Source of the DNA: an uncultured virus (IMG/VR IMGVR_UViG_3300043446_002182)
Taxonomy: Duplodnaviria > Heunggongvirae > Uroviricota > Caudoviricetes
Length of the DNA: 64,000 bases
IMG/VR virus record: IMGVR_UViG_3300043446_002182
Reading direction: 5' to 3' (one strand)
Shown: positions 1 to 64,000 of the stretch, piece after piece
Layout: each line of letters begins with the position of its first letter
How positions within the stretch are numbered: position 1 is the stretch's first letter
Position numbers and translations under genes: made by a program
Notes under the pieces: generated by a model
The model's database searches: none
What the model was told of the DNA's origin: nothing
The model's input: the letters and a program-made list of their open reading frames with translations, nothing else

Positions 1-8
1 ATACCCTG

Positions 9-3000
9 ATGTCGCCGTTTATAACGGTGAAGGGATGGGCGTTGTCGAATACCGACCCACAAGAACTGCTCTTAACCGAGAAAACTGGCTCGGAAGAGCC
101 GGTAGCACTTGAATACATGGACTACACGGTAGGTGACACTGGTAGTCTCAATCGTGAATGTAACATTGCGTTGGAACAACAAAGCACCGACTTGGCAATC
201 TCCGAAGAAGGTATCAGTGGAAGTGGTAAGTTCTTTCCCGATAGAGAAGCCATCAACGCAAAAACTGGAAACTTCAAGCGTTTGGTTCATGACCAAACTT
301 ATCGGGCGTTTTACAATCGCTACAACAACCCACTTCAAATTTTTGGAATAGACAACATTGATTTTCCGCTGGCGAAGAACAACCGTTATCTAGCAAACAA
401 ATTTTTGATGTTTACGATTCCACGTCTTATTTTTGGCGAACGAATCACGGAAAATACTGTAGTTCTATATGACCAGAATTTTGACGACAATATCATCATC
501 AATGATGACGGGGACGGAAACCTCGTTGCTAAAGAAAACCTGTTTTCAAAGATTCAGGAAGTCCGAGATTTCGGAAATTTCATCTTCACTGGTTCTGCAT
601 TGGTTTGTGGTATAAGCGGAAGTAACCCATCTGATTGTCCAAGTGCTTCGTTCTCGGCTATCATATATTCCGCAAGCATTAGCATAGATGACATAGCAAC
701 ATATCAGAACACGTATGGTCTTACGATTCCAATAAACATCCCTGCTTCGGGAGAACCACTCTCTATTTGGGCACGCTCGGCGGATTTTGATGTGTCTGTC
801 ACATTGGCGGACACTTCGTCCACACAGATGGAAACTCAAACAGGAAATGGATTGAGGTTGACGGGTGATACATCAACTACCGGACTAATTGGGGTTCAAA
901 ACTTAGTGTCGGGAACATATCAAGTTGAAGTTTCTTCGGTTTACAATGACTTTGGACAATTTTTGGTTTATGTGTCTCCCGGTTCAAAACAAAAAGCACT
1001 CTGGCAAGGCTATAGCCCCGTTGATTCGGTCCATATTCCATCATCGAACGTAATTGCATGTGGCGATGACGGAACAAATGTAATGTTCTATGATGCTACT
1101 AACGAAGTAATCCTTCAAAACTACAATTTGGATACCTGTTACGGAGTAGTTTATAGCCCTGTCCAAGATAAGGCATATGTGTGGGGTGCAAACTTTATTG
1201 ATGGAAATTTCTTAGACACATATGACAATACTGGTAGTTTCATCAGTCGTCTATCGTTGACAAATGTAAGCTGGAATGGTCGAATGTTCTACGATTCCGA
1301 CAAAGACCGCATCGTGTTTTACACAGGAAATGCTGCTCCTAAGAAAGTGGTTGTTTTCGATATTGCCACGATGACTGAAATTCAAGTTGTTGATGTCACT
1401 GCTAATTTATCAGGCTCGAACATGTTTTGGGGAACGTATTCATCTGTTAACCAGAAATACTATTTCTCACAGCAAAATTTCAACCCTTATACTTTCACAA
1501 TGATTGTGGTGGATGCAAACACTTATGCGGCAAGCAATACGACCGTCGTAGCTGATGCTGTAATCAAGTATATTCCACAAATTCAACGGATTGTTTGCAC
1601 GGGTCCAAGCAGTTCAACTTTGGAGTTTTATAACCCTGTAACGGACGTAGTTGATTATTCAATTCCTGTCCAAAACACAAACTTTATTTTGGAAGATGCT
1701 ACGTATTGCGACTGTAACAACACTATTATCGCTGCGATTAACACTGGAAATGATAGTTCTGGATTGATGGTTATAAACAACAACTTTACAATGTCGAACT
1801 TCATTGCAACTCGAACCACACCAGTTCATCCAGCAAGCAGTTCACAATACATTTATAGCGTGTGCTACAATACCACAGACAAACTTGTTTATACAGCACA
1901 TGGAGACTTTGAAACCAATCTGTTGACGGCAACTGCTATTACAGTTCCAACTGGAACAACAATTTACACTCCTACAGGAGTTCCGCCAGCAGCACCAAGC
2001 AACTTGACAATTTCTGCAAGTTCGTCCGTGTTGTCATGGCAAGATAACAGTCTTAACGAAAGTAGGTTTGGAATTGAACGGTCAACTGACGGTGTGAATT
2101 ATTCACTTCAATATACTGCAAGTCATAACACGACGCAATCAATAGATACAAATGTGACGAGCGGAAGTTCGTATTGGTATCGTGTTTATGCCGGAAACAA
2201 ATTTGGAACTTCTAGTTATTCTAACACAGCCAGCGTAACCGTAAGTGTTCTGGCCTTTCCGCCAGCGGCTCCAAGCAATTTTGTTGTGGCACAATCAGGT
2301 AGCAATACGGTAAGCATGTCTTGGACGGACAATGCAGTGAACGAAACATCGTATAGCATTGTTCGTCAATGGGGAGGCGGTACTACTGGCTCTTCCGATG
2401 GGTTTGCAATCTCTGCAAACTCGACTAATTTTGCGGATACTACTTACCCATATCCCGGTGTTGACGGATACTCTTACTATCAGTATTCGGTTTTTGCAGC
2501 AAATGCATATGGAAGTTCAAGTGTAGTTTTCTCACCCTTGTTGACCGTTTATGGTCCTCCGAGTGCTCCCAGCAGTTTAATCGTTTATAGTGGTTCAGTT
2601 CATCTTGAATGGACAAATAACTCTGCCATAAACACTACAAACGTAATTGAGCGTTCTTTGGATGGTATCACGTATGCACAGTATTATACTGCCAGTGCAA
2701 CTGCGTCAGCATTCATTGACACAAACGTTGCAGAGAGCAACACTTATTGGTATAGACTGTTTGCGTCGGGTCCGGGTGGAGCTTCATCATATAGCAATAC
2801 GGCAAGCATTGAATACACGGCTTCTGCGCCAATTGTTTATAACAATCATTTGATTTTTGACCAAAACGCTGCATACCCATTTGATACGGATATTGCTGCG
2901 CCTACAGGTAATTTCTCGTCATCGGCGTATATTGGAAGTTTCATGACGTGTTCGGCAATAAACTGCCCAGCCTTAACTGGAATCTACATGGAAAACAATT

Positions 3001-3578
3001 TCGTCCTGTCATCTATCAACGTAAGTGGAAGCACCGGATTGGTTCATCTAAATCTTAACAACAACTACACCGGAACTCCAACTTTGTCGGCGTTGGATGT
3101 TACAACGAATACCGGTCTGGAATATCTTGACTTCGGATTGACGCACGTCACATCAATCAATCTGACGAACAATACTGCGCTCAAGTATCTCAAAGCAGAA
3201 AACACCAATTTGACTTCGTTGAATTTGAGTAACAATACGTTGCTGCAATATGTAGAGGTTCACAACACGAGTATTACGTCCTTGACTTTGCCAACATCTT
3301 CAACATTGACTATTTTGTATTGCTGGGGAAATCCGGTGACAACGGTTGATATTTCGGGATGCCCAAATCTTGACATCATTGATTTCTCGAACAACGCTTT
3401 GACTCAGGCTGCGGTTGACCAATTGTTAGCGGATGTTGTGGCGGCAGGGGCTACGCCAACCATTGACAACTACATTGATATTTCTAACTATGGAAGTGGC
3501 ACCAACGCTGCGCCATCGCCAGCGGGATTGGCAGATATTGCCACATTGCAAGGAAACGGATGGAACGTTTACTACTAA
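9..3578 (+). CDS. Large virion/baseplate-associated protein with beta-propeller-like region, three FN3 domains and C-terminal leucine-rich repeats (may start upstream of the window)
   Basis: 1189-aa ORF; three P[AS]APS..L[SE]W.[DN]N..YxYxV/L repeats of FN3 type; LDVTTNTGLEYL/INLTNNTALKYL LRRs; frame is open back to the window edge. Confidence 0.6.
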   Translation: MSPFITVKGWALSNTDPQELLLTEKTGSEEPVALEYMDYTVGDTGSLNRECNIALEQQSTDLAISEEGISGSGKFFPDREAINAKTGNFKRLVHDQTYRAFYNRYNNPLQIFGIDNIDFPLAKNNRYLANKFLMFTIPRLIFGERITENTVVLYDQNFDDNIIINDDGDGNLVAKENLFSKIQEVRDFGNFIFTGSALVCGISGSNPSDCPSASFSAIIYSASISIDDIATYQNTYGLTIPINIPASGEPLSIWARSADFDVSVTLADTSSTQMETQTGNGLRLTGDTSTTGLIGVQNLVSGTYQVEVSSVYNDFGQFLVYVSPGSKQKALWQGYSPVDSVHIPSSNVIACGDDGTNVMFYDATNEVILQNYNLDTCYGVVYSPVQDKAYVWGANFIDGNFLDTYDNTGSFISRLSLTNVSWNGRMFYDSDKDRIVFYTGNAAPKKVVVFDIATMTEIQVVDVTANLSGSNMFWGTYSSVNQKYYFSQQNFNPYTFTMIVVDANTYAASNTTVVADAVIKYIPQIQRIVCTGPSSSTLEFYNPVTDVVDYSIPVQNTNFILEDATYCDCNNTIIAAINTGNDSSGLMVINNNFTMSNFIATRTTPVHPASSSQYIYSVCYNTTDKLVYTAHGDFETNLLTATAITVPTGTTIYTPTGVPPAAPSNLTISASSSVLSWQDNSLNESRFGIERSTDGVNYSLQYTASHNTTQSIDTNVTSGSSYWYRVYAGNKFGTSSYSNTASVTVSVLAFPPAAPSNFVVAQSGSNTVSMSWTDNAVNETSYSIVRQWGGGTTGSSDGFAISANSTNFADTTYPYPGVDGYSYYQYSVFAANAYGSSSVVFSPLLTVYGPPSAPSSLIVYSGSVHLEWTNNSAINTTNVIERSLDGITYAQYYTASATASAFIDTNVAESNTYWYRLFASGPGGASSYSNTASIEYTASAPIVYNNHLIFDQNAAYPFDTDIAAPTGNFSSSAYIGSFMTCSAINCPALTGIYMENNFVLSSINVSGSTGLVHLNLNNNYTGTPTLSALDVTTNTGLEYLDFGLTHVTSINLTNNTALKYLKAENTNLTSLNLSNNTLLQYVEVHNTSITSLTLPTSSTLTILYCWGNPVTTVDISGCPNLDIIDFSNNALTQAAVDQLLADVVAAGATPTIDNYIDISNYGSGTNAAPSPAGLADIATLQGNGWNVYY

Positions 3579-3608
3579 TTATAGACGCCATCCACTATTT
3601 ATGATTGT

Positions 3609-6023
3609 ATGTATCTGACGATAAAAAATGAGAATAACGGTTATGCAGTTGCCACCTATGGTGATTACGTTGTCGTTGGCAATCCTGCCTTGGTGCGTTA
3701 CGATGCACTCACGTCTAGCCTTCATTACACAGGTTCGTTGGATTACTACCGCTATAATAAAACTTCTGACCAACACGATTTGATTGGAACTCTGTATTTG
3801 TCAGGTGTGGAAATGAACATCCTTTTGGCGGGACAAACGGGGTCTGTTCCATCACAGAAGAGTCCACTTCATACTGAAAGCAACAACACGGGAAGCTCTT
3901 TTAACAAAGACATCGAGATTGACAAAAACTTCTATACTGCATCTTTGGAAGATGGCGTAGGGCTTTCAGTGGACATTTACAACAAATTGTTGGTAGCAGG
4001 GTCTCCATACTACATTCAAAGTGTTCACACATCAGCAAGTGCATTTAATACGTCTGGTTCAATTGTCAACGTGTTTGATTTGAGCTTAAGCGAGTTTACC
4101 CTCTCCCCAACTTCAAGCTTGTTTGCATATGGAATTGAAAATCCAGATTCCAATGTGAGCGAATCTTTCGGTCGTTCAGTATCAATCAATGCCAACTGGC
4201 TTGCAGTAGGTTCGCCGTATGTTAGTAGTTCAAATGGTATGGTTTACCTCTACCGAAACACTTCAACTGGTAGCAATTACAGTTGGGATTTGTTTCAAAA
4301 ACTCGAAGCAACCAATGTCATATCAGGTTCTCAGTTTGGTCACAGTTTGAAGCTGAACAAACAAAGTGGGTCGTTCAGCGGTAGCTTGATTGTTGGTTGT
4401 GGAAACCTTTTAGCCAATAAAGCATTTTACTTCCAGTTCATCAGTGGTAGTTGGCGTCAGACGTTTGTTTTCACTCCTGATACCGAAACCGAATACCCCT
4501 TGACTTTCGGAAACTTTGACCCATATACGGTCAACCTGAATACGACCAATGGCTATGGTTATTCTGTTTCCACGTTCCAAGACACGGTTATCATCGGCGA
4601 ATACTTGGACAGAACCGTATATGAATACAGTGGTTCGTCTGGATACCAACAAGGGTCCGTTTCAATTTACGAACGTTGCCCGAACGATAACACTCGATTC
4701 GACCTCGTATTGAAGACATATGGCACATCATCAATCATGAAGAACAACCAGCTTGGTTATTCGGTTGATGTGTTTGCAAACAACGCTATTGCAGGAATTC
4801 CAAAAATCAACCGCAGTAGCACGACATCTTGTTTCATTGGTGGAACATTGCAACAACTTCATCAATGTGAGGATGATTTGGAAATTTCCTTGAACGGTCA
4901 GGCTATGCTCTTGCAGAAGAATACTTCTTCAGGAGAATGGGACATCACCAACATCTATCAGCGTAAGAAGCGGTTCTTGACCCCATACCGTCATTTCGGC
5001 AGCAGTGTCGGTGCGGGTGTTCGGTCGTTTGTGGTGGGAGCACCAATGTCTTTGAGTGATTCCAACCGTGAAATCAATTTGGATCTGACCGCCTCAAACG
5101 GGGTTGAAATCGCCGATGTATCTGGTAAAGCATACATCTACAATCTGGCAAATCTTCGTAATGAGTTCCACGTTGGAAACGTTTTCTATCGAAACGGAAA
5201 GATTATCTTGATGACTTCTGGCTCGGTATTTGACCAGTTGTTCTACAACCCGTTCAGTTCCACGACTTACGAGTATGACATCAATTTCAAAGGACAACAT
5301 ACCATCTTTGAAAAGCAAGTAGTGTGTTCAGTTTCTCCCGGCGAATTCAATGTCAGCACGAATCCATCGGCCACAACTCGTAACACGTCTTCGTTGGATG
5401 TCAATCAAAACGGTCGGTTTGATTTCCAAGATGTTGACATCCTGTTGCGTTACATGCAATACAAGAACACTACTCAACAGGGTCTTACGGTTTCAACTGA
5501 TTGGAGTTCGTCAATTGTCACCGCCGATGATGAAATCAACCTGTTGAACTGGTATCAGACAGATACCAATTATGATGTAGAACACACGTCAATCGTGACG
5601 AGTGAAAGCATTGTTCGTTGGGAAACGACTGATATGTGGGTTCAGGATGTTTTGGATTTCAACCAAGACAATAAGATTGATGAGCGTGATTTGAGCATTC
5701 TGTGGAAGTATTTCGCCAACCGCCTGACTCAAGAGAACTACGCTCAATTCATTACTCCATCTTGCACTCGAAAGTTGTTCAGTGACATCATTGACCATTT
5801 GAACTATCTGAGCCAAAAGCACGCCGTTCCTCAAATCAAGAGTCAGTTCTTGGATTATGAACGGTTGTCAAGCAATGACAAGACAGGTTCTTATGCGGCA
5901 CCAATGGCGACTGCCATTGGTCTCTATGACGGTCTCGACTTGATTGCAGTTGCAAAATTGGGAAGCCCAATCAAAATCACACCCGAACTTCCTATAAATT
6001 TTGTTGTGAAAATGGACTTCTGA
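3609..6023 (+). CDS. Virion structural protein with FG-GAP-like propeller repeats and paired EF-hand/dockerin-like motifs
   Basis: FGRSVSI/FGHSL/LGYSVDV/FGSSVG..VGAP repeats; DVNQNGRFDFQD and DFNQDNKIDERD; C-terminal EFNVSTNP...IGLYD...AVAKL..PIK. Confidence 0.6.
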   Translation: MYLTIKNENNGYAVATYGDYVVVGNPALVRYDALTSSLHYTGSLDYYRYNKTSDQHDLIGTLYLSGVEMNILLAGQTGSVPSQKSPLHTESNNTGSSFNKDIEIDKNFYTASLEDGVGLSVDIYNKLLVAGSPYYIQSVHTSASAFNTSGSIVNVFDLSLSEFTLSPTSSLFAYGIENPDSNVSESFGRSVSINANWLAVGSPYVSSSNGMVYLYRNTSTGSNYSWDLFQKLEATNVISGSQFGHSLKLNKQSGSFSGSLIVGCGNLLANKAFYFQFISGSWRQTFVFTPDTETEYPLTFGNFDPYTVNLNTTNGYGYSVSTFQDTVIIGEYLDRTVYEYSGSSGYQQGSVSIYERCPNDNTRFDLVLKTYGTSSIMKNNQLGYSVDVFANNAIAGIPKINRSSTTSCFIGGTLQQLHQCEDDLEISLNGQAMLLQKNTSSGEWDITNIYQRKKRFLTPYRHFGSSVGAGVRSFVVGAPMSLSDSNREINLDLTASNGVEIADVSGKAYIYNLANLRNEFHVGNVFYRNGKIILMTSGSVFDQLFYNPFSSTTYEYDINFKGQHTIFEKQVVCSVSPGEFNVSTNPSATTRNTSSLDVNQNGRFDFQDVDILLRYMQYKNTTQQGLTVSTDWSSSIVTADDEINLLNWYQTDTNYDVEHTSIVTSESIVRWETTDMWVQDVLDFNQDNKIDERDLSILWKYFANRLTQENYAQFITPSCTRKLFSDIIDHLNYLSQKHAVPQIKSQFLDYERLSSNDKTGSYAAPMATAIGLYDGLDLIAVAKLGSPIKITPELPINFVVKMDF

Positions 6024-6047
6024 TGATATTTATAACAAAGGACACTT

Positions 6048-6356
6048 ATGCCAAATCCAGCAGATAGACCATCATTGACAAAAGACCTCGCATCCCGTTA
6101 TGCGTCTCAGCACGCAGGCGGTGCATTTGAAGTCAAACAACGTTTGAAGGCTCCCGGTTCTTCGCCACAAGCAGGAGAGCGTATGCCAATTGACGGTAAC
6201 GAACGTCTGTATTCTGCCGATGACTTTGCTGTGAAGCAAGCTATTGGTGTGACGGAACTTTTGGATGCTCAAGAAGCCAACTCGACTTCTTCTCCAAAAT
6301 CCAAGGAAATCTCGCTCTACATCCGTGGATTCAACAACCGGAAGTATAAGCCATAA
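6048..6356 (+). CDS. Hypothetical protein
   Basis: 102-aa ORF with AAGGA upstream, ATATTTATA motif before it and terminator after it. Confidence 0.65.
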   Translation: MPNPADRPSLTKDLASRYASQHAGGAFEVKQRLKAPGSSPQAGERMPIDGNERLYSADDFAVKQAIGVTELLDAQEANSTSSPKSKEISLYIRGFNNRKYKP

Positions 6357-6371
6357 CCGACTTATTTTAAC

Positions 6372-6400
6372 AAAAACCCCGCCAATTGGCGGGGTTTTTT
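6372..6400. terminator. Intrinsic terminator, potentially bidirectional
   Basis: AAAAACCCCGCCA-AT-TGGCGGGGTTTTTT inverted repeat with A and T tails. Confidence 0.8.
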
Positions 6401-6413
6401 GCTATGTATGCCT

Positions 6414-6911
6414 ATGACTTTAGGCTTTGATGCATCAACTACGTGTGTGGGCTGGGCTTTTTTTAATGGCGAGACCATTGAAGATGCTGGGTTCATTGAC
6501 ATTTCCAAGCTGGAAACCAACAAAGAAAAGGCCAATCTTGTCATTTCCGTCCTCTCGACTCACCCCCTTCTCCCAAATACCTCGCAAATCAACCTAGAAG
6601 CCGCCCTGAGCGGTTTTATGGGCGGGAGAACCTCACAACAGGTCATCATCAAGCTGGCTCGTTTTAACGCCGTTTTCGAGTATATCATCGGAGAGGCATG
6701 GAAAAAGCCCGTAAACCTGATTGGAGCGACCACGGCCCGAAAAAAAGTCTTTGGAAAGGCTCGGGTCAAGGGCGTTGAACCAAAGGTCTATGTAAAAGAA
6801 CAACTATCAAGTAAAATAAACTTGACTAAGTTCGACAAAATCAATAAGATTGGCAATTGGCACCAGAGCAATGCAGACATGTATGATGCGATGGTGATGG
6901 CAATGGCGTGA
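6414..6911 (+). CDS. RuvC-like Holliday junction resolvase
   Basis: LGFDASTTCVGWA, INLE and DMYDA acidic motifs of RNase H/RuvC fold; ATG start at 6408 or 6414. Confidence 0.75.
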   Translation: MTLGFDASTTCVGWAFFNGETIEDAGFIDISKLETNKEKANLVISVLSTHPLLPNTSQINLEAALSGFMGGRTSQQVIIKLARFNAVFEYIIGEAWKKPVNLIGATTARKKVFGKARVKGVEPKVYVKEQLSSKINLTKFDKINKIGNWHQSNADMYDAMVMAMA

Positions 6912-6917
6912 TATTTT

Positions 6918-7127
6918 ATGAAGGAAGTAACTATTACCTGTGACCGTTGTGGAAAAGTCGTCCGTGGCTTGTTTCACGAAGACAAAGAGTTTGGAAAAAT
7001 CACCGCAGGATTCTATGACGTGTCCGACGGATTTTGGAGTCATTTCAAACGCTGGGAAGAAGAACTGGTCTGTGATGAATGTATGCACGCCTGCCCAAAA
7101 TACAAAGCGATATACTCTCCGTCGTGA
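6918..7127 (+). CDS. Small zinc-ribbon protein
   Basis: CDRC and CDEC pairs; 69 aa; GTGA overlap with next gene. Confidence 0.6.
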   Translation: MKEVTITCDRCGKVVRGLFHEDKEFGKITAGFYDVSDGFWSHFKRWEEELVCDECMHACPKYKAIYSPS

Positions 7128-7438
7128 AGTCTGGTTATCTTTACATCATCATCAATGAAACATTCCCCAATTGGGTCAAGGTGGGAACAACGATGGATTT
7201 GACTTCTCGACTGCACACGTATCAGACGGGCGACCCACACCGCCGATACAAAATTGTCTTCTCACTCCAACACCCCGAGTTTCGCCAAGCTGAAAAGAAA
7301 ATCAAGGAGACCATGAAACATTTCGCCTTGAGCATCAAAGGTGAATGGTATGAAGTTGACCTTGGCATTGCCAAGAGTCGTTTGGAGGAACAACTTGACG
7401 AATACAACGGTCTCCACGCCGAGATTAAAATAAGTTGA
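7124..7438 (+). CDS. GIY-YIG (T5orf172-like) domain protein
   Basis: GYLYII...WVKVGTT...RL..YQTGDP...E...GEWY; GTG start overlapping upstream TGA. Confidence 0.75.
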   Translation: MKSGYLYIIINETFPNWVKVGTTMDLTSRLHTYQTGDPHRRYKIVFSLQHPEFRQAEKKIKETMKHFALSIKGEWYEVDLGIAKSRLEEQLDEYNGLHAEIKIS

Positions 7439-7463
7439 GTTTCCGCTCGTTTTCGGGTAGTCT
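7435..7463 (+). promoter_or_regulatory. sigma70-type promoter for primase/recombination genes
   Basis: TTGAGT-17 nt-TAGTCT, 8 nt before ATG 7472. Confidence 0.45.
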
Positions 7464-7471
7464 TCTGGCAA

Positions 7472-8410
7472 ATGCTCGTACAGTCGCAAATTGTATCTCT
7501 GCTCAATGAGATATTGAACCAAACAGCACGACTCCGTAAAAACGGTGCTCAGGCTGTTTATTTTTGCCCCTGCTGTCATCACTACAAGCGGAAACTTGAA
7601 GTCAACCTTGAAACGGGACAGTGGCATTGCTGGACGTGCGACATCAAAGGTTCTTACCTCGGGTCTTTTCTCACAAAAGTCAAAGCGTCAGATTCTTACC
7701 GACAAAAGATGGCGCAGCTTACGGGTGATTTGCGACTCGCCCAACGACGAAAAGTAACTCGTGCCCCCAACGAAGTTGTTTTACCCGAGGAATTTTTACC
7801 TCTCAGCAAACCAGTGGCATCCATCGAATATAAGAATGCCGTGGCCTATCTCAAACGACGTGGAATTCTGCGAGAGGACATACTTAGATATAACATCGGT
7901 TATTGTGAGGAAGGCGACTACGCTTTTCACATTGTCGTTCCATCTTACGATGCGGAGGGCAATTTGAACTTCTTCATCGGTCGTCGGTATTACGACGTTG
8001 AAGGTATGATTCCGCACAAGAAGCCCGAAGTGTCAATGGACATTGTGGGGTTTGAGTCGTTTGTCAACTACAACGAACCGTTGAGTTTATGTGAGGGATT
8101 TTTCGATGCGATGGCGATTCGCAACAATGCCATCCCGCTGTTTGGAAAATACCCATCGAAAAAGTTGCGACAGAAAATGATTTTGCACGGAACACGGCGA
8201 GTCAATATGGTGTTGGACGACGATGCTGTTAAAGATGCAGTGCGGAACTACGAAATGTTGGTCAAAGATGTCCCCAACCTTGAAGTTCATGTTGTCAGTC
8301 TCAGTGGTAAAGACCCATCTGCATTGGGATTTATCAAAACCCACGAAATCATTCGTGCGTCCCGTCCGTTTGACGAGAGTGATTTGCTGGCCTACGAATT
8401 AAGTCTATGA
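7472..8410 (+). CDS. DNA primase (Zn finger + TOPRIM)
   Basis: CPCC...HCWTC zinc finger; YLKRRGI; CEGFFDA and LDDDA TOPRIM motifs; KDP. Confidence 0.85.
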   Translation: MLVQSQIVSLLNEILNQTARLRKNGAQAVYFCPCCHHYKRKLEVNLETGQWHCWTCDIKGSYLGSFLTKVKASDSYRQKMAQLTGDLRLAQRRKVTRAPNEVVLPEEFLPLSKPVASIEYKNAVAYLKRRGILREDILRYNIGYCEEGDYAFHIVVPSYDAEGNLNFFIGRRYYDVEGMIPHKKPEVSMDIVGFESFVNYNEPLSLCEGFFDAMAIRNNAIPLFGKYPSKKLRQKMILHGTRRVNMVLDDDAVKDAVRNYEMLVKDVPNLEVHVVSLSGKDPSALGFIKTHEIIRASRPFDESDLLAYELSL

Positions 8411-11400
8411 TTAACCTTTGCAATCCAAGTATCAAGAAGTTCACCCACATTTTCCATGTGGCCGACATTCACATTCGCCTGAACAAACGGCACGAAGAAT
8501 ATCGCAATGTGTTTGCTTCATTGTATGAGGAAGTGAAGAAGACTCCCGAGACCACGGTGGTTGCCGTGCTGGGTGATGTATTTCATAGCAAGTCCGATTT
8601 GAGTCCCGAGTGTGTTCAGATGGCATCGGATTTGTTCAAGAATTTGGCCGACCTTCGCCCTGTAGTGCTGATTGCTGGGAATCACGACGCCACCTTGTCT
8701 AACAAAAATCGCTTGGACAGTTTGACGCCAATCGTGGACACCCTTCGGCATCCGAACCTTTTCTATTTCCGAAACAATGGCCTCTATGGGTTTGGTAACA
8801 TTCTCTTCAACAACATGGGCGTGTTTGACCCGCCCGAGGCTTACATTCGTGGAAACACCATCCCTGACATTTACAAGAACCAGCATGACCACATTGTAGC
8901 ATTGTTCCACGGTGCGGTTGACCGTGCGTCTATGGATACGGGCTATTCCATCAGTAATCCCGCTATCATGGTCCCATTGTTTGATGACCACCATATTGCA
9001 TTGCTTGGTGATATTCACAAACGGCAGGACATGCAAGAATACAACCCCGAAGAAAACAAGCCATGTGTTCATTACGTTGGCAGCATGATTCAACAGAACC
9101 ACGGGGAAGCTTTACATGGTCATGGGTATTCTCTATGGGATTTGAGCACCCGGACATATGAGTTTCATGAACTTCCAAACGAAGTTGGTTACTTTACCAT
9201 TGATATTGATAAGGGTCAGGTCACGACCGATTTGACAAATCTGCCCAAGAAAGTGCATCTGCGTCTTCGTTGCTATGAGACCATAGCTGCCGAAGTCAAG
9301 GCTATTTTAGCCAAACTGAAAGAGAAGGCACAGATAATCGAGATTGCATATGTCCGCATGGACCAAGACGCTGAAAAGAAGGATGTCATTCCACTTTGTA
9401 AGGACGTGGTTCTAACTGACCTCACGAATGTTGAGTATCAGAACAAACTCATTCAGGAGTTCTTGGAAAAGAAACTCAACATTGACAACCCCACTAAGAT
9501 TGAATCCATTTTGAATCTCAACCGTGAGACCAATAAAAGTATCAAGAAGGATGATTTCATCCGAAATCTTAAATGGAAGCCGATTCGATTTGAGTGGGAC
9601 AACATGTTCACCTATGGTGAAGGCAACGTCATTGACTTCACACAGATGGATGGAGTCTATGGTATTTTCGGGCCTAACCGTGCAGGTAAGTCAAGTATCC
9701 TGTCGTCATTGATTTTCTGTCTCTTTGACAAGTTTGACCGTGGCTCGAAGGGCTTGCACGTTTTGAATGTGCAGAAGACTTCATTTCGCTGCAAACTTGA
9801 GTTTGAAATCGCAGGTATTCGTTACTTCATTGAACGTAAGGGAGCAATCACTCGCACGGGCAACGTCAAGGTTGACGTAAAATTCTGGAAGACCGTCAAT
9901 GGTGTAGATGAAGAGTTGCATGGCACGGCTCGCCGTGACACGAACGAAGTGATTCGTGACTACGTTGGCTCATATGACGATTTCATTTTGACCGCAGCAT
10001 CTTTTCAAAGTGCCAAGAACAACATGTCATTCATTGACATGGGCAACAGCGAGCGCAAAGACCTTTTGGTGCAATTCATCGGCCTGAATGTGTTTGACCG
10101 CTTGCAGGAAGCAGCCAATGAAAGAAACAAGGAGTTGAATACCATGTTGAAACTGCATAAGGATAAGAACTATCCCTATGAGAAACAACAGAACGAAAAT
10201 GCCTTGGCTCACGCTGACACTTTACTGGCACAACTGACAAGTGCGGTTGATAGTCTTAAAAAACAGATTTCCGACGTGAACGAACAAATTGTCACGGAGA
10301 CGGTCAACCTTATCAAATTGGACGTGGAAGTTCCGACAAACATCACACAGTTGATGGAACGCAAGAAGTCTCAAGAAGAGGCAGTCACGTCAAAGAAGAA
10401 TGCATTGGAAGGTTTCCGCAAACTAACCAATGCCAAAGAAGTGGCACTCTCAGACTTCAACGCCAAGATTGAACAGATTGAGTCCTCAAACTTGGTGGAA
10501 AGTCACAAGACCCATCGCCAGTTGAGCGACAAGATTACCGAAGTCAAACAGAAGATTGACTTGAAAAAGGTAGAAATCAAAGGCAAGCTTGAGAAGGTTG
10601 CTCGGTTGGATAAGCATGAATATGACCCGAACTGCAAATACTGCACAAACAACTCGTTTGTCAAGGACGCAACCAAGGCTAAGAAAGAACTCAACGAGGA
10701 CAAGAAGGACACCGACAAGATGTTGGAAACGCTTGACAACCTCAACGTGGAGTTTGCCAAGTTCAAGTGGGTTGAGCAAGCTTATGAGACCTACACCAAG
10801 CTTCTGACTGACCGCAGCAAAATCAAAGATGAAGTTGCCGTTCTGTCTCGGAACATCATTGTAGCGACCAATGAACTTGAGAAATTGGAAGCGACGTTGA
10901 AGAACACCCTCCATCAAATTGACTTGTATCATCGGAACGACGTGGCTGTGGATAACAATGCCAAGGTTCAATCCAAGATTATGTCGTATCGTAATACGTT
11001 GACGAAACTCGACATTGAGTTGCAGCGTCAGACCCGAGCCATGATGGACATTTCTGGAAAGCGAGAGCTATTCAAGACGAACATCCTCAAACTGTCGGAG
11101 ACTATCGAAGAAGTAACGGCACTGGAATACGAATTGGATTCACATCAACTCTATCTCCAATCGGTAGGTCGTGACGGTATCCCGTATCAAGTCATTTGCA
11201 ACACTGTTCCTGAAATTGAGAAGGAAGTCAACTCCATCTTGTCACAAGTTGTAGATTACACGATTCAGTTCGAGACCGATGGTAAAAACGTTGTGCCGTA
11301 TGTTGTCTATGACTTTGGCCGCTGGCCAATCGAATTGACCTCTGGTTTTGAACGGTTTGTTGCCTCGGTTGCCATCAGGGTCGCCCTAACCAACGTCTCC

Positions 11401-11613
11401 AATTTGCCCAAGACGACGTTCTTGGCCTTGGATGAAGGTTTTGGCGCACTCGACCCCGAGCATTTGGCGACGATGTACACCCTATTCTCGTTCCTCAAGA
11501 GCAATTTTGACTTCGTTCTGGTGGTTTCCCACTTGGATTCGCTCAAAGATGCTGTGGATAAGCAGATTGAGTTAAAGAAAGAAGGCAACTTCTCCAAGGT
11601 GATTTTTGAGTGA
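8407..11613 (+). CDS. Fused SbcD/Mre11 nuclease - SbcC/Rad50 ATPase (gp47-gp46-like)
   Basis: DIH, GD, GNHD, HG, GDIH phosphoesterase motifs; GPNRAGKS Walker A; coiled coil with CKYC hook; SGFE signature, LDEGFGALD, VSH. Confidence 0.9.
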   Translation: MINLCNPSIKKFTHIFHVADIHIRLNKRHEEYRNVFASLYEEVKKTPETTVVAVLGDVFHSKSDLSPECVQMASDLFKNLADLRPVVLIAGNHDATLSNKNRLDSLTPIVDTLRHPNLFYFRNNGLYGFGNILFNNMGVFDPPEAYIRGNTIPDIYKNQHDHIVALFHGAVDRASMDTGYSISNPAIMVPLFDDHHIALLGDIHKRQDMQEYNPEENKPCVHYVGSMIQQNHGEALHGHGYSLWDLSTRTYEFHELPNEVGYFTIDIDKGQVTTDLTNLPKKVHLRLRCYETIAAEVKAILAKLKEKAQIIEIAYVRMDQDAEKKDVIPLCKDVVLTDLTNVEYQNKLIQEFLEKKLNIDNPTKIESILNLNRETNKSIKKDDFIRNLKWKPIRFEWDNMFTYGEGNVIDFTQMDGVYGIFGPNRAGKSSILSSLIFCLFDKFDRGSKGLHVLNVQKTSFRCKLEFEIAGIRYFIERKGAITRTGNVKVDVKFWKTVNGVDEELHGTARRDTNEVIRDYVGSYDDFILTAASFQSAKNNMSFIDMGNSERKDLLVQFIGLNVFDRLQEAANERNKELNTMLKLHKDKNYPYEKQQNENALAHADTLLAQLTSAVDSLKKQISDVNEQIVTETVNLIKLDVEVPTNITQLMERKKSQEEAVTSKKNALEGFRKLTNAKEVALSDFNAKIEQIESSNLVESHKTHRQLSDKITEVKQKIDLKKVEIKGKLEKVARLDKHEYDPNCKYCTNNSFVKDATKAKKELNEDKKDTDKMLETLDNLNVEFAKFKWVEQAYETYTKLLTDRSKIKDEVAVLSRNIIVATNELEKLEATLKNTLHQIDLYHRNDVAVDNNAKVQSKIMSYRNTLTKLDIELQRQTRAMMDISGKRELFKTNILKLSETIEEVTALEYELDSHQLYLQSVGRDGIPYQVICNTVPEIEKEVNSILSQVVDYTIQFETDGKNVVPYVVYDFGRWPIELTSGFERFVASVAIRVALTNVSNLPKTTFLALDEGFGALDPEHLATMYTLFSFLKSNFDFVLVVSHLDSLKDAVDKQIELKKEGNFSKVIFE

Positions 11614-11655
11614 TTTCGATATGTATTCATGGGGCATTGCGCCCTGTGAATACGT

Positions 11656-13932
11656 ATGGCTCAACAATTACTATCCAGTTTTGGCAAAAAAGGTGTCGAT
11701 CTCGGCCTTGACACCATGCTGGTGGACATCGAAGATACCGCAGGTTCGTCTCTTTATTTCTCCATTGCCGAATTCAACCCCGTGTTCACGGGCGGCAAAA
11801 ATCCTGTAGCTTTCAACGGGTCAGCCCTCCTTAAAGAAGGCTCAGAAATCCAAGTCGAGTGCATTGACTCGGCAGGTAATTCTCTCTACATTGAACGTCC
11901 TCGTAGCACCGTTCAATTCGCCGACGTTTCCAAGTTCATCATTTCCATCCATGTATATAACGAGACATACAATGGGGTAGGAAAACTCATTCTAGTTGGA
12001 ACTACCGCCAAAGACGAAATCGTTCGTTGGCAAGCCGACATCACGGTTGACAAAACAGTTCAGAACGCCTCAAAAGTTCGTTTCTATAACAAACCTGTTC
12101 TGGAAGCCCGCTCGCTTCTTTATCCCGTCGTTGATAACCTCGTAGGTGCAGCCCTCACATATCAATACCAACTGACAGGTTCGGTATCTTCGTTTGCTGC
12201 CACTCCTAAACGAGATACTTTGAAGAAGGTTATCAACCCAAAGAAAACCGATACCGATTACCGGCTGGTCTTGAATGTAAGTGATGCGGATTCTGCCGCA
12301 TGGTTGTATCCTACCAAGTCTTTCAATTCACAGATGGAAGGTCAGCCCATCATCGTTACGGCAAGACAAGTTCAATACCCATATTCCTACTACAATCGGT
12401 ATTCCGATGTCACTGGAAGTTTCAAGATTAAGAAGGTCATTGACAGTAAGACTGTTCAGTTGAGTGACCCTTTCTTTTTCCCGTATGGACAGAACCAAGT
12501 CGTCACCAACATCAACTACGGAACATTCACTTCTTCATACAAATGGGTGGCATACAATACGGCTTCCACAGCTTATCAAAAGTATTATCCTGTCTCGGGG
12601 TCTCCGATTACAATCAAAGAATCCTATGCGGAGATTGTGTATCGTAATCTCCGCACATTTAGCGGTTTTATCGCTCGTCACAAACTCTACCGCAAAAGTT
12701 TGGTTTTCCCCGGCGATTTCCAATTGATTGCCGACGAACCCCTCGGAGCATCAGAACTACTTGTTGACCCAATCACAGTCAACAAGAGCTATGGTCGCAT
12801 CGGAGCGTTTTACAATCAGCCCCACATTGACAAATACATCAAGACATCTACGGGGTCGGTGAGTTTAGCTTTGTCTCACTCAGTCAAGCCAATGATTGAT
12901 AGTATGAAAATTGCTGCACCAAACGGTGTCTGGCCAGATGGGACAACGTATGTCATTTTCAAGACGGGTGCGGACGGAGTTACAAACAACGATGTTTACT
13001 ATCCATATGACAGTGGCTCTTTCAATGATTTAACCGGCTCGGCGTATGCATCCAACTTTGTAAACCTCAAAGCAAACGCACTATATGTCCTATCCATGAA
13101 TGTTCTCTTGGAAAAGCCCAAGCTGGCCAAAGACTCCAAGATTACGTTCTACTTCACCAGTTCAATTGATGCCATTACTCGGGAAAAGGATTACATTTCT
13201 CCGTTTGGCTTGAAGATTGGGGAGATTGCGACGAAGGAAGAAACCGCTCTGAAAACATTTTCCGATAAGCAGTATCTTTTCTTCACTCCCAGCGAGGACT
13301 ATTACGGCACGATTGTAGCAGTTCCACATAACTGCAATGTCACCCTATCAGACTTGTCTTTGAAAGTCTATGGTGACTATGGATTCTCGCCCGATATTTT
13401 GTTCTCGAAGATTCCTTTCCGAGTCAATGTAGGTAATGAAGGATTCATTTTGAAAGCTGAGTTATTCGACGTGAACTCGACATTGGTTTACTCTGATTTG
13501 CAAACAATTCAATCATTTGATACTCAGGGTGAAAGTTTGTTCGTTTACATTCCAAACTCAAATCTTGACCCAACCAAAGTTCAGTATATCTCAGGAAGCT
13601 TGACAATCTCTCAAAGTCTTTTCCTCCCAAACATTCCATCCTGTCCATCAAGCAATACTCGGCTGTTGGCATGGAACGTTCCGTCTCATACCCCACCACG
13701 TTCTTCAGAAGGTCAGGTTTGTTATACAAACGTGTCTCAACTGAAGATTAGCACGGTTGGCGATGGAACTTCTATCGCTGGGGATTATTTGAAACTTGGA
13801 ACTGTGGCATTCTCGGGGTCAACTCTGGTCGAAAGTATAGCAACCGCACTTTCTATAAAGTATGACGGGGCAAATAACCGAGGCCGGAAGATAATAATCA
13901 ACAATTCCGGGTCAAAAACATCATATCCATGA
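11656..13932 (+). CDS. Putative virion structural protein
   Basis: 758-aa beta-rich Ser/Thr-rich ORF after an ATATGTAT motif; no catalytic motif recognised. Confidence 0.55.
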   Translation: MAQQLLSSFGKKGVDLGLDTMLVDIEDTAGSSLYFSIAEFNPVFTGGKNPVAFNGSALLKEGSEIQVECIDSAGNSLYIERPRSTVQFADVSKFIISIHVYNETYNGVGKLILVGTTAKDEIVRWQADITVDKTVQNASKVRFYNKPVLEARSLLYPVVDNLVGAALTYQYQLTGSVSSFAATPKRDTLKKVINPKKTDTDYRLVLNVSDADSAAWLYPTKSFNSQMEGQPIIVTARQVQYPYSYYNRYSDVTGSFKIKKVIDSKTVQLSDPFFFPYGQNQVVTNINYGTFTSSYKWVAYNTASTAYQKYYPVSGSPITIKESYAEIVYRNLRTFSGFIARHKLYRKSLVFPGDFQLIADEPLGASELLVDPITVNKSYGRIGAFYNQPHIDKYIKTSTGSVSLALSHSVKPMIDSMKIAAPNGVWPDGTTYVIFKTGADGVTNNDVYYPYDSGSFNDLTGSAYASNFVNLKANALYVLSMNVLLEKPKLAKDSKITFYFTSSIDAITREKDYISPFGLKIGEIATKEETALKTFSDKQYLFFTPSEDYYGTIVAVPHNCNVTLSDLSLKVYGDYGFSPDILFSKIPFRVNVGNEGFILKAELFDVNSTLVYSDLQTIQSFDTQGESLFVYIPNSNLDPTKVQYISGSLTISQSLFLPNIPSCPSSNTRLLAWNVPSHTPPRSSEGQVCYTNVSQLKISTVGDGTSIAGDYLKLGTVAFSGSTLVESIATALSIKYDGANNRGRKIIINNSGSKTSYP

Positions 13933-13983
13933 TGCTTTCAATGGCCATACAATATGTATGCCTGTATCTAAAGGTTCACAGTT

Positions 13984-14655
13984 ATGAAGCGATGCAAAGG
14001 TAAAAGTAACATTGATATTGTTAAGGACTACGTTGCCGGTGTACGTCCGTTCACAGAACTCTCCATGCATATCTCTGAAGACCAGAGGTATCGTCACGAA
14101 GGCGAAAAATGGACAGACACCAAAGGCATTCAGTGGCAAAAGCTGAATGGCAAAAACGTGCGTCTTACAAAGACTCAAGGCGATGTCATTCGAGAGGCCA
14201 TCGGTGATGGCTTGGACTGCAAAGAATGTGGTGCCAAGTATAAGTGGGTGAATCGAATTGACCGAAAGATGATTGGTCGAACCAGCTTATGCCAAGACTG
14301 TCTGGTTGATTACGAAACCAAACTTCGCATTCTCGGCATTTACGACTTGTATGAAAAATACCGCCTTGCCTCTTATGAGTTGGGATATTTGAAAACCCTC
14401 AAACTCAAAATCAAAGAGACGTTGGACTATTTTCAACGCACGGAAGGAGACGTAACCACGCTTCCTGAAAGTGAGTATGATGAAGCAATCGTCTGGAAAA
14501 ACACCAACAAGGACAAGATTGTTGCCGATGCGGAAGCCGATTTGAAGAATGTCGAAGAACTCTTGACTAAGGGCGTTCCTATGACGGCTGAGTTCAAAAA
14601 AGCATATTTGGAAGCCATTGCCAAGTATGACCTGAAAGACATCATCACCAGTTAA
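13984..14655 (+). CDS. Hypothetical protein upstream of terminase (CxxC pairs)
   Basis: 223 aa; CKEC and CQDC; ends 1 nt before terminase start. Confidence 0.65.
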   Translation: MKRCKGKSNIDIVKDYVAGVRPFTELSMHISEDQRYRHEGEKWTDTKGIQWQKLNGKNVRLTKTQGDVIREAIGDGLDCKECGAKYKWVNRIDRKMIGRTSLCQDCLVDYETKLRILGIYDLYEKYRLASYELGYLKTLKLKIKETLDYFQRTEGDVTTLPESEYDEAIVWKNTNKDKIVADAEADLKNVEELLTKGVPMTAEFKKAYLEAIAKYDLKDIITS

Positions 14656-14656
14656 T

Positions 14657-16312
14657 ATGGCCGAAGAGAAGAAACAACTGACTCTTCAAGAACTTATCCG
14701 TGAAGAGTATAAGAAATGCGCTGCCTCGCCAGTGTATTTCATGAAACACTACGTAAAGATTCAACATCCTATTCGTGGTAGCATCCTCTTTGACCTATAC
14801 CCTTTCCAAGAGCAGACCCTCCAAGATTTTGCTGATTACAAGTTCAACATCATCTTGAAGTCTCGTCAGATGGGCATTTCAACCCTCGTTGCCGCTTACT
14901 CTCTGTGGCTGATGATTTTCAACAAGGACAAGAACATCCTGTTGATTTCTTTGAAGCAAGAAGACGCCAAGGAAGTTATCACCAAGGTTCGATTCGCCAA
15001 TGAAAACTTGCCTACGTGGTTGAAGATGAAGTGTCTTGAAGACAATCGTCTCTCACTTAAGTATGCAAATGGTTCCGGTATTAAGGCCGCATCCACGACC
15101 AAGAAATCCGGTGTCGGTCAAGCACTTTCGCTTCTGATTATTGACGAAGCTGGCCTCATTGACGAAGCTGAAGAACTCTGGACTTCTGCACAACCTACAT
15201 TGTCCACTGGTGGTAACGCCATCATTTTGTCCACGCCTCGTGGTGTCGGTAACTGGTTCCACAAAATGTGGGTTGGAGCAGAAGAAGGTGGAGACCCTGT
15301 AAAGAAAATCGGTAAGAACGGGTTTCATCCAATCAAGCTGCCGTGGCATCTACACCCCGAGCGTGACCAGACGTGGCGTGACATCGAAGGTGCAAAACAA
15401 GGCAATCCAAAAAAGGCAGCACAAGAATTTGATTGCGATTTCTTGGCAACGGGTGATAACGTCGTTGATTTGGCCATCATTGAATTCTACAAAAAAACCA
15501 AGCGTTGCGACCCTGTGGCAATTGGAGAGTTCTGTCGAGACTTGTGGAAATGGCAACCGCCCGACTATAGTCATAGTTACATTGTGTGCGCTGACGTGGC
15601 TCGTGGCGATGGAGCAGACTTTTCTGCGGCACATGTGCTTGACATTTCAACATCCGCCCCAACCCAAGTAGCCGAATACAAAGGCCAAATGGGAACCAAA
15701 GAATATGGAAATTTCTTGGTATCCTTGGCGACTGAATACAACAGTGCCTTGCTTATTATTGAACGTGAAAACATCGGTTGGGCAGCTATTCAAGCGGTCA
15801 TTGACCGTGGGTATCCAAACCTGTTCTACAGTTCTGCCGATTTGAAATATGTTGATGTGCAACGTCAACTTTCCAACAAGTATGATTCCGAAGACAAGAA
15901 AATTGTGCCGGGATTCAGCACGAATATAAAAACTCGCCCATTGGTTATTGCTCACTTGGAACAATTCTTCCGTGAGAAAGCCATTGAAATCTATTCTCAA
16001 CGCACACTCTCCGAGTTGGAGACGTTCATTTGGAAGAATGGTAAGGCACAGGCAATGCAAGGCTACAACGATGACTTGGTTATGGCATTGGGCATCGGCC
16101 TGTGGGTGCGTGACACCGCCCTTCGGTTGCGTCAAGAAGGCATTGACCTTACCCGTGCGACTATTGGTCTCATCAATCGAAATAAAATTGATACTGTGCC
16201 TGTTTACAAGCAAAACCAAGCTCAAATGGTCAAGAAAGCATGGGAAATGCAAACTGGCCGTCAAGGGCCGGGGCAGCACGGCACAGAGGATATTAAGTGG
16301 CTTTTGGGTTAA
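14657..16312 (+). CDS. Terminase large subunit (gp17-like)
   Basis: KSRQMGIST Walker A, LLIIDEA Walker B, STPRG, ADVARG and DDLVMAL nuclease motifs. Confidence 0.95.
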   Translation: MAEEKKQLTLQELIREEYKKCAASPVYFMKHYVKIQHPIRGSILFDLYPFQEQTLQDFADYKFNIILKSRQMGISTLVAAYSLWLMIFNKDKNILLISLKQEDAKEVITKVRFANENLPTWLKMKCLEDNRLSLKYANGSGIKAASTTKKSGVGQALSLLIIDEAGLIDEAEELWTSAQPTLSTGGNAIILSTPRGVGNWFHKMWVGAEEGGDPVKKIGKNGFHPIKLPWHLHPERDQTWRDIEGAKQGNPKKAAQEFDCDFLATGDNVVDLAIIEFYKKTKRCDPVAIGEFCRDLWKWQPPDYSHSYIVCADVARGDGADFSAAHVLDISTSAPTQVAEYKGQMGTKEYGNFLVSLATEYNSALLIIERENIGWAAIQAVIDRGYPNLFYSSADLKYVDVQRQLSNKYDSEDKKIVPGFSTNIKTRPLVIAHLEQFFREKAIEIYSQRTLSELETFIWKNGKAQAMQGYNDDLVMALGIGLWVRDTALRLRQEGIDLTRATIGLINRNKIDTVPVYKQNQAQMVKKAWEMQTGRQGPGQHGTEDIKWLLG

Positions 16313-16318
16313 AATAAC

Positions 16319-16327
16319 ATATTTATA
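16319..16327 (+). promoter_or_regulatory. Putative late promoter motif ATATTTATA
   Basis: Same motif precedes at least 14 genes on their coding strand. Confidence 0.6.
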
Positions 16328-16378
16328 CATGGAGTTTTACACTCCTAACACATACACACAACGATAGAGGAACAAAAT

Positions 16379-18499
16379 ATGGCAAATACACCAAATCAAC
16401 AGCCTTTCGAGGACGAAATCATAGATGTAAAAAAGCAATCTCTCTATGCGAGATTGAAGCGTCTTTTTTCTACGGATGTCATTGTCCGTAATGTCGGTGG
16501 TAAGCAAATCAAGGTTAAAGATACCGACAACATCATGTATGCAACGGATCGCAATTCATTGCGTGACCGTTTCAACCGTATTCGTTCCACTGCCTACAAC
16601 GCCTACACTCGTGATTTTTCTCTTTCGTATCAAGCTGCCCGCATGGATTTGTTCCGTGATTATGATACGATGGACATGGACCCCATCATTTCATCTGCCC
16701 TCGACATTTATGCTGACGAATGTCTGACTTACAATGAAATGGGTAAGATGTTGACCGTTCACTCGAAGAACAACAACGTCAAGCAGATTCTTGAAAACCT
16801 TTTCGACGACATCTTGAACATCCGTTTCAATTTGTGGTCTTGGGTTCGTAACATGACTAAGTATGGAGATTTCTATCTGAAACTCTATATCACCCCCGAA
16901 TACGGTATCTACATGGTTGAACCAATCTCGGCTTACAACGTGGAACGTATCGAAAACTCAGACCCATACAACAAACGCTACGTCAAGTTCCAAATTCGCC
17001 CAACCGACACGGCTCAGTCCGAAGTCTTGGAGAACTACGAAATGGCACACTTCCGTTTGTTGTCTGATAGCAATTTCTTGCCTTATGGTAAGGGTATGAT
17101 TGAAGGTGCTCGCCGTGTGTGGAAGCAGCTTTCCTTGATGGAAGACGCTATGCTTATCCACCGTATCATGCGTGCCCCTGAAAAGCGTATTTTCTACACC
17201 GACATCGGAAACATTCCTCCTGCTGAAGTTGATACCTACATGCAGAAGATGATGGATAAGATGAAGAAAGTCCCATACATGGACGAGCAGACGGGCGAAT
17301 ACAACCTTCGCTTTAACCTGCAAAACATGGTGGAAGACTACTACATCCCCGTTCGTGGTGGTGACAGCGGAACGAAGATTGATACTTTGGGCGGCATGGA
17401 GTGGACTGGCACGGAAGATATTGAATATCTCCGCAACAAGATGATGGCTGCTCTCAAGATTCCAAAGGCATTCCTTGGCTATGAAGAAGGTATTTCAGGC
17501 AAGGCAACCTTGGCATCGGAAGACGTTCGCTTTGCCCGCACCATTCAACGTTTGCAACGCATCATTTGCTCAGAGTTGACCAAGATTGCTATCGTCCATT
17601 TGTATTCGCAAGGATACCGTGACGAGTCATTGGTGGACTTTGAATTGGAGTTGACGAATCCTTCGACGATTTTCGAGAAGGAACAACTTGAGATTTGGCA
17701 AGATAAGGTTGCAGTTGCGACCGACATGATTGAGAACAAGTTGTTCTCGTTCGACTGGATTTACAAAAACATCTTCCACATGTCTGAAGACGACATCAAG
17801 CAAGTTCGTGAGGAAGTTGTTGAAGACGCCAAGCAGCGTTACCGTTTCAACTCTATTGAAGAGGACGGTGATGACCCAGCGAAACCATTCCGCAAAATCA
17901 AGCCTTCAGGTGGAGACAAGGGTGAAGAGGGTGGTGGAGACGAAGGTGGAGACTTGGGCGGATTGGGTGGCTTGGGTGGTGGCGGTGGCGGCAAGAAGAG
18001 TGGTGGCGGCGGCAGTGGTGCCGACATTGACCTTGATGCCTTGGCTGGCGATGAAGGTGGAGGGGAAGGTGGAAAGGGTGGAGAAACTGACATCCCGGGC
18101 GAAGAAGGTAGTCCTGAAGACTTGGTTAAAGAAATTGTGGACGACCGTGACCGTTCCGACCGTGACCAGAGTGACCGTGACCAGAGTGGAGAGCATGATG
18201 CAAATTCACATCGTTTCGGCGAAGACCCTCTTGGACGCCTTGAACGGTCAACTCAACCACGTAAAAATAGTGAAGGTAAGCCCGCCAGTGCTATCGCACA
18301 TAACTTTGAAAAAGGGTCTCCATTGAGACTTCAAGAGAACTCACCCGAACCCAAAAAGAAGAAGATGGATTCAGAAGTCATCCGCAATTTGGCTGAGTTT
18401 TTGAAGAAAAGTCAGGGGCAAACACAGTTGGAATTGTTAAGCGAAAATCAAATACAAAACCGTAAATCAATGTTGGACGAGGGCAACATTTTAGAATAA
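16379..18499 (+). CDS. Portal protein (gp20-like) with acidic Gly-rich C-terminal extension
   Basis: LMEDAMLIHRIMRAPEKRIFYTDIGN, EDYYIPVRGG, ALKIPKAFL; follows terminase. Confidence 0.95.
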   Translation: MANTPNQQPFEDEIIDVKKQSLYARLKRLFSTDVIVRNVGGKQIKVKDTDNIMYATDRNSLRDRFNRIRSTAYNAYTRDFSLSYQAARMDLFRDYDTMDMDPIISSALDIYADECLTYNEMGKMLTVHSKNNNVKQILENLFDDILNIRFNLWSWVRNMTKYGDFYLKLYITPEYGIYMVEPISAYNVERIENSDPYNKRYVKFQIRPTDTAQSEVLENYEMAHFRLLSDSNFLPYGKGMIEGARRVWKQLSLMEDAMLIHRIMRAPEKRIFYTDIGNIPPAEVDTYMQKMMDKMKKVPYMDEQTGEYNLRFNLQNMVEDYYIPVRGGDSGTKIDTLGGMEWTGTEDIEYLRNKMMAALKIPKAFLGYEEGISGKATLASEDVRFARTIQRLQRIICSELTKIAIVHLYSQGYRDESLVDFELELTNPSTIFEKEQLEIWQDKVAVATDMIENKLFSFDWIYKNIFHMSEDDIKQVREEVVEDAKQRYRFNSIEEDGDDPAKPFRKIKPSGGDKGEEGGGDEGGDLGGLGGLGGGGGGKKSGGGGSGADIDLDALAGDEGGGEGGKGGETDIPGEEGSPEDLVKEIVDDRDRSDRDQSDRDQSGEHDANSHRFGEDPLGRLERSTQPRKNSEGKPASAIAHNFEKGSPLRLQENSPEPKKKKMDSEVIRNLAEFLKKSQGQTQLELLSENQIQNRKSMLDEGNILE
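18143..18187 (+). repeat. Short 15-nt tandem repeat in portal tail (DRD[RQ]S x3)
   Basis: gaccgtgaccgttcc gaccgtgaccagagt gaccgtgaccagagt. Confidence 0.6.
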
Positions 18500-18544
18500 G
18501 TCCCAATACGTTCACATTTACGTAGATTTTCACTTTTCAATCTC

Positions 18545-18553
18545 ATATTTATA
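18545..18553 (+). promoter_or_regulatory. Putative late promoter motif ATATTTATA
   Basis: Intergenic, upstream of 18580. Confidence 0.6.
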
Positions 18554-18579
18554 ATTAAGTTGACGAGTAACGTAATACT

Positions 18580-19473
18580 ATGCAGAAAAGAATGCGACAT
18601 TCCAAATTTAGAAATACCGGCATTTTGTTTGAACTTCTGACCAAACAAGTCACCGCCGATATTATCGCAGGTAAGGAAACATCCATTGCTAAAGACTTGC
18701 TCCACAAGTATTTTCGGGAAAATACCGAGCTTGGGCAAGAGTGGCAATTGTATAGCTCCCTGTTGAATGAGAAAATCAAAGATGACAGTCATGCCGAACG
18801 ATTTTTGAATGTCGTTGTCGAAGCTCGCAAAAAACTCAACAACAAAAAACTCGCCCAACTCAAGTTTGACTTAATCAAGGAGATAAAGGAAACCTATCCG
18901 ATTGATGAAATGTTGAAGGCACCTGTTCGTAACTATCGAGTGCTGGCTTCCATCTACAAGATTTTTGAAGACGTAACATCCTCGGAATGTAAGTTTGATG
19001 TCAAAGAAGTGTATCAATCAAAAAACTGCATAGTTGAACACGTCGTTGACAAGCCAAAAGCTACTCGTTCCGAAGACGAACTCATCAACTATTATCAGAC
19101 TCAGACTGAGGATATACGTCTTCTTACTTACAAACTTCTGGTCGAGAAATTCAACGAGCGTTATGCTGGGGTTCTCGACGATGGTCAGAAGTCGGTTTTG
19201 CGTGAATACATCTGCAACGTCGCTAACACGAATAACTTTGACGTTTTCGTGAAAAGCAAAGTTGCCGAAATCAAGAAATCTCTCACTGAGACCCTTGGTA
19301 AAATCAAAGACTCTGACGTTACCAAGATTAAAATCCGTGAGGTTGTCAATCAACTGGATAAAATCAATCCGGGCAAACTCGTCAAGGATAATCACGTAAT
19401 GGTGTTGATGCTCTCCTACGAATTGCTTAAGGAAGTCCAGAAGCAGACGGAAGGCGCATCCAATGTCATCTAA
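18580..19473 (+). CDS. Helical head-module protein (possible prohead core component)
   Basis: 297 aa, HSKFRNTGILFELL N-terminus; lies between portal and prohead protease. Confidence 0.6.
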   Translation: MQKRMRHSKFRNTGILFELLTKQVTADIIAGKETSIAKDLLHKYFRENTELGQEWQLYSSLLNEKIKDDSHAERFLNVVVEARKKLNNKKLAQLKFDLIKEIKETYPIDEMLKAPVRNYRVLASIYKIFEDVTSSECKFDVKEVYQSKNCIVEHVVDKPKATRSEDELINYYQTQTEDIRLLTYKLLVEKFNERYAGVLDDGQKSVLREYICNVANTNNFDVFVKSKVAEIKKSLTETLGKIKDSDVTKIKIREVVNQLDKINPGKLVKDNHVMVLMLSYELLKEVQKQTEGASNVI

Positions 19474-21796
19474 CCAACCAGTTTCCACTATCTCTTCCCG
19501 CCAACTCAACGAGTTGGTGCGCCTCGTTGTACGCATGTTCGTCAATGAAGCCAAAGCCGTTGATAATGACTATTGGAAAGCCAATGAAATTGGTCAAATG
19601 CTTTGGGGTAAGAAATGGGCAGTGAACCAATCAAAACGTGGCGACCAAGGTCGAGTATTCAAATTCAATTCTTCCGATTGGCATCCAAACATGGCAACCA
19701 AAGACTTCATGGCCTCAATTGATAAAGGCATGAAAGTAAGCCGTTTCCTTTGGCAAACTCCCGAAGGTAGTTGGAAATCTCTCGACCCACAAACAAAGAA
19801 GTGGGCTGACGTTGATTTGACCGACAATCCTTCAGAAAACATTTCTGAGGATGTCAACGCCGAACACGAAACCATCGTCAACGCTAACCCAGCTTCACGA
19901 GAAGAAGCCATTCAAATTTTGGATTTGGCACACAGCTTATTGACTGGTGGAGTGCTGGGGCAAGCCATGCGTAAAGATGTCCTCGCCGCCGTTGACCGTA
20001 TTGAAACTGCGTTTCACTTGAGCGATTATGTGTATGATAAGATGCATCCACAAGGCGACGAATATCCAGAAGGAAACCCTCACGTTGACGAAATGACGGG
20101 AACTGGTGCAGTTGCAGGGTTTGCGTCTCCGATGGCATTCAGTAAGCGCAAAGTCAAAGAAGAAGACGAACCTGAAAAGATGAAGGGTCAGTTTGTCAAC
20201 CGTGGTGAAATCAAACTTGATGGTGGTCTTGATTATGAGACTGCATCTAAGATTGCAAACTACCATTGGGATATTTTTGGTTCATTGGGCGCAGATGAAC
20301 GGGGAGTTTACAACTTCAAAACTCGTGGCGATAGGTTCTGCTGTGCCGTTGGAATGTATCAAGGTAAGCCAGCTATTCTGAGTGTCACTACGACACCCGG
20401 AAGATTGCAGTTGTTGGTTGGGGATGAAGCATACCCAGCCGATTCTCAAAACATAAAAGAAGCTGCCAGCGGAAACACCGACCCAACCCGTGAAGAAATG
20501 ATTGAATATCTTCAAACCGTTTACAGTGGTCTTTTAGACCGCTCATCGTTTGACGATGCGGCTGAAGTGGCAATGTATTGGTTTGCCAATTTCAATCATG
20601 GCGGTCAATCCAGCAATTTGTATTCGGTTCTGAGCACGTCTCCATATAGCCCCGGCAGAATGGAAACCGAGCCACGTCCCGAGACAGTCGAACGTGACAT
20701 GTTTGATGCCCTGACCCGAGAGTTTGGGTCAGAAGAACAAGTCAACGAAGGCGACGAAGCAGATGCCGTAAACGACATGTGGGCAGGCTCGGACGATGAT
20801 TTGAAAGGCCATGACATTGGCCTCAAGAAAAAGCCTAACACAAAAAAGTCATCCAAGACTCCCCGCAAAACTGGCAAGGCTTTGGTGAAGGGTAAAGTCA
20901 TTTCTTTGAAGGAATCGGTTGCTCCTGAATATCCGTTCTCCGACAGTCAGAAAAAGTCTCTGTCAGAGTATTTTAAGAAGAATCAAGATGTCAATTTTGA
21001 CGTGGTTGCTGAAGCTATGTCAAAAACACTTGGTAAGGAGATTTCAAGCAAACAGCTTTATGGATTGTATGTCGAATCTCTGATGGACGGACAAGTTGCT
21101 GAAGCCAGCAAGAAAAAGTGCCGCATCAAAGGATGCAGTGGAAGCGTAAAAGAACCAGCCGAAACTCGTGCTGGCCTTGGCGGTCTCTGTGCTAAACATG
21201 TTCAATCTCAACAAGACCAAGAACATCGTAGTGGTGAACACTCCAAAATGATAAATTGGATTCACACGGGTAAGCATGAACTCCCTGAAGAAAAGCTTGA
21301 AGAAATGACCACGACTGGTGATGTCAGTGGCTACAACGTTCCATCCGCATTTGCTCGTAAAGGCGGAAGTAAGAAGGGCGTCGAAGGTTCGGCGGCATTG
21401 GGATATACATTGACTCCCGCTGGTGAGAAGGAAATGCAACGAGTTGGTGATAGGTTGTTGGAATCCAAACAACCAGTTCGTCGTCAACGTTGTGCCAAAT
21501 GTAATAATTTGAAGCCTACTGAGGCTCATGGATACATCGAGGGATGGGAATGTGCGGACTGTCGCAAGCCAAAGCTTAATGAAGATGATACATATGTTCA
21601 AGCACACGATGAAATGGTATCTAAATTAAAATTGGCGATGTTCTCGGAAATTCCAATTGGTGGAAATTTCAAAGCTGGGTGGACATATCCATTCAATGAT
21701 TTTGAAAAAATAAATGATACCCAAGCACGCAATTTGAAAAATGGTGTAGTATCTACTTTTGACATTAAGACAAGTAAGGTAGCTATTCCAAAATAA
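19463..21796 (+). CDS. Modular putative internal head polyprotein
   Basis: 777 aa mosaic of short segments separated by [VIL]xE; duplicated EMT.TG.V.G[FY]..P.AF motif; Cys clusters. Confidence 0.6.
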   Translation: MSSNQPVSTISSRQLNELVRLVVRMFVNEAKAVDNDYWKANEIGQMLWGKKWAVNQSKRGDQGRVFKFNSSDWHPNMATKDFMASIDKGMKVSRFLWQTPEGSWKSLDPQTKKWADVDLTDNPSENISEDVNAEHETIVNANPASREEAIQILDLAHSLLTGGVLGQAMRKDVLAAVDRIETAFHLSDYVYDKMHPQGDEYPEGNPHVDEMTGTGAVAGFASPMAFSKRKVKEEDEPEKMKGQFVNRGEIKLDGGLDYETASKIANYHWDIFGSLGADERGVYNFKTRGDRFCCAVGMYQGKPAILSVTTTPGRLQLLVGDEAYPADSQNIKEAASGNTDPTREEMIEYLQTVYSGLLDRSSFDDAAEVAMYWFANFNHGGQSSNLYSVLSTSPYSPGRMETEPRPETVERDMFDALTREFGSEEQVNEGDEADAVNDMWAGSDDDLKGHDIGLKKKPNTKKSSKTPRKTGKALVKGKVISLKESVAPEYPFSDSQKKSLSEYFKKNQDVNFDVVAEAMSKTLGKEISSKQLYGLYVESLMDGQVAEASKKKCRIKGCSGSVKEPAETRAGLGGLCAKHVQSQQDQEHRSGEHSKMINWIHTGKHELPEEKLEEMTTTGDVSGYNVPSAFARKGGSKKGVEGSAALGYTLTPAGEKEMQRVGDRLLESKQPVRRQRCAKCNNLKPTEAHGYIEGWECADCRKPKLNEDDTYVQAHDEMVSKLKLAMFSEIPIGGNFKAGWTYPFNDFEKINDTQARNLKNGVVSTFDIKTSKVAIPK

Positions 21797-21798
21797 TC

Positions 21799-22626
21799 AT
21801 GATTAGTCTAAAACGAATTGTAGAACAGCAAGATTCAAGTCAGCTTTATGACCTTGGGTTGGATTTTTCCAATTTTCGTCGCACCATTGATGGAAGCTTT
21901 GACCAAATCAAGCAAAAGTTTGAACAAGTAATTGGTTCCAAACTTAACGGAAAACGTGTCCGTGCCCGAGCATCCAGAGGGTATAAGCAGTATGTCAAAG
22001 ACTATGAATTTGACGTTACGAAGATAACTTTGGATGACTATTATGATAATTATGTAGTGGTAGCACACGATAATACGACTCCGAAGGCCAAAGAGTATTT
22101 CTTGAAGCCCGGATTCAAGATTCAGATTTTAGGGCCAGCAAGTGGTCAACCAGCCGTGGGTAGTGATGGAAAAGGTCAACAACCATCTCCAACTCCTACA
22201 CCTTCGGCGGAACCTACGCCTGCGGCACAACAAATGGTTCCCGTTGCACCAAAGGCACCTGTAAAGGAAAGTGGAACTGGTCATTTTGATGCGTATGGCA
22301 CAGATGCAATTGCTCAAGATGTTCGTGGATGGTTACCGAAGCTATTGAAAAAGCCAGATACCGCTATGCGGGATTTCATTAAGGGATTGGGCTGGCTCAA
22401 AAATTTAGAACATGGTCAAAGTGTAGCAATGTTTGATTTGGTATTGCCATCAAACACGCTCAAAGTTTTACCGACAAAAGAAGTTTTGACGCAGTTGATT
22501 CAAACTGCAAATAAACATGGTGCAATTAACACCACGTATGAAATTAAGAGTGTGAAACCTGACATGAAAAAAGGCGAGGTAATCGTCCGTGTCAAGAAAA
22601 CAATGCAAGACACGACAACTGTATGA
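21799..22626 (+). CDS. Putative internal head protein (MISLKRIVE leader)
   Basis: 275 aa; shared leader; Pro-rich linker ending VKE. Confidence 0.6.
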   Translation: MISLKRIVEQQDSSQLYDLGLDFSNFRRTIDGSFDQIKQKFEQVIGSKLNGKRVRARASRGYKQYVKDYEFDVTKITLDDYYDNYVVVAHDNTTPKAKEYFLKPGFKIQILGPASGQPAVGSDGKGQQPSPTPTPSAEPTPAAQQMVPVAPKAPVKESGTGHFDAYGTDAIAQDVRGWLPKLLKKPDTAMRDFIKGLGWLKNLEHGQSVAMFDLVLPSNTLKVLPTKEVLTQLIQTANKHGAINTTYEIKSVKPDMKKGEVIVRVKKTMQDTTTV

Positions 22627-23204
22627 AAAAGAAAAAGCTATTTGAATGTGTCGGAGGCAATACTTTCCGATTGATTAAAGAATCGGAGTGGGCCGAGACT
22701 CAAGAAAACAACGAGAGAGTTAATCGCCAACGTCGTATGTTGAAGCATGAAATGGCATACATGAAGTCAGTATTGGCTTCTCCTTTGGCAGACCCAGAAG
22801 TTGTTGAAACGGCCACAGCAGCAATGAAAGATGCCGTAGAATTTGACCAAATCGTTGCTAAGGGATATTTGGATAGTGGGTATCAATATGACGACAAAGA
22901 CCCACGAAATCAGATGGACGTTCATGGTGATAGATATTGGGATGACAATATTGAACGAGCACGTAAAGGCTCTACCAAATCAGACGAAGTAGAAGCAGAA
23001 ATCAGACAGCAAGTTTCTCAACGCCATTTGGATGAACGTATGCGTGGGTATGAGGATTTCTTTACTAACGATTTGGCAGAAAGAATTTTCCCACAAGGAG
23101 ATGAAATGTATGGTATTGGTCTCCGGGAATATATGAGCGAAGTTGGGTCGCAGGAAGCTCAGAATGATTGGGACTATGACCATGACGATGACCACCGGGA
23201 TTGA
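22623..23204 (+). CDS. Hypothetical acidic protein
   Basis: 193 aa; ATGA overlap with upstream gene. Confidence 0.6.
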   Translation: MKKKKLFECVGGNTFRLIKESEWAETQENNERVNRQRRMLKHEMAYMKSVLASPLADPEVVETATAAMKDAVEFDQIVAKGYLDSGYQYDDKDPRNQMDVHGDRYWDDNIERARKGSTKSDEVEAEIRQQVSQRHLDERMRGYEDFFTNDLAERIFPQGDEMYGIGLREYMSEVGSQEAQNDWDYDHDDDHRD

Positions 23205-23205
23205 T

Positions 23206-23844
23206 ATGAATAACGCCGACAAAAAACTATTGGTAGAATGTATTACATTTGAAGCAGACCAACAACTGCTCAAGGAAGCTACTAGCAACCCAAATCAACC
23301 ATTTCGGGTGCAAGGTGTATTGCAACGCAAAGGGAAGAAGAATCAAAACGGACGCATCTATCCAGATGAAGTCTTGATTCGTGAAGCCCAAAAGTATGCA
23401 CAGACTTTCATCCAAGACCGTCGTGCAATGGGTGAACTCGACCATCCTGAAAGCTCCGTTGTCAATCTCAAAAACGTTTCTCACAACGTCATTGAAATGC
23501 ATTGGCAAGGCGATGACTTGGTTGGCACGGTTGAAGTGCTCACAACTCCTAATGGCAACATTCTACGTGAGTTGTTCCGTAACGGTATCAAACTCGGTAT
23601 TTCAAGCCGTGGTCTTGGTTCCTTGAAAAAGATTTCCGAAAGCTCTGCTATCGTTGGCGACGATTTTCAATTGATTGCATTTGACTTCGTGTCGAATCCT
23701 TCAACGCAAGGTGCTTTCATGGCTCCTACGGGTCAACAGAGCAGCACAATCGCTCTGGCTGAAGGGGTTGTAAAGAATCCCGCAACGAACCGTTGGGAAC
23801 GCACCGATGACATCATTCGCAACATCCTCAGTGAATTGGGTTAA
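23206..23844 (+). CDS. Prohead core protease (gp21-like)
   Basis: NQNGRIYP, GELDHP (catalytic His), GISSRGLGS (catalytic Ser), FDFVSNPS; ATG at 23206. Confidence 0.95.
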   Translation: MNNADKKLLVECITFEADQQLLKEATSNPNQPFRVQGVLQRKGKKNQNGRIYPDEVLIREAQKYAQTFIQDRRAMGELDHPESSVVNLKNVSHNVIEMHWQGDDLVGTVEVLTTPNGNILRELFRNGIKLGISSRGLGSLKKISESSAIVGDDFQLIAFDFVSNPSTQGAFMAPTGQQSSTIALAEGVVKNPATNRWERTDDIIRNILSELG

Positions 23845-23849
23845 TAAAC

Positions 23850-25850
23850 ATGAAGAACATTCGAGCATTGGTCAAGGAATGTGCCATGCGAGTCTTGAAG
23901 GAAGACTTGTCGAGCACTGACCACGACCGTATCAGCGGTGAAATCTATGCTAAACTTCAAGAGCATGGATTTCAGACCAAAGGCGATGAGCCTAACCAAT
24001 ACTCCGAATACTACCTTTGGAACTTCGCTACAATCCAATGTGGCGTGCGCCCTGACCACGTTTACGTGGAACGTTACTATGACTCGGAACGCATGGATGA
24101 CATGCACCGCAAGACTCAGAAGATTCCTCTTCCAGACCATTACGACCAAAACTACGTCAACACTGTCGTAGCCCTTTGTGTTAAATGGCAACGCAGCATC
24201 AAAGGTGACGAATCAATCTTTGGTGGAATGGATGACGTTACTGAAGTCAACCATACCCAAGATGAACGTGGCAAGTCAGTAATTGCAGTCGGTGCTCCCG
24301 GTAGCATCGCTCGTATGAAGGTGGAATATCCTGATACTATTGCTGCAATGGTCGCTGCCCTCACTAAACGTTTTGGTCCTCCCTCACCAGATTTACACGA
24401 TGTCATCCAAGACGCAGCCTTAGCTGCCGCAGGAAAGATTCTCGACAAGACACATGGTATTGGCGTAAAAAGCCTTGCTCAAGCCGCCGCCGAAGCTTAT
24501 TGGGAACAGAACAAACAGGTTGCCGAAAACACGGGTGAAGACCCCAAGGATGCTTACTACGTTGAATACGTCGGTGAGCGTGTTGGTGAAGAACCGTTCA
24601 CACTCGGCAACAGTGAACGAAAGTTTCAATATGTCAATGGTAAGTATCCAGATGGAACGATTGACATTGCGGTATATTCTTTTGCGGGAGATTTGTGCTA
24701 TGGATACAAAGCATTCCGCAGCATGATGGGTATTGAAGAAGGCTTCGACCCAACTTCCGTCGGCCCAAATCCAGCAGCCTCCGAAGGCGAAACAGTGTAT
24801 GACCCATACACATCCATGAACGCTAAAATGCGTCAAATGGAAAGTTCAAGAGTGTGTGGTCAATGTAACGGTTCTGGTGAAGGACGCCACGAAGGTTCAA
24901 AATGCACGGCTTGTCATGGCTCGGGAGAAGCTGGATACAAGAAGCCACTTACCAAGCGCACTGACCCTGACTATGATTGGGATGGCGAAGACGAAGAACG
25001 AAGATTGACTCGCAACGAAATGGTCGGCCCTGTTGACCCAAGTGTTGTCGAAGTTGAAGCTCAATTTCAAGCGGACATCGAAAACCTTAAGAAGACTCAT
25101 CCACATCTTTCCTTTGGCTACATTGGAAACTATGAGAGCGACCCTCGCATCGGTGATAACCGCTCATGGTATGTCTGGAACGTCAAAAACGGAACAAGAC
25201 AAAAGTGGGGTGGATTTGATACCAAAGACCTTCCTCAAATGTGGAAGCAATGGCAAACTGCCAAGGAAAAAATTCTCGGAGTTTCTGAGAACATGGGACG
25301 TTATGCTCAAGAAGCAGGCGCATTGGATTTGAAAGAAGCTCTTGAACTGACGCCTACCGGCGCAGATGATGAATGGTCTCGACCAGTCTATACCGACCAA
25401 AATGGAAAAACGTATGTTGACATCAATTGTGGTAGTGGTCAACCTTCGATTCATTCGGTAACTGATTCGGGCGAACCTGATTTTCCAGTTCGCAATTTCA
25501 AAATAGTTGGTTCGGCTCCCGAACGTTTTCCTGATGCTATTTGTCCTCGCTGTAAAAACAGCAAGCCCGAATACATGGATAAATCGGCTACTGGTATGAC
25601 AAAATGTAAGTGTTGCCATTGGCAAGACAACCCCGGCGAACCATATAAAGCAGGGATGAATCCATCAGAAAATCAAGTTTCTGAAAATGCCACCGACAAC
25701 AAAACCTTTCAGCAGATTCGTGATGAACAAGACCCCAAAGGAAAAAATCACGACTTGACGTTGACTTGCGTAAAATGTGGAACAACAGAAACTTGCCGAT
25801 GCTCAAAGCCTAAGCGAAAGTTCAAAGGCATCTGCGCTAAGTGCTGTTAA
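23850..25850 (+). CDS. Modular putative internal head polyprotein with DnaJ-type CxxCxGxG and other Zn-finger segments
   Basis: 666 aa; CGQCNGSG/CTACHGSG; segments bounded by LKE, VTE, VAE, IEE, VSE. Confidence 0.6.
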   Translation: MKNIRALVKECAMRVLKEDLSSTDHDRISGEIYAKLQEHGFQTKGDEPNQYSEYYLWNFATIQCGVRPDHVYVERYYDSERMDDMHRKTQKIPLPDHYDQNYVNTVVALCVKWQRSIKGDESIFGGMDDVTEVNHTQDERGKSVIAVGAPGSIARMKVEYPDTIAAMVAALTKRFGPPSPDLHDVIQDAALAAAGKILDKTHGIGVKSLAQAAAEAYWEQNKQVAENTGEDPKDAYYVEYVGERVGEEPFTLGNSERKFQYVNGKYPDGTIDIAVYSFAGDLCYGYKAFRSMMGIEEGFDPTSVGPNPAASEGETVYDPYTSMNAKMRQMESSRVCGQCNGSGEGRHEGSKCTACHGSGEAGYKKPLTKRTDPDYDWDGEDEERRLTRNEMVGPVDPSVVEVEAQFQADIENLKKTHPHLSFGYIGNYESDPRIGDNRSWYVWNVKNGTRQKWGGFDTKDLPQMWKQWQTAKEKILGVSENMGRYAQEAGALDLKEALELTPTGADDEWSRPVYTDQNGKTYVDINCGSGQPSIHSVTDSGEPDFPVRNFKIVGSAPERFPDAICPRCKNSKPEYMDKSATGMTKCKCCHWQDNPGEPYKAGMNPSENQVSENATDNKTFQQIRDEQDPKGKNHDLTLTCVKCGTTETCRCSKPKRKFKGICAKCC

Positions 25851-25856
25851 AATAAG

Positions 25857-25885
25857 TTTACTTCCCTCCAAATCTCGCATATACT
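25857..25885 (+). promoter_or_regulatory. sigma70-type promoter
   Basis: TTTACT-17 nt-TATACT, 10 nt before ATG 25896. Confidence 0.6.
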
Positions 25886-25895
25886 TCACGGTATT

Positions 25896-26891
25896 ATGCG
25901 AGATTTTCTGTTTACATACGACAACATCTGCCTTCGCCCGAAGTATTCGGAATTGCCCACTCGTCAGCTTGCCGACACATCTGTAAACTTTCTCGGACAC
26001 AAATTTCGATTGCCAGTCGTTCCTGCAAACATGCAAGATGTTATCTCGTGGGACTTAGCAAGCGGCCTCGCTCTGAACGACTATTTCTACATCATGCATC
26101 GGTTTGGAGACGCAAATTCCACGATACCTGCCCATGTTCGAGAGTTTGCAAAAGTTCGCAGCATCAGTGTGGGAGTCAATGATTTTTCCAGAGGGGAGTT
26201 GCAGACCTTGGCAAACCAAGGTGTTATTCCTGAGTTCATTACCATTGACGTTGCTCACGGACATCACGGTAAAGTAAAGGACATGGTTGAATATATCCGA
26301 ACAATGTTCCCTGCAAAACGTTGGGGGAAAGATGAATTCGGTGATAAAGCCCTCATGCCCGTCAGGAAGCCAAACATTATCGCTGGCAATGTTGCTACGG
26401 CAGATGGCTACAAGTTTCTCTGTGATTTGGGCGTGGATGCAGTCAAAGTTGGAATCGGGGGCGGTTCGATTTGCAGCACACGTTACAAGACTGGATTTCA
26501 CCTTCCGACTGCGTATTCTGTATGGGAATGTGCAACCAAAGGCGACCGTGATGTTCCAATCATTGCCGATGGTGGAGCAACGCATTTCGGCGACGTTGCC
26601 AAGGCACTTGTCCTTGGTGCTGACATGGTAATGTCTGGCCGATGGTTTGCAGAGTGCATTGATTCGCCTGCTCGAATCCACAATGGAAAAAAGATTTACC
26701 GTGGCTCAACGTCGTTTGAGTCCAAAGGGCATAACAACCACATTGAGGGTCATACACTGGCTATCACCGAGGGTTGCAAATACGTCGAGCGGTTGCAAGA
26801 GATTCAACAGGCGTTACAATCTGCAATCTCCTATGCGGGTGGAACGAATCTATCAGCATTTAACGGCGTTGAGTGGGAACTTTTGAAATGA
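25896..26891 (+). CDS. guaC: GMP reductase (IMPDH/GMPR family)
   Basis: PVVPANM, ITIDVAHGH, IAGNVAT, KVGIGGGSICSTR, IIADGG, LQSAISYAGG. Confidence 0.85.
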   Translation: MRDFLFTYDNICLRPKYSELPTRQLADTSVNFLGHKFRLPVVPANMQDVISWDLASGLALNDYFYIMHRFGDANSTIPAHVREFAKVRSISVGVNDFSRGELQTLANQGVIPEFITIDVAHGHHGKVKDMVEYIRTMFPAKRWGKDEFGDKALMPVRKPNIIAGNVATADGYKFLCDLGVDAVKVGIGGGSICSTRYKTGFHLPTAYSVWECATKGDRDVPIIADGGATHFGDVAKALVLGADMVMSGRWFAECIDSPARIHNGKKIYRGSTSFESKGHNNHIEGHTLAITEGCKYVERLQEIQQALQSAISYAGGTNLSAFNGVEWELLK

Positions 26892-27283
26892 AGACCGACG
26901 CTGAACAGATAAAGGATACATTTCTCGCAGCTAAAAGTCTCAACGAGCGTGGGGAGTGGAAGTTGGGCGACCCATATATGGAAGATGATTTGGGGAACAT
27001 TCGATTTTTAGGCTGGTGTCATAAGTTTGAGAACGAACTAAAAAGTATTTGTGATAAATGTCCGTTTCAAGTAAGTCATCCAACCCTGTGGTTAGATGAA
27101 ACCCATACAAGAGGAATTCCCGCCAACAAGTTGTGTGCCGCACATACTAAAGATATTGGGACGTGTTATGATACGGTTAATGTAGCTAAACACTGTCAAC
27201 TCATTGATAGGGAAAAGTTCAAAGTGTATGTCCGTGAAATAGAGGCATACCATAAATGGTGGGATGATAAACTGAAAAAATGA
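26888..27283 (+). CDS. Hypothetical Cys-rich protein
   Basis: ATGA overlaps at both ends. Confidence 0.6.
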   Translation: MKTDAEQIKDTFLAAKSLNERGEWKLGDPYMEDDLGNIRFLGWCHKFENELKSICDKCPFQVSHPTLWLDETHTRGIPANKLCAAHTKDIGTCYDTVNVAKHCQLIDREKFKVYVREIEAYHKWWDDKLKK

Positions 27284-27576
27284 ATCGTCGCTCTTTCTTC
27301 AAACGTCTCGGAATGGCAGTCGGTGCAGTAATGCTCCCTACCAGCATTTTGTCTTACGACCCTGTTAAGCAGGAAGTAGTCAACCCAAAGCTTGACAATT
27401 CCCCTGTGTTGGGGTATAAAGGTCATCAGTTTTTAGAAGCTGGGGTGGTTTACGCCCCATACATACCGCTTATACAGACCTGTCATTTGGTCGGCAATCC
27501 AGATTTTGTTAAGCGATACGCAGAATCAACAATCAACAAATCATTTTATGGTACACGCAAAATTTCTGGAAATTGA
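27280..27576 (+). CDS. Twin-arginine signal peptide fused to a major-capsid C-terminal fragment
   Basis: MNRRSFFK + hydrophobic stretch; GYKGHQFLEAGVVYAPYIPLIQT matches MCP GFRGNNFLETGAVYSPYIPLIQT; RYA and FYG also shared. Confidence 0.8.
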   Translation: MNRRSFFKRLGMAVGAVMLPTSILSYDPVKQEVVNPKLDNSPVLGYKGHQFLEAGVVYAPYIPLIQTCHLVGNPDFVKRYAESTINKSFYGTRKISGN

Positions 27577-27928
27577 CAAGGCAACCAGCAAGGGGAATAT
27601 CTATCCCAAGGAAGTCATTGAAACGGCTGTTCGTGCGTTCATTGAACTAGCCAAGGAAAACCGCTTCCCCATTTTTCGCAATCCCACCGCCAATCCAACC
27701 CAAGCGGATGTCGTTGGCGTAGCCGAAAACCTTCGGATTGAAGATGGTTACTTGTGCGGCGAGATTGGGTTTCACGAGGATTATTTGAAAGAAATCGTTG
27801 ACCCGACAGGCGAAGTGAAAATCACGGTTCGGCCAAACGGCTTCGGCTCTGCTGACGAAAATGGCGTGATTCGTGAGGGATACGTCATTAACGGGTTGAC
27901 GGTTCGGTTCAATCCCAAAGGGTCGTGA
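27548..27928 (+). CDS. Degenerate prohead-protease paralogue lacking catalytic residues
   Basis: GNIYPKEVI vs GRIYPDEVL; VRPNGFGS vs ISSRGLGS; no GELDHP. Confidence 0.65.
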   Translation: MVHAKFLEIDKATSKGNIYPKEVIETAVRAFIELAKENRFPIFRNPTANPTQADVVGVAENLRIEDGYLCGEIGFHEDYLKEIVDPTGEVKITVRPNGFGSADENGVIREGYVINGLTVRFNPKGS

Positions 27929-28374
27929 GACTTCTCATAACAGGCCACCGAGAAGAGAAACTTGCCACCTATGATTTGGTGTGGATTAACACCCACATTC
28001 AATTGGAACTCTACAAGATGCGAGACACGCTTGGCATCAGTATGGCATATTCGGGCATGGCATCGGGGGTTGATTTAATGTTCTGTGATGCCTGTGTAGT
28101 TGCCAACGTTCCATTCATTGCTTGCATTCCATTCGACGAACAGGGCGAGGGCATGACCGAAAAGGCTCGGCAAATTCGTGAACATTTCATTCAAAAAGCA
28201 GTCTCCGTAAAGAAGGTCAAAAACTCGTGGATGGTCGAACATGCGGACGCAGGTTTGGTCGTTTGGGATGGCAACAAAGGCGGAACGCATAACGTTGTGC
28301 AACAACTGGTTGAGAAGAATAAACCCTTCGTCTGGATTAACCCTGTTGGCTTGAAGGTCTGGCATTGTGCTTGA
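27925..28374 (+). CDS. SLOG-superfamily (YspA-like) protein
   Basis: ITGHR, SGMASGVD, IPF, VWDGNKGGT. Confidence 0.75.
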   Translation: MRLLITGHREEKLATYDLVWINTHIQLELYKMRDTLGISMAYSGMASGVDLMFCDACVVANVPFIACIPFDEQGEGMTEKARQIREHFIQKAVSVKKVKNSWMVEHADAGLVVWDGNKGGTHNVVQQLVEKNKPFVWINPVGLKVWHCA

Positions 28375-28398
28375 CTTTTGGGGTGACTCTGCTATACT
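28371..28398 (+). promoter_or_regulatory. sigma70-type promoter with extended -10
   Basis: TTGACT-16 nt-TATACT with TGn; ATG 28410. Confidence 0.65.
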
Positions 28399-28409
28399 GG
28401 CTGCGAATT

Positions 28410-28934
28410 ATGAAGAAGAGTGACCGGGCTAAGAAAGTCGCCGCTGAAACGATGGACAAGATTCGTCGAATCGCTCGACACATTCGTAACGTCGAAGACA
28501 ACTGTCTCATTTTGGGTGAAAAACTCATTGAGCGGGGTGAAATTGACCTTGGGCACAAGCTGATTGCAAATGGCTATATTCACGATGCTTCCAAGTTTCA
28601 TGGCATCGAATGGGAGAATATGGCACCAGATGAACCCCTCCATGAAGAGGGAGCAAAGCTGAAACTCAAGCTGGCGGTGCAACACCACAACCGCACCAAC
28701 CAGCATCACCCCGAGTATTGGGGTGGTATCCATCACATGCCTCGTCTGTATCTGGCCGAAATGGTCGCAGACTGGAAGGCTCGTAGTGAAGAATTTGGTT
28801 CATCCGTCAGAGATTGGGTGAACGAAGGTGCAGCCAAACGTTTTGGTTTCGCTAAGGACGACAAGGTATATCAAGAAATCATGGAATTTGTTGACTTGCT
28901 TTGTGAACGACCGTTTGAAAATATCTCTAAGTAA
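28410..28934 (+). CDS. HD-superfamily protein (DUF5662-like)
   Basis: H...HDASK...HH...NQHHPEYW...MP..YLAEMVADW. Confidence 0.75.
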   Translation: MKKSDRAKKVAAETMDKIRRIARHIRNVEDNCLILGEKLIERGEIDLGHKLIANGYIHDASKFHGIEWENMAPDEPLHEEGAKLKLKLAVQHHNRTNQHHPEYWGGIHHMPRLYLAEMVADWKARSEEFGSSVRDWVNEGAAKRFGFAKDDKVYQEIMEFVDLLCERPFENISK

Positions 28935-28943
28935 TTAACACAC

Positions 28944-29342
28944 ATGACACCAAAATCAATCAATATCGCAGTTGGCGAGCAGGTTGCAAAACTCGGTTCG
29001 GCCAAGGTTGTTGACGCAGTTGTTTCAAAACTCGTTGACGCAGAAGTGAACAAACGTGCAGACGCTTTGGCGGCTGCAATCAAACTCGCCGAGGATACTT
29101 TGCGGGAACAACGCAAGGCGGCAAAACCCGACCAAGTTTTTATTGCAGCAGATGGCACGAAGACCGAATCCTTCTCAGCAAAGGCATTTGAGGCCAAGAA
29201 GAAGCTGGAAGAGAAGTTGGCCAAGATTGACAAAATCGTTGAGAACGCCACAGGCGAAGCTGGCGATTGGGGCAAGCTGTATGAGTTGGTAAAGGGTGGT
29301 GGCAACGCTCCCGCAGCCGATGAACCCGCAGCAAATAGCTGA
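28944..29342 (+). CDS. Hypothetical Ala/Lys-rich helical protein
   Basis: 132-aa ORF in operon. Confidence 0.65.
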   Translation: MTPKSINIAVGEQVAKLGSAKVVDAVVSKLVDAEVNKRADALAAAIKLAEDTLREQRKAAKPDQVFIAADGTKTESFSAKAFEAKKKLEEKLAKIDKIVENATGEAGDWGKLYELVKGGGNAPAADEPAANS

Positions 29343-29499
29343 ACGAGTTAAGATTGAAGCAGACGCTCGGTTTGGCGAAACCATCGGGCGTCTGCTTTTT
29401 CTTTTGGAGTATGATGAACGGTTAAAACAATCCGTTCGCAGATGTTATTGTCACGAAATCCAAACAACACGCCTCTGCGAGAATTGTCATGACGCCTAA
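29320..29499 (+). CDS. Small hypothetical Cys-containing protein
   Basis: Fills gap; CYC/CENC; N-terminus resembles that of the next gene. Confidence 0.5.
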   Translation: MNPQQIAERVKIEADARFGETIGRLLFLLEYDERLKQSVRRCYCHEIQTTRLCENCHDA

Positions 29500-29830
29500 A
29501 GAAATCCTTGACATTGTAAGGGAAAAAGCCGATACTCGCCTAGATGAAACGGTGGAAAAGCTGCTGGCGATACTTCGCAATCGGCATACCCATCAGTGCT
29601 GGCAGCGAGAATGCTCATGTGAGTATTGCCAGTTTATCAATGGTCAATACGTTGACCTGAAATTGTCAATGCATCGCTTAAAGGTTCGCATCAACCGCAT
29701 TGACTATTGGGATGCACGAGATTGGGAAATGACGCTGTTGCCTCAACTTTCAATGGACATGATGAAATTGAAAGAGAAGTTGAGGACATTGAAGGCGCAT
29801 AAAAAAGATTTACAGACAAACATCGTATGA
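29489..29830 (+). CDS. Hypothetical protein (CSCEYC motif)
   Basis: 113 aa; ATGA overlap with next gene. Confidence 0.6.
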   Translation: MTPKEILDIVREKADTRLDETVEKLLAILRNRHTHQCWQRECSCEYCQFINGQYVDLKLSMHRLKVRINRIDYWDARDWEMTLLPQLSMDMMKLKEKLRTLKAHKKDLQTNIV

Positions 29831-31002
29831 ACTGGCTACATCCAAACACGATTTACGTAACGCTCTACGGCTCACAAGCTTATGGACTCGCTAACGAGTT
29901 CTCTGACGTTGACGTGAAGGGTATCTGCGTCCCGCCTCGGGAAGTGGAATACAACCTCTATCATCGCTTCGACCAAGCAGAAAACAACCCTGCGTTGGAA
30001 GCCAGCCTTGGGCACTTGAAGAACCCCAAGAATCCGAAGTTTGAAAGCACGATTTACTCTCTTCGGAAGTTCTTCTTGCTTGCTGCCGAAGTCAATCCGA
30101 ACATCATCGAATTGCTTTGGACAGACCCAAGTCAGCACTTCGTATCGAAGCCACTGATGCAGAAGCTTCTGGCTCACCGTGAAATGTTCTTGTCCAACAA
30201 GGCACGTTACACGTTTGCTGGGTATGCCTGTGCTCAGGCCAAGAAGATTGAACGTCACCGCAAGTGGATTGTGCTTGGCGAAGTCAAGCCGCCCAAGCGG
30301 GAAGACTTTGGTCTCCCTGCCGAGACGCCAAAGCAGATGGAAGAAATCTTCGGATTTGTGAAGAGCAAGGTTGAACAGTGGAATCTTAACCAATTCCCAT
30401 TGGACGAAATGGCTCGGAACGAATTGAAGGACAGTGTATGGGAAATCGTTTCCACGCTGACGGACAAGGAACTGTCTGTGGCGAACTGGCCAGACCGTTA
30501 TGCCGAAGGAATCATCTTCAAGATGCAGAAGGACTTCAACCTCAAGGACGAAGTTGTGGAATACATTCACGCTGAACGTGCTTTCGCCAAGGCCAAGCAA
30601 GTCTATGACTCTTGGGTTTCTTGGAAGAAGGAACGTAATCCCGCTCGTCGGGAACTTGAAGAAAAGTCTGGCTACGACACGAAGCACGCAAGTCACCTTG
30701 TCCGCTTGATGCGGATGGGTTACGAAATCGTGACGGAAGGCAAGGTCATCGTCAACCGTGTGGGACTCGACGCCGACGAATTGCTGTCCATCAAGAACGG
30801 TGGATGGTCATTCGACAAGGTGATGGAGTTCAAGGATGAAATGGAAGGTAAGCTGGATGCTGAATACAATCGGCAGAAGAAGGCTATCGCCGCAGGCGAA
30901 TCCGTTCCACTTCCTCGGGAAGTCAACAAGGAAAAGTTGAACTCTCTGTATCACGAATTGTATGAAGAATACAACACGAACCCAGCGTGGCAAAAGGTGT
31001 AA
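29827..31002 (+). CDS. Pol-beta-superfamily nucleotidyltransferase (YcgL/RlaP-like)
   Basis: GSQAYGL....SDVDVKG, NPNIIELL, GYDTKHASHLVRL. Confidence 0.85.
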   Translation: MNWLHPNTIYVTLYGSQAYGLANEFSDVDVKGICVPPREVEYNLYHRFDQAENNPALEASLGHLKNPKNPKFESTIYSLRKFFLLAAEVNPNIIELLWTDPSQHFVSKPLMQKLLAHREMFLSNKARYTFAGYACAQAKKIERHRKWIVLGEVKPPKREDFGLPAETPKQMEEIFGFVKSKVEQWNLNQFPLDEMARNELKDSVWEIVSTLTDKELSVANWPDRYAEGIIFKMQKDFNLKDEVVEYIHAERAFAKAKQVYDSWVSWKKERNPARRELEEKSGYDTKHASHLVRLMRMGYEIVTEGKVIVNRVGLDADELLSIKNGGWSFDKVMEFKDEMEGKLDAEYNRQKKAIAAGESVPLPREVNKEKLNSLYHELYEEYNTNPAWQKV

Positions 31003-31114
31003 TTCAAAACCCCTCTCAAGAGAATTTCTCTTGAGCAGGGGTTCTTGTTGTAAACGTGGCTGCACGAACTGTCCGTGGGACTATAAAAAGCCCGAGAAAC
31101 CAAAAGATTTATGA
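30962..31114 (+). CDS. Small Cys-rich protein (DUF5522-like), absent from ORF track
   Basis: Own translation: MKNTTRTQRGKRCNSKPLSREFLLSRGSCCKRGCTNCPWDYKKPEKPKDL; ATGA overlap with 31111. Confidence 0.7.
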   Translation: MKNTTRTQRGKRCNSKPLSREFLLSRGSCCKRGCTNCPWDYKKPEKPKDL

Positions 31115-31950
31115 TTGGCGCAATTATTGGAGACATCATTGGTTCACCCTACGAAGGTGGATACAATAACCCCATTCCCGAAACCAAAGACTTCCCGTTG
31201 TTCCGTAAGGAATGTCGGTTTACTGACGACACCGTTCTGACATGTGCCACGGCACATACGTTGCTGAACCCAACCTTGTCTCCTTACAAGTATCGCTTTG
31301 CCAAACAATACAAGCGTTGGGGCACACAATACCCCGACCGTGGCTACGGTGGTATGTTCAAGAAGTGGATGGCACAGCCCGGGATGAGTGTTTTGAATAG
31401 TTATGCCAACGGCTGTATGATGCGTTGCAGTCCAATTGCGCTGTTCTACCCTGACCGAGAGACTGCCTTGCAACGGGCATTGCAAAGCATTGCTTACACT
31501 CACAACTCTCCTGAATCGGCTCGTGGCGTTCAATCCATTGTCGAGGCAACTCACATGGCTTGGAACGGAGCAACGAAGGACGAAATCAAAGCCCGAGTTC
31601 AGGAGCAATACGGCCACATGCTCAATCTTACTTTGGAAGAAGTCAAGGCCAAGGCTGGTCGTGACATTCGTTGCAACCTGACTGCGCCCCAAGCGTTGAT
31701 ATGCTTCATGCTCGGCACAGACTATGAGAGCACCATCCGCAATGCCGTTTATACGGGTGGAGATACGGATACAATTGCTGCAATCTCAGGTGCTATGGCC
31801 GAAGCGTTTTATGGAGTGGAAACCATTCCTCAATCAATGATTGATGAAATGAAGACACGCATTGACCCACACATTCTCTCCGTAATCAATCGCTTCTATG
31901 CCAAGATTGCTGCCCACAATCCGAAATACAAGGATTTCGCAATCGTATGA
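31111..31950 (+). CDS. ADP-ribosylglycohydrolase (DraG/ARH family)
   Basis: GAIIGDIIGS, FTDDT, SYANGCMMR, THN, GGDTDTIAAISG. Confidence 0.92.
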   Translation: MIGAIIGDIIGSPYEGGYNNPIPETKDFPLFRKECRFTDDTVLTCATAHTLLNPTLSPYKYRFAKQYKRWGTQYPDRGYGGMFKKWMAQPGMSVLNSYANGCMMRCSPIALFYPDRETALQRALQSIAYTHNSPESARGVQSIVEATHMAWNGATKDEIKARVQEQYGHMLNLTLEEVKAKAGRDIRCNLTAPQALICFMLGTDYESTIRNAVYTGGDTDTIAAISGAMAEAFYGVETIPQSMIDEMKTRIDPHILSVINRFYAKIAAHNPKYKDFAIV

Positions 31951-32234
31951 AAGCCAAACTCTGCCTCACGGAATCCATTCCAGTCAGAGCCAAGGTTGTG
32001 CTCGGCCATTTGGAATATGAAATCGAAGAGGAAAGCCTCAAGAGATTTTTGAAAGAATACCACTACGACCGAAGTATGTGGGAGAATGTTGCCCAAGCCA
32101 GACGGGTGTCGGATTTGGAACGGGCAAACGACAACATGCATAACAACATCAAACGCATTTCCGAATCAGAAAACCCTCGGCAGGAATTGCTGGACTATCT
32201 CGTATATCTCAACACCCCAATCGCAGTAGCATGA
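31947..32234 (+). CDS. Hypothetical protein
   Basis: 95 aa; ATGA overlaps both ends. Confidence 0.6.
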   Translation: MKAKLCLTESIPVRAKVVLGHLEYEIEEESLKRFLKEYHYDRSMWENVAQARRVSDLERANDNMHNNIKRISESENPRQELLDYLVYLNTPIAVA

Positions 32235-32752
32235 GCACTCACGTAAACATCGAAAACGACGAGATAACTATCCCATATTACGCTGTCCACAAAGATGGCG
32301 AGATTCGGGGGTTCTTCGGTCCTTACCGATTCCTGAGCAACTTCTACATTCTCGATAGTGGGGTGACGTTTGAAGATTTGGTGTATCCTTCGACGGAACA
32401 CGCCTATCAAGCTGCCAAGTGGCCAAAGAACAAGCGCACTCAGTTTCTTGATGTAACTGCTGCCAAGTCGAAGCACCTTGGAAAAGAAGCACCAAATTTT
32501 AATGCGAAGAAATGGAACAAGAACAAAGTCGAACTGATGCGAGCATTGGTCTTTCAGAAGTTTGAGCGTAACCTTGTCCTCCGAAAAAAGCTGTTGGCAA
32601 TGGAAGGCTATGTGCTGGACGAAAGGAATAGTTGGTCGGATACTTTTTGGGGAACGGATGAAAATGGAAATGGTGAAAATCATCTTGGACTTATTTTAAT
32701 GAGTGTTAGAGATAAGTTTATCGAAATGACCAATAAAGAAAAGTATTGGTAA
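32231..32752 (+). CDS. NADAR (YbiA-like) family protein
   Basis: FLSNFY, STEHAYQAAK, KF, D.FWG, GENHLGLILM..R. Confidence 0.9.
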   Translation: MSTHVNIENDEITIPYYAVHKDGEIRGFFGPYRFLSNFYILDSGVTFEDLVYPSTEHAYQAAKWPKNKRTQFLDVTAAKSKHLGKEAPNFNAKKWNKNKVELMRALVFQKFERNLVLRKKLLAMEGYVLDERNSWSDTFWGTDENGNGENHLGLILMSVRDKFIEMTNKEKYW

Positions 32753-32800
32753 TGTAACACTTGGGGTGATGTTTTAGAAAGTTATTCCATATTTATTGGT

Positions 32801-33460
32801 ATGGAAACTCAAAAAATATACGTCATTAGAAATGACATAAACTCCAAAGTTTATGTGGGACAAACGGGTAAATCTCTACAAGAACGATTCACTCGACATT
32901 GTGCGGAAGCAATTTGGAAAAATACTAAACGAATGCCAATAGTCATGGCTATTAAAAAATATGGAAAAGAACATTTTTCCATTCATCTTCTTGAAGAGTT
33001 GCCGTTGGGAACTGAACAAGCAATCGTAGATTCAAAAGAAACAGAGTGGGGATACAAGCTCAATGCTTTTTGTCCAAATGGATATAATCTAAAGTTTGGA
33101 AACGGTCGTCGGCAATGGTCGGATGAAGTAAAAAAGAAAATTGGAGATTCACAACGAGGAAAATATGTCTCCGACGAAACTCGCCAAAAACTATCCAAAT
33201 CACATATGGGGAATAGACTTTCAACCGCCGCCAGAAAAAAACTCTCTCTTCGATGGAAGGGAGTTCGACCATGTAAATTAGCACAACAAAATTCGGTTGC
33301 AGCGAGTTCTAAAACATATGTGTTGATGAACCCGACTGGTAATAAACAAACGATTACTAACATGTCTCTATTTTGCCGAGAGAATGGATATAACAAAGGT
33401 CAAATGTGTTTGTTAGTGAATGGGAAAAAGAAATCATATAGAGGATGGAGACAACTATGA
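32801..33460 (+). CDS. GIY-YIG homing endonuclease with NUMOD3-like repeats
   Basis: IYVIRN....KVYVGQT, GYNL, SDETRQKLSKSH; own ATATTTAT motif at 32789. Confidence 0.85.
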   Translation: METQKIYVIRNDINSKVYVGQTGKSLQERFTRHCAEAIWKNTKRMPIVMAIKKYGKEHFSIHLLEELPLGTEQAIVDSKETEWGYKLNAFCPNGYNLKFGNGRRQWSDEVKKKIGDSQRGKYVSDETRQKLSKSHMGNRLSTAARKKLSLRWKGVRPCKLAQQNSVAASSKTYVLMNPTGNKQTITNMSLFCRENGYNKGQMCLLVNGKKKSYRGWRQL

Positions 33461-33777
33461 ACACTCGAAGTTTACCAACTAAGCGGATGCCAAAATATCC
33501 AAAAGCAGCATACCGTCCCAATTTCAATTTCAAAAAAGTGCCTTGGTGTGAATTCATTATTGTATGTAAGACGGAGAAAGATAGAAAACAAATTCGAGCG
33601 GCGATGCAATACTTTCATGATATGAAAGAAACGGATACAGGTTTCATTGTTGTGAATCAGTTAGTTCACAACTATCTACATGATGATGCTAGTGATGCTC
33701 ACACAGATGTCATCGTGGACGCTCCCCTCTACAAACGACTCAAACCTCGTAAAAATGTCAAGTTGACAAAGCGGTGA
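33457..33777 (+). CDS. Hypothetical protein
   Basis: ATGA overlap with endonuclease. Confidence 0.55.
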   Translation: MNTRSLPTKRMPKYPKAAYRPNFNFKKVPWCEFIIVCKTEKDRKQIRAAMQYFHDMKETDTGFIVVNQLVHNYLHDDASDAHTDVIVDAPLYKRLKPRKNVKLTKR

Positions 33778-33791
33778 GAATGTGGTAATCT
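33763..33791 (+). promoter_or_regulatory. sigma70-type promoter
   Basis: TTGACA-17 nt-TAATCT with TGn; ATG 33801. Confidence 0.7.
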
Positions 33792-33800
33792 GGCAGCACA

Positions 33801-34223
33801 ATGCAGACATTTCTGGCATATCCTGATTACTACAAGTCCATGCAGTGCTTGGACAAATCCCGACTTGGCAATCAAGTCTGGCGTGAAGGTTTGACCCTGA
33901 TTAGGGGCGGGTGGCCTAACCATCCAGCTTCAAAAATGTGGCGTGGCCACTTCTATCACCTTGGCCTGTATCTCCTTGAAGGCATAAAGGTTTTGGCCGA
34001 GCGGGGTAAAGACTATCCCGAAGTGCGGGCGAAAATTCAAGCTGAAATGGCCAAACACCCCGATACTGGCGCACCCACATGGTTCGGCAGTGAACCGCTT
34101 CATGCCTCACATCGGGCGGCATTACTTTACAAGCTACCCGAATGGTATTCACAATTCGGCTGGCAAGAGAAGCCAGATGTCCCCAACGAAAAAGGTAAAT
34201 TAAATTATGTGTGGCCAGTTTGA
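33801..34223 (+). CDS. Pyrimidine-dimer DNA glycosylase-like protein (MSMEG_6728/DenV-related)
   Basis: MQTFL.Y......LD..RLG.Q..E, HPA..MWRG, HASHR..LL.K....Y. Confidence 0.8.
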   Translation: MQTFLAYPDYYKSMQCLDKSRLGNQVWREGLTLIRGGWPNHPASKMWRGHFYHLGLYLLEGIKVLAERGKDYPEVRAKIQAEMAKHPDTGAPTWFGSEPLHASHRAALLYKLPEWYSQFGWQEKPDVPNEKGKLNYVWPV

Positions 34224-34234
34224 AATCAATTGAT

Positions 34235-34501
34235 ATGAAAAAGAAGAACAAGAAGAAAGTCGAGTCAACTCCTGTGGTCGCAAGTGAACCAAAGAAGCTG
34301 ACCATTACAAGTGCAGGCATTGTCAATGGCCAGTTTCAAGTGCTTTTTTCCGATGGAAGCGTGTTGGATGGGGTGGATGAAATTGCCACTAAGAAAGTCG
34401 GCTATGGCAGTTCACTCTACGTAAACATTTTCTGCAAGGTGGACAGCATTCCTGCTACGCCAAGCTTGCCCATTAGCCAAGAGTTCTCTCCCAAGAAATA
34501 A
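34235..34501 (+). CDS. Hypothetical protein
   Basis: Fills operon gap. Confidence 0.55.
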   Translation: MKKKNKKKVESTPVVASEPKKLTITSAGIVNGQFQVLFSDGSVLDGVDEIATKKVGYGSSLYVNIFCKVDSIPATPSLPISQEFSPKK

Positions 34502-34502
34502 T

Positions 34503-35387
34503 ATGCTGGCAGCATCCGAATTTACCAACCAATGCTTGCTGGGCAAATGTGAAGACGTATTGACCAACTTCCCTGAGAAGAGTGTCAATCTGATTGTCAC
34601 GTCGCCGCCCTATGCTGGTATTGCGGATAAATACAAGGATGGGTTTGCTGCCCCACCACCACATTTGTATTGTGATTGGTTCATGCCCAAGGTGCAGCAA
34701 TTTTCTCGGGTGCTGGCAGACAATGGCTCGTTCATTCTGAACATTGACGACAAGGTAATTGACGGATTCCGTCATCCCTATGTTTACGAACTGGTATGTC
34801 GAATTGTCAAAGAGACCGACTTCAAACTCTTCGAGCGAATCAATTGGAACAAAGGTAAGAGCCTCTGTCATCCCAAACGGTTTCGCAATCCAGTGGAACA
34901 TGTATTCTGGTTTGCCAAGGGAAAAGACTTCACATTCAATCTGGATGAAATGCGAACTCCTTACGACCCCGTGTCTATCAACCGTATGAAGAAACCTATC
35001 AAGAAGCGGTTTGCTCGCACTGCGGAGAACCAAGACATAGTGGAATACAAAGATTGGAAGCCGCACCCGAAGGGAGCGTTGCCATCTACTTTGTTGAACA
35101 TTGGGTCAGTAGCAAAGCGTCGGTCAGATAAACACTTTGCAATGTTCCCTGAGAAGTTTGCGGCTCATTTCATCAAAGGTGGAAGCAACCCCGGAGATTT
35201 GGTGTTGGACCCATTTGCGGGGGCATTTACTACATGTATTGCAGCGAAGCGTCTTGGCCGCAATTTCTGCGGGATTGACATCTTCCAAGATTACATCAAC
35301 GATGGTCTGACAGACTTGGCGGCAGTTATGCCTTTGGACTCTTCCGTTTCGATCTCACAATCTGAAACAGATTCACAGCCAGTTTGA
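34503..35387 (+). CDS. DNA amino-methyltransferase (N4-C/N6-A, beta arrangement)
   Basis: VTSPPY before HFAMFP and VLDPFAG. Confidence 0.9.
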   Translation: MLAASEFTNQCLLGKCEDVLTNFPEKSVNLIVTSPPYAGIADKYKDGFAAPPPHLYCDWFMPKVQQFSRVLADNGSFILNIDDKVIDGFRHPYVYELVCRIVKETDFKLFERINWNKGKSLCHPKRFRNPVEHVFWFAKGKDFTFNLDEMRTPYDPVSINRMKKPIKKRFARTAENQDIVEYKDWKPHPKGALPSTLLNIGSVAKRRSDKHFAMFPEKFAAHFIKGGSNPGDLVLDPFAGAFTTCIAAKRLGRNFCGIDIFQDYINDGLTDLAAVMPLDSSVSISQSETDSQPV

Positions 35388-35775
35388 TTTCCTCGGGGGA
35401 CAACTCTTTCAAGTCCACAGTTTTGCCCGTATATGCTGGTGGTGTCTTCTTCATCATGGCATATTGCTCGTCACGATGACGTTTGCAAATACCATGTGAC
35501 CATCCAACGTTGGGGACTTTGAATTCCTTCTCACAATATGCACATGGACTCTTCATCAACCGTGCTAACAGTTGTTTCCTATCCATTGGTAATGCCTGAA
35601 ATGCCTTGATTGTGGCACTGGCTATTTCAGGAGTGAGTTCAGGTGCCTTTGGCTTAAGGTTCGCAATTTCTGCGGACTTAGCCTTCCACTCTTCGGGAGT
35701 AAGTTCGTTAAGCGTTTGTTCGCTTAAGCTTTCGGTTCGTTCAGCGGGGCGTGCTGTCCGTCCGTCGGGGCTTGC
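35326..35775 (-). CDS. -1 frame extension of the upstream gene, with C-terminal Cys/His finger (track ORF 35326..35586 is its 3' part)
   Basis: Frame open from the A9 run through 63 codons lacking ATG/GTG/TTG to ATG 35586; CAYC...HGIC..H. Confidence 0.6.
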   Translation of the reverse strand, partial: ASPDGRTARPAERTESLSEQTLNELTPEEWKAKSAEIANLKPKAPELTPEIASATIKAFQALPMDRKQLLARLMKSPCAYCEKEFKVPNVGWSHGICKRHRDEQYAMMKKTPPAYTGKTVDLKELSPEEIKLAVNLFQIVRSKRKSPKA

Positions 35776-36197
35776 TTTTTTTTTAAGTCATAGTAACGTC
35801 CAAGGACGTGACCAATGTCTTGGTAAGCAACACCAAGTTGTTGCATCTTGGCGTAGCACTCTTTGGCCAATTTGCCGTATTCTCCGACACGCTTCTTGAC
35901 TTCCTTCATGTCCCGCTTGACAATATCTTGCTGGAACCAATCGCCACACTCATTGAGGGCATATGCCTCGGCGAGTTCACAGAGTTCAGTCATAGCACGG
36001 GCAGAATTTACAATGGCTTCTTCATTGCGAAGGGCTTCACCATAGTTCTCGAACATAGATGCCATTTCCATGAGTTTGGCTTTTTGTTCAGGAGTCAATT
36101 GCTTCGTCTCTTCACCCAGCCCACCCTTTGCAGGAATGTTGCCGAGATTTTCGACGATGCGCTTCAGTGTAAATTTTTGTGTCTTTGGAGTGCTCAT
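35724..36197 (-). CDS. Hypothetical helical protein (short form; LKRIVE leader)
   Basis: 157 aa; ATATTTATA motif at 36206-36214 on minus strand. Confidence 0.7.
   Translation of the reverse strand: MSTPKTQKFTLKRIVENLGNIPAKGGLGEETKQLTPEQKAKLMEMASMFENYGEALRNEEAIVNSARAMTELCELAEAYALNECGDWFQQDIVKRDMKEVKKRVGEYGKLAKECYAKMQQLGVAYQDIGHVLGRYYDLKKKQAPTDGQHAPLNEPKA
35775..35784 (-). promoter_or_regulatory. Candidate -1 frameshift/slippage site (A AAA AAG within A9 run)
   Basis: GAC TTA AAA AAA AAG in frame 0; -1 frame opens just before it. Confidence 0.5.
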
Positions 36198-36228
36198 AGT
36201 ACAGGTATAAATATGGCTGTGCGGGTCG

Positions 36229-36552
36229 TTATTTCAAGTTTTTATCTATTTCGGGCTGCTCATACTTGTCGAAATAGTCAATGACATCATTGAAGGACTT
36301 GAAACGTTTGACATCCCGCTTGGGTTCTTCGATAAAAAAGAACTCGGCATCTTCGCCCTTTTCGTCCTTGTCTTTCTTTTTATAGATGACAATGTGGGGT
36401 TCTTTGTCGGTGGACAACCGATAATCATCGGCGAACTCGAAGCCCATCGTTACAAGATGGTCAACGTCAGGCCAACGCCAATCATCAATGTTGACCAAAC
36501 CTTCTTTGTTTTCTTCCTCAACGGAATGTAACAATTTTGTAAGCTTAATCAT
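36229..36552 (-). CDS. Hypothetical protein (MIKLTKLL leader)
   Basis: 107 aa; ATGA overlap. Confidence 0.65.
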   Translation of the reverse strand: MIKLTKLLHSVEEENKEGLVNIDDWRWPDVDHLVTMGFEFADDYRLSTDKEPHIVIYKKKDKDEKGEDAEFFFIEEPKRDVKRFKSFNDVIDYFDKYEQPEIDKNLK

Positions 36553-37244
36553 AGTTCGAGTTCCCGCAAAAAGTCACCCAAGATATTTGAACTCTCGTCA
36601 TCGTTGGCGAAGTTGATTGTCTTGGTAATTCTGATTTCATCCTTTACCGACTGACCGCCAGCGGCTTGTTCACCTTCTGGTTCGGCTTCATCATCGGGCT
36701 TGAAATAGTTGGCAAACGCTGTCCAACACATTTGATTGCCATCCTTCAGCTTCTTAATAACTACTGTTTGGTTTGTTCCAAACGAGTCAGTATTCTCGTA
36801 TTTCACGAAAAAGTTGTCTTGCTGATTTGGCTTGGCTGAAGTCAAGCCCATAATGACTTGCTGTTCTTTAGGGGTCATTTGAATTCCACGATGGCGATTG
36901 ACATAGCTATCAAAATCATCCTTGGTGGTAAATTGTTTTGCGACAACATGGCGTTCGGTGTCCGTATCCATTTCGGCAACGAGGTTGTCAGCATTAGTGA
37001 TGTCGGTGTTTCCTCCACCAGCGTATCCTTCTTTCAACTTACGCAATCCAACCAGAAGACGACGTTTCTGAGCTTCGCTCATACCAGCCATTACTTCCTT
37101 CTTCATGAAGTGTTTGAGTTTGCTCATTGGCATCTTGGCCATAGCCTTTACCGCAGGGCCAGCCTTTGATTTAGGAAATGAACCTTTTTTTACTGCGCCC
37201 GCTAATTTAGCGGCGTTAGCTTGTTTTTCAGTGCTGGCAGGCAT
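36549..37244 (-). CDS. Hypothetical protein with DUF3008-like N-terminus
   Basis: MPASTEKQ..AA..A.AVKKG......A.K.M....LKHF. Confidence 0.6.
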   Translation of the reverse strand: MPASTEKQANAAKLAGAVKKGSFPKSKAGPAVKAMAKMPMSKLKHFMKKEVMAGMSEAQKRRLLVGLRKLKEGYAGGGNTDITNADNLVAEMDTDTERHVVAKQFTTKDDFDSYVNRHRGIQMTPKEQQVIMGLTSAKPNQQDNFFVKYENTDSFGTNQTVVIKKLKDGNQMCWTAFANYFKPDDEAEPEGEQAAGGQSVKDEIRITKTINFANDDESSNILGDFLRELEL

Positions 37245-37767
37245 ATTCTTTGTTCCTAATGAAATTTTCCCACAGGTCTTCTGTGATGTTCACTGTTCCA
37301 TACATATTATGGAATGATTGGTGAATTGACTTTTTTATAACTACGACATTTGACCTTTCAAATCGTAGATTTGGGAAACTACCAACTCCGTTTTTATGAT
37401 GTAAAGAAAGTTTTCCTCCACGTTCCCCCGTCACTTCGCATGTGAAGTTACGTTCTCGCATAACTTCATTTACAAACTGTTTTTCTTCAAAATACATTCT
37501 TTTCGCTTTAATCAGCGAGCGGTCAGACTTCCATCTTCCGTTGAGTTTTCCTGAGAGTCGTTTCTTTTGGTTGGCTTCAGGAGTATTCAAAGCAGCTACA
37601 ATCTTGGCTTTTGCTATAGGATTGGAACTTACTTTTTTTATTGAGTGGAATGCGTTGCATTTTCTATTACAGAATCGTTTTCGAGTAATATCTCGGGTGT
37701 TGTTTAACACCAGCAAAGAGCCACACTCTTCACAAAATTTCTCTATAGTTCTGAATTCAGCAGGCAT
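37228..37767 (-). CDS. HNH endonuclease
   Basis: CEEC..FCNRKC finger; RNFTCE...LSLHH....N......H..FH; probable start 37767 after ATATTTAT motif. Confidence 0.75.
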   Translation of the reverse strand: MPAEFRTIEKFCEECGSLLVLNNTRDITRKRFCNRKCNAFHSIKKVSSNPIAKAKIVAALNTPEANQKKRLSGKLNGRWKSDRSLIKAKRMYFEEKQFVNEVMRERNFTCEVTGERGGKLSLHHKNGVGSFPNLRFERSNVVVIKKSIHQSFHNMYGTVNITEDLWENFIRNKEYACQH

Positions 37768-37803
37768 ATGAATGTATCCAATGATAAATATCTTCAATTT
37801 TGC

Positions 37804-38169
37804 TTAATCTTGAGTTTCTTTAAGATATAGAATGGCATTTTCTATAGTCGAAATGTTCTCAAAGAAGTGCCCCAAAGCTTTGTTACAATGATGACACAGC
37901 AATCCTCGAACTATGTTTGTCGTATGACAATGGTCAACAGCAAACCGACGTTTGAATTCTGACTGATGGCGATTGCAGATTTTACATTTTCCGTCCTGTT
38001 TGAGAAACAACTGGTTATACTGCTCAACTGTAATACCATATAGTTTTTGTAACCGATATTTTTGACTGTAATCCTTGTATCTGCCTCGATTTTTGCGAGA
38101 CCACTCGGTTTGATAACCTTTGTGGGCTTCACGCCACTGTTTTTGATACTCTTTTTTATCCATATCCAT
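37804..38169 (-). CDS. Endonuclease VII-family HNH protein
   Basis: YGIT..QY..L...QDGKCKIC, VDHCHTT..VRGLLCHHCN..LG. Confidence 0.88.
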   Translation of the reverse strand: MDMDKKEYQKQWREAHKGYQTEWSRKNRGRYKDYSQKYRLQKLYGITVEQYNQLFLKQDGKCKICNRHQSEFKRRFAVDHCHTTNIVRGLLCHHCNKALGHFFENISTIENAILYLKETQD

Positions 38170-38213
38170 AAGTATGATTTCTAAAGTTTTTTTACGTTTT
38201 TCAAAATGGAATG

Positions 38214-38365
38214 ATATTTATATCTCAGAATGCCACTACTCTTAGTTGCTTACCGAACCTGTTAAGGTTCACCCAAATGTTCGACGTTGGTGGAGACTAA
38301 CCAAGAACAGATTAACCTTCATTGAACTTCAAATAAGTTCAGACACCAAAGATAAGGAAAAACTT
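38214..38365 (+). promoter_or_regulatory. Putative late promoter and structured 5' leader of scaffold/capsid operon
   Basis: ATATTTATA at 38214; hairpins GAACCT-GTTA-AGGTTC and TGAACTT-CAAAT-AAGTTCA; AAGGA before ATG 38366. Confidence 0.55.
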
Positions 38366-39679
38366 ATGCCACTCGATAGCAATTTGTTGAAAGAGGCAAT
38401 TGCAGACGCAAAGGCAGTCCGTCAAACGGCACTGGCCAATGCAAAGGTCGCTCTGGAAGAAGCATTTTCAGAACGCTATCACGCAATGTTTGCTGAAAAA
38501 CTGAAAGAGGATGCAGGAACCGATCTTCCACCTCCGCCAAAAGAAATTCCTCCGGTAACGGAAGAAGAAAGCGTTTCGGAACAAGAAATTGATGAACTTA
38601 TTAAAGAACTTGAAGCCGAAGTCGGTGACGAGAAGCCCGATATGGATGATGCTCCCGCAATGGACGCACCAGCCGCAGAAGTTCCACCAATGGATGCCGC
38701 ACCAGCAGCACCCGTTGACGGAGCACCATTGGCCGCAGGACAAACTGTTAAGTTGGTCCCAGTAGCCGCCCCAGCAGCCCCAGCACCAGAAGTGCCACCT
38801 GTTGATGATGCCGCCGCAGCAACGCCTCCATCTGACGTTCCCCCAACGGGCGACGAAATGGACGAGGAAATCAATCTTGATGAACTTTTGCAATCTCTCA
38901 AGGAAGAGATTGAAGGTGACGAAAAGAAGGAAGACGAGAAAGACGAAACCATTGATGAACAGACCAAGTTGGCATCATCGGGCATCGGCGGCAAGACCGG
39001 CGGTTCCGATAACAAGAAGCCATCCGCATCTGCTCACAATAGCTCGAAAATCGAGTCTGGTGGTATCAAGAACAACGGAATTCCAGAAGGAAAGTCCGGT
39101 CCTGAAGATGCAACCAATGCGGCTCGTCCTAACAAGGCCAAGAACGCAACTTCGACCAACCTCTCGACCCCATCAAAGGGTGGAGAATCTGGTCCCGCAC
39201 TCAAGGCAGCACGTCCAAACTCGAAGGGTGACTTCGAGAATACGCCAAAGCTGCATGAGGAAAACGAATCCTTGAAGAAACAACTTGAAGAACACATTGA
39301 GGTTATCAAGTATGTCAAGGGACAACTTAATGAGGTTAATTTGCTGAATGCTAAACTGCTTTACACGAACAAGCTGTTTAAGGAATTCGCAATGGGCAAC
39401 GAGCAGAAGATGCGTGTTGTCGAAATGTTTGACCTCGCCAAAAACGTTCGTGAAGTTAAACTGACTTACGCTAACATTGCCGAGTCGTTGAATTTCGGTG
39501 CAAATGAGCCAAAGAAGAAGACCAATCCGGTCGCAACTTCCACTGCTCAATCCATCACCGAAGGTCTCGCATCGAAGCCAGTCGGAAGCACGAAGCCAAG
39601 TGCTCAGATTATCTCTGAGAACAAGGTTTCAACACAGGTAACTCGATTCCAGAAACTCGCCGGAATCAAAGGTGCCTAA
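38366..39679 (+). CDS. Prohead scaffold/core protein
   Basis: LLKEAIADAKAVR..A.ANAK.ALEEAF; acidic Pro/Ala-rich middle; LNEVNLLNAKLLY; directly upstream of MCP. Confidence 0.8.
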   Translation: MPLDSNLLKEAIADAKAVRQTALANAKVALEEAFSERYHAMFAEKLKEDAGTDLPPPPKEIPPVTEEESVSEQEIDELIKELEAEVGDEKPDMDDAPAMDAPAAEVPPMDAAPAAPVDGAPLAAGQTVKLVPVAAPAAPAPEVPPVDDAAAATPPSDVPPTGDEMDEEINLDELLQSLKEEIEGDEKKEDEKDETIDEQTKLASSGIGGKTGGSDNKKPSASAHNSSKIESGGIKNNGIPEGKSGPEDATNAARPNKAKNATSTNLSTPSKGGESGPALKAARPNSKGDFENTPKLHEENESLKKQLEEHIEVIKYVKGQLNEVNLLNAKLLYTNKLFKEFAMGNEQKMRVVEMFDLAKNVREVKLTYANIAESLNFGANEPKKKTNPVATSTAQSITEGLASKPVGSTKPSAQIISENKVSTQVTRFQKLAGIKGA

Positions 39680-39723
39680 ACAACCAAAAGCAAAGTTAGC
39701 GAGTAAAAACAATCACAAAATCT

Positions 39724-41418
39724 ATGGAAAACGTTAAAGAACTGTTGACCAATGCATTGAACCCTCAAGCACGCTTGATGGCCGAAACCCGTGGACTCGT
39801 GTCCAAGTGGGAAAAGACCGGCTTGCTCGAAGGTCTCAAGAATGACATTGAGAAGTCAAACATGTCCGTTTTGCTTGAAAACCAAGCAAAGCAACTCATT
39901 GAAGAATCATCTGTCACTGGCACTCAGTCCAACTCTGAGCAGTGGGCAGGTGTCGCACTTCCTCTCGTTCGTCGTGTATTCGCCGAAATCGCAGCTAAGG
40001 AATTCGTCTCCGTTCAACCAATGAACCTGCCTTCGGGTCTGGTGTTCTACTTGGACTTCAAGTATGGCACGACCACTGGTGCGTTCACGGCTGATTCGAG
40101 CACCAACTATTCATCCCTCTTCGGTGGAACGGGTGCTAAGTCTGGTTCGACTGACCAACCAACGGGCGGTCTCTATGGCCCGGGCCGTTATGCCTACACT
40201 GTCAACGACCAAATTGCATGGAGCCAGTCCACTGGTTCTGCTGCAACTGTCGCAGACATCAACTTCGATACTGGTAACAGTAACGATTCAGTTAACCAAA
40301 CGTTGTCAGCATCGCTGGCCGCTGGTCAACTCTATACCTTGACCACCAATAACTTGACTTCGGTTGTGTTGTCAGCCTCGGGTTCATACCCAGACCTCAA
40401 CGCAGTCCGTTCGTTCTCGCCATCTGGCTCGGGTATCGTTACCTACTTCCCCGGCTTCACCCGCTTTAGCGGTGCAGAAGTTGTGTTCGTTGTCTCTGGT
40501 TCGGCAATTTTGACTGGTTCGGCATCGCCCGCAATCAAGGTCAACTTGAGCTTGCAACCAAAGGATACTTCCCGTGGTGACTTTGAAGACCGTCTCGGTG
40601 CTTCGACCACTGCTACGGATACTGGTCTTAACAAAGACATTGGTATTCCAGAAGTTAACCTCGAACTCCGCAGCGAGCCTATCGTTGCTAAGACCCGTAA
40701 GTTGAAGGCTGTCTGGACTCCAGAATTGGCTCAAGACTTGAACGCCTACCACTCGGTTGACGCAGAAGCAGAATTGACTGCACTGTTGTCAGAGTATGTT
40801 TCGATGGAAATCGATCTCGAAATCCTCGACATGCTTATCAACAACGCCCCAGCAATCAACAAAGAACGCTGGTCGGCTAAGTTGAACCGTGAAATCATCA
40901 AGACTGGTGCTTCCAGCTACCAGATTGTTGACCAAACGACCGCTGGTTCCGGTGGTTACTACACCAAGGCAACTTGGTATCAAACCCTCGGTAACAAGAT
41001 TCAAAAGGTATCTAACAAGATTCACCAATTGACTCTCCGTGGTGGTGCAAACTTCATGGTCGTCGGTCCAGATGTGGCAACCATCCTCGAATCCATCCCC
41101 GGATTTGTGGTGAACACAGACGGTGACTCGGCCAAGTTCGCAATGGGCGTTTCTCGTGTTGGTAGCTTCGCAAGTCGCTTCCAAGTTTACAAGAACCCAT
41201 ACATGCAAGAGAACTTGATTCTCATGGGCTTCCGTGGAAATAACTTCCTCGAAACCGGCGCAGTGTATTCCCCATACATTCCGCTCATCCAGACCCCTCT
41301 GGTGTATGACCCTGTGAACTTCACGCCTCGCCGTGGTGTCATGACTCGTTACGCCAAGAAGATTGTGCGTCCTGAGTTCTACGGTCTCATCTACGTGGCA
41401 GACACGAACCAAGTCTAA
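39724..41418 (+). CDS. Major capsid protein (gp23-like)
   Basis: PLVRR, VQPMNLPSG, AKTRKLKA.WTPELAQDL.AYH..DAEAEL, YSPYIPL, FTPRRGVMTRY. Confidence 0.97.
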   Translation: MENVKELLTNALNPQARLMAETRGLVSKWEKTGLLEGLKNDIEKSNMSVLLENQAKQLIEESSVTGTQSNSEQWAGVALPLVRRVFAEIAAKEFVSVQPMNLPSGLVFYLDFKYGTTTGAFTADSSTNYSSLFGGTGAKSGSTDQPTGGLYGPGRYAYTVNDQIAWSQSTGSAATVADINFDTGNSNDSVNQTLSASLAAGQLYTLTTNNLTSVVLSASGSYPDLNAVRSFSPSGSGIVTYFPGFTRFSGAEVVFVVSGSAILTGSASPAIKVNLSLQPKDTSRGDFEDRLGASTTATDTGLNKDIGIPEVNLELRSEPIVAKTRKLKAVWTPELAQDLNAYHSVDAEAELTALLSEYVSMEIDLEILDMLINNAPAINKERWSAKLNREIIKTGASSYQIVDQTTAGSGGYYTKATWYQTLGNKIQKVSNKIHQLTLRGGANFMVVGPDVATILESIPGFVVNTDGDSAKFAMGVSRVGSFASRFQVYKNPYMQENLILMGFRGNNFLETGAVYSPYIPLIQTPLVYDPVNFTPRRGVMTRYAKKIVRPEFYGLIYVADTNQV

Positions 41419-41436
41419 TCTTGGTGACAGAATCAC

Positions 41437-41467
41437 GAACCCCGACTTCGGTCGGGGTTCTTTTTTT
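41437..41467 (+). terminator. Intrinsic terminator after MCP
   Basis: GAACCCCGAC-TTCG-GTCGGGGTTC-T7. Confidence 0.92.
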
Positions 41468-41500
41468 GTACTGACGAAATGAATTTTGATATTTATATTC

Positions 41501-42385
41501 ATGAAGGTAATTGCATACACTGCATTAGTCCTCTTAAGTGTATTTGCGTTAATTTGCAACTCTTCTAAACCCATAGTGTTAGACTCTGATTGTAACCGTG
41601 ATTCTATCCAAATTGCCCTCGATTCCAATTCATCTATCCGTCTTCCCAACAAAACAATCGAAGTTGATGCCCCAATTATTCTGTCCCGCAGCAATCAGAA
41701 ACTTATCGGTGGAACAAATACCGTGTTGGTTTTGAAGAGCAACGCCAACTGTCCTGTCATCATTATTGGTCTTCAAGAAAATGTTCCCATCCAAAAAGTT
41801 TCGATAGAGAACATTCGGATTGATGGCAACCGATTGCAGCAAACAAACGAAACGTGGAAACCCTCTGGCCTCGGTCATTTGATGTATAATAACGGCATCA
41901 TCGTCCAGAACGCCCGTTCAGTTTCGATAAAGAACGTGACTGTTTACAACTGTCGGTCGGGCGGATTAGTCTCTACTTATCATGTTTCTCGTTTGACCGT
42001 TGATTCCAGCGAATTCTACAACAATCAATTTGATGGCATTGCTTGTTATCAGACTACAAAAAGCGTCTTCAAGAATTCAAAGACACATGATAACTTGGCC
42101 GCAGGAATTTCACTAGACCTAGATTTCAACAGGAACGACTTCAAGAACATGGATGTTTACAACAATGATATTGGTATCTTCATGCGAAAGTCTAATGGTA
42201 ACATGTTTGACCGAATTTACATGGCTGGTAATCGTTCTCATGACATTTTCATGTCATCCGTGGATGACTTACCAAATACGGGCTGTTCACAGAATACTTT
42301 TGTTTTAACCAAGAACCGGACTATTTATGACCGAGACATGCAGTGTGTCTCAAACACCTATTTAACAATTCCGCTTGACAGATGA
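41501..42385 (+). CDS. Right-handed beta-helix (pectate-lyase-like) protein with N-terminal signal/anchor
   Basis: MKVIAYTALVLLSVFALIC; IENIRIDGN, NGI, DGI, NDIGI repeats. Confidence 0.75.
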   Translation: MKVIAYTALVLLSVFALICNSSKPIVLDSDCNRDSIQIALDSNSSIRLPNKTIEVDAPIILSRSNQKLIGGTNTVLVLKSNANCPVIIIGLQENVPIQKVSIENIRIDGNRLQQTNETWKPSGLGHLMYNNGIIVQNARSVSIKNVTVYNCRSGGLVSTYHVSRLTVDSSEFYNNQFDGIACYQTTKSVFKNSKTHDNLAAGISLDLDFNRNDFKNMDVYNNDIGIFMRKSNGNMFDRIYMAGNRSHDIFMSSVDDLPNTGCSQNTFVLTKNRTIYDRDMQCVSNTYLTIPLDR

Positions 42386-42403
42386 TAGCGGAAATAGTAA
42401 ACT
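42375..42403 (+). promoter_or_regulatory. sigma70-type promoter of release-factor gene
   Basis: TTGACA-17 nt-TAAACT, 8 nt before ATG 42412. Confidence 0.7.
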
Positions 42404-42411
42404 CTACGAGT

Positions 42412-43048
42412 ATGATTATCGAAATCAGAGCATCAGAAGGCGGCGACGACGCCAAGTCATTGGTGTTGACGCAGGTTGACATTTACACCCGCTTAGTCAA
42501 ACGTTCGGGGTTACTTTGACCTCGAAATTGTTGACCTAAGACCGGGGTTGGCAGTTCTTCAAGTCGGTCAGGATGCCGCTCATATCTTCAAAAATGAATC
42601 GGGTGGCCATCGTTGGCAACACGCTCCCACAGGAAAAGTTCATACCAGCACCATCACGGTCGCTGTCATGGACGAACCTTCCCCAATCGAACTCCAAATC
42701 AACCCAAACGATTTGGATATAATAACTACCCGTGCGGGTGGAAATGGGGGTCAGAACCGAAACAAGGTTGAGACTTGTATTGTTATTCGTCACATACCGA
42801 CAAATACGGTTGTGCGTTGTGCATCTGAACGTTCACAATATCAAAACAAAGAAAGTGCGATGAAAGTTCTTAAAGCACGGTTATGGGATTTGAAAAAATC
42901 TCAAATGCATAAAGAACAATGTAACCAACGAAATCAACAGATTGGTTGCGGTGATAGACGAAGAACTATTCAGGCACAGAACAATGTTGTGAAAGACCGA
43001 GATGGGCGTGTTTGGAGGTATCAAGACTATTTGAAGGGGAAGTGGTAA
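42412..43048 (+). CDS. Truncated class I peptide chain release factor (RF1-like), expressed via +1 frameshift at 42514-42520
   Basis: Frame 0 MIIEIRASEGGDDAK...SGLL*; +1 frame DLEIVD...ESGGHRWQ...VHTST.TVAVM...GGNGGQNRNK....HIPT...ERSQYQNK; 211 aa joined. Confidence 0.88.
42507..42520 (+). promoter_or_regulatory. prfB-type +1 programmed frameshift cassette
   Basis: GGGG-TTA-CTT-TGA-C with CTT TGA in frame and +1 frame continuing the RF sequence. Confidence 0.85.
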
Positions 43049-43550
43049 TATGTTGATACCGAAGAATAATTTGTTTTGCCCACACGACTAAATCTTCGGG
43101 GCGTTGTCCTGATGGATGAGATTTACACCAAAGTTCAAGATTATCGGGATGATTATCTGCTCGGCGACCGTTTTTATGATGGACTTGTTCATCTTTTTCA
43201 AGCGGTCGTCCGAGTATTTTTTCCATGACCATTCGGTGCTCCAAGTATTGTTTACCATCAATCGTAAACGCCTTATATCCTTTGTCGGTGATATAACCTT
43301 GTCCTTTTTCGTTGATAAGGATTTTGGTTGCATCACCGTGGCGTTTCCATCGTCCATAATGCTTATGGCACAGTGGATGGTCGGTCTTCAAATCCTTTGC
43401 CGCCAAACCTCCGCAAATGACGCAGGATTTGTCCAACGACGTTAAGGTAACATTTGGGTCGCCATGACGCTTCCAACGCTTGTAATGCCTATCACAGTAG
43501 TTTTTACGACGTGTTTGGTTTGTGCATCCTTCGGCTAAACATTTTCTCAT
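42966..43550 (-). CDS. HNH homing endonuclease
   Basis: Two C...C..HY.RWKRHGD repeats; EHR.VME..LGR.L...E.VHHKNG.R.DN...NLELW. Confidence 0.88.
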   Translation of the reverse strand: MRKCLAEGCTNQTRRKNYCDRHYKRWKRHGDPNVTLTSLDKSCVICGGLAAKDLKTDHPLCHKHYGRWKRHGDATKILINEKGQGYITDKGYKAFTIDGKQYLEHRMVMEKILGRPLEKDEQVHHKNGRRADNHPDNLELWCKSHPSGQRPEDLVVWAKQIILRYQHITTSPSNSLDTSKHAHLGLSQHCSVPE

Positions 43551-43676
43551 GATAATAAATAGAAACAAAAAAGTAATGGTGGATTATTATATGTTATATT
43601 CTTATTTTGTCACACAATTGGAAATGGTAAATGGAAAGGCGTTTAATGTGAATAAGACGCATATTTATACTTAGCC

Positions 43677-44429
43677 ATGATTTCCTTTGCAAACATAATG
43701 CGGAAGATGTTGCTTGAGCGTATGTCATTCAGTGACCTTTACGCCAGTAGCACCCCTGACCGTGTTGACCGTTCCAAGAATGTAAATGCCCGCTCCCTCC
43801 GTGTCACCAGCATGGGTGGACAGGAAGCATGGACATTCACATACAAATCCAACCCATCTACGACGGGACATCGTTGGCATGGCTACGTTCGTTTCTTAAA
43901 CGAAGATGTCATGCAGGCAACCAGTGCCGCCGAGTTGGATTGTATGGTGGACTGTGACTGCCCCGACTATCGCTATCGGTTTGCTTACAACAATGCCAAA
44001 GCCGATGCTGGGGCAATTGGACCGGGGTCATGGAATCAGAACAATGGTCGTCCTCCCCGCCCTCGTGAACAAGGTGGAGTTGGTGACTATGGCACGGGCA
44101 TGTGCAAACATTTGATTGCTCTCGGCGAATTCTTGAAAACGAACATCGAACCCGATGCTCCTGAACCAGAAGAACCAAAAGCAACTCAGCCCCAACAGCA
44201 ACCTAAGCCAGTTGCTCCCAAACCAAAAGTCAAACCACAACCCAAGCAAAAGCCGCAGCCAAAACCTGCGTCTCAACGTCCACAAACTGTCAATGCACCA
44301 GACCCCGACGATGACAGTTATTCAGACTCTCGTGGGGACATGTTGCAAGAGACGACTGGACACTTGGCGGAACGACTGAATAACTTGGTGAAATCCAAAC
44401 CAGAATTTGACGTGTGGTATGAAGACTGA
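43677..44429 (+). CDS. SWIM-type Zn-finger protein with Pro/Gln/Lys-rich tail
   Basis: CDCPDY.Y.F...CKHL; ATATTTATA at 43661. Confidence 0.7.
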   Translation: MISFANIMRKMLLERMSFSDLYASSTPDRVDRSKNVNARSLRVTSMGGQEAWTFTYKSNPSTTGHRWHGYVRFLNEDVMQATSAAELDCMVDCDCPDYRYRFAYNNAKADAGAIGPGSWNQNNGRPPRPREQGGVGDYGTGMCKHLIALGEFLKTNIEPDAPEPEEPKATQPQQQPKPVAPKPKVKPQPKQKPQPKPASQRPQTVNAPDPDDDSYSDSRGDMLQETTGHLAERLNNLVKSKPEFDVWYED

Positions 44430-45558
44430 TAAACTCAAAGAACTCATTCGACACATTGTCATGGAAAGCCTTGATGCTTTGCAAGAAGAGCATCAAAAAG
44501 GCGAGTGGTGGATTACCGACGATGGTGGAACAATTTTTGCCGATATTGATATTGGCGACTCAGGACATGAAGGCGTTGTCATTCAGCATTTGACAAGCGA
44601 GATTCTTGGCCATTTCAACATTCATGACGTAGAAGGCGGAATGAACGACTATGAAGAGACCATTAAAGGTGTATTGGAGTCAGACGGTAGGTTTTCAGAA
44701 GAAGATAACGAAGAGTGGGAAAGCCGAGGCCCATCGGAAGTCATCCTCAAGAAAATCATTGAAGATAAACTGTATCCTACCCCTGAGCAGGCCGAAGACG
44801 CTCTCTACATTGCTTACGGAAATACATCCCGAGACGCACGTAACTATGGAATGAGATACTTGAACTGGAAGATAATGAAGACTTACGGCAAGTATATTGA
44901 AATCCAGACGTGGCATCTGAAGCCAGACGATTTGTCGGCCATCGTTCGTGGATTGTGGGACATCATCGAAGATGACCCTGAGAACGAAGAAGACCCCGAC
45001 AATCAAGTTGGAGAAGATGGTTTCCAAGGCCCACGCATCAATCTGACCGTAGCTGCTTCACAGAAACGCTTCCACGATATTCCTATGGCGGTGCTTGAGA
45101 AGAAGATGGCACAGAAGCTTCAAGCTTATCAGTCAGGCGTTCATGTTGGCTATACCGAAGCCATCAACGAAGATTACCATTTCCATCACAAAGAGTATCG
45201 CCTATATGAAGGCAACCGTCACATTGTTGTCGCTTTTGATGACAACACCCGTCTCAAGTTTGAAGTTCACTTCCGTAATGCACGGGGAGTTGACAAAGAG
45301 AAGTGGCGTCGTAAGGCTATGTCCACATGGAAATCATGTGCGAATGAGTTGCATCGGGACGTTCCATTGAGCGATGCTTTGAATCCTATTCAGAAGTCTT
45401 GGAAGGAATGCTTCAAGGAAGCCATGAAGAACCCTAAGATGAAGCCTTACATCCGAGTGCATCATCACCACAAGATTTTCGATGACAAGGGCTATCCTGC
45501 CGCAGTTCAAGGCAAACCACAAGCCGTGGTTGACCCCGTGAATCTTACCCCTCGTTAA
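44419..45558 (+). CDS. Hypothetical protein (possible internal head protein)
   Basis: LKELIRHIVMESL leader, internal INE boundary. Confidence 0.6.
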   Translation: MKTDKLKELIRHIVMESLDALQEEHQKGEWWITDDGGTIFADIDIGDSGHEGVVIQHLTSEILGHFNIHDVEGGMNDYEETIKGVLESDGRFSEEDNEEWESRGPSEVILKKIIEDKLYPTPEQAEDALYIAYGNTSRDARNYGMRYLNWKIMKTYGKYIEIQTWHLKPDDLSAIVRGLWDIIEDDPENEEDPDNQVGEDGFQGPRINLTVAASQKRFHDIPMAVLEKKMAQKLQAYQSGVHVGYTEAINEDYHFHHKEYRLYEGNRHIVVAFDDNTRLKFEVHFRNARGVDKEKWRRKAMSTWKSCANELHRDVPLSDALNPIQKSWKECFKEAMKNPKMKPYIRVHHHHKIFDDKGYPAAVQGKPQAVVDPVNLTPR

Positions 45559-45576
45559 TTGTTCACAAGTAACAAA

Positions 45577-45729
45577 TCATATGCTGCAACACATGTTGCA
45601 GTTCCGCTGCATGTAAAACGTAATGCCACCGTAACCACTCGTATTATCAATAACGAGGCTTGATGATACCGATGCCGATAAATTTCCGACTGTCCCGAAT
45701 GTGAGTTGTGAGTTTCCGTCGTATGCCAT
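45577..45729 (-). CDS. Small ORF or frameshifted gene remnant
   Basis: AAGGAG then MAYDGNSQLTFGTVG... 50 aa; +1 frame continues to ...AAYDLLLVNN at 45555. Confidence 0.4.
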   Translation of the reverse strand: MAYDGNSQLTFGTVGNLSASVSSSLVIDNTSGYGGITFYMQRNCNMCCSI

Positions 45730-45738
45730 AAATGCTCC

Positions 45739-47457
45739 TTAGAAAATGAACCAGCTTCCACTATATGCATGAAGAGTTAGCGATGCATATTGTGTTGTGA
45801 TTTGTTGTTGTGATTGACCATCAATCAAATCGGTTCCGCTTGCACTAATGACCAGTGACCCCGAGTTGTCAATCTTTTTGATGTTGAAAATTTGCCCATC
45901 AAGACCCGTGGTTGATGGTAATGTGATGATAAACGAACCACTTCCCAGCAACGCATAATCAAAGCTATTGGGCGTATAACTGGCCGTAATAATCTGGATT
46001 GCTTGCTTCATTCCGACCATGACAGATCCAGATTGTCTCAAAAATGAGCCACTGGCAGTGTTACCATATTCAGCGGATGTCAAGTGATAATAGTTGCCAC
46101 TTGAGCCGCCCTGAATGTTATTCAGGTTGTTGTGGTCGGTAATACCCGCAGGAGAAAATGTCTGATTGAATGCCGAGTCTATTTGAACCGATTGGCTTGT
46201 ACCTTGTTGGAAGATGGCTCTTCCGACCAAGAAAATAACTTCTCCGGTTTCACCCGGCACGGCAGGCGGTTGGCTTGCAACTGCGTCCGCCAAAACCCGA
46301 TATTGAGTTCCAAGCTGGATTGCCGCTGAGTTTCGATTTTCGGTTGAACGATATACCCAATTGACAACATAATAGTTGTTGCTAAGTGGAACCAGATTAG
46401 TTCCATCATCATAGACCGTGTTGATGTATGTGCTTTGGATAGAACCCGAAAACACGCTGGCAGAATGGGAGAATAAAATCATTCTTCCAGTTGCACTGTT
46501 GAACTGTGGGATGGATGTTCTTACAATACCTTTCCATACACTGCCCGATGTGATGGTAACATACATCGAACTGCTCTGGCCAAGAACCAGCCCCGTTTCT
46601 CGTTTGATTTCTTCCAATGCTTGCGTGCGAAGAAGTTGTTTGTTGGGCAAAGAAATTGCGGGGCTATCCCAATCCGTATAGGACAATGCACCATCAACAC
46701 CGTTGAAAACCGTGAATACTTGTGTCGTCTGGATTCCATCTACGGAATCTTTGTTGGTGTTGAAAGTGTAAATTGGAGAACCGTTGTTATATGTTACCAA
46801 AACATACATGGCATCATACAACGATGCCGTCATTGCAAAACTCGCCGATTGGAGAGCATAAACACTTAGTATCCCCGTGCCATCACTGTTTGTGCAAAGA
46901 CAAACACTACCTGTTCCAACATGAACAATACTTCCAGATGGACTGAAACTGCTCGAAGTAAAGCTCGGAACTGAAAGCATACCCACATACAAGTGGGGAG
47001 TTGCCAAAGAAAACGAAGCCGTATATGCGTTTGATGCAGAAACGGTGGATACTGCAACACTGGCGGTGTTTGCCCAGCTTGAGGTTACTGCATATGATGC
47101 TGAAGTGCTGGGACTGCCGGGAGCATAGGATGCACTAATTGCCGTAGTTGCTGATACCGCTAAAGATGCTGTGTCAGCAAACTCGGCAGATATGGCAAGT
47201 GAGGCCGTGTCAGCAATGATTGCGGTTGCTGCTGAAGATGCAACGTTGGCATATGATGCCGAAATGGATTGTGATACAGTTTGTCCAGTCGTGACTATTC
47301 CCTGACCATACGAAGCCGAAGGCAGTGAAAGAACAACTTCTCCCCGGCCATCCAAAAGGTAATACGTGCTACCAGTAGGTTGGTATTTTTGAAGAACATT
47401 CTGATAACTTTCAGAAATGTATTGATTGGTAAAATCTCGTGTTGGGAAGGATGGCAT
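45739..47457 (-). CDS. Tail-fibre-like protein with SASYA/TAS repeats
   Basis: Ser/Ala repeats; C-terminal ITLP....GQ...IKK......IDG......W fibre-type domain. Confidence 0.65.
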   Translation of the reverse strand: MPSFPTRDFTNQYISESYQNVLQKYQPTGSTYYLLDGRGEVVLSLPSASYGQGIVTTGQTVSQSISASYANVASSAATAIIADTASLAISAEFADTASLAVSATTAISASYAPGSPSTSASYAVTSSWANTASVAVSTVSASNAYTASFSLATPHLYVGMLSVPSFTSSSFSPSGSIVHVGTGSVCLCTNSDGTGILSVYALQSASFAMTASLYDAMYVLVTYNNGSPIYTFNTNKDSVDGIQTTQVFTVFNGVDGALSYTDWDSPAISLPNKQLLRTQALEEIKRETGLVLGQSSSMYVTITSGSVWKGIVRTSIPQFNSATGRMILFSHSASVFSGSIQSTYINTVYDDGTNLVPLSNNYYVVNWVYRSTENRNSAAIQLGTQYRVLADAVASQPPAVPGETGEVIFLVGRAIFQQGTSQSVQIDSAFNQTFSPAGITDHNNLNNIQGGSSGNYYHLTSAEYGNTASGSFLRQSGSVMVGMKQAIQIITASYTPNSFDYALLGSGSFIITLPSTTGLDGQIFNIKKIDNSGSLVISASGTDLIDGQSQQQITTQYASLTLHAYSGSWFIF

Positions 47458-47463
47458 AACGCA

Positions 47464-48006
47464 TTATTTTAGGAACGACTTTAGACCAGCGAGAATGCTA
47501 CGTTGATGTGGTTGAAATTCGGGGTTGGAAGCAAAATACTCCTTGAGGATTTGTGCCAACTCTTTCTTCTTTGTGCCGCAGGATTGTTTGGTTATTCCAA
47601 ACGCTTCACAAATGGTTGAGATTTCTTTCAAAGGTATCCACATGTTTATACCTTTGGCTGGGACTTTGACATCCACAGATGGTTTTGATGGTTCGACATG
47701 CTCGTTGATAGAAACTTTCACGGATGAATGTTCTTTCACTACATAGTCGGACTGCCACGGTTTGAACAAAGTATCTTCAACAATGATTTCCAAATGCATC
47801 TTTCCTTGGTCATTCTCTTCAAGCAATCCTTTCATTCGGCGGACGGGAATGATACATTTTTGTCCGTTAATTTTACCTTCAAAGACATAGTTCACCCCTG
47901 CACCCGATTCAACCACGAGTCGTGCTGCCGAACCTTTTAGTGAGGCGTTTCTTACGGAAACTTCGCACTCGAAGTTTTCATTCTTGTCTGTGTACAATGT
48001 GTACAT
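47464..48006 (-). CDS. Hypothetical protein
   Basis: ORF in late minus-strand operon. Confidence 0.6.
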   Translation of the reverse strand: MYTLYTDKNENFECEVSVRNASLKGSAARLVVESGAGVNYVFEGKINGQKCIIPVRRMKGLLEENDQGKMHLEIIVEDTLFKPWQSDYVVKEHSSVKVSINEHVEPSKPSVDVKVPAKGINMWIPLKEISTICEAFGITKQSCGTKKKELAQILKEYFASNPEFQPHQRSILAGLKSFLK

Positions 48007-48532
48007 TTGGGTTTCCAATCTTTATATCAAAGTCAGTGTTGGTCACTTCCTTGATGAGTAATTTTATGTCACCGACGGTCACTTTACAATTTGATGAGTA
48101 TTTCTGTTCATCAAACCGCTGACCCTTTACTTTGCAAATCAGTTCGACAAGTTTCTTTTTCCGTTCTTGTGCCTTGTATGGATTCCAAGGCTCTTCTTCT
48201 TGTCTCAGCCACGGTTGAATGAGGGTAGTTGCATCAACACCGTCATATCTGACCGAGGCAGTTGTGGGCGTAGGAGGCTCAGGAGTAGGTGTAGGTTCAC
48301 TACAACCATTCCACAACCAATTCGCTTCCGACCACTTAACGTCTGTGTTGCCCCATGTATAGCAAATGTCACAGCCGCTCCATTGTTGGAGAGTGTCGCT
48401 CCATTTTACGTTAGCACTTCCCCAAACAAGGCATTCGGCGAGTTCCCGAACCATTTGGCATTCATCCCACGTCCAATTGCTTTCCGACCACTTGGTATCG
48501 GCTGAACTCCAAAATGAACAAACTCGTATCAT
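47978..48532 (-). CDS. Trp-heptad repeat protein
   Basis: Three CxxWx6Wx6WxxC units then Pro/Thr linker. Confidence 0.65.
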   Translation of the reverse strand: MIRVCSFWSSADTKWSESNWTWDECQMVRELAECLVWGSANVKWSDTLQQWSGCDICYTWGNTDVKWSEANWLWNGCSEPTPTPEPPTPTTASVRYDGVDATTLIQPWLRQEEEPWNPYKAQERKKKLVELICKVKGQRFDEQKYSSNCKVTVGDIKLLIKEVTNTDFDIKIGNPNVHIVHRQE

Positions 48533-48571
48533 ATAAATATCCGTTTACTGGAAGACAATGCTTTTTTATAC

Positions 48572-49405
48572 TTACATCACGAATATCTTGCCAATGTTTT
48601 CTCCAAGGACACTTTCGACATAATATGGGAATGTATTGGCCAAATCGGTCAAATGATACTCTCCATTCTCCCTGTCTTTGAGACGGCGATATTCTTTACG
48701 GCCAAATGCACCATGACCTGTGAGCAATACATCGGGCAACGGATTGAATTTCACTGACCCATTCTTTAGGAACTGTGCAAACAATTCATAGAGAAACTCG
48801 AACTCTTCTCTGAGATTCTTATCCCGAGCACTCTTGAATGTGCCGATGGTCTCGCATAAATGTCGAGTAGCCAATTGATACTCACGGAATCGGCGGTAAT
48901 TGCCATCATCATAGTAATTACGATGCACTTGAGCAATGCCGTATGTTTCCAAAATTCTTGCCAGTTTACCTTCAACCCAAGGTGCAAGTTCTTTGTCCCA
49001 ATTGTGCTGGCGGCGAAGGACGTGTCCAAGACGGTGAGCAATAATCCAAGCAGTAAGTGGAAGACGTTCCCCACCCTTGTTGTTAGTGAAGAACACGGTA
49101 ATAGCATCCCGATTGATGCGACCATCCTTCAACTGCTCTGGCTTGATGTTGAGTTTGTCATAGATAAACGACTCTTTGACTTCACCAAGTTCGGTGTATT
49201 TTCGGGCTTCTTTTGAATTGACAAAGTAGAAATCGAAGTCAACTTCAGTGTTTTGGAAGAAGTCTTTGACTTTCTGAACTGAAGTAGGATTGGTCACGAG
49301 AGCACGGTCAACCTTGTTGGTAAAGGAAGACCCCTTGGAGAAATCTCCAATAGTCTGGAAGGTGTCAATTGGTGCTTCCGACAAGATTTTTTTTAACTTA
49401 ATCAT
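48572..49405 (-). CDS. Putative internal head protein (MIKLKKILSE leader; AHRLGH motif)
   Basis: 277 aa; HxxxH resembling a zincin site with R in place of E. Confidence 0.65.
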   Translation of the reverse strand: MIKLKKILSEAPIDTFQTIGDFSKGSSFTNKVDRALVTNPTSVQKVKDFFQNTEVDFDFYFVNSKEARKYTELGEVKESFIYDKLNIKPEQLKDGRINRDAITVFFTNNKGGERLPLTAWIIAHRLGHVLRRQHNWDKELAPWVEGKLARILETYGIAQVHRNYYDDGNYRRFREYQLATRHLCETIGTFKSARDKNLREEFEFLYELFAQFLKNGSVKFNPLPDVLLTGHGAFGRKEYRRLKDRENGEYHLTDLANTFPYYVESVLGENIGKIFVM

Positions 49406-50082
49406 ACGTGTTCAAAGGATAAATACTTGGCTGGGACGGCTGAATGTATAATAATGGTGTCATCCGTCGTCCCTTCGCTTTGTGCATTTGAAGATGCACG
49501 GTCATCATCCCATGCTTTAATCTTGTTAGCAATGAAGTTGGTAACGTCAGCTTCGACGTGGTTTGGCTCTTTTGTTACCATTGGCATGAACCCGTCTTGT
49601 TTCATCAAATCAGTGTGAATGGTTACAACAGAAGGGCCGTAGCTTTGGGTAATCCAATCTGGCTCGGTGCTCGTGAAAACCGCTTGCCGAATATGTCTGT
49701 TTGCCAATCCACGGCTCTTATGTTGGGCCTGCAATCCATGCTGTTTGATGTTCTCTACGTTTTCGGTTGGCGTAGCGTGAAAAAGACGTTCGGGACGTTC
49801 CCAAAAACGACGGTTGAATTCTTCTTCAAACGCATCAGTCAACCGAGATACAAGGCGTTGACCTTCGGAACGATACAACCAGTCTTGTTTTTCCTTGACA
49901 ACTGGATATTCAACATCTACAATGTTATCATCCCAAATAATGTATTCGTCTGTTCCAAGAACAACGACTTCGGGCTGCTCGCCATGTGCCTGTAAGTATT
50001 GGAGAATAGCTTCCTTACCTACGAGTTCTTCGAGTTCGTAGTTATCCACTTCTTCGTTCAGAATTTTCTTAAGCTTAATCAT
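49402..50082 (-). CDS. ADP-ribosyltransferase-fold protein (Tpt1/KptA C-domain-like)
   Basis: LFHATP..NV..I...GL, AVFTS, YG...V.I, VPAKYL; MIKLKKILNE leader. Confidence 0.6.
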   Translation of the reverse strand: MIKLKKILNEEVDNYELEELVGKEAILQYLQAHGEQPEVVVLGTDEYIIWDDNIVDVEYPVVKEKQDWLYRSEGQRLVSRLTDAFEEEFNRRFWERPERLFHATPTENVENIKQHGLQAQHKSRGLANRHIRQAVFTSTEPDWITQSYGPSVVTIHTDLMKQDGFMPMVTKEPNHVEADVTNFIANKIKAWDDDRASSNAQSEGTTDDTIIIHSAVPAKYLSFEHV

Positions 50083-50975
50083 AGAATCTCAATCCACTTG
50101 TCCAAAAGTTGTTGCTGGATGCCGCCCTTTTCAAACTTGACCGTGTAAAGATACTTGGCATCTTCCGTCCAAGATGTCAGAGGGTATGCTTTGCGAAACT
50201 CTTCGGCATCTTGTCGGGCGATGATTATTCCCTTCGTTCCCATTGGCACAGTTATTTCGCCACGGTTGTATCGGTCAATGTTGACCTTGGCACGAACTTT
50301 CGACCCGACTTCTCCACGTTGAGCCAGCTTGGGGTCCATGCGGTAAATGATAGCTGGGTCATACACACAAACTTGGTCGCCATCCAACAGTTTGAACATG
50401 CCCTTGCCCTTATACCACACGGCATCATATTTCTCCTTGAGCACTTTGGTCATGTTGATGGTTGCTCGAAGGCGTTCTTCACGAATGGCGGGAAGGGTGT
50501 TCTTCGTTCCTCCCCAATCAGTTCTCATTCCGCCAAACGTAGTTTCAGGCGTGACTTTGTAATCGTAGCCGTTATCCATCCACCACTTCATCATCGTGCG
50601 AGGCGAACCCCAATTGATGACTTCCATTCGGGGCGCATCAATATAGAAGACGGGCATACCTTTGGCAGTCCCATGATTGTATTTCTTAGCGATTGCCTTG
50701 CTGGTCGTGAAATAGACACCAAACCCAAGGTGGTGAATCGGGGCAGGAATGCCGCCATAATAGTCAGAAACTTCATACCCATTGGCAATGTCGCCCGAGC
50801 GTTCGCTTCCCTGAAATATCTTGAAGCCGTCCACCGCAATCTTTTCCCAGCGGTCAGCGGTTGTTCCGTGATACACAGGGCCAAAGAGTTTCTTATCCAT
50901 AACGGCCTGTGGGCTTAGAGCCACAATGCGCTCGGACAGCAAGACTTCGTTGAGAATGTTACCCAGCTTAATCAT
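50079..50975 (-). CDS. ADP-ribosyltransferase-like protein (YHGT type)
   Basis: VYHGT....GF, LGFGVYFT....AKKY, YDAV, QVCVYDP; MIKLGNILNE leader at 50975. Confidence 0.7.
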   Translation of the reverse strand: MIKLGNILNEVLLSERIVALSPQAVMDKKLFGPVYHGTTADRWEKIAVDGFKIFQGSERSGDIANGYEVSDYYGGIPAPIHHLGFGVYFTTSKAIAKKYNHGTAKGMPVFYIDAPRMEVINWGSPRTMMKWWMDNGYDYKVTPETTFGGMRTDWGGTKNTLPAIREERLRATINMTKVLKEKYDAVWYKGKGMFKLLDGDQVCVYDPAIIYRMDPKLAQRGEVGSKVRAKVNIDRYNRGEITVPMGTKGIIIARQDAEEFRKAYPLTSWTEDAKYLYTVKFEKGGIQQQLLDKWIEIL

Positions 50976-51955
50976 AAATCCTCCCATGTAAATACGCTGA
51001 GTGCGTTGGAGTCACCCGTCAGATGTTTGACGATGCTCGTTGGTTCTCCGTATTCCTCTTCGTTTGCCATGTTGTAAATTCCCGGTGATTCTTCGTCGGC
51101 ATTCTCAAATGGTTTGGTTACAACATGCATGAACGATTTATCGGTTGGAGGAATGGAGAAATCAATGATGGTATAGACGTGTCCATTGAAGCTGTAATAG
51201 TCAAAATGCTCTCCGGCCTTACCATATTCAGACCCATATGAAAAACACCATAGAGAATTACATCCCAATGCTTTCATTCCGGGCTGACCAGTCACGTCGA
51301 TAATGACAATGTTTCCCTTGTCATAGACGATTTTCAAATCGTAATTATTTGCCTTGACAATTTGTCTCAAATCATACTTGGATAACTTGAACGTTCCGGC
51401 TATCAGGTTTTCCTTTTCTTCAACATAATCCAGAACATCCTCGAAGGTTGGGTGGTCGCTGCTGAAAATCTTTTTCAGAAGGATAACCTTTTGTTCATCT
51501 GACCTATTTTCCAAGTAACTCAAATGTGCATTGATATACTCTACTCGGTCAAGTAAATGCGAAAACGAAGCACGAGGTTTGCGAATATCTCCACGGAGAT
51601 TACGCAGCGAAAACTTAGGCCATTTACTGACGGCTTTGATGACCTTGGCTCGGTCACTCAGGGTTCGTTGATGAACCGATGGGATTGGCGAATCGAAGGA
51701 GAATCCTTCAATTGGGAAGAGATTCTTATTGTAATTCAGGAGTTGTGAATAAGCATCTTGCCATTGCTGCAAAGTCCATCGAACATGTGATTGCTTGTCT
51801 TCAAGCATCAATTCAACCAATGTCTTGTAGGTGTGGTCTTTCTTACCACCAGTCACCCTATCCAGCCATTCAATATCAGCAGCTTCCAGCTTGTCGCCAT
51901 AAAGTTTGGTAGCAAGTTGGACATTTTCTGATAGTAAATGACGGAGTTTAATCAT
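50972..51955 (-). CDS. Putative internal head protein (MIKLRHLLSE leader)
   Basis: 327 aa; C-terminal LG...WC......F..Y...G.VY.IID segment. Confidence 0.65.
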   Translation of the reverse strand: MIKLRHLLSENVQLATKLYGDKLEAADIEWLDRVTGGKKDHTYKTLVELMLEDKQSHVRWTLQQWQDAYSQLLNYNKNLFPIEGFSFDSPIPSVHQRTLSDRAKVIKAVSKWPKFSLRNLRGDIRKPRASFSHLLDRVEYINAHLSYLENRSDEQKVILLKKIFSSDHPTFEDVLDYVEEKENLIAGTFKLSKYDLRQIVKANNYDLKIVYDKGNIVIIDVTGQPGMKALGCNSLWCFSYGSEYGKAGEHFDYYSFNGHVYTIIDFSIPPTDKSFMHVVTKPFENADEESPGIYNMANEEEYGEPTSIVKHLTGDSNALSVFTWEDL

Positions 51956-54504
51956 TGGTTACGCATAGCCAATGCAATTTCTGTTGCTTCGGCCTTCGAG
52001 ATATTTGGGTTCTCATACCACGCATCCGTAACGGCAGACAGAATCTTGCCGATGAGCGGGCCTTTTGGAATGCCCATCATTTGCAAGTCGTTTCCGTTGA
52101 TAGGAAGCGTTGGCTTTGATACTTGAATGTCGAGGTTCTTGAGACGACGACGCACATGTTCAATCTGGTTTGGCATGGCGGATGCATCCGCATGAGCGAT
52201 GTTGTCGGCGTGAATCACGTCGAGCAAATTCTCCAAGTTATTCCCAAGTTCAATCTTGAACTTGCGAAGCGACTTGTCGGACAACTTGACCGCATCATCC
52301 CCACCATGCTTCAAACGCATGTGGTTAGCCACACCCGCCTTGACAGCGTTGATGATGTCCGTAGGATACTTCAAATCACGAAGCACACGGTCAACAATGT
52401 CAGCACCAGCCTGTTCATGTCCATAGAAATGCACACCCGTTGGTGTTTCGGAACGAGTTGCAACCTTGCCAATGTCATGGAACAACGCCATCAGGCGTTG
52501 CACCAACTCAGGCTTCGTGTTTGTGAGCACTTCAAGCGTGTGGTCGAATACATCGTGTGTATGGTGAACATTTTGAGCCATACCGATGGCTTGTTGCAAT
52601 TCGGCAGCAATGTGTGGCAACAGCCCAACGTCTTTCAGCAAACGAATGCCTCGGACGGGGTTCTTGGACAAAAGAATCTTGTTCAACTCGTCACGGACAC
52701 GTTCTTTTGACGTGTTACCGAGACGGTGAAGGTTGTTCTTGATGCCTTCAATGACTTCGGGAGCAATCTGGAAATTGAATTGCGTTGCGAAGCGAACTGC
52801 ACGGAACATGCGGAGGGCGTCGTCCGTGTAAATCACGTTGGGGTCAATGGGCGTGCGAACCAGCCCAGCCTTCAAATCGGCCATTCCCTTTCCCGTAGGG
52901 TCGAGAATCTTACCAGATGACACATCTTTATACAAAGCATTGAATGTCAAGTCACGACGACTTGCATCCACTTCAATGTAAGGCGTGTATTGAACGACTG
53001 GCTTGCGGCTGTTTGGGTCGTGGTATTGCTCTTTACGGAACATGACTGCATCCACATTTTGAGCGGAGAAATCAATACCGTTCCAAACCACACCTTCCAA
53101 ACGAAGATTGGCTGTGCCGAACGTCGGGTAAATGACGGGGTTGGTCTTTTCCTTAAAGATGCCAAGCTTCTTGCCGAGCCATTCGGTGAATTCGACGCCG
53201 CCTTGGAACTTTCCAACAACAATGTCAGCATCCTTGGGTGGTTTGCCCAAGAGTTCGTCACGGACAAAGCCGCCTACGAGGAAGACTTTACCTTCCCATT
53301 CAGTGCCTTTGATTTGTTCCCGAAGAAATGCTTCGAGGTCTTTTGGTGTTGCGGCTTTTGATTCCATAATCTGTAACTTATTTTCGTCCACTCCATACCC
53401 GCCCTTTGTCGGATACATGTTAGACTTTGGCTCTGGCTTTTCTTTTGTCCAATCCAAATTCTTGTGATGTTTGACTTCATATCCCATTCTTTCGAGATAG
53501 TTAGTCACATCTACTCTTGACTCGTCATCGGGTGGAAAATTCCACCAGAACACAGCTTTGACATCGGCGTTGTAAACCCAGCGATTCCAACCCATGTCTG
53601 GCGAATGACCACCGACATTTTTCTTTGCTACAATCCTACCAGTGCTCCAAATGCCACCATAAACGATGTCAGATTTTTCTGGTTTTTCTTGCTTTGGATT
53701 GAAAGAGAAAATCTCAGTCAATGGCTTGCGAACAAAATCACCCCGAGAGTTTACATGTCTCAAGACAGGGTATCCTTTCTTTTTCAAGAAATCTTCGACG
53801 GCAACATAGTTGTCCGTGTCAGTTGATGGCACCCACCAACTTACCGATTGCGAATATGGCCAGTATGAGAATCGGTTGTGACTGTTACCAAATCCGAACT
53901 CATCATGCATCCGCTCTCCGTCTTGAGGAAGTGGAAGATGAACTTTCCCATACGCATCCACCATTCCTACCCATCTTTCTGTCGGGCTAAACCCTTCATT
54001 TAATCCAACTCGGCGCAATTGCGATTGCCAAGACAAATCCGTGCCCTTGGCAGGCTCATCCAATTTAGCGAGCCATATTCTACTCCATTCCTTCGATTTG
54101 TCAACGTCAAACCCTGTATAGTCATCCTTGACCCACAACCACTTATGATGCCAGATGCTATCTGAGTGTCCTTCTCGGGGCGGGGCTGTCCCATCTAATG
54201 ATACGACCACGTAATCTCCGACATGTGGTTCGGATGCGGTATCGAAATCGGGAGCTTCATCAAAGCGAACGATTTTCCGCTTTGCATCAACCATGATGGT
54301 GTTGTAGTTAAACTCGGGCTTGGCACGAGTCATTATGGCTTCGGCCTTTTGCAAAATCGCTGCGGGAATGACTTCATCGGCATACAATTTATGCACGTAA
54401 ACACTGCTGCCGACTTGTTTGCCGACATTTCCCCGATAACGACGAATAGCCGAACCTTGTTTGGTTCGGAGCGTCGTCTCATAGAATTGCGTGTATTGCG
54501 TCAT
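51952..54504 (-). CDS. Multidomain protein ending in CCA-adding enzyme/poly(A) polymerase with HD domain
   Basis: VGGFVRDELLG..PKDAD, RRDLTFNA, DDALRMFRAVRF, HT..V, LFHDIGK; about 380 aa of extra N-terminal domains; start 54504 by ATGA overlap. Confidence 0.88.
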   Translation of the reverse strand: MTQYTQFYETTLRTKQGSAIRRYRGNVGKQVGSSVYVHKLYADEVIPAAILQKAEAIMTRAKPEFNYNTIMVDAKRKIVRFDEAPDFDTASEPHVGDYVVVSLDGTAPPREGHSDSIWHHKWLWVKDDYTGFDVDKSKEWSRIWLAKLDEPAKGTDLSWQSQLRRVGLNEGFSPTERWVGMVDAYGKVHLPLPQDGERMHDEFGFGNSHNRFSYWPYSQSVSWWVPSTDTDNYVAVEDFLKKKGYPVLRHVNSRGDFVRKPLTEIFSFNPKQEKPEKSDIVYGGIWSTGRIVAKKNVGGHSPDMGWNRWVYNADVKAVFWWNFPPDDESRVDVTNYLERMGYEVKHHKNLDWTKEKPEPKSNMYPTKGGYGVDENKLQIMESKAATPKDLEAFLREQIKGTEWEGKVFLVGGFVRDELLGKPPKDADIVVGKFQGGVEFTEWLGKKLGIFKEKTNPVIYPTFGTANLRLEGVVWNGIDFSAQNVDAVMFRKEQYHDPNSRKPVVQYTPYIEVDASRRDLTFNALYKDVSSGKILDPTGKGMADLKAGLVRTPIDPNVIYTDDALRMFRAVRFATQFNFQIAPEVIEGIKNNLHRLGNTSKERVRDELNKILLSKNPVRGIRLLKDVGLLPHIAAELQQAIGMAQNVHHTHDVFDHTLEVLTNTKPELVQRLMALFHDIGKVATRSETPTGVHFYGHEQAGADIVDRVLRDLKYPTDIINAVKAGVANHMRLKHGGDDAVKLSDKSLRKFKIELGNNLENLLDVIHADNIAHADASAMPNQIEHVRRRLKNLDIQVSKPTLPINGNDLQMMGIPKGPLIGKILSAVTDAWYENPNISKAEATEIALAMRNQ

Positions 54505-55850
54505 ACGTCTTGTGGATGTCTCACATTGATGATTGGAACATTGAACTCCTTGGAGAACCGTTCCAACACATGCTTCACCCACGCCATTCCTGACATGGTG
54601 TAACTACCGGGGTTCAACCGACCCTTCTTTTCTTTCATGAACTCAAAAAACTTCCGTAACAATTCCTTGGAATATCCCTTATCACGAAACTCTGGCTTGG
54701 TTTGAATCATCAACAAATGGAAAACGTTAGATGTCTTGTCATGACCAAATGCGAGATAGCCATATGGCGTAACCCATTTGTAACCATGCGTGCTAATATC
54801 AATCAGCCCTTGAGGTTGAACCTCGTAGGACTCTTTTAGAGATTTCAAATACCTATTGGCAAAGACTTTATTGCGTCCAAGCTCAACCCGATTACCATTA
54901 ACTTTGACCGTGCGTTTATATTCTTTTCCGGCTTCTTCCCAATTTTTGTTCAAGACTGCTCGCACAAATTTCGGAAATCCAGTTAGAGTCCCCAAATTAA
55001 ACGCATAGTCTGTGAGTATTTCTTCTTGGGTATCGTCTAACACAATTTGTACACCAAACATCTTCTTTATGTCGTCGTGGGCCTTTTTCTTTGCCAATTG
55101 CAAATCCAACACCAACAACTTTTCAATTGTTCGGTCGTCCACACCTTTTATGAATTTTTTCAACTCGGACTTGCTCTTAATCTTGTGTCCGTATCCTATA
55201 GTTGGCATACCGCCTTCGGGTGATTTGTGCGGATACCATTTTCCTTTCTTAAACCCAGACTTTCCCGAGTTTTCCACGGACTTGATGTAGTTGACAAAAT
55301 CCTGAGAAAAAGAATTCGTCGAGTGATGTATGGCAGGTGGAGTATCCATTTCTGAAAGGGTGTTTTTTGCTTTTTTGGACTTTATCAAGTCTATCACCCT
55401 TTTTATCTTATGTCCATCATTTTTAATGAGTTCTTCCATTCCGAAATGCAATGGCTCTGGCCATTGACCATATTCAACCCATACCGAACCTTCGTTTTCC
55501 CAATTGAGTTGTGGGGCGAATTCAAACGGAACGATAACCAAATAGTTATGATAGGAAAACTCTCCGTCTCGGTAAACGTAAAGTGGGTGGATTTTATAGC
55601 GACCAGTGAATCCTGTTTCTTCTTCAACTTCACGTTCGACGGCATCCTTGGGAGTTTCCCCAGCATCTACCTTGCCGCCCCATGTTCCCCATGTTTCTGG
55701 TTCGTAGTCAACTTGGTTGCTTCGATGCGCCAGAAGAATGCGTCCAGTATCACGAGCAATAAAAATACAACCAGCCGCTTCACTTCCCCAATACTCTCGG
55801 GTTCCTTGGTCTGCATCTAAGAAATCGTCTTGGTTTGGTTCAAATGGCAT
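54501..55850 (-). CDS. NUDIX hydrolase - phage lysozyme - GNAT-like fusion
   Basis: GGKVDAGETPKDAVEREVEEETG; E...PTIGYGH...FNLG..FPKF; IQTKPEFRDKGYSKELL. Confidence 0.82.
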   Translation of the reverse strand: MPFEPNQDDFLDADQGTREYWGSEAAGCIFIARDTGRILLAHRSNQVDYEPETWGTWGGKVDAGETPKDAVEREVEEETGFTGRYKIHPLYVYRDGEFSYHNYLVIVPFEFAPQLNWENEGSVWVEYGQWPEPLHFGMEELIKNDGHKIKRVIDLIKSKKAKNTLSEMDTPPAIHHSTNSFSQDFVNYIKSVENSGKSGFKKGKWYPHKSPEGGMPTIGYGHKIKSKSELKKFIKGVDDRTIEKLLVLDLQLAKKKAHDDIKKMFGVQIVLDDTQEEILTDYAFNLGTLTGFPKFVRAVLNKNWEEAGKEYKRTVKVNGNRVELGRNKVFANRYLKSLKESYEVQPQGLIDISTHGYKWVTPYGYLAFGHDKTSNVFHLLMIQTKPEFRDKGYSKELLRKFFEFMKEKKGRLNPGSYTMSGMAWVKHVLERFSKEFNVPIINVRHPQDV

Positions 55851-55890
55851 AATGGTACGTTACCCCACAAAGGCAGGGTATGGGACATAA

Positions 55891-55939
55891 ATAAATATCG
55901 GCGTTTCTCCGCATCAATGCGATTGGTTTCTATATTTAT
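55891..55939. promoter_or_regulatory. Divergent pair of ATATTTAT motifs
   Basis: 55891-55898 (minus) and 55932-55939 (plus), each facing its operon. Confidence 0.6.
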
Positions 55940-55974
55940 TGGGAGACACTTGTGGCTCACAAGACACTTTTTAT

Positions 55975-57147
55975 ATGGCAACGATTGACCAAGATAGAGT
56001 AAGATTCCCCGGAAGCGGTTCATCTGTCCCCCAAGGGACAGCGTTCCACACGTATGACACTGACCCCGTGTTTGTTTCCGACTGTTACAACGCTATGATT
56101 TGGGCGGCAAGCCGTTTGGGTTATCCCGTTGTTGATGTTGAAATGGTTGATGGTCAGTTCTACAAGGCATTTGAAGAAGCCGTGAACGTTTACAGTGGAA
56201 AGGTGAACGAGTTCAACATGATTAACAACATGTTCGCTCTTCAAGGCCAACGCATTGATTCTATTGGCAATCTCACAAACCGTGTCATCACTGGCACTGG
56301 TCTTCCTTTCTTGACTCAATTGGCTCAAGATTACGGCACGGAAGCAGGCACAGGTGGAAAAGTAGATTGGAAGAAGGCATTTGTTCAGGCTCGTTCTGGT
56401 GTGCAAGATTACGACCTTCAAGCGTTGGTTGGTGATGTCTCGGAAAGTTGCTCTCGAATTACCATTCGTCGTATTTTCCATGACCGCCCACCAGCCTCGG
56501 CACGTATCTACGACCCATTTTCTATGACAGGAATGAGCTATTCCAACGTTCTCAACGAACTTGGTTTCGGAGCATATTCTCCTGCCGTTCAATTTTTGAT
56601 GACACCAATCTTTGAAGATTTGCTGCGTATGCAAGCAATCGAATTCAATGATATGGTGCGTAAGAGTCAATACTCTTTCCAGTTGATTAACAACAAGTTG
56701 CGCTTGTTTCCTATTCCAACCTACGATTACAAGGTGTGGTTTGAATATACGAACGACAACCAAGTGTTTGAAAGTGGTTCGATGAGTCAGTCGGGGTCAA
56801 AAGTCATTTCCGACTTTGCCAACATCCCTTACAAGACTCACATTTACTCTGACATCAACGATGCTGGAAAGCAATGGATTCGCAACTATTTCTTGGCAAA
56901 CTGTAAGGAAATTCTCGGAGCAATTCGTCAGAAGTATCAGACGATTCCAATTCCGGGCGGCGAAGTCACCTTGGATGGTGCAGAACTTCGTTCAGAAGCT
57001 CAACAAGAAAAGCAACGCTTACTCGATAGTTTGCGTGAAATGCTTGAAGCTGCTGGTAAGTTCAACCAGATGGAAAAACAAGCACAGATGTCCCAACAAC
57101 TCCAAGACTCATTGAAGGGTGTTCCTTTGATGATATACATCGGATAA
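55975..57147 (+). CDS. Neck protein (gp13-like)
   Basis: LGYPVVDVE...Q....FEEAV; WIR.Y.LA..KE.LG..R.KY..IP.PGG.VTLDG. Confidence 0.75.
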   Translation: MATIDQDRVRFPGSGSSVPQGTAFHTYDTDPVFVSDCYNAMIWAASRLGYPVVDVEMVDGQFYKAFEEAVNVYSGKVNEFNMINNMFALQGQRIDSIGNLTNRVITGTGLPFLTQLAQDYGTEAGTGGKVDWKKAFVQARSGVQDYDLQALVGDVSESCSRITIRRIFHDRPPASARIYDPFSMTGMSYSNVLNELGFGAYSPAVQFLMTPIFEDLLRMQAIEFNDMVRKSQYSFQLINNKLRLFPIPTYDYKVWFEYTNDNQVFESGSMSQSGSKVISDFANIPYKTHIYSDINDAGKQWIRNYFLANCKEILGAIRQKYQTIPIPGGEVTLDGAELRSEAQQEKQRLLDSLREMLEAAGKFNQMEKQAQMSQQLQDSLKGVPLMIYIG

Positions 57148-57151
57148 CTTT

Positions 57152-57727
57152 ATGATTAACCTAAAAAAACTGCTCACGGAAAACACCGTTGCCGCCAAAC
57201 CACAACTGACCGAATCTGACCACGTTCACAACGGTCTGCATAAGGTTTTCGGTGCAGGCGACCCTGAAATTTCAGTCCGTCGTTGCGAAAACGTTGGTCT
57301 TGGATACATCAAGAACATCAGCGAAGCAATTAAGATTGCCAACGTTGAAGCTCAAAAGGTCGCCAAGATTTACGGCTATCGTTTGGATGAAGCCAAGGCA
57401 AAGTTTATCAAGGAAGACAACGACTTTACCAAGCTTGATGCTCAATCTCCTGAAAGTGCTCAGGCAAAGGTGACGCCAGACGAGCAGCCACATGATGAAA
57501 CCAACATGGACGAGCCAGAAGAAAAGGCAGAAGTCCGCATTGGTAACGAAATTTTGAACTTGACTGCCAAACTGAGAACCGCTGTGGAAGCAGACCACGA
57601 GGCACAGTCCGCAGTTACGCAGATTCAAGCATTGGCTAAGGAATTGCTTTCGATTCACGGCCAATCCGATAAGAAGCCATATGCAGGCCCACCCATCTTT
57701 ACTGGTGGTGGACATGGAGGACTCTAA
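57152..57727 (+). CDS. Putative internal head protein (MINLKKLLTE leader)
   Basis: 191 aa; shared leader; internal LTE and IKE. Confidence 0.6.
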   Translation: MINLKKLLTENTVAAKPQLTESDHVHNGLHKVFGAGDPEISVRRCENVGLGYIKNISEAIKIANVEAQKVAKIYGYRLDEAKAKFIKEDNDFTKLDAQSPESAQAKVTPDEQPHDETNMDEPEEKAEVRIGNEILNLTAKLRTAVEADHEAQSAVTQIQALAKELLSIHGQSDKKPYAGPPIFTGGGHGGL

Positions 57728-57729
57728 TC

Positions 57730-58203
57730 ATGGGACTCAAAGGTAGATTTTTTTCGGTTCGAGATATGAACCTGTTTCACTCGCTTAATGGCGAGTTGAT
57801 GGGTGATATTATCCAGACCGAAGTCACCTTGTTCAAGATTTGTGCGGACGTAACGCAGACGAATATCTACGGTGAAAGCAAATCCACTGTGGGCAAGCAA
57901 TACTTTCCCGGCGTTGAAATTACTGCACTTATTGACCGTGCTGCTATTGCGACAGACGCCGAAGATTTTGGCCCTGACCGTAAGCAGAACGTTGTGTTCA
58001 AGTTCCGTGAAAAGATGCTCAAAGAAATCAATTTCTATCCTCAAACTGGTGATTTGGTATTGTTTAACGAACGTTATCATGAAATTGATACCGTGGAACA
58101 AGAACAGCTTTTGGGCGGTGTGGATGACAAGTCATGGAGCATCATCGTGAACACGCATTACAGCCGTCTCAGTAAGGTTGATTTGGTGCAAAGACAATCC
58201 TAA
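57730..58203 (+). CDS. Head-closure/neck protein (gp14-like)
   Basis: NIYGE, P..GDLV.FN..Y.EI; position after neck gene. Confidence 0.6.
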   Translation: MGLKGRFFSVRDMNLFHSLNGELMGDIIQTEVTLFKICADVTQTNIYGESKSTVGKQYFPGVEITALIDRAAIATDAEDFGPDRKQNVVFKFREKMLKEINFYPQTGDLVLFNERYHEIDTVEQEQLLGGVDDKSWSIIVNTHYSRLSKVDLVQRQS

Positions 58204-58206
58204 TCT

Positions 58207-59370
58207 ATGCCAAGTTGGAAAGGTAACAATAACAATCCAGTTCCGAACGATGTAAGAGAAAGTGACGCTCGTTCAGAGAAGCCTATTGCCTCGAACCGAG
58301 CAGAACAAGTGCGGAGAGATACTGACCGCCAACGGAACTTCACGATTGACCTTTACGACATTGACGAGACAATTCTCGAACACCTTAAGACACTTCAGCT
58401 TGAAGTAACTGATGCTGGCAAGAAAATCGTTGTCCCAACCTTTTTTGGTTCTCCTGAACAATGGACATCGGCTCAACGTGATGGCTACATTCGTGATAAC
58501 CAAGGCAAGTTGATTTTGCCAGCTATCATCCTGAAACGCACTACATCAGAAGACGACCAATCCCTGAAGTTCTTCAACCGTTACCTCAATTCTGCGGCCA
58601 TCAAGCTGTATTCGTCCAAGAACAAATACACTCAATTTTCTCTGCTTTCAGGTCAAAATGCTCCTGTCAACGAGATATATCGAATCGTTGTTCCCGACCA
58701 CGTTGTTTTAACATATCACTTCATCATTTGGACTGAATATGTTGAACAAATGAATGACCTTGTATTGAAGCTGAAGTTCAACACCAACGACTATTGGGGA
58801 AGTAAAAAAGGATTCCGCTTCCGTGTTAAGTCTGAAACTTTTTCTCATACCGTTGAAGTGAAGACTGGTGAAGACCGTATGGTTCGCACTGAGTTTGATT
58901 TGACCACACACGGCTATGTGTTGCCAGACACGATGGTTAAGTTGGATGACCACGAAACGACGGTGAAGAAGATGTTCACGCCCAAGAAAGTCATCATGGG
59001 AGCAGAAGTGGTTGGAACAGGATTCAATATGCTGTCGTTGGATAAAAACAAAGAAAAATGGCGCAATCCAAACTTTCCAAATTTGCAGAAGGATGTTGTC
59101 ATTCCAGCACCACCAATCACGGTATCTGATGACATTACTGACAATTCAATTGTCTCTCAAATCAGTCAGGCGATGAAGGCAACTACTTCTACGAAATTAC
59201 CCGTCACTCTGCCCGACGCCATTGCCGCAAACCCAAGTTTGAGAATCGTATCAATTCCATCTGGTCCAAACGCACTAGGAACTCCCGGGGATGTTTCATA
59301 TGATGAAAACTATTTTTACATCTATGCAGATGGTGCTTGGCGCAGCGTTCCAATCTCTGAGTTGGCTTAA
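58207..59370 (+). CDS. Tail completion/terminator-like protein (gp15-like)
   Basis: VP..FGSPE.W, LP.I..KR, P..V.LTY...IWT...EQMN; gene order. Confidence 0.6.
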   Translation: MPSWKGNNNNPVPNDVRESDARSEKPIASNRAEQVRRDTDRQRNFTIDLYDIDETILEHLKTLQLEVTDAGKKIVVPTFFGSPEQWTSAQRDGYIRDNQGKLILPAIILKRTTSEDDQSLKFFNRYLNSAAIKLYSSKNKYTQFSLLSGQNAPVNEIYRIVVPDHVVLTYHFIIWTEYVEQMNDLVLKLKFNTNDYWGSKKGFRFRVKSETFSHTVEVKTGEDRMVRTEFDLTTHGYVLPDTMVKLDDHETTVKKMFTPKKVIMGAEVVGTGFNMLSLDKNKEKWRNPNFPNLQKDVVIPAPPITVSDDITDNSIVSQISQAMKATTSTKLPVTLPDAIAANPSLRIVSIPSGPNALGTPGDVSYDENYFYIYADGAWRSVPISELA

Positions 59371-59373
59371 TAT

Positions 59374-61563
59374 ATGATTAACTACAACGTAAAAGACATT
59401 GCATTGCAGCGTAAAAAGACTCATGGGTTTGAAGAGTATCGGCTTGCTATGTCTCCGAACTCAGTAATTGTAAGTGATGCTGCCAACAATCTATCAATGG
59501 TTGATACGGCGTCTTTTTTTGTATCGTCATCAACTACCCTATCTTCGTCATATGCATCTACTGCAAGCTATCTTGTTGGTGGACAGTCTCTATCGTCGTC
59601 TTGGGCGTCTCAATCACTTAGTTCTTCATATTCTTATTTATCGGAGCAGTCAATTTCGGCTTCATATGCACCATTCACTCAAGAGGTTCAGACATCGGCT
59701 TCTTGGGCATCACAATCTTTAAGTTCATCATATTCTTATTTATCGGAGCAGTCAATTTCGGCTTCATATGCACCATTCATTCAAGAGGTTCAGACATCGG
59801 CTTCTTGGGCATCACAATCTTTAAGTTCATCATACTCTTATTTGTCGGAGCAATCAATTTCAGCATCATATGCACCATTCATTCAAGAGGTTCAGGTATC
59901 ATCGTCGTGGGCATCTCAATCTTTAAGTTCATCATATTCTCAGACAGCAACTTTGACTGTTACATCTTCTTACTCAACTAATGCGGAAGTGGCATATAGT
60001 GTAAATTTTGTTCCGGTTACAGCAATATCAGCATCATGGATTTCTGCTTCGGCTATTGGAACGCCAGCGGCAGCAAACTCGGCATCGTATGCTTCAGCAT
60101 CAACTGTGGCATCAAGTATTAACTTTGTTCCAACGAATACCATTAGTGCATCGTGGGTTTCTGCATCTACTCACATCATAACGGCTGACACAGCAAGCTA
60201 TATTTCTCCATTATTGGTCGGAACACCCGCAGCAGCGACTAGCGCATCCTTCGCATCGGCTTCAGCGGTTGCATATTCAATCAATTTTGTTCCGGTAAGT
60301 GCTGCAAGTGCATCTTGGATCAGTGCATCCGCAATAGGAACACCATCTTCGGCTACAAGTGCATCATATGCTTCTGCATCAGTAAGTGCATCATATGTTA
60401 GTGGTTCAAACTCAGTTCTTGGAACGTTGCTTTTAAGCCCATCGCCATCTAGTAGTGCGTTGGTTATTTCTCAGTCTCTACCAATATCACAATCATTTCC
60501 ACCCATCATAAACATGGTATCTGTGTGGAGTGGTTCATCATCACAGGTATTCACAGGCATCAAATACAACGTGATTGATAGTGGAAGTGCGTCAACCAGT
60601 AGTTTAATAGATTTACAATCACAGGGTTTAAGTAAGTTTAGGGTTGATAAATTGGGTAATGTTTATGTATCTCCATCGTCCACTATCCTTTCTACTGGAA
60701 ACAATTTATCGGTTGGCTCGAATCTACAACTATTTTTTTCCTTGGGAGGCTCAAACTATTACACAGTCAATACATCTGGAATTTTTCCCGGGGTTGCCGG
60801 ACTTACGCTTGGAGATATTACTCGTCCATATAGAGAATTATGGTTGGGAAGTGGTCCGAGTTTAGCCAGCGGACCAACAGTTTTGACTTCAGATGCAACG
60901 AGTTCCTTGGCATTGCGGAACGGAGGAACATTATCTGTTCCTGCATCTCAATCATTTCGTATTTACAACTTCTACTCTTCTTCGGGAGCCGATTTTGAAA
61001 GAGCCAACCATTATTGGAGTGGTAGTACATATTACATTGCGACCGAGTATTCTGGTTCAGGTCAACCTCGTAACATCGTATTTCAAACTTCGGGTTCAAA
61101 CCGAATGTTGATTACCTCTTCGGGAAGTGTCTTGGTGGGTTCAGGTTCAATCCCAAATACGACCAACCCGTTTCAAGTTCACGTCTCAAATACCTCTCCG
61201 TCATTTTGGGTGGACACAAGCGGACACTCAAGAATGTCCCAAGGCCGCAGATTTTACGTGGATGGAACAGGTGCGTTATCTTGTATTTACTACACCAACA
61301 GCAACCTAATTTTCCAACAAAACGGCAACACGGATATGATGTCGTTGGACAAGAGCGGGTCGTTGTGGCTTGGAACCAACGTGGTTGCCGGAACTCCGTT
61401 CAACAAACTTAACGTTCAGGGAAACATCTCATGTTCTGTTATTACGGCCTCGGCCTACAGTTCAATCACAAGTTCAATAACTCCTGCCAATTCTTCGTCC
61501 ATCGCAGCATGGCTTCCAGTATTTGCTAACGGCCAAACGTTTTACATGCCGCTCTATCAATAA
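59374..61563 (+). CDS. Ser/Ala-rich tail-fibre-like protein
   Basis: SAS[YW]A repeats followed by beta-rich fibre-type region. Confidence 0.65.
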   Translation: MINYNVKDIALQRKKTHGFEEYRLAMSPNSVIVSDAANNLSMVDTASFFVSSSTTLSSSYASTASYLVGGQSLSSSWASQSLSSSYSYLSEQSISASYAPFTQEVQTSASWASQSLSSSYSYLSEQSISASYAPFIQEVQTSASWASQSLSSSYSYLSEQSISASYAPFIQEVQVSSSWASQSLSSSYSQTATLTVTSSYSTNAEVAYSVNFVPVTAISASWISASAIGTPAAANSASYASASTVASSINFVPTNTISASWVSASTHIITADTASYISPLLVGTPAAATSASFASASAVAYSINFVPVSAASASWISASAIGTPSSATSASYASASVSASYVSGSNSVLGTLLLSPSPSSSALVISQSLPISQSFPPIINMVSVWSGSSSQVFTGIKYNVIDSGSASTSSLIDLQSQGLSKFRVDKLGNVYVSPSSTILSTGNNLSVGSNLQLFFSLGGSNYYTVNTSGIFPGVAGLTLGDITRPYRELWLGSGPSLASGPTVLTSDATSSLALRNGGTLSVPASQSFRIYNFYSSSGADFERANHYWSGSTYYIATEYSGSGQPRNIVFQTSGSNRMLITSSGSVLVGSGSIPNTTNPFQVHVSNTSPSFWVDTSGHSRMSQGRRFYVDGTGALSCIYYTNSNLIFQQNGNTDMMSLDKSGSLWLGTNVVAGTPFNKLNVQGNISCSVITASAYSSITSSITPANSSSIAAWLPVFANGQTFYMPLYQ
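59599..59940 (+). repeat. 102-nt tandem repeat, about 3.3 copies
   Basis: Units at 59599, 59701, 59803, partial at 59905, encoding SWASQSLSSSYSYLSEQSISASYAPFxQEVQxSx. Confidence 0.9.
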
Positions 61564-61620
61564 TAAAGGGCAAACTGCCCCACAAAATACATTCATATCT
61601 CATATTTATCTTTGAGACTT

Positions 61621-64000
61621 ATGGCATTTCCCGATACACCACACAAGCTGGAAGCGGTTTTTATCCAGCGAGATACAACGAATAGCAGATATGACCAGAT
61701 TAACATATCGGCATCGAATGCTATCGTGTACTTGGATGAAGACGGAAAAATTCAGGTTGATAAAGTAAATGTTTGGGCGGCGAAATATGGTATTTCGTCT
61801 GCTTCGGGTAGTGCAGCTACAGCGTCGTGGGCATCCCAATCACTTTTTGCATTCACAGCATCATTTGCGACGAGTTCCATTTCGGCTTCATATGCTTTAA
61901 CAGCGTCCTATGCGATAAGTGCGTCACACGCACCCGTAGCAAATACGGCATCCTACTTTTCGGGGTCAACTATAACCGCCTCGGCAATTCTCGTTAAAGA
62001 TATTTTGCCGTTAGGTAGTTCAATTGGTTCACCGTCTCAAAAATTTTCAACGGTCTATGCCGATAACATATATGGCACTGCATCCATTGCTGTCAGTGCT
62101 TCATATGCTCCCGGTGCGCCGTCAATCAGTGCTTCATATGCTTTAACTGCTTCATATGCATTAAATGGTGGAAATGGAGGAAGTGGAACTGGTTCGGCAT
62201 CAACGGCAAGCATTGGACTGGTATCTCTTGATTCAAATATGGCGACGAAAGTTCCATTTTTTAGTCAAGACAATTCTCTATCGGCATCAAAAGTTTCGGT
62301 GACAAATGGATTGACCGTAAACGTTTATACTGATTCCCATACCGCACCGCCAATGGAACGGGTGTTGTATATCGGTCGTGACGGAAACGTGAATACTTGG
62401 GCAGCGATGGGGTTCTATAACGATGCTGGTGGAACCAATGCAAAGTATTGGTTGAACTATGCCGACCAAGTAAACAATCTTGAATGGTCTGCTGTTAGCG
62501 ATGATTTTTCAATTGTGAGTCCGTGGTTGACGGTAACTCGTTCTGGCTCGGCTATTTCTCAAATCCTTTTCCAAACAGATACTTCAATCAAAGGCAATTT
62601 ACTTCCATCAACAAACCTGACCCGTTCTTTAGGAACTGCATCATTGCAATGGAAAAATGCATGGATTCAAAACGTATTTGGAACTGCGTCTTTTGCAAAC
62701 ACGGCATCATTCATTACTTCTTCTGCAATCTCAGGCAAGATAACCAACGCAGTTGTGTCGGCATCATTCGCTTCGATGTCAATCAGCGCATCCTATGCGC
62801 CATCCGCACCATCAGTTAGTGCGTCCTACGCTGCGACTTCTTCCTATGCTTACAACGCTGGAACGGCAAGTTTGTTGCTTGGTTCGATTGAAAGTGCTTC
62901 GTATGCGTTGTCGGCATCCTTTGCTCAGACTGCATCGTTCATTACAACCGCAGCCACAGCATCGTTCGTATCAGCTTCGGCAATTTCGGGAAAAATAACC
63001 AATGCGGTAGTGACTGCTTCGTGGGCTTCGGCATCACAGACTGCGGTCACTGCGACAAGTGCTAACACCGCAACCACGGCTACGACTGCTTCGTGGGCGG
63101 CAACGGTAACGGCTTCAGGAATCATCGGGAATCCACAAATAGCTTTGTCAGCATCGTGGACTTCCGCCTCACTTTCGTCAAGTTATTCCCAAACAGCATC
63201 GTGGGCATTGTCAGCATCTTACGCACCATCCGCACCATCCATCAGTGCATCCTATGCTGAAACCGCCTCATATGCATATCAGGCAGGAACGGCAAGTTTG
63301 CTGCTTGGGTCGGTGGAAAGTGCGTCATACGCTTTGACCGCTTCGTTTGCATTTTCGTCATCGAATGCAATATCATCCAGCAATTCATTTTCGTCATCTT
63401 ATGCGGGAACGGCAAGTTTGCTGCTTGGGTCGGTGGAAAATGCAACTATCGCAGTTTCAGCATCGTTTGCTTCGGCTTCTATTTCTGCAAGCTATGCCTT
63501 GAGTTCTTCGGCTACGATTAGTGGCTCATATTCATTCAATGCAGTAAATGCCGAATCGTCATCATATCCTTGGGCGGTATTTTCAGGAAGTCCCGTCCAC
63601 ATTTCAAAACCAGTTGGAATTGGTGTCCAACAAATATCGGCTTCTCGACTTTCAATTCTGGAAACGACAAGTAATCATGTATCTGCCTCAGTTGTTACAA
63701 TCCACACAACTAGGACAGATACACAAGTAGGAACGTTAGATATTAGAAACTTGGCGTCATCGGCAAACGCAAACGCCCGTTCCGGCATCTTGCTTACGTT
63801 GGGGCCGACAGGGAGTCTTGAGGGTGGTAGTATTTTTGTAACTAGAACTGCCACTCCCGCACAAGGTCTGGTTAATGGTTTGAACATTACTCCGAACGCA
63901 GCCTCGGCGGACATTGGTATCCGAACTGGTGCGGCATTGAGTGGTTCCGTATCTGGTCCTCAACTGCAAATCAAAGCAAACGGAGCAATTGGTATGGGCG
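61621..64000 (+). CDS. Ser/Ala-rich tail-fibre-like protein, 3' end beyond window (absent from ORF track)
   Basis: ATG 61621 after ATATTTAT at 61602; MAFPDTPHKLEAVFIQRD...SASYALTASYA...; no stop noticed in the parts read. Confidence 0.75.
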   Translation, partial: MAFPDTPHKLEAVFIQRDTTNSRYDQINISASNAIVYLDEDGKIQVDKVNVWAAKYGISSASGSAATASWASQSLFAFTASFATSSISASYALTASYAISASHAPVANTASYFSGSTITASAILVKDILPLGSSIGSPSQKFSTVYADNIYGTASIAVSASYAPGAPSISASYALTASYALNGGNGGSGTGSASTASIGLVSLDSNMATKVPFFSQDNSLSASKVSVTNGLTVNVYTDSHTAPPMERVLYIGRDGNVNTWAAMGFYNDAGGTNAKYWLNYADQVNNLEWSAVSDDFSIVSPWLTVTRSGSAISQILFQTDTSIKGNLLPSTNLTRSLGTASLQWKNAWIQNVFGTASFANTASFITSSAISGKITNAVVSASFASMSISASYAPSAPSVSASYAATSSYAYNAGTASLLLGSIESASYALSASFAQTASFITTAATASFVSASAISGKITNAVVTASWASASQTAVTATSANTATTATTASWAATVTASGIIGNPQIALSASWTSASLSSSYSQTASWALSASYAPSAPSISASYAETASYAYQAGTASLLLGSVESASYALTASFAFSSSNAISSSNSFSSSYAGTASLLLGSVENATIAVSASFASASISASYALSSSATISGSYSFNAVNAESSSYPWAVFSGSPVHISKPVGIGVQQISASRLSILETTSNHVSASVVTIHTTRTDTQVGTLDIRNLASSANANARSGILLTLGPTGSLEGGSIFVTRTATPAQGLVNGLNITPNAASADIGIRTGAALSGSVSGPQLQIKANGAIGMG
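63286..63439 (+). repeat. 34-nt direct repeat, 120 nt apart (GTASLLLGSVE)
   Basis: ggaacggcaagtttgctgcttgggtcggtggaaa at 63286 and 63406; diverged copy near 62860. Confidence 0.75.

Follow-up and report, generated by a model that had tools for sequence, protein, structure and literature searches.

The window, a 64,000-nucleotide stretch of DNA from an uncultured virus of the Caudoviricetes, contained a small gene that encodes a Tat-type leader followed by a piece resembling the end of the major capsid protein (MCP) encoded in the same window. The features of this gene, its flanking ORFs, and the capsid gene are listed below.

27280..27576, + strand: whole gene, encoding a 98-aa pre-protein (P0002) plus the stop codon (ORF translation; 88-member two-part family)
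27280..27339, + strand: Tat-type twin-arginine leader MNRRSFFKRLGMAVGAVMLP, residues 1-20 (88-member alignment, TIGR01409, AF2)
27340..27405, + strand: linker TSILSYDPVKQEVVNPKLDNSP, residues 21-42, conserved in this subfamily only and without a strict AxA signal-peptidase site
27406..27480, + strand: copy of the block C core (VLGYKGHQFLEAGVVYAPYIPLIQT), residues 43-67, matching MCP 499-524 (BLASTP, MCP-profile search, motif conservation)
27481..27573, + strand: shortened copy of the MCP tail (..NPDF..RYAE..FYG..), residues 68-98, matching MCP about 525-559 (BLASTP, MCP-profile search)
26873..27283, + strand: upstream 136-aa ORF, the stop of which overlaps the P0002 start (no family match)
27548..27928, + strand: downstream 126-aa ORF, with a 29-nt overlap with the P0002 3' end if the ATG at 27548 is used (no family match)
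39724..41418, + strand: gp23-type major capsid protein (P0001), 564 aa, parent family of the copied segment (Pfam, PHROG, phmmer, AF2/Foldseek)
41194..41385, + strand: MCP residues 491-554, the stretch that P0002 resembles (BLASTP)

The ORF at 27280-27576 agreed exactly with that written in a first-pass annotation of this DNA. The gene starts with ATG, and its N-terminus cannot extend further because an in-frame TAA occurs at 27268-27270, 12 nt before the start. An ATGA at 27280-27283 joins the start to the stop of the upstream ORF, and the gene sits in a same-strand operon that is packed by overlaps, with a composition like that of its neighbours. The upstream ORF was missing from the corresponding slot in relatives L042, L043, L123, and L124, and the downstream ORF was likewise missing in relatives. 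No Shine-Dalgarno motif was found before the P0002 start; a motif of this kind was present at only 8 of the 46 gene starts of the window, and the MCP gene start was not among the 8. No late-type TATTTATA motif was found before the gene. The sigma70-type promoter that had been proposed upstream was not borne out, as promoter-like matches in 22000-36000 numbered 16, compared to 19.6 +/- 4.7 in shuffles, and the nearest upstream match on the + strand (26793-26820, 9/12) was of an ordinary, chance level. The location in an accessory block, about 12 kb from the MCP gene, was supported, and a spacing of 12.1 kb was measured. The neighbour genes encode an ADP-ribosylglycohydrolase, a NADAR domain protein, an RlaP-type nucleotidyltransferase, and a YspA SLOG protein, which speak to function by guilt by association only. 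PADLOC models, a library of defence rather than anti-defence proteins, gave only a NADAR-like match over the gene and 15 neighbours, and no match in the gene itself or its nearest neighbours. No tRNA gene in the window was informative on the host. Two DNA sequencing runs from a single freshwater sample were identified as the possible source, and no RNA run was listed.

The parent MCP matched Pfam Gp23 (PF07068, E 3.3e-75), PHROG 138 ('major head protein'), and solved T4 gp23 chains (phmmer, E about 1e-29), and its AF2 model (pLDDT 81.9, pTM 0.75) matched T4 capsid chains in Foldseek with E 2e-19. BLASTP aligned P0002 residues 35-91 with MCP 491-554 (28/65 identical, 43%, E 2e-12), and a search with an MCP profile matched residues 39-96 with MCP 496-559 (E 1.4e-17). 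The identity of 16 in 23 residues that the first-pass annotation had claimed, followed by RYA and FYG in the same order, was reproduced by a hand count against the window's own MCP. Degenerate back-translation of YIPLIQT matched only P0002 and the MCP in the 64 kb, where 0.03 matches were expected. Against Pfam Gp23 PF07068, residues 41-81 aligned with profile positions 302-347 of 376 (E 3.1e-5) at 24.0 bits, slightly under the cut-off of 24.4. In the AF2 model of the MCP, the matched region contained strands at 498-502, 513-523, and 535-547. The copied segment corresponds to the strand leading from the A domain into the beta-sheet of the P domain, and it holds the most conserved motif of the gp23 family, G[YF][KR]G..FLE.G.VYAPYIPL..T.

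P0002 shares with T4 gp23 and its vertex paralogue gp24 (PF07068; PDB 5VF3, 6UZC, 7VRT, 8GMO, 1YUE) this motif, the glycines and prolines kept in the copy (G502, G505, G512, P517, and P520 in MCP numbering), and the region of MCP about 491-559. In contrast to these proteins, it covers about one-tenth of the HK97-type fold, or approximately 60 of the 564 residues of the parent, and the complete gp23 fold (N-arm, E-loop, spine helix, P and A domains) is not present. P0002 is unable to form a capsomer because the A domain, the I domain, and the spine helix are missing. The isolated protein was predicted by AF2 to be mostly coil, with a pLDDT of 58-73 in the capsid part and a pTM of 0.29. A further difference from gp23 and gp24 is the export-type leader; a leader joined to a whole MCP was rejected, as the leader was uncovered by all 120 listed of the 170 longer matches. 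A recent duplication of the end of the phage's own MCP was also rejected, as the copy ranked its own MCP only 71st among 92 MCPs. Over the block C core, the small proteins were as close to MCPs (0.55) as to one another (0.52). Among the relatives, G009 was the only contig that carried both the small gene and an MCP gene, and it ends before block C.

The Tat consensus is [ST]-R-R-x-F-L-K near the N-terminus. P0002 starts with MNRRSFFK, in which N-R-R-S-F-F-K (residues 2-8) fits this consensus, and continues with an h-region of 17 uncharged residues with a mean Kyte-Doolittle value of 1.51. Tat h-regions span about 12-20 residues that are uncharged and moderately hydrophobic, and a basic residue often comes next; the next charged residue in P0002 is D26. 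AF2 predicted a helix at residues 3-17 (pLDDT 90). The Tat signal peptide claimed earlier stood in its consensus and h-region, but not in its profile score, which at 13.2 bits was under the TIGR01409 cut-off of 16.7. PF10518 gave no match to P0002 at E<=1. Periplasmic release is doubtful because a strict [AVS]xA cleavage site 14-34 residues after RR was present in only 21 of the 88 family members described below, P0002 not being among them; I-L-S|Y in P0002 is a possible weaker signal-peptidase site.

Both leader and MCP part were kept in 7/7 close homologues and in 88 diverse small proteins in all, so that the two-part architecture noticed by the first-pass annotation recurs across a family. 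The 88 comprise 82 of the best 150 profile-search matches over 1.84 billion representatives and 6 close homologues, and correspond to at least 88 clusters at 50% identity. Members were selected by a pattern of [RK]R, any residue, and two hydrophobic residues, which forces R4 and not R3; R3 was invariant in the alignment, as was the pattern-required R4, and M1 and F6 were each kept at >=90%. RR was preceded by N in 72/88 members; position +3 was F in 87/88, position +4 was L or F in 79/88, and position +5 was K or R in 61/88. The median length of the uncharged run was 15 residues, and in 59/88 members the first charge after it came from K or R. TIGR01409 matched 31 members at E<=1 (best 2.6e-6), the other 57 being without a match. 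The family resembles Tat substrates (TIGR01409, PF10518), among them small or signal-anchored proteins (hydrogenase small subunits, Rieske proteins), in N-R-R-x-F-[LF]-[KR], a moderately hydrophobic h-region of approximately 15 residues, and a basic residue that frequently comes next. Unlike these substrates, P0002 is phage-encoded, is under the TIGR01409 cut-off and without a clear AxA site, and carries as its passenger a cofactor-less, capsid-derived peptide of the 50-80-residue type.

The pieces that follow the leader were drawn from three MCP blocks, namely block A (about MCP 80-120), block B (about MCP 316-374, comprising the E-loop return strand and the spine helix), and block C (about MCP 496-559). 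Family members carry one to three of these blocks after the same leader, sometimes in non-native order, and mosaics were identified in P0041, P0049, P0084, P0136, L123, and L124. L003 (9789-10004) contained the leader and block A only, and in L135 three leader ORFs lie in tandem, with MCP pieces that differ from one ORF to the next. The core residues of block C were kept in 81-100% of small-family members, and the MCP-tail copy (the region of residues 68-98) in only a minority. Capsid-fragment proteins that lack the leader were also found (P0048, P0062, P0110, L005, and L020). In L027, the segment behind the leader copies residues 3-55 of the MCP of that phage, which belongs to PHROG 9953 (38% identical, E 7e-14, 14 kb apart); a phage with an unrelated MCP family has thus built the same type of protein from its own MCP. 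A second unrelated MCP family probably did likewise, since in L024 and L026 the leader precedes a copy of residues 308-351 of a 433-aa protein, which is placed among capsid clusters in the Atlas at 0.96-0.97, as a lead only. A weakly portal-like protein was copied after a leader in L019.

These observations bear on a reading of the product as an exported envelope peptide, periplasmic or signal-anchored, that would exclude superinfecting phages, set the time of lysis, or clog the Tat translocon. The textbook Tat features of the leader are consistent with it, as are the canonical AxA sites in sister proteins L019, L135, L142, and L143, and the nearest proteins by Atlas features were small Tat-leader proteins (hydrogenase small subunit, Rieske leader, PF10518) at 0.79-0.86, which serve as leads only. 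On the other hand, leaderless relatives exist, and MCP pieces were recruited independently in two, probably three, unrelated MCP families. This independent recruitment and the conservation of the MCP motif itself argue that the identity of the capsid piece matters, and we know of no periplasmic target that would see a capsid strand. An envelope role is considered rather improbable, and so is its corollary that the capsid origin only supplied raw material or a sticky strand.

P0002 very probably belongs to a large family, going by the profile matches; our literature search found no paper describing such a gene or family, and the family was absent from the annotated libraries searched. A blastn search with window positions 26000-30000 against deposited phages gave no match. 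Tblastn searches of the same phages with P0002, P0074, and P0089 returned MCP genes only among the matches listed; for P0089, these were the best 60 of 605, and three records with >=80% coverage were outside these 60. The first 40 residues of P0089 had no match in deposited phages at E<=10. A family-profile scan of 5 whole related phage records returned only MCPs and two chance-level matches (E about 0.1), the small gene being missing from 5/5. No cultured carrier was found in the deposited-phage searches made, and a search of genome contigs yielded one leader-only match (in a Psychrobacter genome) and no family member.

The small gene is under purifying selection, with dN/dS below 1 in three close pairs, which contradicts the neutral decay that the first-pass annotation had raised. 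The dN/dS values were 0.004/0.103 for L042/L043, 0.158/0.287 for L120/L121, and 0.228/0.727 for L123/L124; the neighbour gene DUF5662 gave 0.110/0.855 and 0.106/0.995 in the latter two pairs, respectively. In dN, the small gene reached about double the value of its neighbours. The small proteins of the window and of L042 were 41% identical, compared to 83% for the MCPs over 488 aa. The slot of the small gene shifts between relatives, and the gene is an optional, fast-evolving accessory. A decaying, pseudogene-like leftover of a partly duplicated MCP, or an artefact of gene calling, might be suspected from the short gene, the lack of a Shine-Dalgarno motif, and the Pfam Gp23 threshold missed by 0.4 bits. 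However, start, leader, and motif are kept by 88 diverse relatives, few gene starts of the window have an SD-like motif, and the tight packing in the operon, the matching composition, and the dN/dS values all argue against it; this explanation is extremely improbable and is contradicted by the conservation data. We hold with high confidence that this gene of a T4-like freshwater myovirus is real, under selection, and optional, and that its product combines a Tat-type leader with an old, diverged copy of a gp23-type MCP strand.

The fast evolution and optional presence of the gene could also suit a weapon between phages, or between phage and satellite, in which a dominant-negative capsid piece would poison or mislocalise the MCP of co-infecting relatives or of capsid-stealing satellites. 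The copy is nearer to the family consensus than to its own MCP, and the tandem cassettes of different pieces would fit such a use. Satellite capsid-size redirectors such as Sid, CpmB, and Ccm are small proteins or MCP homologues that act on the capsid assembly of another element. They differ from P0002 in being satellite-encoded, cytoplasmic, and leaderless, and Ccm is a whole HK97-fold protein. Self-poisoning would be hard to avoid, as the core motif of the phage's own MCP is nearly identical (16/23); the Tat leader is left unexplained, and no immunity partner is evident among the neighbours. We regard this explanation as distinctly improbable.

Our leading but tentative reading, which we put forward as possible rather than probable, is that the capsid look-alike binds a cytoplasmic reader of unassembled MCP, most likely a host sensor, and brings it to the Tat translocon. 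The peptide alone, unstructured in the AF2 model, would expose the strand face that packs on the spine helix in the MCP and would mimic unassembled or nascent MCP. It could then bind a cytoplasmic factor that recognises the conserved MCP segment, most likely a host immune sensor of capsid protein and less likely a chaperone or an EF-Tu-type factor. With this factor bound, the Tat leader would take it to TatBC, the inner-membrane receptor, and the factor would there be held or else co-exported in the way that Tat moves signal-less partner proteins; the benefit to the phage would presumably be counter-defence. The leaderless relatives point to a cytoplasmic partner and would themselves act as plain sponges. 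The decoy idea is favoured by the fast evolution, by relatives that copy other conserved MCP blocks, and by the convergence of unrelated phages on the same design. Against it, a copy of the trigger might itself activate the sensor, and large sensors may be too big for Tat.

Host immunity has been described as reading short conserved MCP segments or the conserved MCP core, as copied by the P0002 family. Gol, the most conserved gp23 region, binds EF-Tu and is sensed together with it by the Lit protease (PMC3014915), and MCPs are reported to be sensed by CapRel, Avs7, Avs8, Avs10, and Dsr1 (PMC9712102, PMC13581612). Gol and the other triggers are parts of the real MCP, whereas members of the P0002 family are encoded by a separate gene with a leader. 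Block A, the N-proximal block carried by L003, presumably overlaps the T4 Gol peptide, according to residue numbers. To our knowledge, no sensor for block C has been described. The Avs sensors described so far are reported to read whole conserved folds rather than short strands (PMC13581612), which would count against a short-strand decoy. Among anti-defence proteins, DSAD1 is reported to occupy DSR2, a sensor of the tail tube (PMC11087589). DSAD1 and sponge-type proteins share with the proposed decoy the logic of blocking or soaking up a virion-protein sensor, and the P0002 gene is small, optional, and fast-evolving; unlike P0002, they are not copies of the sensed protein and have no export signal.

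Known cases of Tat hitchhiking, such as HybO/HybC and DmsA/DmsB, involve cognate redox-enzyme subunits, unlike P0002. We know of no phage case and no bait-type use of such co-export. Some Tat substrates are described as travelling as heterodimers with the signal on one partner (PMC10924467), which would offer a route for a small leader-bearing protein to move a bound, signal-less partner. In the available portion of a 2026 Tat review, phages are mentioned only for phiX174 E/SlyD and T4 RI. Capsid, portal, and terminase proteins are conserved patterns that are read by many bacterial immune sensors and are hard for a phage to mutate. If the decoy were real, the gene type would amount to a new counter-defence class, the first in which a virus employs the Tat pathway to that end.

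The glycines and prolines kept in the copy would also fit a peptide that folds against the MCP itself, a point of sequence conservation that favours a modulator of head assembly. Such a peptide would pair with the MCP of its own phage, for instance on a folding intermediate's spine helix or along the edge of a capsomer, and the kept residues are those glycines and prolines that determine the fold of the MCP strand. Some members combine blocks B and C, which pack together in the P domain, and the T4 gp31-bypass mutations G292S/V306I/V307I and A455V map by alignment to blocks B and C (PMC9546572). Furthermore, the T4 prohead is reported to start on the inner-membrane-bound portal (PMC9958956), the weakly portal-like protein of L019 was copied behind a leader, and the P0002 gene lies 3.4 kb downstream of a prohead protease gene on the same strand. 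The leader could accordingly position the peptide at the inner membrane, where it would nucleate, tether, time, or cap the shell or aid P-domain folding. However, an export leader with a 15-residue h-region makes a poor stable anchor, and the gene is missing from 5/5 related records, occupies a mobile slot, lacks a late-type motif, and has a rate of evolution about double that of its neighbours and well above that of the MCP; the copy resembles its own MCP no more closely than it does other MCPs. An assembly role is unlikely in our estimate. If assembly were nevertheless the function, the gene would reveal a so far unrecognised level of control over head assembly, located at the membrane. Both the decoy and the assembly reading would help to show which segments of the MCP are read inside the cell prior to assembly, and what reads them.

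The decoy could be extended to a general, convergent counter-immunity device, in which Tat mini-proteins made from conserved pieces of virion proteins would bait the cognate host pattern-recognition proteins, and the leader would pull the pair of bait and sensor to the translocon in the membrane or export it by that route. This generalisation is speculative and on balance unlikely; if true, hitchhiker export would for the first time be seen to serve a virus in disposing of an immune sensor. The family is easily tested, as its proteins have <100 residues and a single RR-to-KK change would be informative. The gene type, an export signal paired with copies of conserved virion pieces, is widespread and was repeatedly invented, with the MCP as the source in two, probably three, unrelated families and the portal as a source on weaker data.

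The window derives from a large T4-like myovirus, and its DNA was present in two sequencing runs from one freshwater sample. It contained the following genes:

14657–16312, terminase
16379–18499, portal
23143–23844, prohead protease
27280–27576, + strand, the small protein under study (ATG start, 98 codons)
39724–41418, major capsid protein (MCP, 564 aa)

The small ORF translates as given in the first-pass annotation. Its ATG is preceded, at a distance of 12 nt, by an in-frame TAA, which rules out a longer N-terminus. The stop of the upstream ORF shares ATGA with the start codon, the last 29 nt are shared with the following ORF provided that the latter begins at ATG 27548, and the base composition is like that of the neighboring genes. 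A sigma70-type promoter had also been proposed upstream, which was not borne out, as promoter-like matches in 22000–36000 numbered 16 versus 19.6 ± 4.7 in shuffled sequences. The absence of a Shine-Dalgarno motif before the gene is uninformative because 8 of 46 gene starts in the window have such a tetramer, and the MCP start is not among the eight. The few Shine-Dalgarno motifs and the A-rich leaders of the window's genes would fit a Bacteroidota-like or cyanobacterial host; the closest cultured relatives of the MCP belong to phages of Flavobacterium and Microcystis.

The MCP matched Pfam Gp23 (E 3.3e-75) and solved T4 gp23 chains (phmmer E about 1e-29), and its AF2 model (pLDDT 81.9, pTM 0.75) matched T4 capsid chains in Foldseek (E 2e-19). 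Residues 35–91 of the small protein aligned with MCP residues 491–554 (28 of 65 identical, E 2e-12), and the 23-residue likeness given in the first-pass annotation was confirmed at 16 of 23 identical positions. The back-translated YIPLIQT pattern matched two sites alone, one in the small protein and one in the MCP. The likeness behind the leader resembles that of a capsid-epitope mimic, but the threshold of the capsid family itself was not reached. Full-text literature searches found no paper describing capsid fragments behind an export leader, and the available part of a 2026 Tat review mentions phages in other contexts alone.

Homologues that keep both parts, which the first-pass annotation had proposed to look for, do exist. 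A word-indexed search retrieved seven small proteins (73–98 aa, 54–70% identical), and the leader and the motif were present in 7/7. A profile of these and the window member (8 proteins) was searched against 1.84 billion cluster representatives and matched 409 of them at E ≤ 1e-3. Among the best 150 of the 409, 82 were proteins of 67–135 aa that passed two regular expressions (RR leader; Y.PY-type motif), and the others included full-length MCPs, the ends of MCPs whose gene calls were truncated, and several small proteins that lack a leader. Together with six extra sequences from the word-indexed search, these formed an 88-member set. R3, R4, and P60 were invariant in its alignment, and M1, F6, G55, Y58, Y61, and P63 were conserved in at least 90% of rows; the leader expression forced R4 and a hydrophobic pair, and left R3 and F free. 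N preceded RR in 72 of 88 leaders, followed by F at +3 (87), L or F at +4 (79), and K or R at +5 (61). The uncharged run had a median of 15 residues (range 8–24, n = 88), and the next charged residue was basic in 59 of 88. We take these statistics to represent the textbook Tat pattern.

By model score, the Tat case is weaker than by pattern. TIGR01409 matched 31 of 88 members at E ≤ 1 (best 2.6e-6), and a strict AxA site, absent from the window member, occurred in 21 of 88. The window member (13.2 bits, cut-off 16.7) is alike to Tat substrates at its N-terminus but below the Tat-family threshold, and so is not a member. With such an N-terminus, the protein might be an exported envelope peptide, which we regard as rather improbable. 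When predicted alone, it formed a leader helix at residues 3–17 (pLDDT 90) with a coil-like remainder (pTM 0.29), and the model in Atlas, a protein-cluster resource, had a pLDDT of 0.35; the modeling suggests that the protein lacks a fold in isolation. Two larger proteins with twin-arginine-type N-termini (L006:8297–9217, 306 aa; L006:13252–14511, 419 aa) were seen in a phage with a distant family member; therefore, Tat-leader use there is not limited to capsid fragments.

All small proteins were mapped onto a profile of 92 gp23-type MCPs in the numbering of the window MCP. Every leader-bearing member contained block C (about 496–528, often to about 559), and some contained further blocks in non-native order. 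Block B (316–374, the E-loop return strand and spine helix) occurred in P0041 and P0136, and block A (80–120) in P0049 and P0084; the block B match of P0067 was weak (domain E 0.32, above the requested cut-off). Two close relatives of the window's phage (L123 and L124) had the order B then C. These blocks are the three best-conserved stretches in the MCP alignment. The core of block C was conserved in the small family at G502 (95%), G505 (89%), G512 (97%), Y515 (95%), A516 (85%), P517 (100%), Y518 (96%), I519 (86%), P520 (97%), L521 (81%), and T524 (83%). Position 513 was A in 71% of MCPs versus Y in 42% of small proteins, position 525 was P in 85% of MCPs versus P in 20% and C in 18% of small proteins, and the small proteins also departed from the MCP pattern at 522–523.

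A second leader gene of 71 aa (L003 9789–10004; the same in L004 3762–3977), located directly 5' of a family member, copies block A alone (window MCP 80–113; PHROG 138, E 1.3e-4). This region presumably overlaps the T4 Gol peptide. A metagenome contig (L135:1322–2877) harbored three tandem leader ORFs (108, 111, and about 80 aa) with three different gp23-type MCP pieces, after which comes an ORF of 221 aa that has no leader and carries VQPM..P.G, the motif of block A. Other capsid-fragment proteins were leaderless, including P0048, P0062, P0110, P0120, two adjacent ORFs in L005 (9944–10565), and L020 (9992–10306). Block C precedes block B in P0048 and P0062 and follows it in P0110; in P0062, an RR is retained but a hydrophobic stretch is lacking.

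In the MCP model, block C comprised strands 498–502, 513–523, 535–547, and 553–559, and block B comprised strands 311–330 and a long helix (347–373). T4 gp23 residues were mapped via a phmmer alignment to the mature T4 chain (chain index plus 65), and the numbering was checked by the residue letters, which match the mutation names. T4 A455 corresponds to window MCP P520, within YSPYIPL, and to P63 of the small protein; T4 G292, V306, and V307 correspond to A353, I367, and L368 in block B. In the available text of the T4 study, A455V, or G292S/V306I/V307I, frees gp23 from the gp31 co-chaperonin (PMC9546572). On this evidence, blocks B and C form the P-domain packing core and govern chaperonin-dependent folding. 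A role of the small protein in head assembly, the main alternative, is favored by this packing pair, by the retained glycines and prolines, and by the reported start of T4 proheads at the membrane (PMC9958956, in part).

The same design was found in other MCP families. A 100-aa leader protein (L027:10001–10300) copies residues 3–55 of its own phage's MCP (20/53 identical, 38%, E 7e-14), which is encoded 14 kb away (L148:1501–2466; PHROG 9953 'major head protein', E 2.2e-24); this is an independent case from another MCP family. Leader mini-proteins of two complete 74.5-kb genomes, a tandem pair in L024 (9718–10339) and one seen in L026 (10001–10360), share NP.W.NAPYE and about 44 residues with positions 308–351 of a 433-aa protein (E 5e-6). 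The latter (L152:580–1878) had no Pfam or PHROG match and was placed by Atlas, as a lead only, among capsid clusters (PF13252, N4 gp56-like; 0.96–0.97); it is probably the capsid protein of these phages. At L019:4176–4879, two leader mini-proteins that have canonical AxA sites are encoded in tandem, and one of them matches residues 420–460 of a 640-aa protein (L019:7659–9578) that is weakly portal-like, below thresholds. Because capsid segments were recruited independently in different MCP families, capsid identity clearly matters, which favors the capsid look-alike proposed below. Competition between phages, to which the first-pass annotation had also pointed, is a more doubtful use of such copies than envelope export.

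Relatives of the window's phage (L042, L043, and L120–L124) kept the member gene in the same gene block as the window, whose shared order is:

protease, large ORF, IMPDH/GMP-reductase-like, DUF5662, YspA SLOG, RlaP-type nucleotidyltransferase, ADP-ribosylglycohydrolase

The member follows the reductase-like gene in L042, L043, L123, and L124, and DUF5662 in L120–L122; neither of the small ORFs that flank the gene in the window occurs at this slot in these relatives. Their members were 36–53% identical to the window copy and the neighbor genes 60–83%; for the L042 contig, the MCP was 83% identical over 488 aa and the member 41–42%. Nei-Gojobori estimates for unsaturated pairs gave a dN/dS of 0.004/0.103 for the member in L042/L043. 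The values in L120/L121 were 0.158/0.287 (member) and 0.110/0.855 (DUF5662), and in L123/L124 they were 0.228/0.727 (member), 0.106/0.995 (DUF5662), and 0.167/1.608 (reductase-like gene). These values indicate that the member is selected as a protein, yet evolves faster than its neighbors. Since dN was below dS in all three pairs, the neutral decay considered in the first-pass annotation was not seen, and it is very improbable that the gene is a remnant.

By sequence comparison, the MCP copy is old. The window's own MCP ranked 71st of 92 MCPs by score for the copy, block C core similarity was 0.55 (small vs. MCP), 0.52 (small vs. small), and 0.71 (MCP vs. MCP), and the nearest neighbor of a small protein was another small protein in 61/87. 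Of 170 longer proteins that matched, the 120 listed were MCPs covering 58–74% of the query, and none of these 120 covered the leader. The family profile found no member in five whole phage records (Flavobacterium phage immuto, Microcystis phage Mel-JY01, two uncultured huge phages, and GAP32), tblastn of deposited phages found none among the matches listed, and two close-subfamily patterns found none in one genome per bacterial/archaeal species. The gene is optional and evolves fast, which argues against the head-assembly role and leaves it unlikely.

As to every aspect of its action, we infer, tentatively and ahead of the alternatives, that the small protein is a capsid look-alike. By mimicking unassembled MCP, it would bind the cytoplasmic reader of that form, and its Tat leader would carry the bound reader to the Tat receptor. 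The copied part is the conserved, hard-to-mutate region of the sort that host sensors are known to read, and the behavior of the gene is that of an accessory gene in an arms race; both count for the look-alike. Known readers of MCP, as far as the available texts describe them, include Lit, which senses the Gol peptide together with EF-Tu, as well as CapRel, Avs7/8/10, and Dsr1 (PMC3014915, PMC9712102, PMC13581612). Gol is described as a 29-residue stretch within the first quarter of gp23 that is the best-conserved part of this protein and binds EF-Tu (PMC3014915, in part). The leaderless versions point to a cytoplasmic partner, and Tat is reported as the sole export route able to carry a bound, signal-less partner (PMC10924467, in part). 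On the other hand, the Avs sensors described in the available accounts read whole folds, which counts against the look-alike; a copy of a trigger may itself trigger, and large sensors might exceed Tat capacity. The unclear cleavage site and sub-threshold leader score of the window member also count against it.

Elsewhere in the window, the 8-base motif TATTTATA, read along the downstream gene, occurred 8 times versus 0.87 expected:

6027–6034, + strand
16320–16327, + strand
18546–18553, + strand
38215–38222, + strand
41490–41497, + strand
43662–43669, + strand
36206–36213, for a - strand gene
48532–48539, for a - strand gene

It lies 0–60 nt 5' of gene starts, most of which belong to structural genes, including portal and the gene that precedes the MCP, and may be a phage late-promoter-like element; none was found before the small gene. 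Judging by the site at 36206, the real gene there is probably the - strand ORF 35724–36197, not the + strand ORF 35808–36284. An RlaP-type nucleotidyltransferase, an ADP-ribosylglycohydrolase, a 95-aa ORF, and a NADAR-domain protein are encoded in a row at 29827–32752 and may form an ADP-ribosylation-reversal or RNA-repair module, and a GIY-YIG/HNH-type homing endonuclease gene (32801–33460) is located within the accessory block. The window contained no tRNA genes. One 1068-aa ORF (8407–11613) with PHROG matches to SbcD-like (residues 10–367) and SbcC-like (273–1066) proteins looks like a fused nuclease-ATPase. An 876-aa protein (51952–54582, - strand) has a tRNA nucleotidyltransferase (CCA-adding) domain in its C-terminal half and an unassigned N-terminal half, and a small RF-1-domain (peptidyl-tRNA hydrolase-like) protein is encoded at 42548–43048 (+ strand).

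What the first reader, a model, noticed from the sequence alone, without database searches (positions are those of the whole stretch)
42375..43048. Phage release factor gated by a relocated prfB-type +1 frameshift (possible sensor of host RF2 activity)
Seen: ATG 42412 opens 35 codons (MIIEIRASEGGDDAK..., like RF1 EIRAGTGGDEA) ending TCG GGG TTA CTT TGA C; the +1 frame from 42518 continues into the GGQ-bearing ORF (211 aa joined). A TTGACA-17-TAAACT promoter sits 8 nt upstream. Established: bacterial prfB autoregulates through an SD-like G run, 3-nt spacer and CTT TGA C (E. coli AGGGGG TAT CTT TGA C), located early in domain 1. Here the geometry is the same, but the protein lacks domain 1, looks RF1-like, and the cassette lies inside domain 2. 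Inference: the phage makes this factor mainly when UGA termination is inefficient, as a feedback-controlled termination or rescue backup. I cannot confirm this is unpublished.
Basis: partly seen in the sequence, partly recalled or inferred. Interest (0 to 1): 0.92.

Follow-up and report, generated by a model that had tools for sequence, protein, structure and literature searches.

The report
Frameshift-gated mini release factor of phages
This T4-like phage carries a shortened copy of the bacterial protein that ends translation, and the gene can only be read in full if the ribosome slips one base at an internal stop codon; the same built-in slip site recurs in dozens of distant phages and a few bacteria, so it looks like a switch that makes the factor when normal termination is failing.

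Summary
Window 42412-43048 encodes a 211-aa RF1-like release factor without domain 1. It is split by TCG GGG TTA CTT TGA C (42505-42520), and the +1 frame carries the rest, including GGQ.

The same split occurs at the same codon in 89 distinct viral and metagenome loci and in 7 bacterial-genome loci, one in the Archangium gephyra chromosome. Consensus: CGG AGG GGT CTT stop C. CTT is present in 88 of 89, and the synonymous codons are strongly biased towards the SD-like GGAGG.

The stop is TGA (60), TAG (25) or TAA (4), so the gate is not RF2-specific. In several lineages the frameshift is replaced by one or two in-frame stops in the same short stretch, and in a few it is lost.

Contigs from three other samples cross the site without an indel. 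Seven literature searches found no report. A 2016 review states that recoding of RF1 genes is unknown.

Best reading: a programmed +1 frameshift of the prfB type, evolved independently in an RF1-derived mini-factor, couples its synthesis to poor termination. No assay was run, and whether the product reads stop codons is untested.

This scan earlier noted a similar gate in an archaeal virus aRF1 (e1-6059954), not this family.

The parts
42375..42403 (+). Sigma-70-like pattern TTGACA-17-TAAACT, 8 nt before the ATG; if used, the mRNA would have almost no leader
   Evidence: 10 of 12 matches. Such patterns are not enriched in the region, so this is unproven.
42412..42519 (+). ORF1, zero frame: 35 codons plus TGA. 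It encodes the start of RF domain 2, including the EGGDDA motif (42436-42453) that corresponds to the helix-alpha5 tip of RF1.
   Evidence: The family HMM matches positions 2-36 in this frame (47.4 bits).
42507..42510 (+). SD-like G run (GGGG), 3 nt (TTA, 42511-42513) before the slippery codon
   Evidence: The family consensus is GGAGG at -11 to -7 with a 3-nt spacer. Codon bias shows selection at the nucleotide level.
42514..42520 (+). Shift site CTT TGA C: P-site Leu codon CTT (42514-42516), gate stop TGA (42517-42519), C at +4. After the slip the next codon read is GAC (42518-42520).
   Evidence: CTT in 88 of 89, a stop in 89 of 89, and C after the stop in 68 of 89 distinct relatives.
42518..43048 (+). 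ORF2, +1 frame: residues 36-211, covering the rest of domain 2, the GGQ domain 3 and domain 4; ends at TAA 43046-43048
   Evidence: HMM positions 35-221 score 264.7 bits. 12 of 15 differences in related contigs fall on the third codon position of this frame.
42608..42649 (+). Codon-recognition loop HRWQHAPTGKVHTS: 4 residues shorter than in most of the family and in RF1, with no PxT motif
42746..42754 (+). GGQ catalytic motif (GGG GGT CAG)
   Evidence: invariant in alignments A1 and A2

Best explanation
The gene encodes a domain-1-less, RF1-derived class-I release factor (domains 2, 3 and 4 with an intact GGQ). It is made only by a programmed +1 ribosomal frameshift.

Proposed mechanism:
- A ribosome translating ORF1 pauses with Leu-tRNA on CUU in the P site and the gate stop (UGA here) in the A site.
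- The upstream G-rich SD-like stretch pairs with 16S rRNA three bases away.
- If a release factor does not act quickly, the tRNA slips from CUU to UUU, GAC is read next, and the full 211-aa factor is produced.
- If termination is efficient, only a 35-residue peptide results.

Synthesis is therefore inversely coupled to termination capacity at the gate codon. In this phage that codon is UGA, which is read by host RF2 and ends about half of the phage's own genes.

What is shown: the gene structure, the family-wide conservation of the cassette, nucleotide-level selection, and replacement of the cassette by in-frame stops.

What is inferred: actual slipping, dependence on release-factor level, and the role of the product as a backup termination or rescue factor.

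My odds: real programmed frameshift about 0.9; expression coupled to termination efficiency about 0.7; product acts as a termination or rescue backup about 0.5.
For: 1. One gene in two frames. Pfam PCRF plus RF-1, and the NCBIfam prfA model, align without a break across the junction. The PDB best match is T. maritima RF1, residues 2-191 against 89-288, E 1e-39. The AlphaFold model has pLDDT 93.5, and its best Foldseek match is ribosome-bound RF1 with TMq 0.92. The gate lies in the loop between helix 12-31 and strand 37-43.

2. Conservation. Of 181 sources examined (180 loci plus the window), 97 are split +1 at HMM position about 36, which is 89 distinct sequences. Among the 89: CTT in 88; stop TGA 60, TAG 25, TAA 4; C at +4 in 68; an SD-like 5-mer within 12 nt in 61 and a 4-mer in 12. 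A 42%-identical homologue in LR745208.1 has CGG AGG GGT CTT TGA C at the same codon.

3. Selection on the bases, not only on the residues. Codon -3 is AGG in 52 of 89, against 10% of 2237 Arg codons elsewhere in the same genes. Codon -4 is CGG in 59 of 89, against 16.5%. Codon -2 is GGT in 38 of 89, against 22% of Gly codons. Codon -1 is CTT in 88 of 89, against 15.6% of Leu codons.

4. The gate persists in other forms. At the same codon, L023, L031 and L041 have an in-frame TGA and L040 an in-frame TAG. L006, L095 and L159 have one TGA within a few codons. L005/L086, L100, L088/L089 and L093/L094 have two in-frame stops 7-12 codons apart. The capsid genes of the genomes of L023, L031 and L005, and the portal gene of the last, have no internal stops.

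5. Not an assembly error. Contigs of three other samples, one from an RNA library, cross the site with no indel.

6. Bacterial copies in Archangium gephyra and three other genomes of its phylum keep the cassette.

7. The mechanism of the prfB cassette is as described in PMC12421855 (passage seen).
Against: - No experiment or ribosome-level data were examined. The frameshift product, its amount and its dependence on RF level are all inferred.
- Most members have an RF1-type loop (RVPPTEKRGRVHTS), yet two thirds are gated by TGA, which RF1 does not read. A simple prfB-like self-feedback therefore does not fit most of the family, and it is unclear why lack of RF2 should call for an RF1-like factor.
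- The window's own protein lacks the PxT motif through a 4-residue deletion, so its codon specificity is unknown.
- 16 of 89 sites have no SD-like 4-mer, and the window's own stimulator is only GGGG.
- About a third of the short relatives in the protein database are continuous: 38 of 120, against 77 that start at or after the gate. The gate is therefore dispensable.
- No conserved neighbour hints at a pathway; the most frequent neighbour occurs in 7 of 89 loci.
- The loci are the best 80 of 514 and the best 80 of 553 relatives, so the proportions are biased towards the query.
Confidence: 0.7

Rival explanations
1. True prfB-like autoregulation: the mini-factor itself recognises the gate stop (any of the three, because it is omnipotent or has relaxed specificity) and shuts off its own synthesis. 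The gate would then set the factor's own level and would not report host RF activity.
For: - It is the known logic of the same cassette in prfB.
- TAG- and TAA-gated members (29 of 89) carry a PxT-type loop that could read their own gate.
Against: 60 of 89 gates are TGA while the loop is of the RF1 type. Omnipotence is unknown for bacterial-type factors with PxT, and nothing here tests it.
Confidence: 0.25
2. A fixed-ratio attenuator with no sensing: the cassette merely keeps the level of a potentially toxic factor low, or makes two products (a 35-residue peptide and the full factor) in a set ratio.
For: - Continuous relatives exist (6 short loci; 38 of 120 proteins), so the factor can be tolerated without a gate.
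- There is no conserved downstream RNA structure or other regulatory element.
Against: A weak ribosome-binding site would suffice to keep the level low. Instead, the gate is kept over deep divergence and is replaced by in-frame stops, not by anything else. That points to the stop codon itself being the selected feature.
Confidence: 0.15
3. ORF2 is translated on its own from an internal start (for example TTG 42548), and ORF1 is a separate small gene or a remnant, so no frameshift is needed.
For: Gene callers report ORF2-only proteins of about 166-195 aa. A TTG lies at 42548.
Against: - ORF1 is conserved as protein in its own frame in all 97 split loci (17-53 bits).
- It aligns contiguously with RF1.
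- It supplies strand 2-7 and helix 12-31 of the fold, with E4, G10 and G11 invariant.
- CTT plus a stop would not be conserved under this reading.
Confidence: 0.05
4. A pseudogene, a sequencing or assembly error, or a +1 correction made at the RNA level by transcriptional slippage.
For: A single-base frame break is the commonest artefact. No RNA reads were inspected at single-read level.
Against: - 89 distinct loci share the break.
- Independent contigs, including one from an RNA library, carry the same letters without an indel.
- Substitutions fall on third codon positions of the +1 frame.
- A run of three T is too short for efficient slippage (my own knowledge).
Confidence: 0.03

Closest known systems
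Bacterial prfB (RF2) autoregulatory +1 programmed frameshift, CUU UGA C with upstream SD-like sequence (mechanism passage in PMC12421855 seen; consensus YTT_TRA_C in PMC3711429, passage seen)
   Same: The slippery CUU followed by a stop, C at +4, an SD-like stretch 3 nt upstream, no downstream structure, and a gene that encodes a class-I release factor.
   Different: - The gene is RF1-derived and lacks domain 1.
- The site sits in domain 2 (about prfA model position 141 to 150), not about codon 26 in domain 1, so it is not homologous.
- The stop may be UAG (25 of 89), which the prfB consensus does not include.
- The factor's loop type does not match the commonest gate codon.
- Carriers are mostly phages.
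Mimivirus/Megavirus class-I release factor gene with one frameshift and one readthrough (Jeudy et al. 2012, PMC3521657; abstract read)
   Same: A virus-encoded termination factor whose synthesis needs recoding at internal stops. Both frameshift and readthrough types of gate occur.
   Different: That factor is of the eukaryotic/archaeal eRF1 type in viruses of amoebae, and both events occur in one gene. Here the factor is bacterial RF1-type in phages, and the gate types alternate between lineages.
PrfH (RF-H), the domain-1-less release-factor homologue paired with RtcB2 (PMC1586002 and 10.1101/2025.01.09.632186, listings and abstract starts only)
   Same: A short class-I RF paralogue without domain 1 and with GGQ; a rescue factor, not a general terminator.
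   Different: - Sequence: the TIGR03072 model scores 58 bits against a cut-off of 166.65, and only over the GGQ domain.
- Fold: TMq 0.68 against 0.92 for RF1.
- No RtcB gene among the neighbours whose families were scanned.
- No frameshift is reported for prfH in the texts seen.
Full-length RF1/RF2 genes of huge and stop-codon-recoded phages (Al-Shayeb 2020, PMC7162821, passages; Borges preprint 10.1101/2021.08.26.457843, passages)
   Same: Phage-encoded class-I release factors thought to adjust termination during infection.
   Different: Those are full-length and tied to code change. The word 'frameshift' does not occur in either text. This phage's genes read well in the standard code (59 ORFs, 91% coding).
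ArfB / ICT1 type GGQ rescue factors
   Same: A GGQ domain acting without domain 1.
   Different: ArfB lacks the codon-reading domains 2 and 4 and uses a C-terminal tail. The model NF006718 scores 32 bits against a cut-off of 100.

Membership tests
prfB-type +1 programmed frameshift cassette | Slippery CUU immediately followed by an in-frame stop (CUU UGA), with the continuation in the +1 frame | tested here: met
   Window 42514-42519; 88 of 89 distinct relatives have CTT plus a stop
prfB-type +1 programmed frameshift cassette | SD-like purine or G-rich stretch 3 nt upstream of CUU | tested here: met
   The window has GGGG 42507-42510 plus the spacer TTA (a weak version). The family consensus is GGAGG at -11 to -7; 61 of 89 have a 5-mer, 12 a 4-mer and 16 none. 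Codon bias is shown.
prfB-type +1 programmed frameshift cassette | C after the stop (weak termination context) | tested here: met
   Window C at 42520; 68 of 89
prfB-type +1 programmed frameshift cassette | Located early in the RF2 gene (domain 1, about codon 26), and the gene is prfB (TIGR00020 above its cut-off) | tested here: not met
   TIGR00020 scores 118 bits against a cut-off of 370, and prfA scores higher (163 bits). The site maps into domain 2 of a gene that has no domain 1.
prfB-type +1 programmed frameshift cassette | Frameshift efficiency rises when the cognate release factor is scarce | not testable with these tools
   Needs a reporter or an in vitro translation assay
RF1 (prfA, TIGR00019 / NF001859) | Full-length match above the curated cut-off, with domain 1 present | tested here: not met
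   163 bits against a cut-off of 423. The match covers model positions 115-313 of 361 only, and upstream lies a beta-helix protein gene.
RF1 (prfA, TIGR00019 / NF001859) | PxT codon-recognition tripeptide in the domain 2 loop | tested here: not met
   The window has HRWQHAP----TGKVHTS, with a 4-residue deletion. Most of the family keeps PPT or PPN. That the motif defines RF1 specificity is recalled knowledge.
RF1 (prfA, TIGR00019 / NF001859) | GGQ motif and the RF-1 (PF00472) domain | tested here: met
   PF00472 at 97.9 bits; GGQ is invariant
PrfH (TIGR03072) | Model score above the cut-off and an adjacent rtcB gene | tested here: not met
   58 bits against a cut-off of 166.65. No RtcB family among 20 window ORFs, 13 recurrent neighbours or 20 Archangium neighbours.
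ArfB (NF006718) | Model score above the cut-off | tested here: not met
   32 bits against a cut-off of 100

The most novel reading that the evidence does not exclude
A large, undescribed family of RF1-derived mini release factors in T4-like and huge phages, and sporadically in myxobacteria, is hard-wired to be made only when termination fails. It uses any of three interchangeable recoding gates at one spot: CUU-stop +1 frameshift, one in-frame stop, or two in-frame stops. Because the gate codon is freely UGA, UAG or UAA while the reading loop stays the same, the factor may be omnipotent or codon-independent. It would then be a phage-carried emergency terminator or rescue factor that keeps translation going when host RF1 or RF2 are exhausted, degraded or attacked. 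It would also be the first natural recoding switch in an RF1-type gene.
Probability: 0.35. Interest if true: 0.92.

Novelty: new variant of a known kind. Interest (0 to 1): 0.85.

Why it matters
The prfB frameshift is the textbook case of a gene that measures its own product through recoding, and it has stood alone in bacteria. [quoted passage not shown]

Here an RF1-derived family shows exactly that. It has evolved independently at a different place in the protein, uses all three stop codons, and swaps between frameshift and in-frame-stop gates.

This gives a natural comparative series for asking what a CUU-stop cassette senses. It raises the question of what a release factor without domain 1 does for a phage. 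It also exposes a systematic annotation error: gene callers report only the second ORF (77 of the 120 nearest database proteins). One carrier, Archangium gephyra, is cultivable, so the biology is testable.

Tried and rejected
- **Conserved partner gene.** An all-against-all comparison of 611 flanking ORFs from the 89 loci gave no neighbour in more than 7 loci. The recurrent ones are Gp23 capsid, HNH or GIY-YIG nucleases, methylases and NADAR.
- **Link between gate stop and recognition loop.** None: PxT occurs with TGA in 28 and with TAG in 12, and loop deletions occur with TGA, TAG and in-frame stops.
- **Link between gate stop and stop usage of neighbouring genes.** None (chi-square p = 0.89 on 325 ORFs).
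- **Link between gate stop and G+C.** None.
- **Downstream RNA structure.** Mean z of -0.02 for 60 nt after the stop, against -0.29 for control stretches.
- **Coding-density test for alternative codes.** On 3.6 to 6.6-kb loci the test was too noisy to use, so it was replaced by a check for internal stops in capsid and portal genes. The records of L040 and L041 had no Gp23 or portal match, so their code is unknown.
- **The window's own assembly.** It is not held. The nearest record, G001, is 98% identical in this gene and adds nothing independent.
- **DNA search of the phage collection.** With 3 kb around the gene it found only an HNH match.
- **Earlier notes of this scan.** A search by sequence returned nothing.
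- **Other CTT-stop sites in the window.** The other 7 with open frames on both sides lack the G run and lie inside long ORFs of another frame. I did not pursue them.
- **Runs with small word shares.** I draw no habitat conclusion from them.
- **Complex prediction.** Not used, because no binding claim is made.
Full report
**1. What is in the window**

- ATG 42412 opens 35 codons (MIIEIRASEGGDDAKSLVLTQVDIYTRLVKRSGLL) that end at TGA 42517-42519.
- The local sequence is TCG GGG TTA CTT TGA C (42505-42520).
- The +1 frame is closed upstream until 7 codons before the site, and then runs open to TAA 43046-43048.
- Read with a single four-base step at CTTT, the two frames give a 211-residue protein, P0001.

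P0001 matches the following families:
- Pfam PCRF (residues 2-83, the last half of the model) and RF-1 (residues 92-195).
- The NCBIfam prfA model, in one unbroken stretch: residues 2-190 against model positions 115-313 of 361, 163 bits. prfB scores 118 bits, PrfH 58 and ArfB 32. All are below their curated cut-offs.

The alignment runs straight across the junction, so the two frames are two halves of one gene.

There is no room for domain 1. Upstream lies a right-handed beta-helix protein gene (41486-42385), and before that the Gp23-type major capsid gene.

The window is part of a T4-like phage. It has Gp23, a T4-type portal, a T4-type terminase, a fused Mre11/Rad50-like protein and a CCA-adding enzyme. 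No tRNA gene was found in the 64 kb.

**2. Structure**

- By sequence, the closest solved structure is Thermotoga maritima RF1, with residues 2-191 against 89-288 and E 1e-39. RF2 and PrfH follow.
- An AlphaFold model built on a 40-sequence alignment has mean pLDDT 93.5.
- Foldseek places the model on ribosome-bound RF1 (9mtq_1w, TMq 0.92, rmsd 1.8). PrfH reaches only TMq 0.68.
- The shift site falls in the loop between helix 12-31 and strand 37-43, inside domain 2.
- GGQ is intact (42746-42754).
- The codon-recognition loop is HRWQHAPTGKVHTS. It is four residues shorter than in RF1 and in most relatives, and it lacks the PxT tripeptide.

**3. The break is programmed, not accidental**

First homologues:
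- A tblastn search of the phage collection found a 42%-identical homologue in the 485-kb uncultured phage LR745208.1. Its match began exactly at residue 33.
- Its DNA shows ATG...CGG AGG GGT CTT TGA C at the same codon, with the rest of the gene in the +1 frame.

I then collected DNA for relatives, with an alignment as query:
- From IMG/VR, the best 80 of 514 relatives. An earlier single-protein scan gave 17 more.
- From JGI metagenomes, the best 80 of 553 relatives.

A profile of 17 continuous family members was searched against the three forward frames of all 180 loci and the window. The result:
- 97 sources are split +1 at profile position about 36.
- 52 are continuous.
- 15 have an in-frame stop.
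- 17 are partial matches, mostly GGQ-domain-only proteins.

After removing identical proteins there are 89 distinct +1 genes, 12 with in-frame stops and 47 continuous. Of the 47 continuous:
- Only 6 are short, domain-1-less forms.
- One is cut by a contig end.
- The rest are frames of 292-403 residues whose match starts 46-156 residues in, that is, ordinary RF1-like genes.

In the 89 distinct +1 genes:
- The P-site codon is CTT in 88 and TTT in 1.
- The next codon is always a stop.
- The base after the stop is C in 68.
- Positions -11 to -7 read GGAGG in 64-76 of 89 each, followed by a 3-base spacer.

**4. Selection acts on the nucleotides**

Codon usage at the cassette, compared with the rest of the same genes:

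| Codon position | Codon | At the site | Elsewhere in the same genes |
|---|---|---|---|
| -3 | AGG | 52 of 89 | 10% of 2237 Arg codons |
| -4 | CGG | 59 of 89 | 16.5% of Arg codons |
| -2 | GGT | 38 of 89 | 22% of Gly codons |
| -1 | CTT | 88 of 89 | 15.6% of Leu codons |

The RNA sequence CGG AGG GGU CUU is therefore selected, not merely the peptide R-R-G-L.

This is the anatomy of the prfB cassette as described in PMC12421855 (passage seen) and PMC3711429 (passage seen).

No downstream structure is detectable. The mean z is -0.02 for 60 nt after the stop, against -0.29 for control stretches. As far as I recall, prfB needs none either.

**5. Independent DNA and RNA-library contigs**

Contigs of four public runs were laid on 42200-43200.
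- One run may be the source of the window and is not independent.
- Three others hold contigs at 95% identity or more that cross the site: X3 at 42450-42734, X4 at 42408-42521 and 42497-42727, and X16 (a metatranscriptome library) at 42453-42603.
- No inserted or deleted letter is reported anywhere.
- Of the 15 listed substitutions, all downstream of the site, 12 fall on the third codon position of the +1 frame.
- Contigs cannot show rare variants or prove transcription. They do exclude an assembly error, and they show purifying selection in the +1 frame.

**6. The gate is not tied to UGA**

- The stop is TGA in 60, TAG in 25 and TAA in 4 of the 89.
- It does not follow the recognition loop. 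The RF1-like loop RVPP[TN]E[KR]RGRVHTS occurs with all three stops, and shortened loops occur with TGA, TAG and in-frame stops.
- It does not follow G+C.
- It does not follow the stop usage of neighbouring genes (p = 0.89).
- On a FastTree phylogeny, the clade that holds all 89 has 100 tips (local support 0.68). A parsimony count gives 29 label changes, of which 7 are changes of gate class.
- In the window's own phage, 29 of 59 ORFs end in TGA, 27 in TAA and 3 in TAG. For this phage the gate codon is one on which half its genes depend.

**7. Other forms of the gate**

- In L023, L031 and L041 (TGA) and L040 (TAG), the codon after G-L is an in-frame stop and the gene continues in the same frame.
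- In L006, L095 and L159 a single in-frame TGA lies within a few codons.
- In a deeper clade (L005/L086, L100, L088/L089, L093/L094) two in-frame stops lie 7-12 codons apart in the same stretch.
- The W codon of the conserved HRWQ is an ordinary TGG in these genes.
- The Gp23 capsid genes of the genomes of L023, L031 and L005, and the portal gene of the last, have no internal stop. A genome-wide code change is therefore unlikely for these three. The records of L040 and L041 gave no capsid or portal match, so their code is open.
- The in-frame-stop forms L040/L041, L023/L031 and L095/L159 are nested among frameshifted relatives (supports 0.80-0.85).
- Four of the short continuous forms (L060, L076/L081 and L108) are also nested (supports 0.87-0.98). 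L047 is nested as well, but with weak support (0.27).
- The six continuous short genes carry no trace of the cassette.
- In the protein database, of the 120 nearest proteins 77 begin at or after the gate, as expected when a gene caller sees only ORF2. Another 38 are short and continuous, and 5 are other.
- Several continuous proteins read RRGFSI or RRGYSL at this spot. That is what a one-base deletion in a TAG-type cassette would give. This is an inference, because I hold no DNA for them.

**8. Not only phages**

- A scan of one genome per prokaryote species (best 80 of 586 relatives) gave 80 loci. Five of them are +1-split with the cassette: L181, L182, L184, L187 and L255. L214 and L243 showed an in-frame TGA, L229 only a partial match, and one frame (L260) was short and continuous. 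The remaining 71 loci were not listed individually; they gave a continuous match that begins 60 or more residues into the frame.
- L184 is the complete chromosome of Archangium gephyra SDU49, by its record title.
- Its neighbours are glycosyltransferases, DUF1569, an MFS transporter, a phytase and a 5'-nucleotidase, not phage genes.
- The same genome also has ordinary RF1- and RF2-sized genes.
- Among 301 genomes of that phylum, 4 hold the short type at 60% identity or more, one of them in two copies. Of the four loci I examined, all carry CGG AGG G.. CTT TAG or TGA.

**9. How it most likely works**

Shown: a conserved CUU-stop site with an SD-like stimulator 3 nt upstream, under nucleotide-level selection, that joins two conserved halves of an RF1-type protein. 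Lineages have repeatedly exchanged it for in-frame stops.

Inferred: ribosomes pause at the gate stop. When a release factor is slow to act, Leu-tRNA re-pairs from CUU to UUU and the full factor is made. Output therefore rises when termination capacity falls.

In-frame stops can substitute for the frameshift, and the stop identity is free. This suggests that the selected property is competition with termination itself, not RF2 specifically.

What the product does is open.
- It keeps the GGQ domain and, in most members, all RF1 reading elements. It lacks domain 1, which in full-length factors contacts the stalk region and RF3 (recalled knowledge).
- A backup terminator or rescue factor is the simplest reading.
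- The puzzle is that an RF1-type reader is most often gated by UGA. Either the gate reports host RF2, or the factor reads more than RF1 does.
- The window's own version has lost PxT altogether.

**10. Comparison with what is known, and novelty**

The closest system is prfB. The cassette is the same in kind, but it is not homologous in position, it sits in a different paralogue, and it uses UAG as well.

The closest viral precedent is the Mimivirus/Megavirus eRF1-type gene with one frameshift and one readthrough (PMC3521657, abstract read).

PrfH and ArfB are functional analogues without domain 1, but membership fails on score, fold and context.

Seven full-text searches found no report of a frameshifted or stop-interrupted release-factor gene in phages, or of this short family.
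- Al-Shayeb 2020 (passages) and the Borges preprint (passages) list phage RF1 and RF2 without the word 'frameshift'.
- Burroughs and Aravind 2019 has no occurrence of 'phage' or 'frameshift'.
- The PRFect paper states that all CUU-stop cases in RECODE are prfB (passage).
- Supplements were not read, and subscription journals are outside the library, so prior description cannot be excluded.

This scan earlier noted a CTT-TGA-C gate in an archaeal virus aRF1 (e1-6059954), which I did not test, and several unrelated phage genes with the same heptamer. It had not noted this family.

**11. Verdict**

It is a new variant of a known kind of switch, found as a large family, with a clear experimental path.

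Noticed in passing
window 42966-43568 (-): An HNH endonuclease ORF (PF13392) on the opposite strand. Its longest form overlaps the last 83 nt of the release-factor gene. HNH and GIY-YIG genes also recur next to relatives (L097, L038, L022).
   Followed up: partly
L005/L086, L100, L088/L089, L093/L094 (about locus positions 1600-1650 or 2600-2650): A deeper clade of the same family has two in-frame stops (TGA+TGA or TGA+TAG) 7-12 codons apart, the second at a conserved spot ([SA][LI]-stop-L[TS]G). The capsid and portal genes of one such genome have no internal stops.
   Followed up: partly
L184 / L261 about 10017-10671 (Archangium gephyra SDU49 chromosome); also G264 with two copies about 4.8 kb apart: Chromosomal, apparently non-prophage copies of the frameshift-gated mini-factor in a cultivable myxobacterium that also has ordinary RF1 and RF2. 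One related genome carries two copies close together.
   Followed up: partly
window 42404-42412, and the loose ends of runs X3 and X4: The gene has no SD before its ATG, and a -10-like hexamer ends 8 nt upstream. In two related contigs the upstream DNA is unrelated, yet it again shows a TATAAT-like or TATACT-like box just before the ATG. This hints at a leaderless or near-leaderless mRNA.
   Followed up: no
window 51952-54582 (-): An 876-aa protein whose C-terminal half is a CCA-adding enzyme (PolyA_pol head, RNA-binding, HD domains). About 430 N-terminal residues have no Pfam match. It is possibly a tRNA-repair fusion.
   Followed up: no
window 54501-55850 (-): One ORF that combines a NUDIX domain with a phage lysozyme domain.
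   Followed up: no
window 8407-11613 (+): A single 1068-aa ORF that joins a calcineurin-like phosphoesterase (Mre11-like) to AAA_23/SMC_N (Rad50-like). These are separate genes, 47 and 46, in T4 as I recall.
   Followed up: no
window, whole: Only 12 of 59 long ORFs have an SD-like 4-mer 4-20 nt before the start, in a crude count. The heptamer CTTTGAC occurs 14 times on the + strand and 9 times on the - strand, against roughly 4 expected per strand from base composition. Apart from 42514, none has the G run together with coding on both sides.
   Followed up: partly
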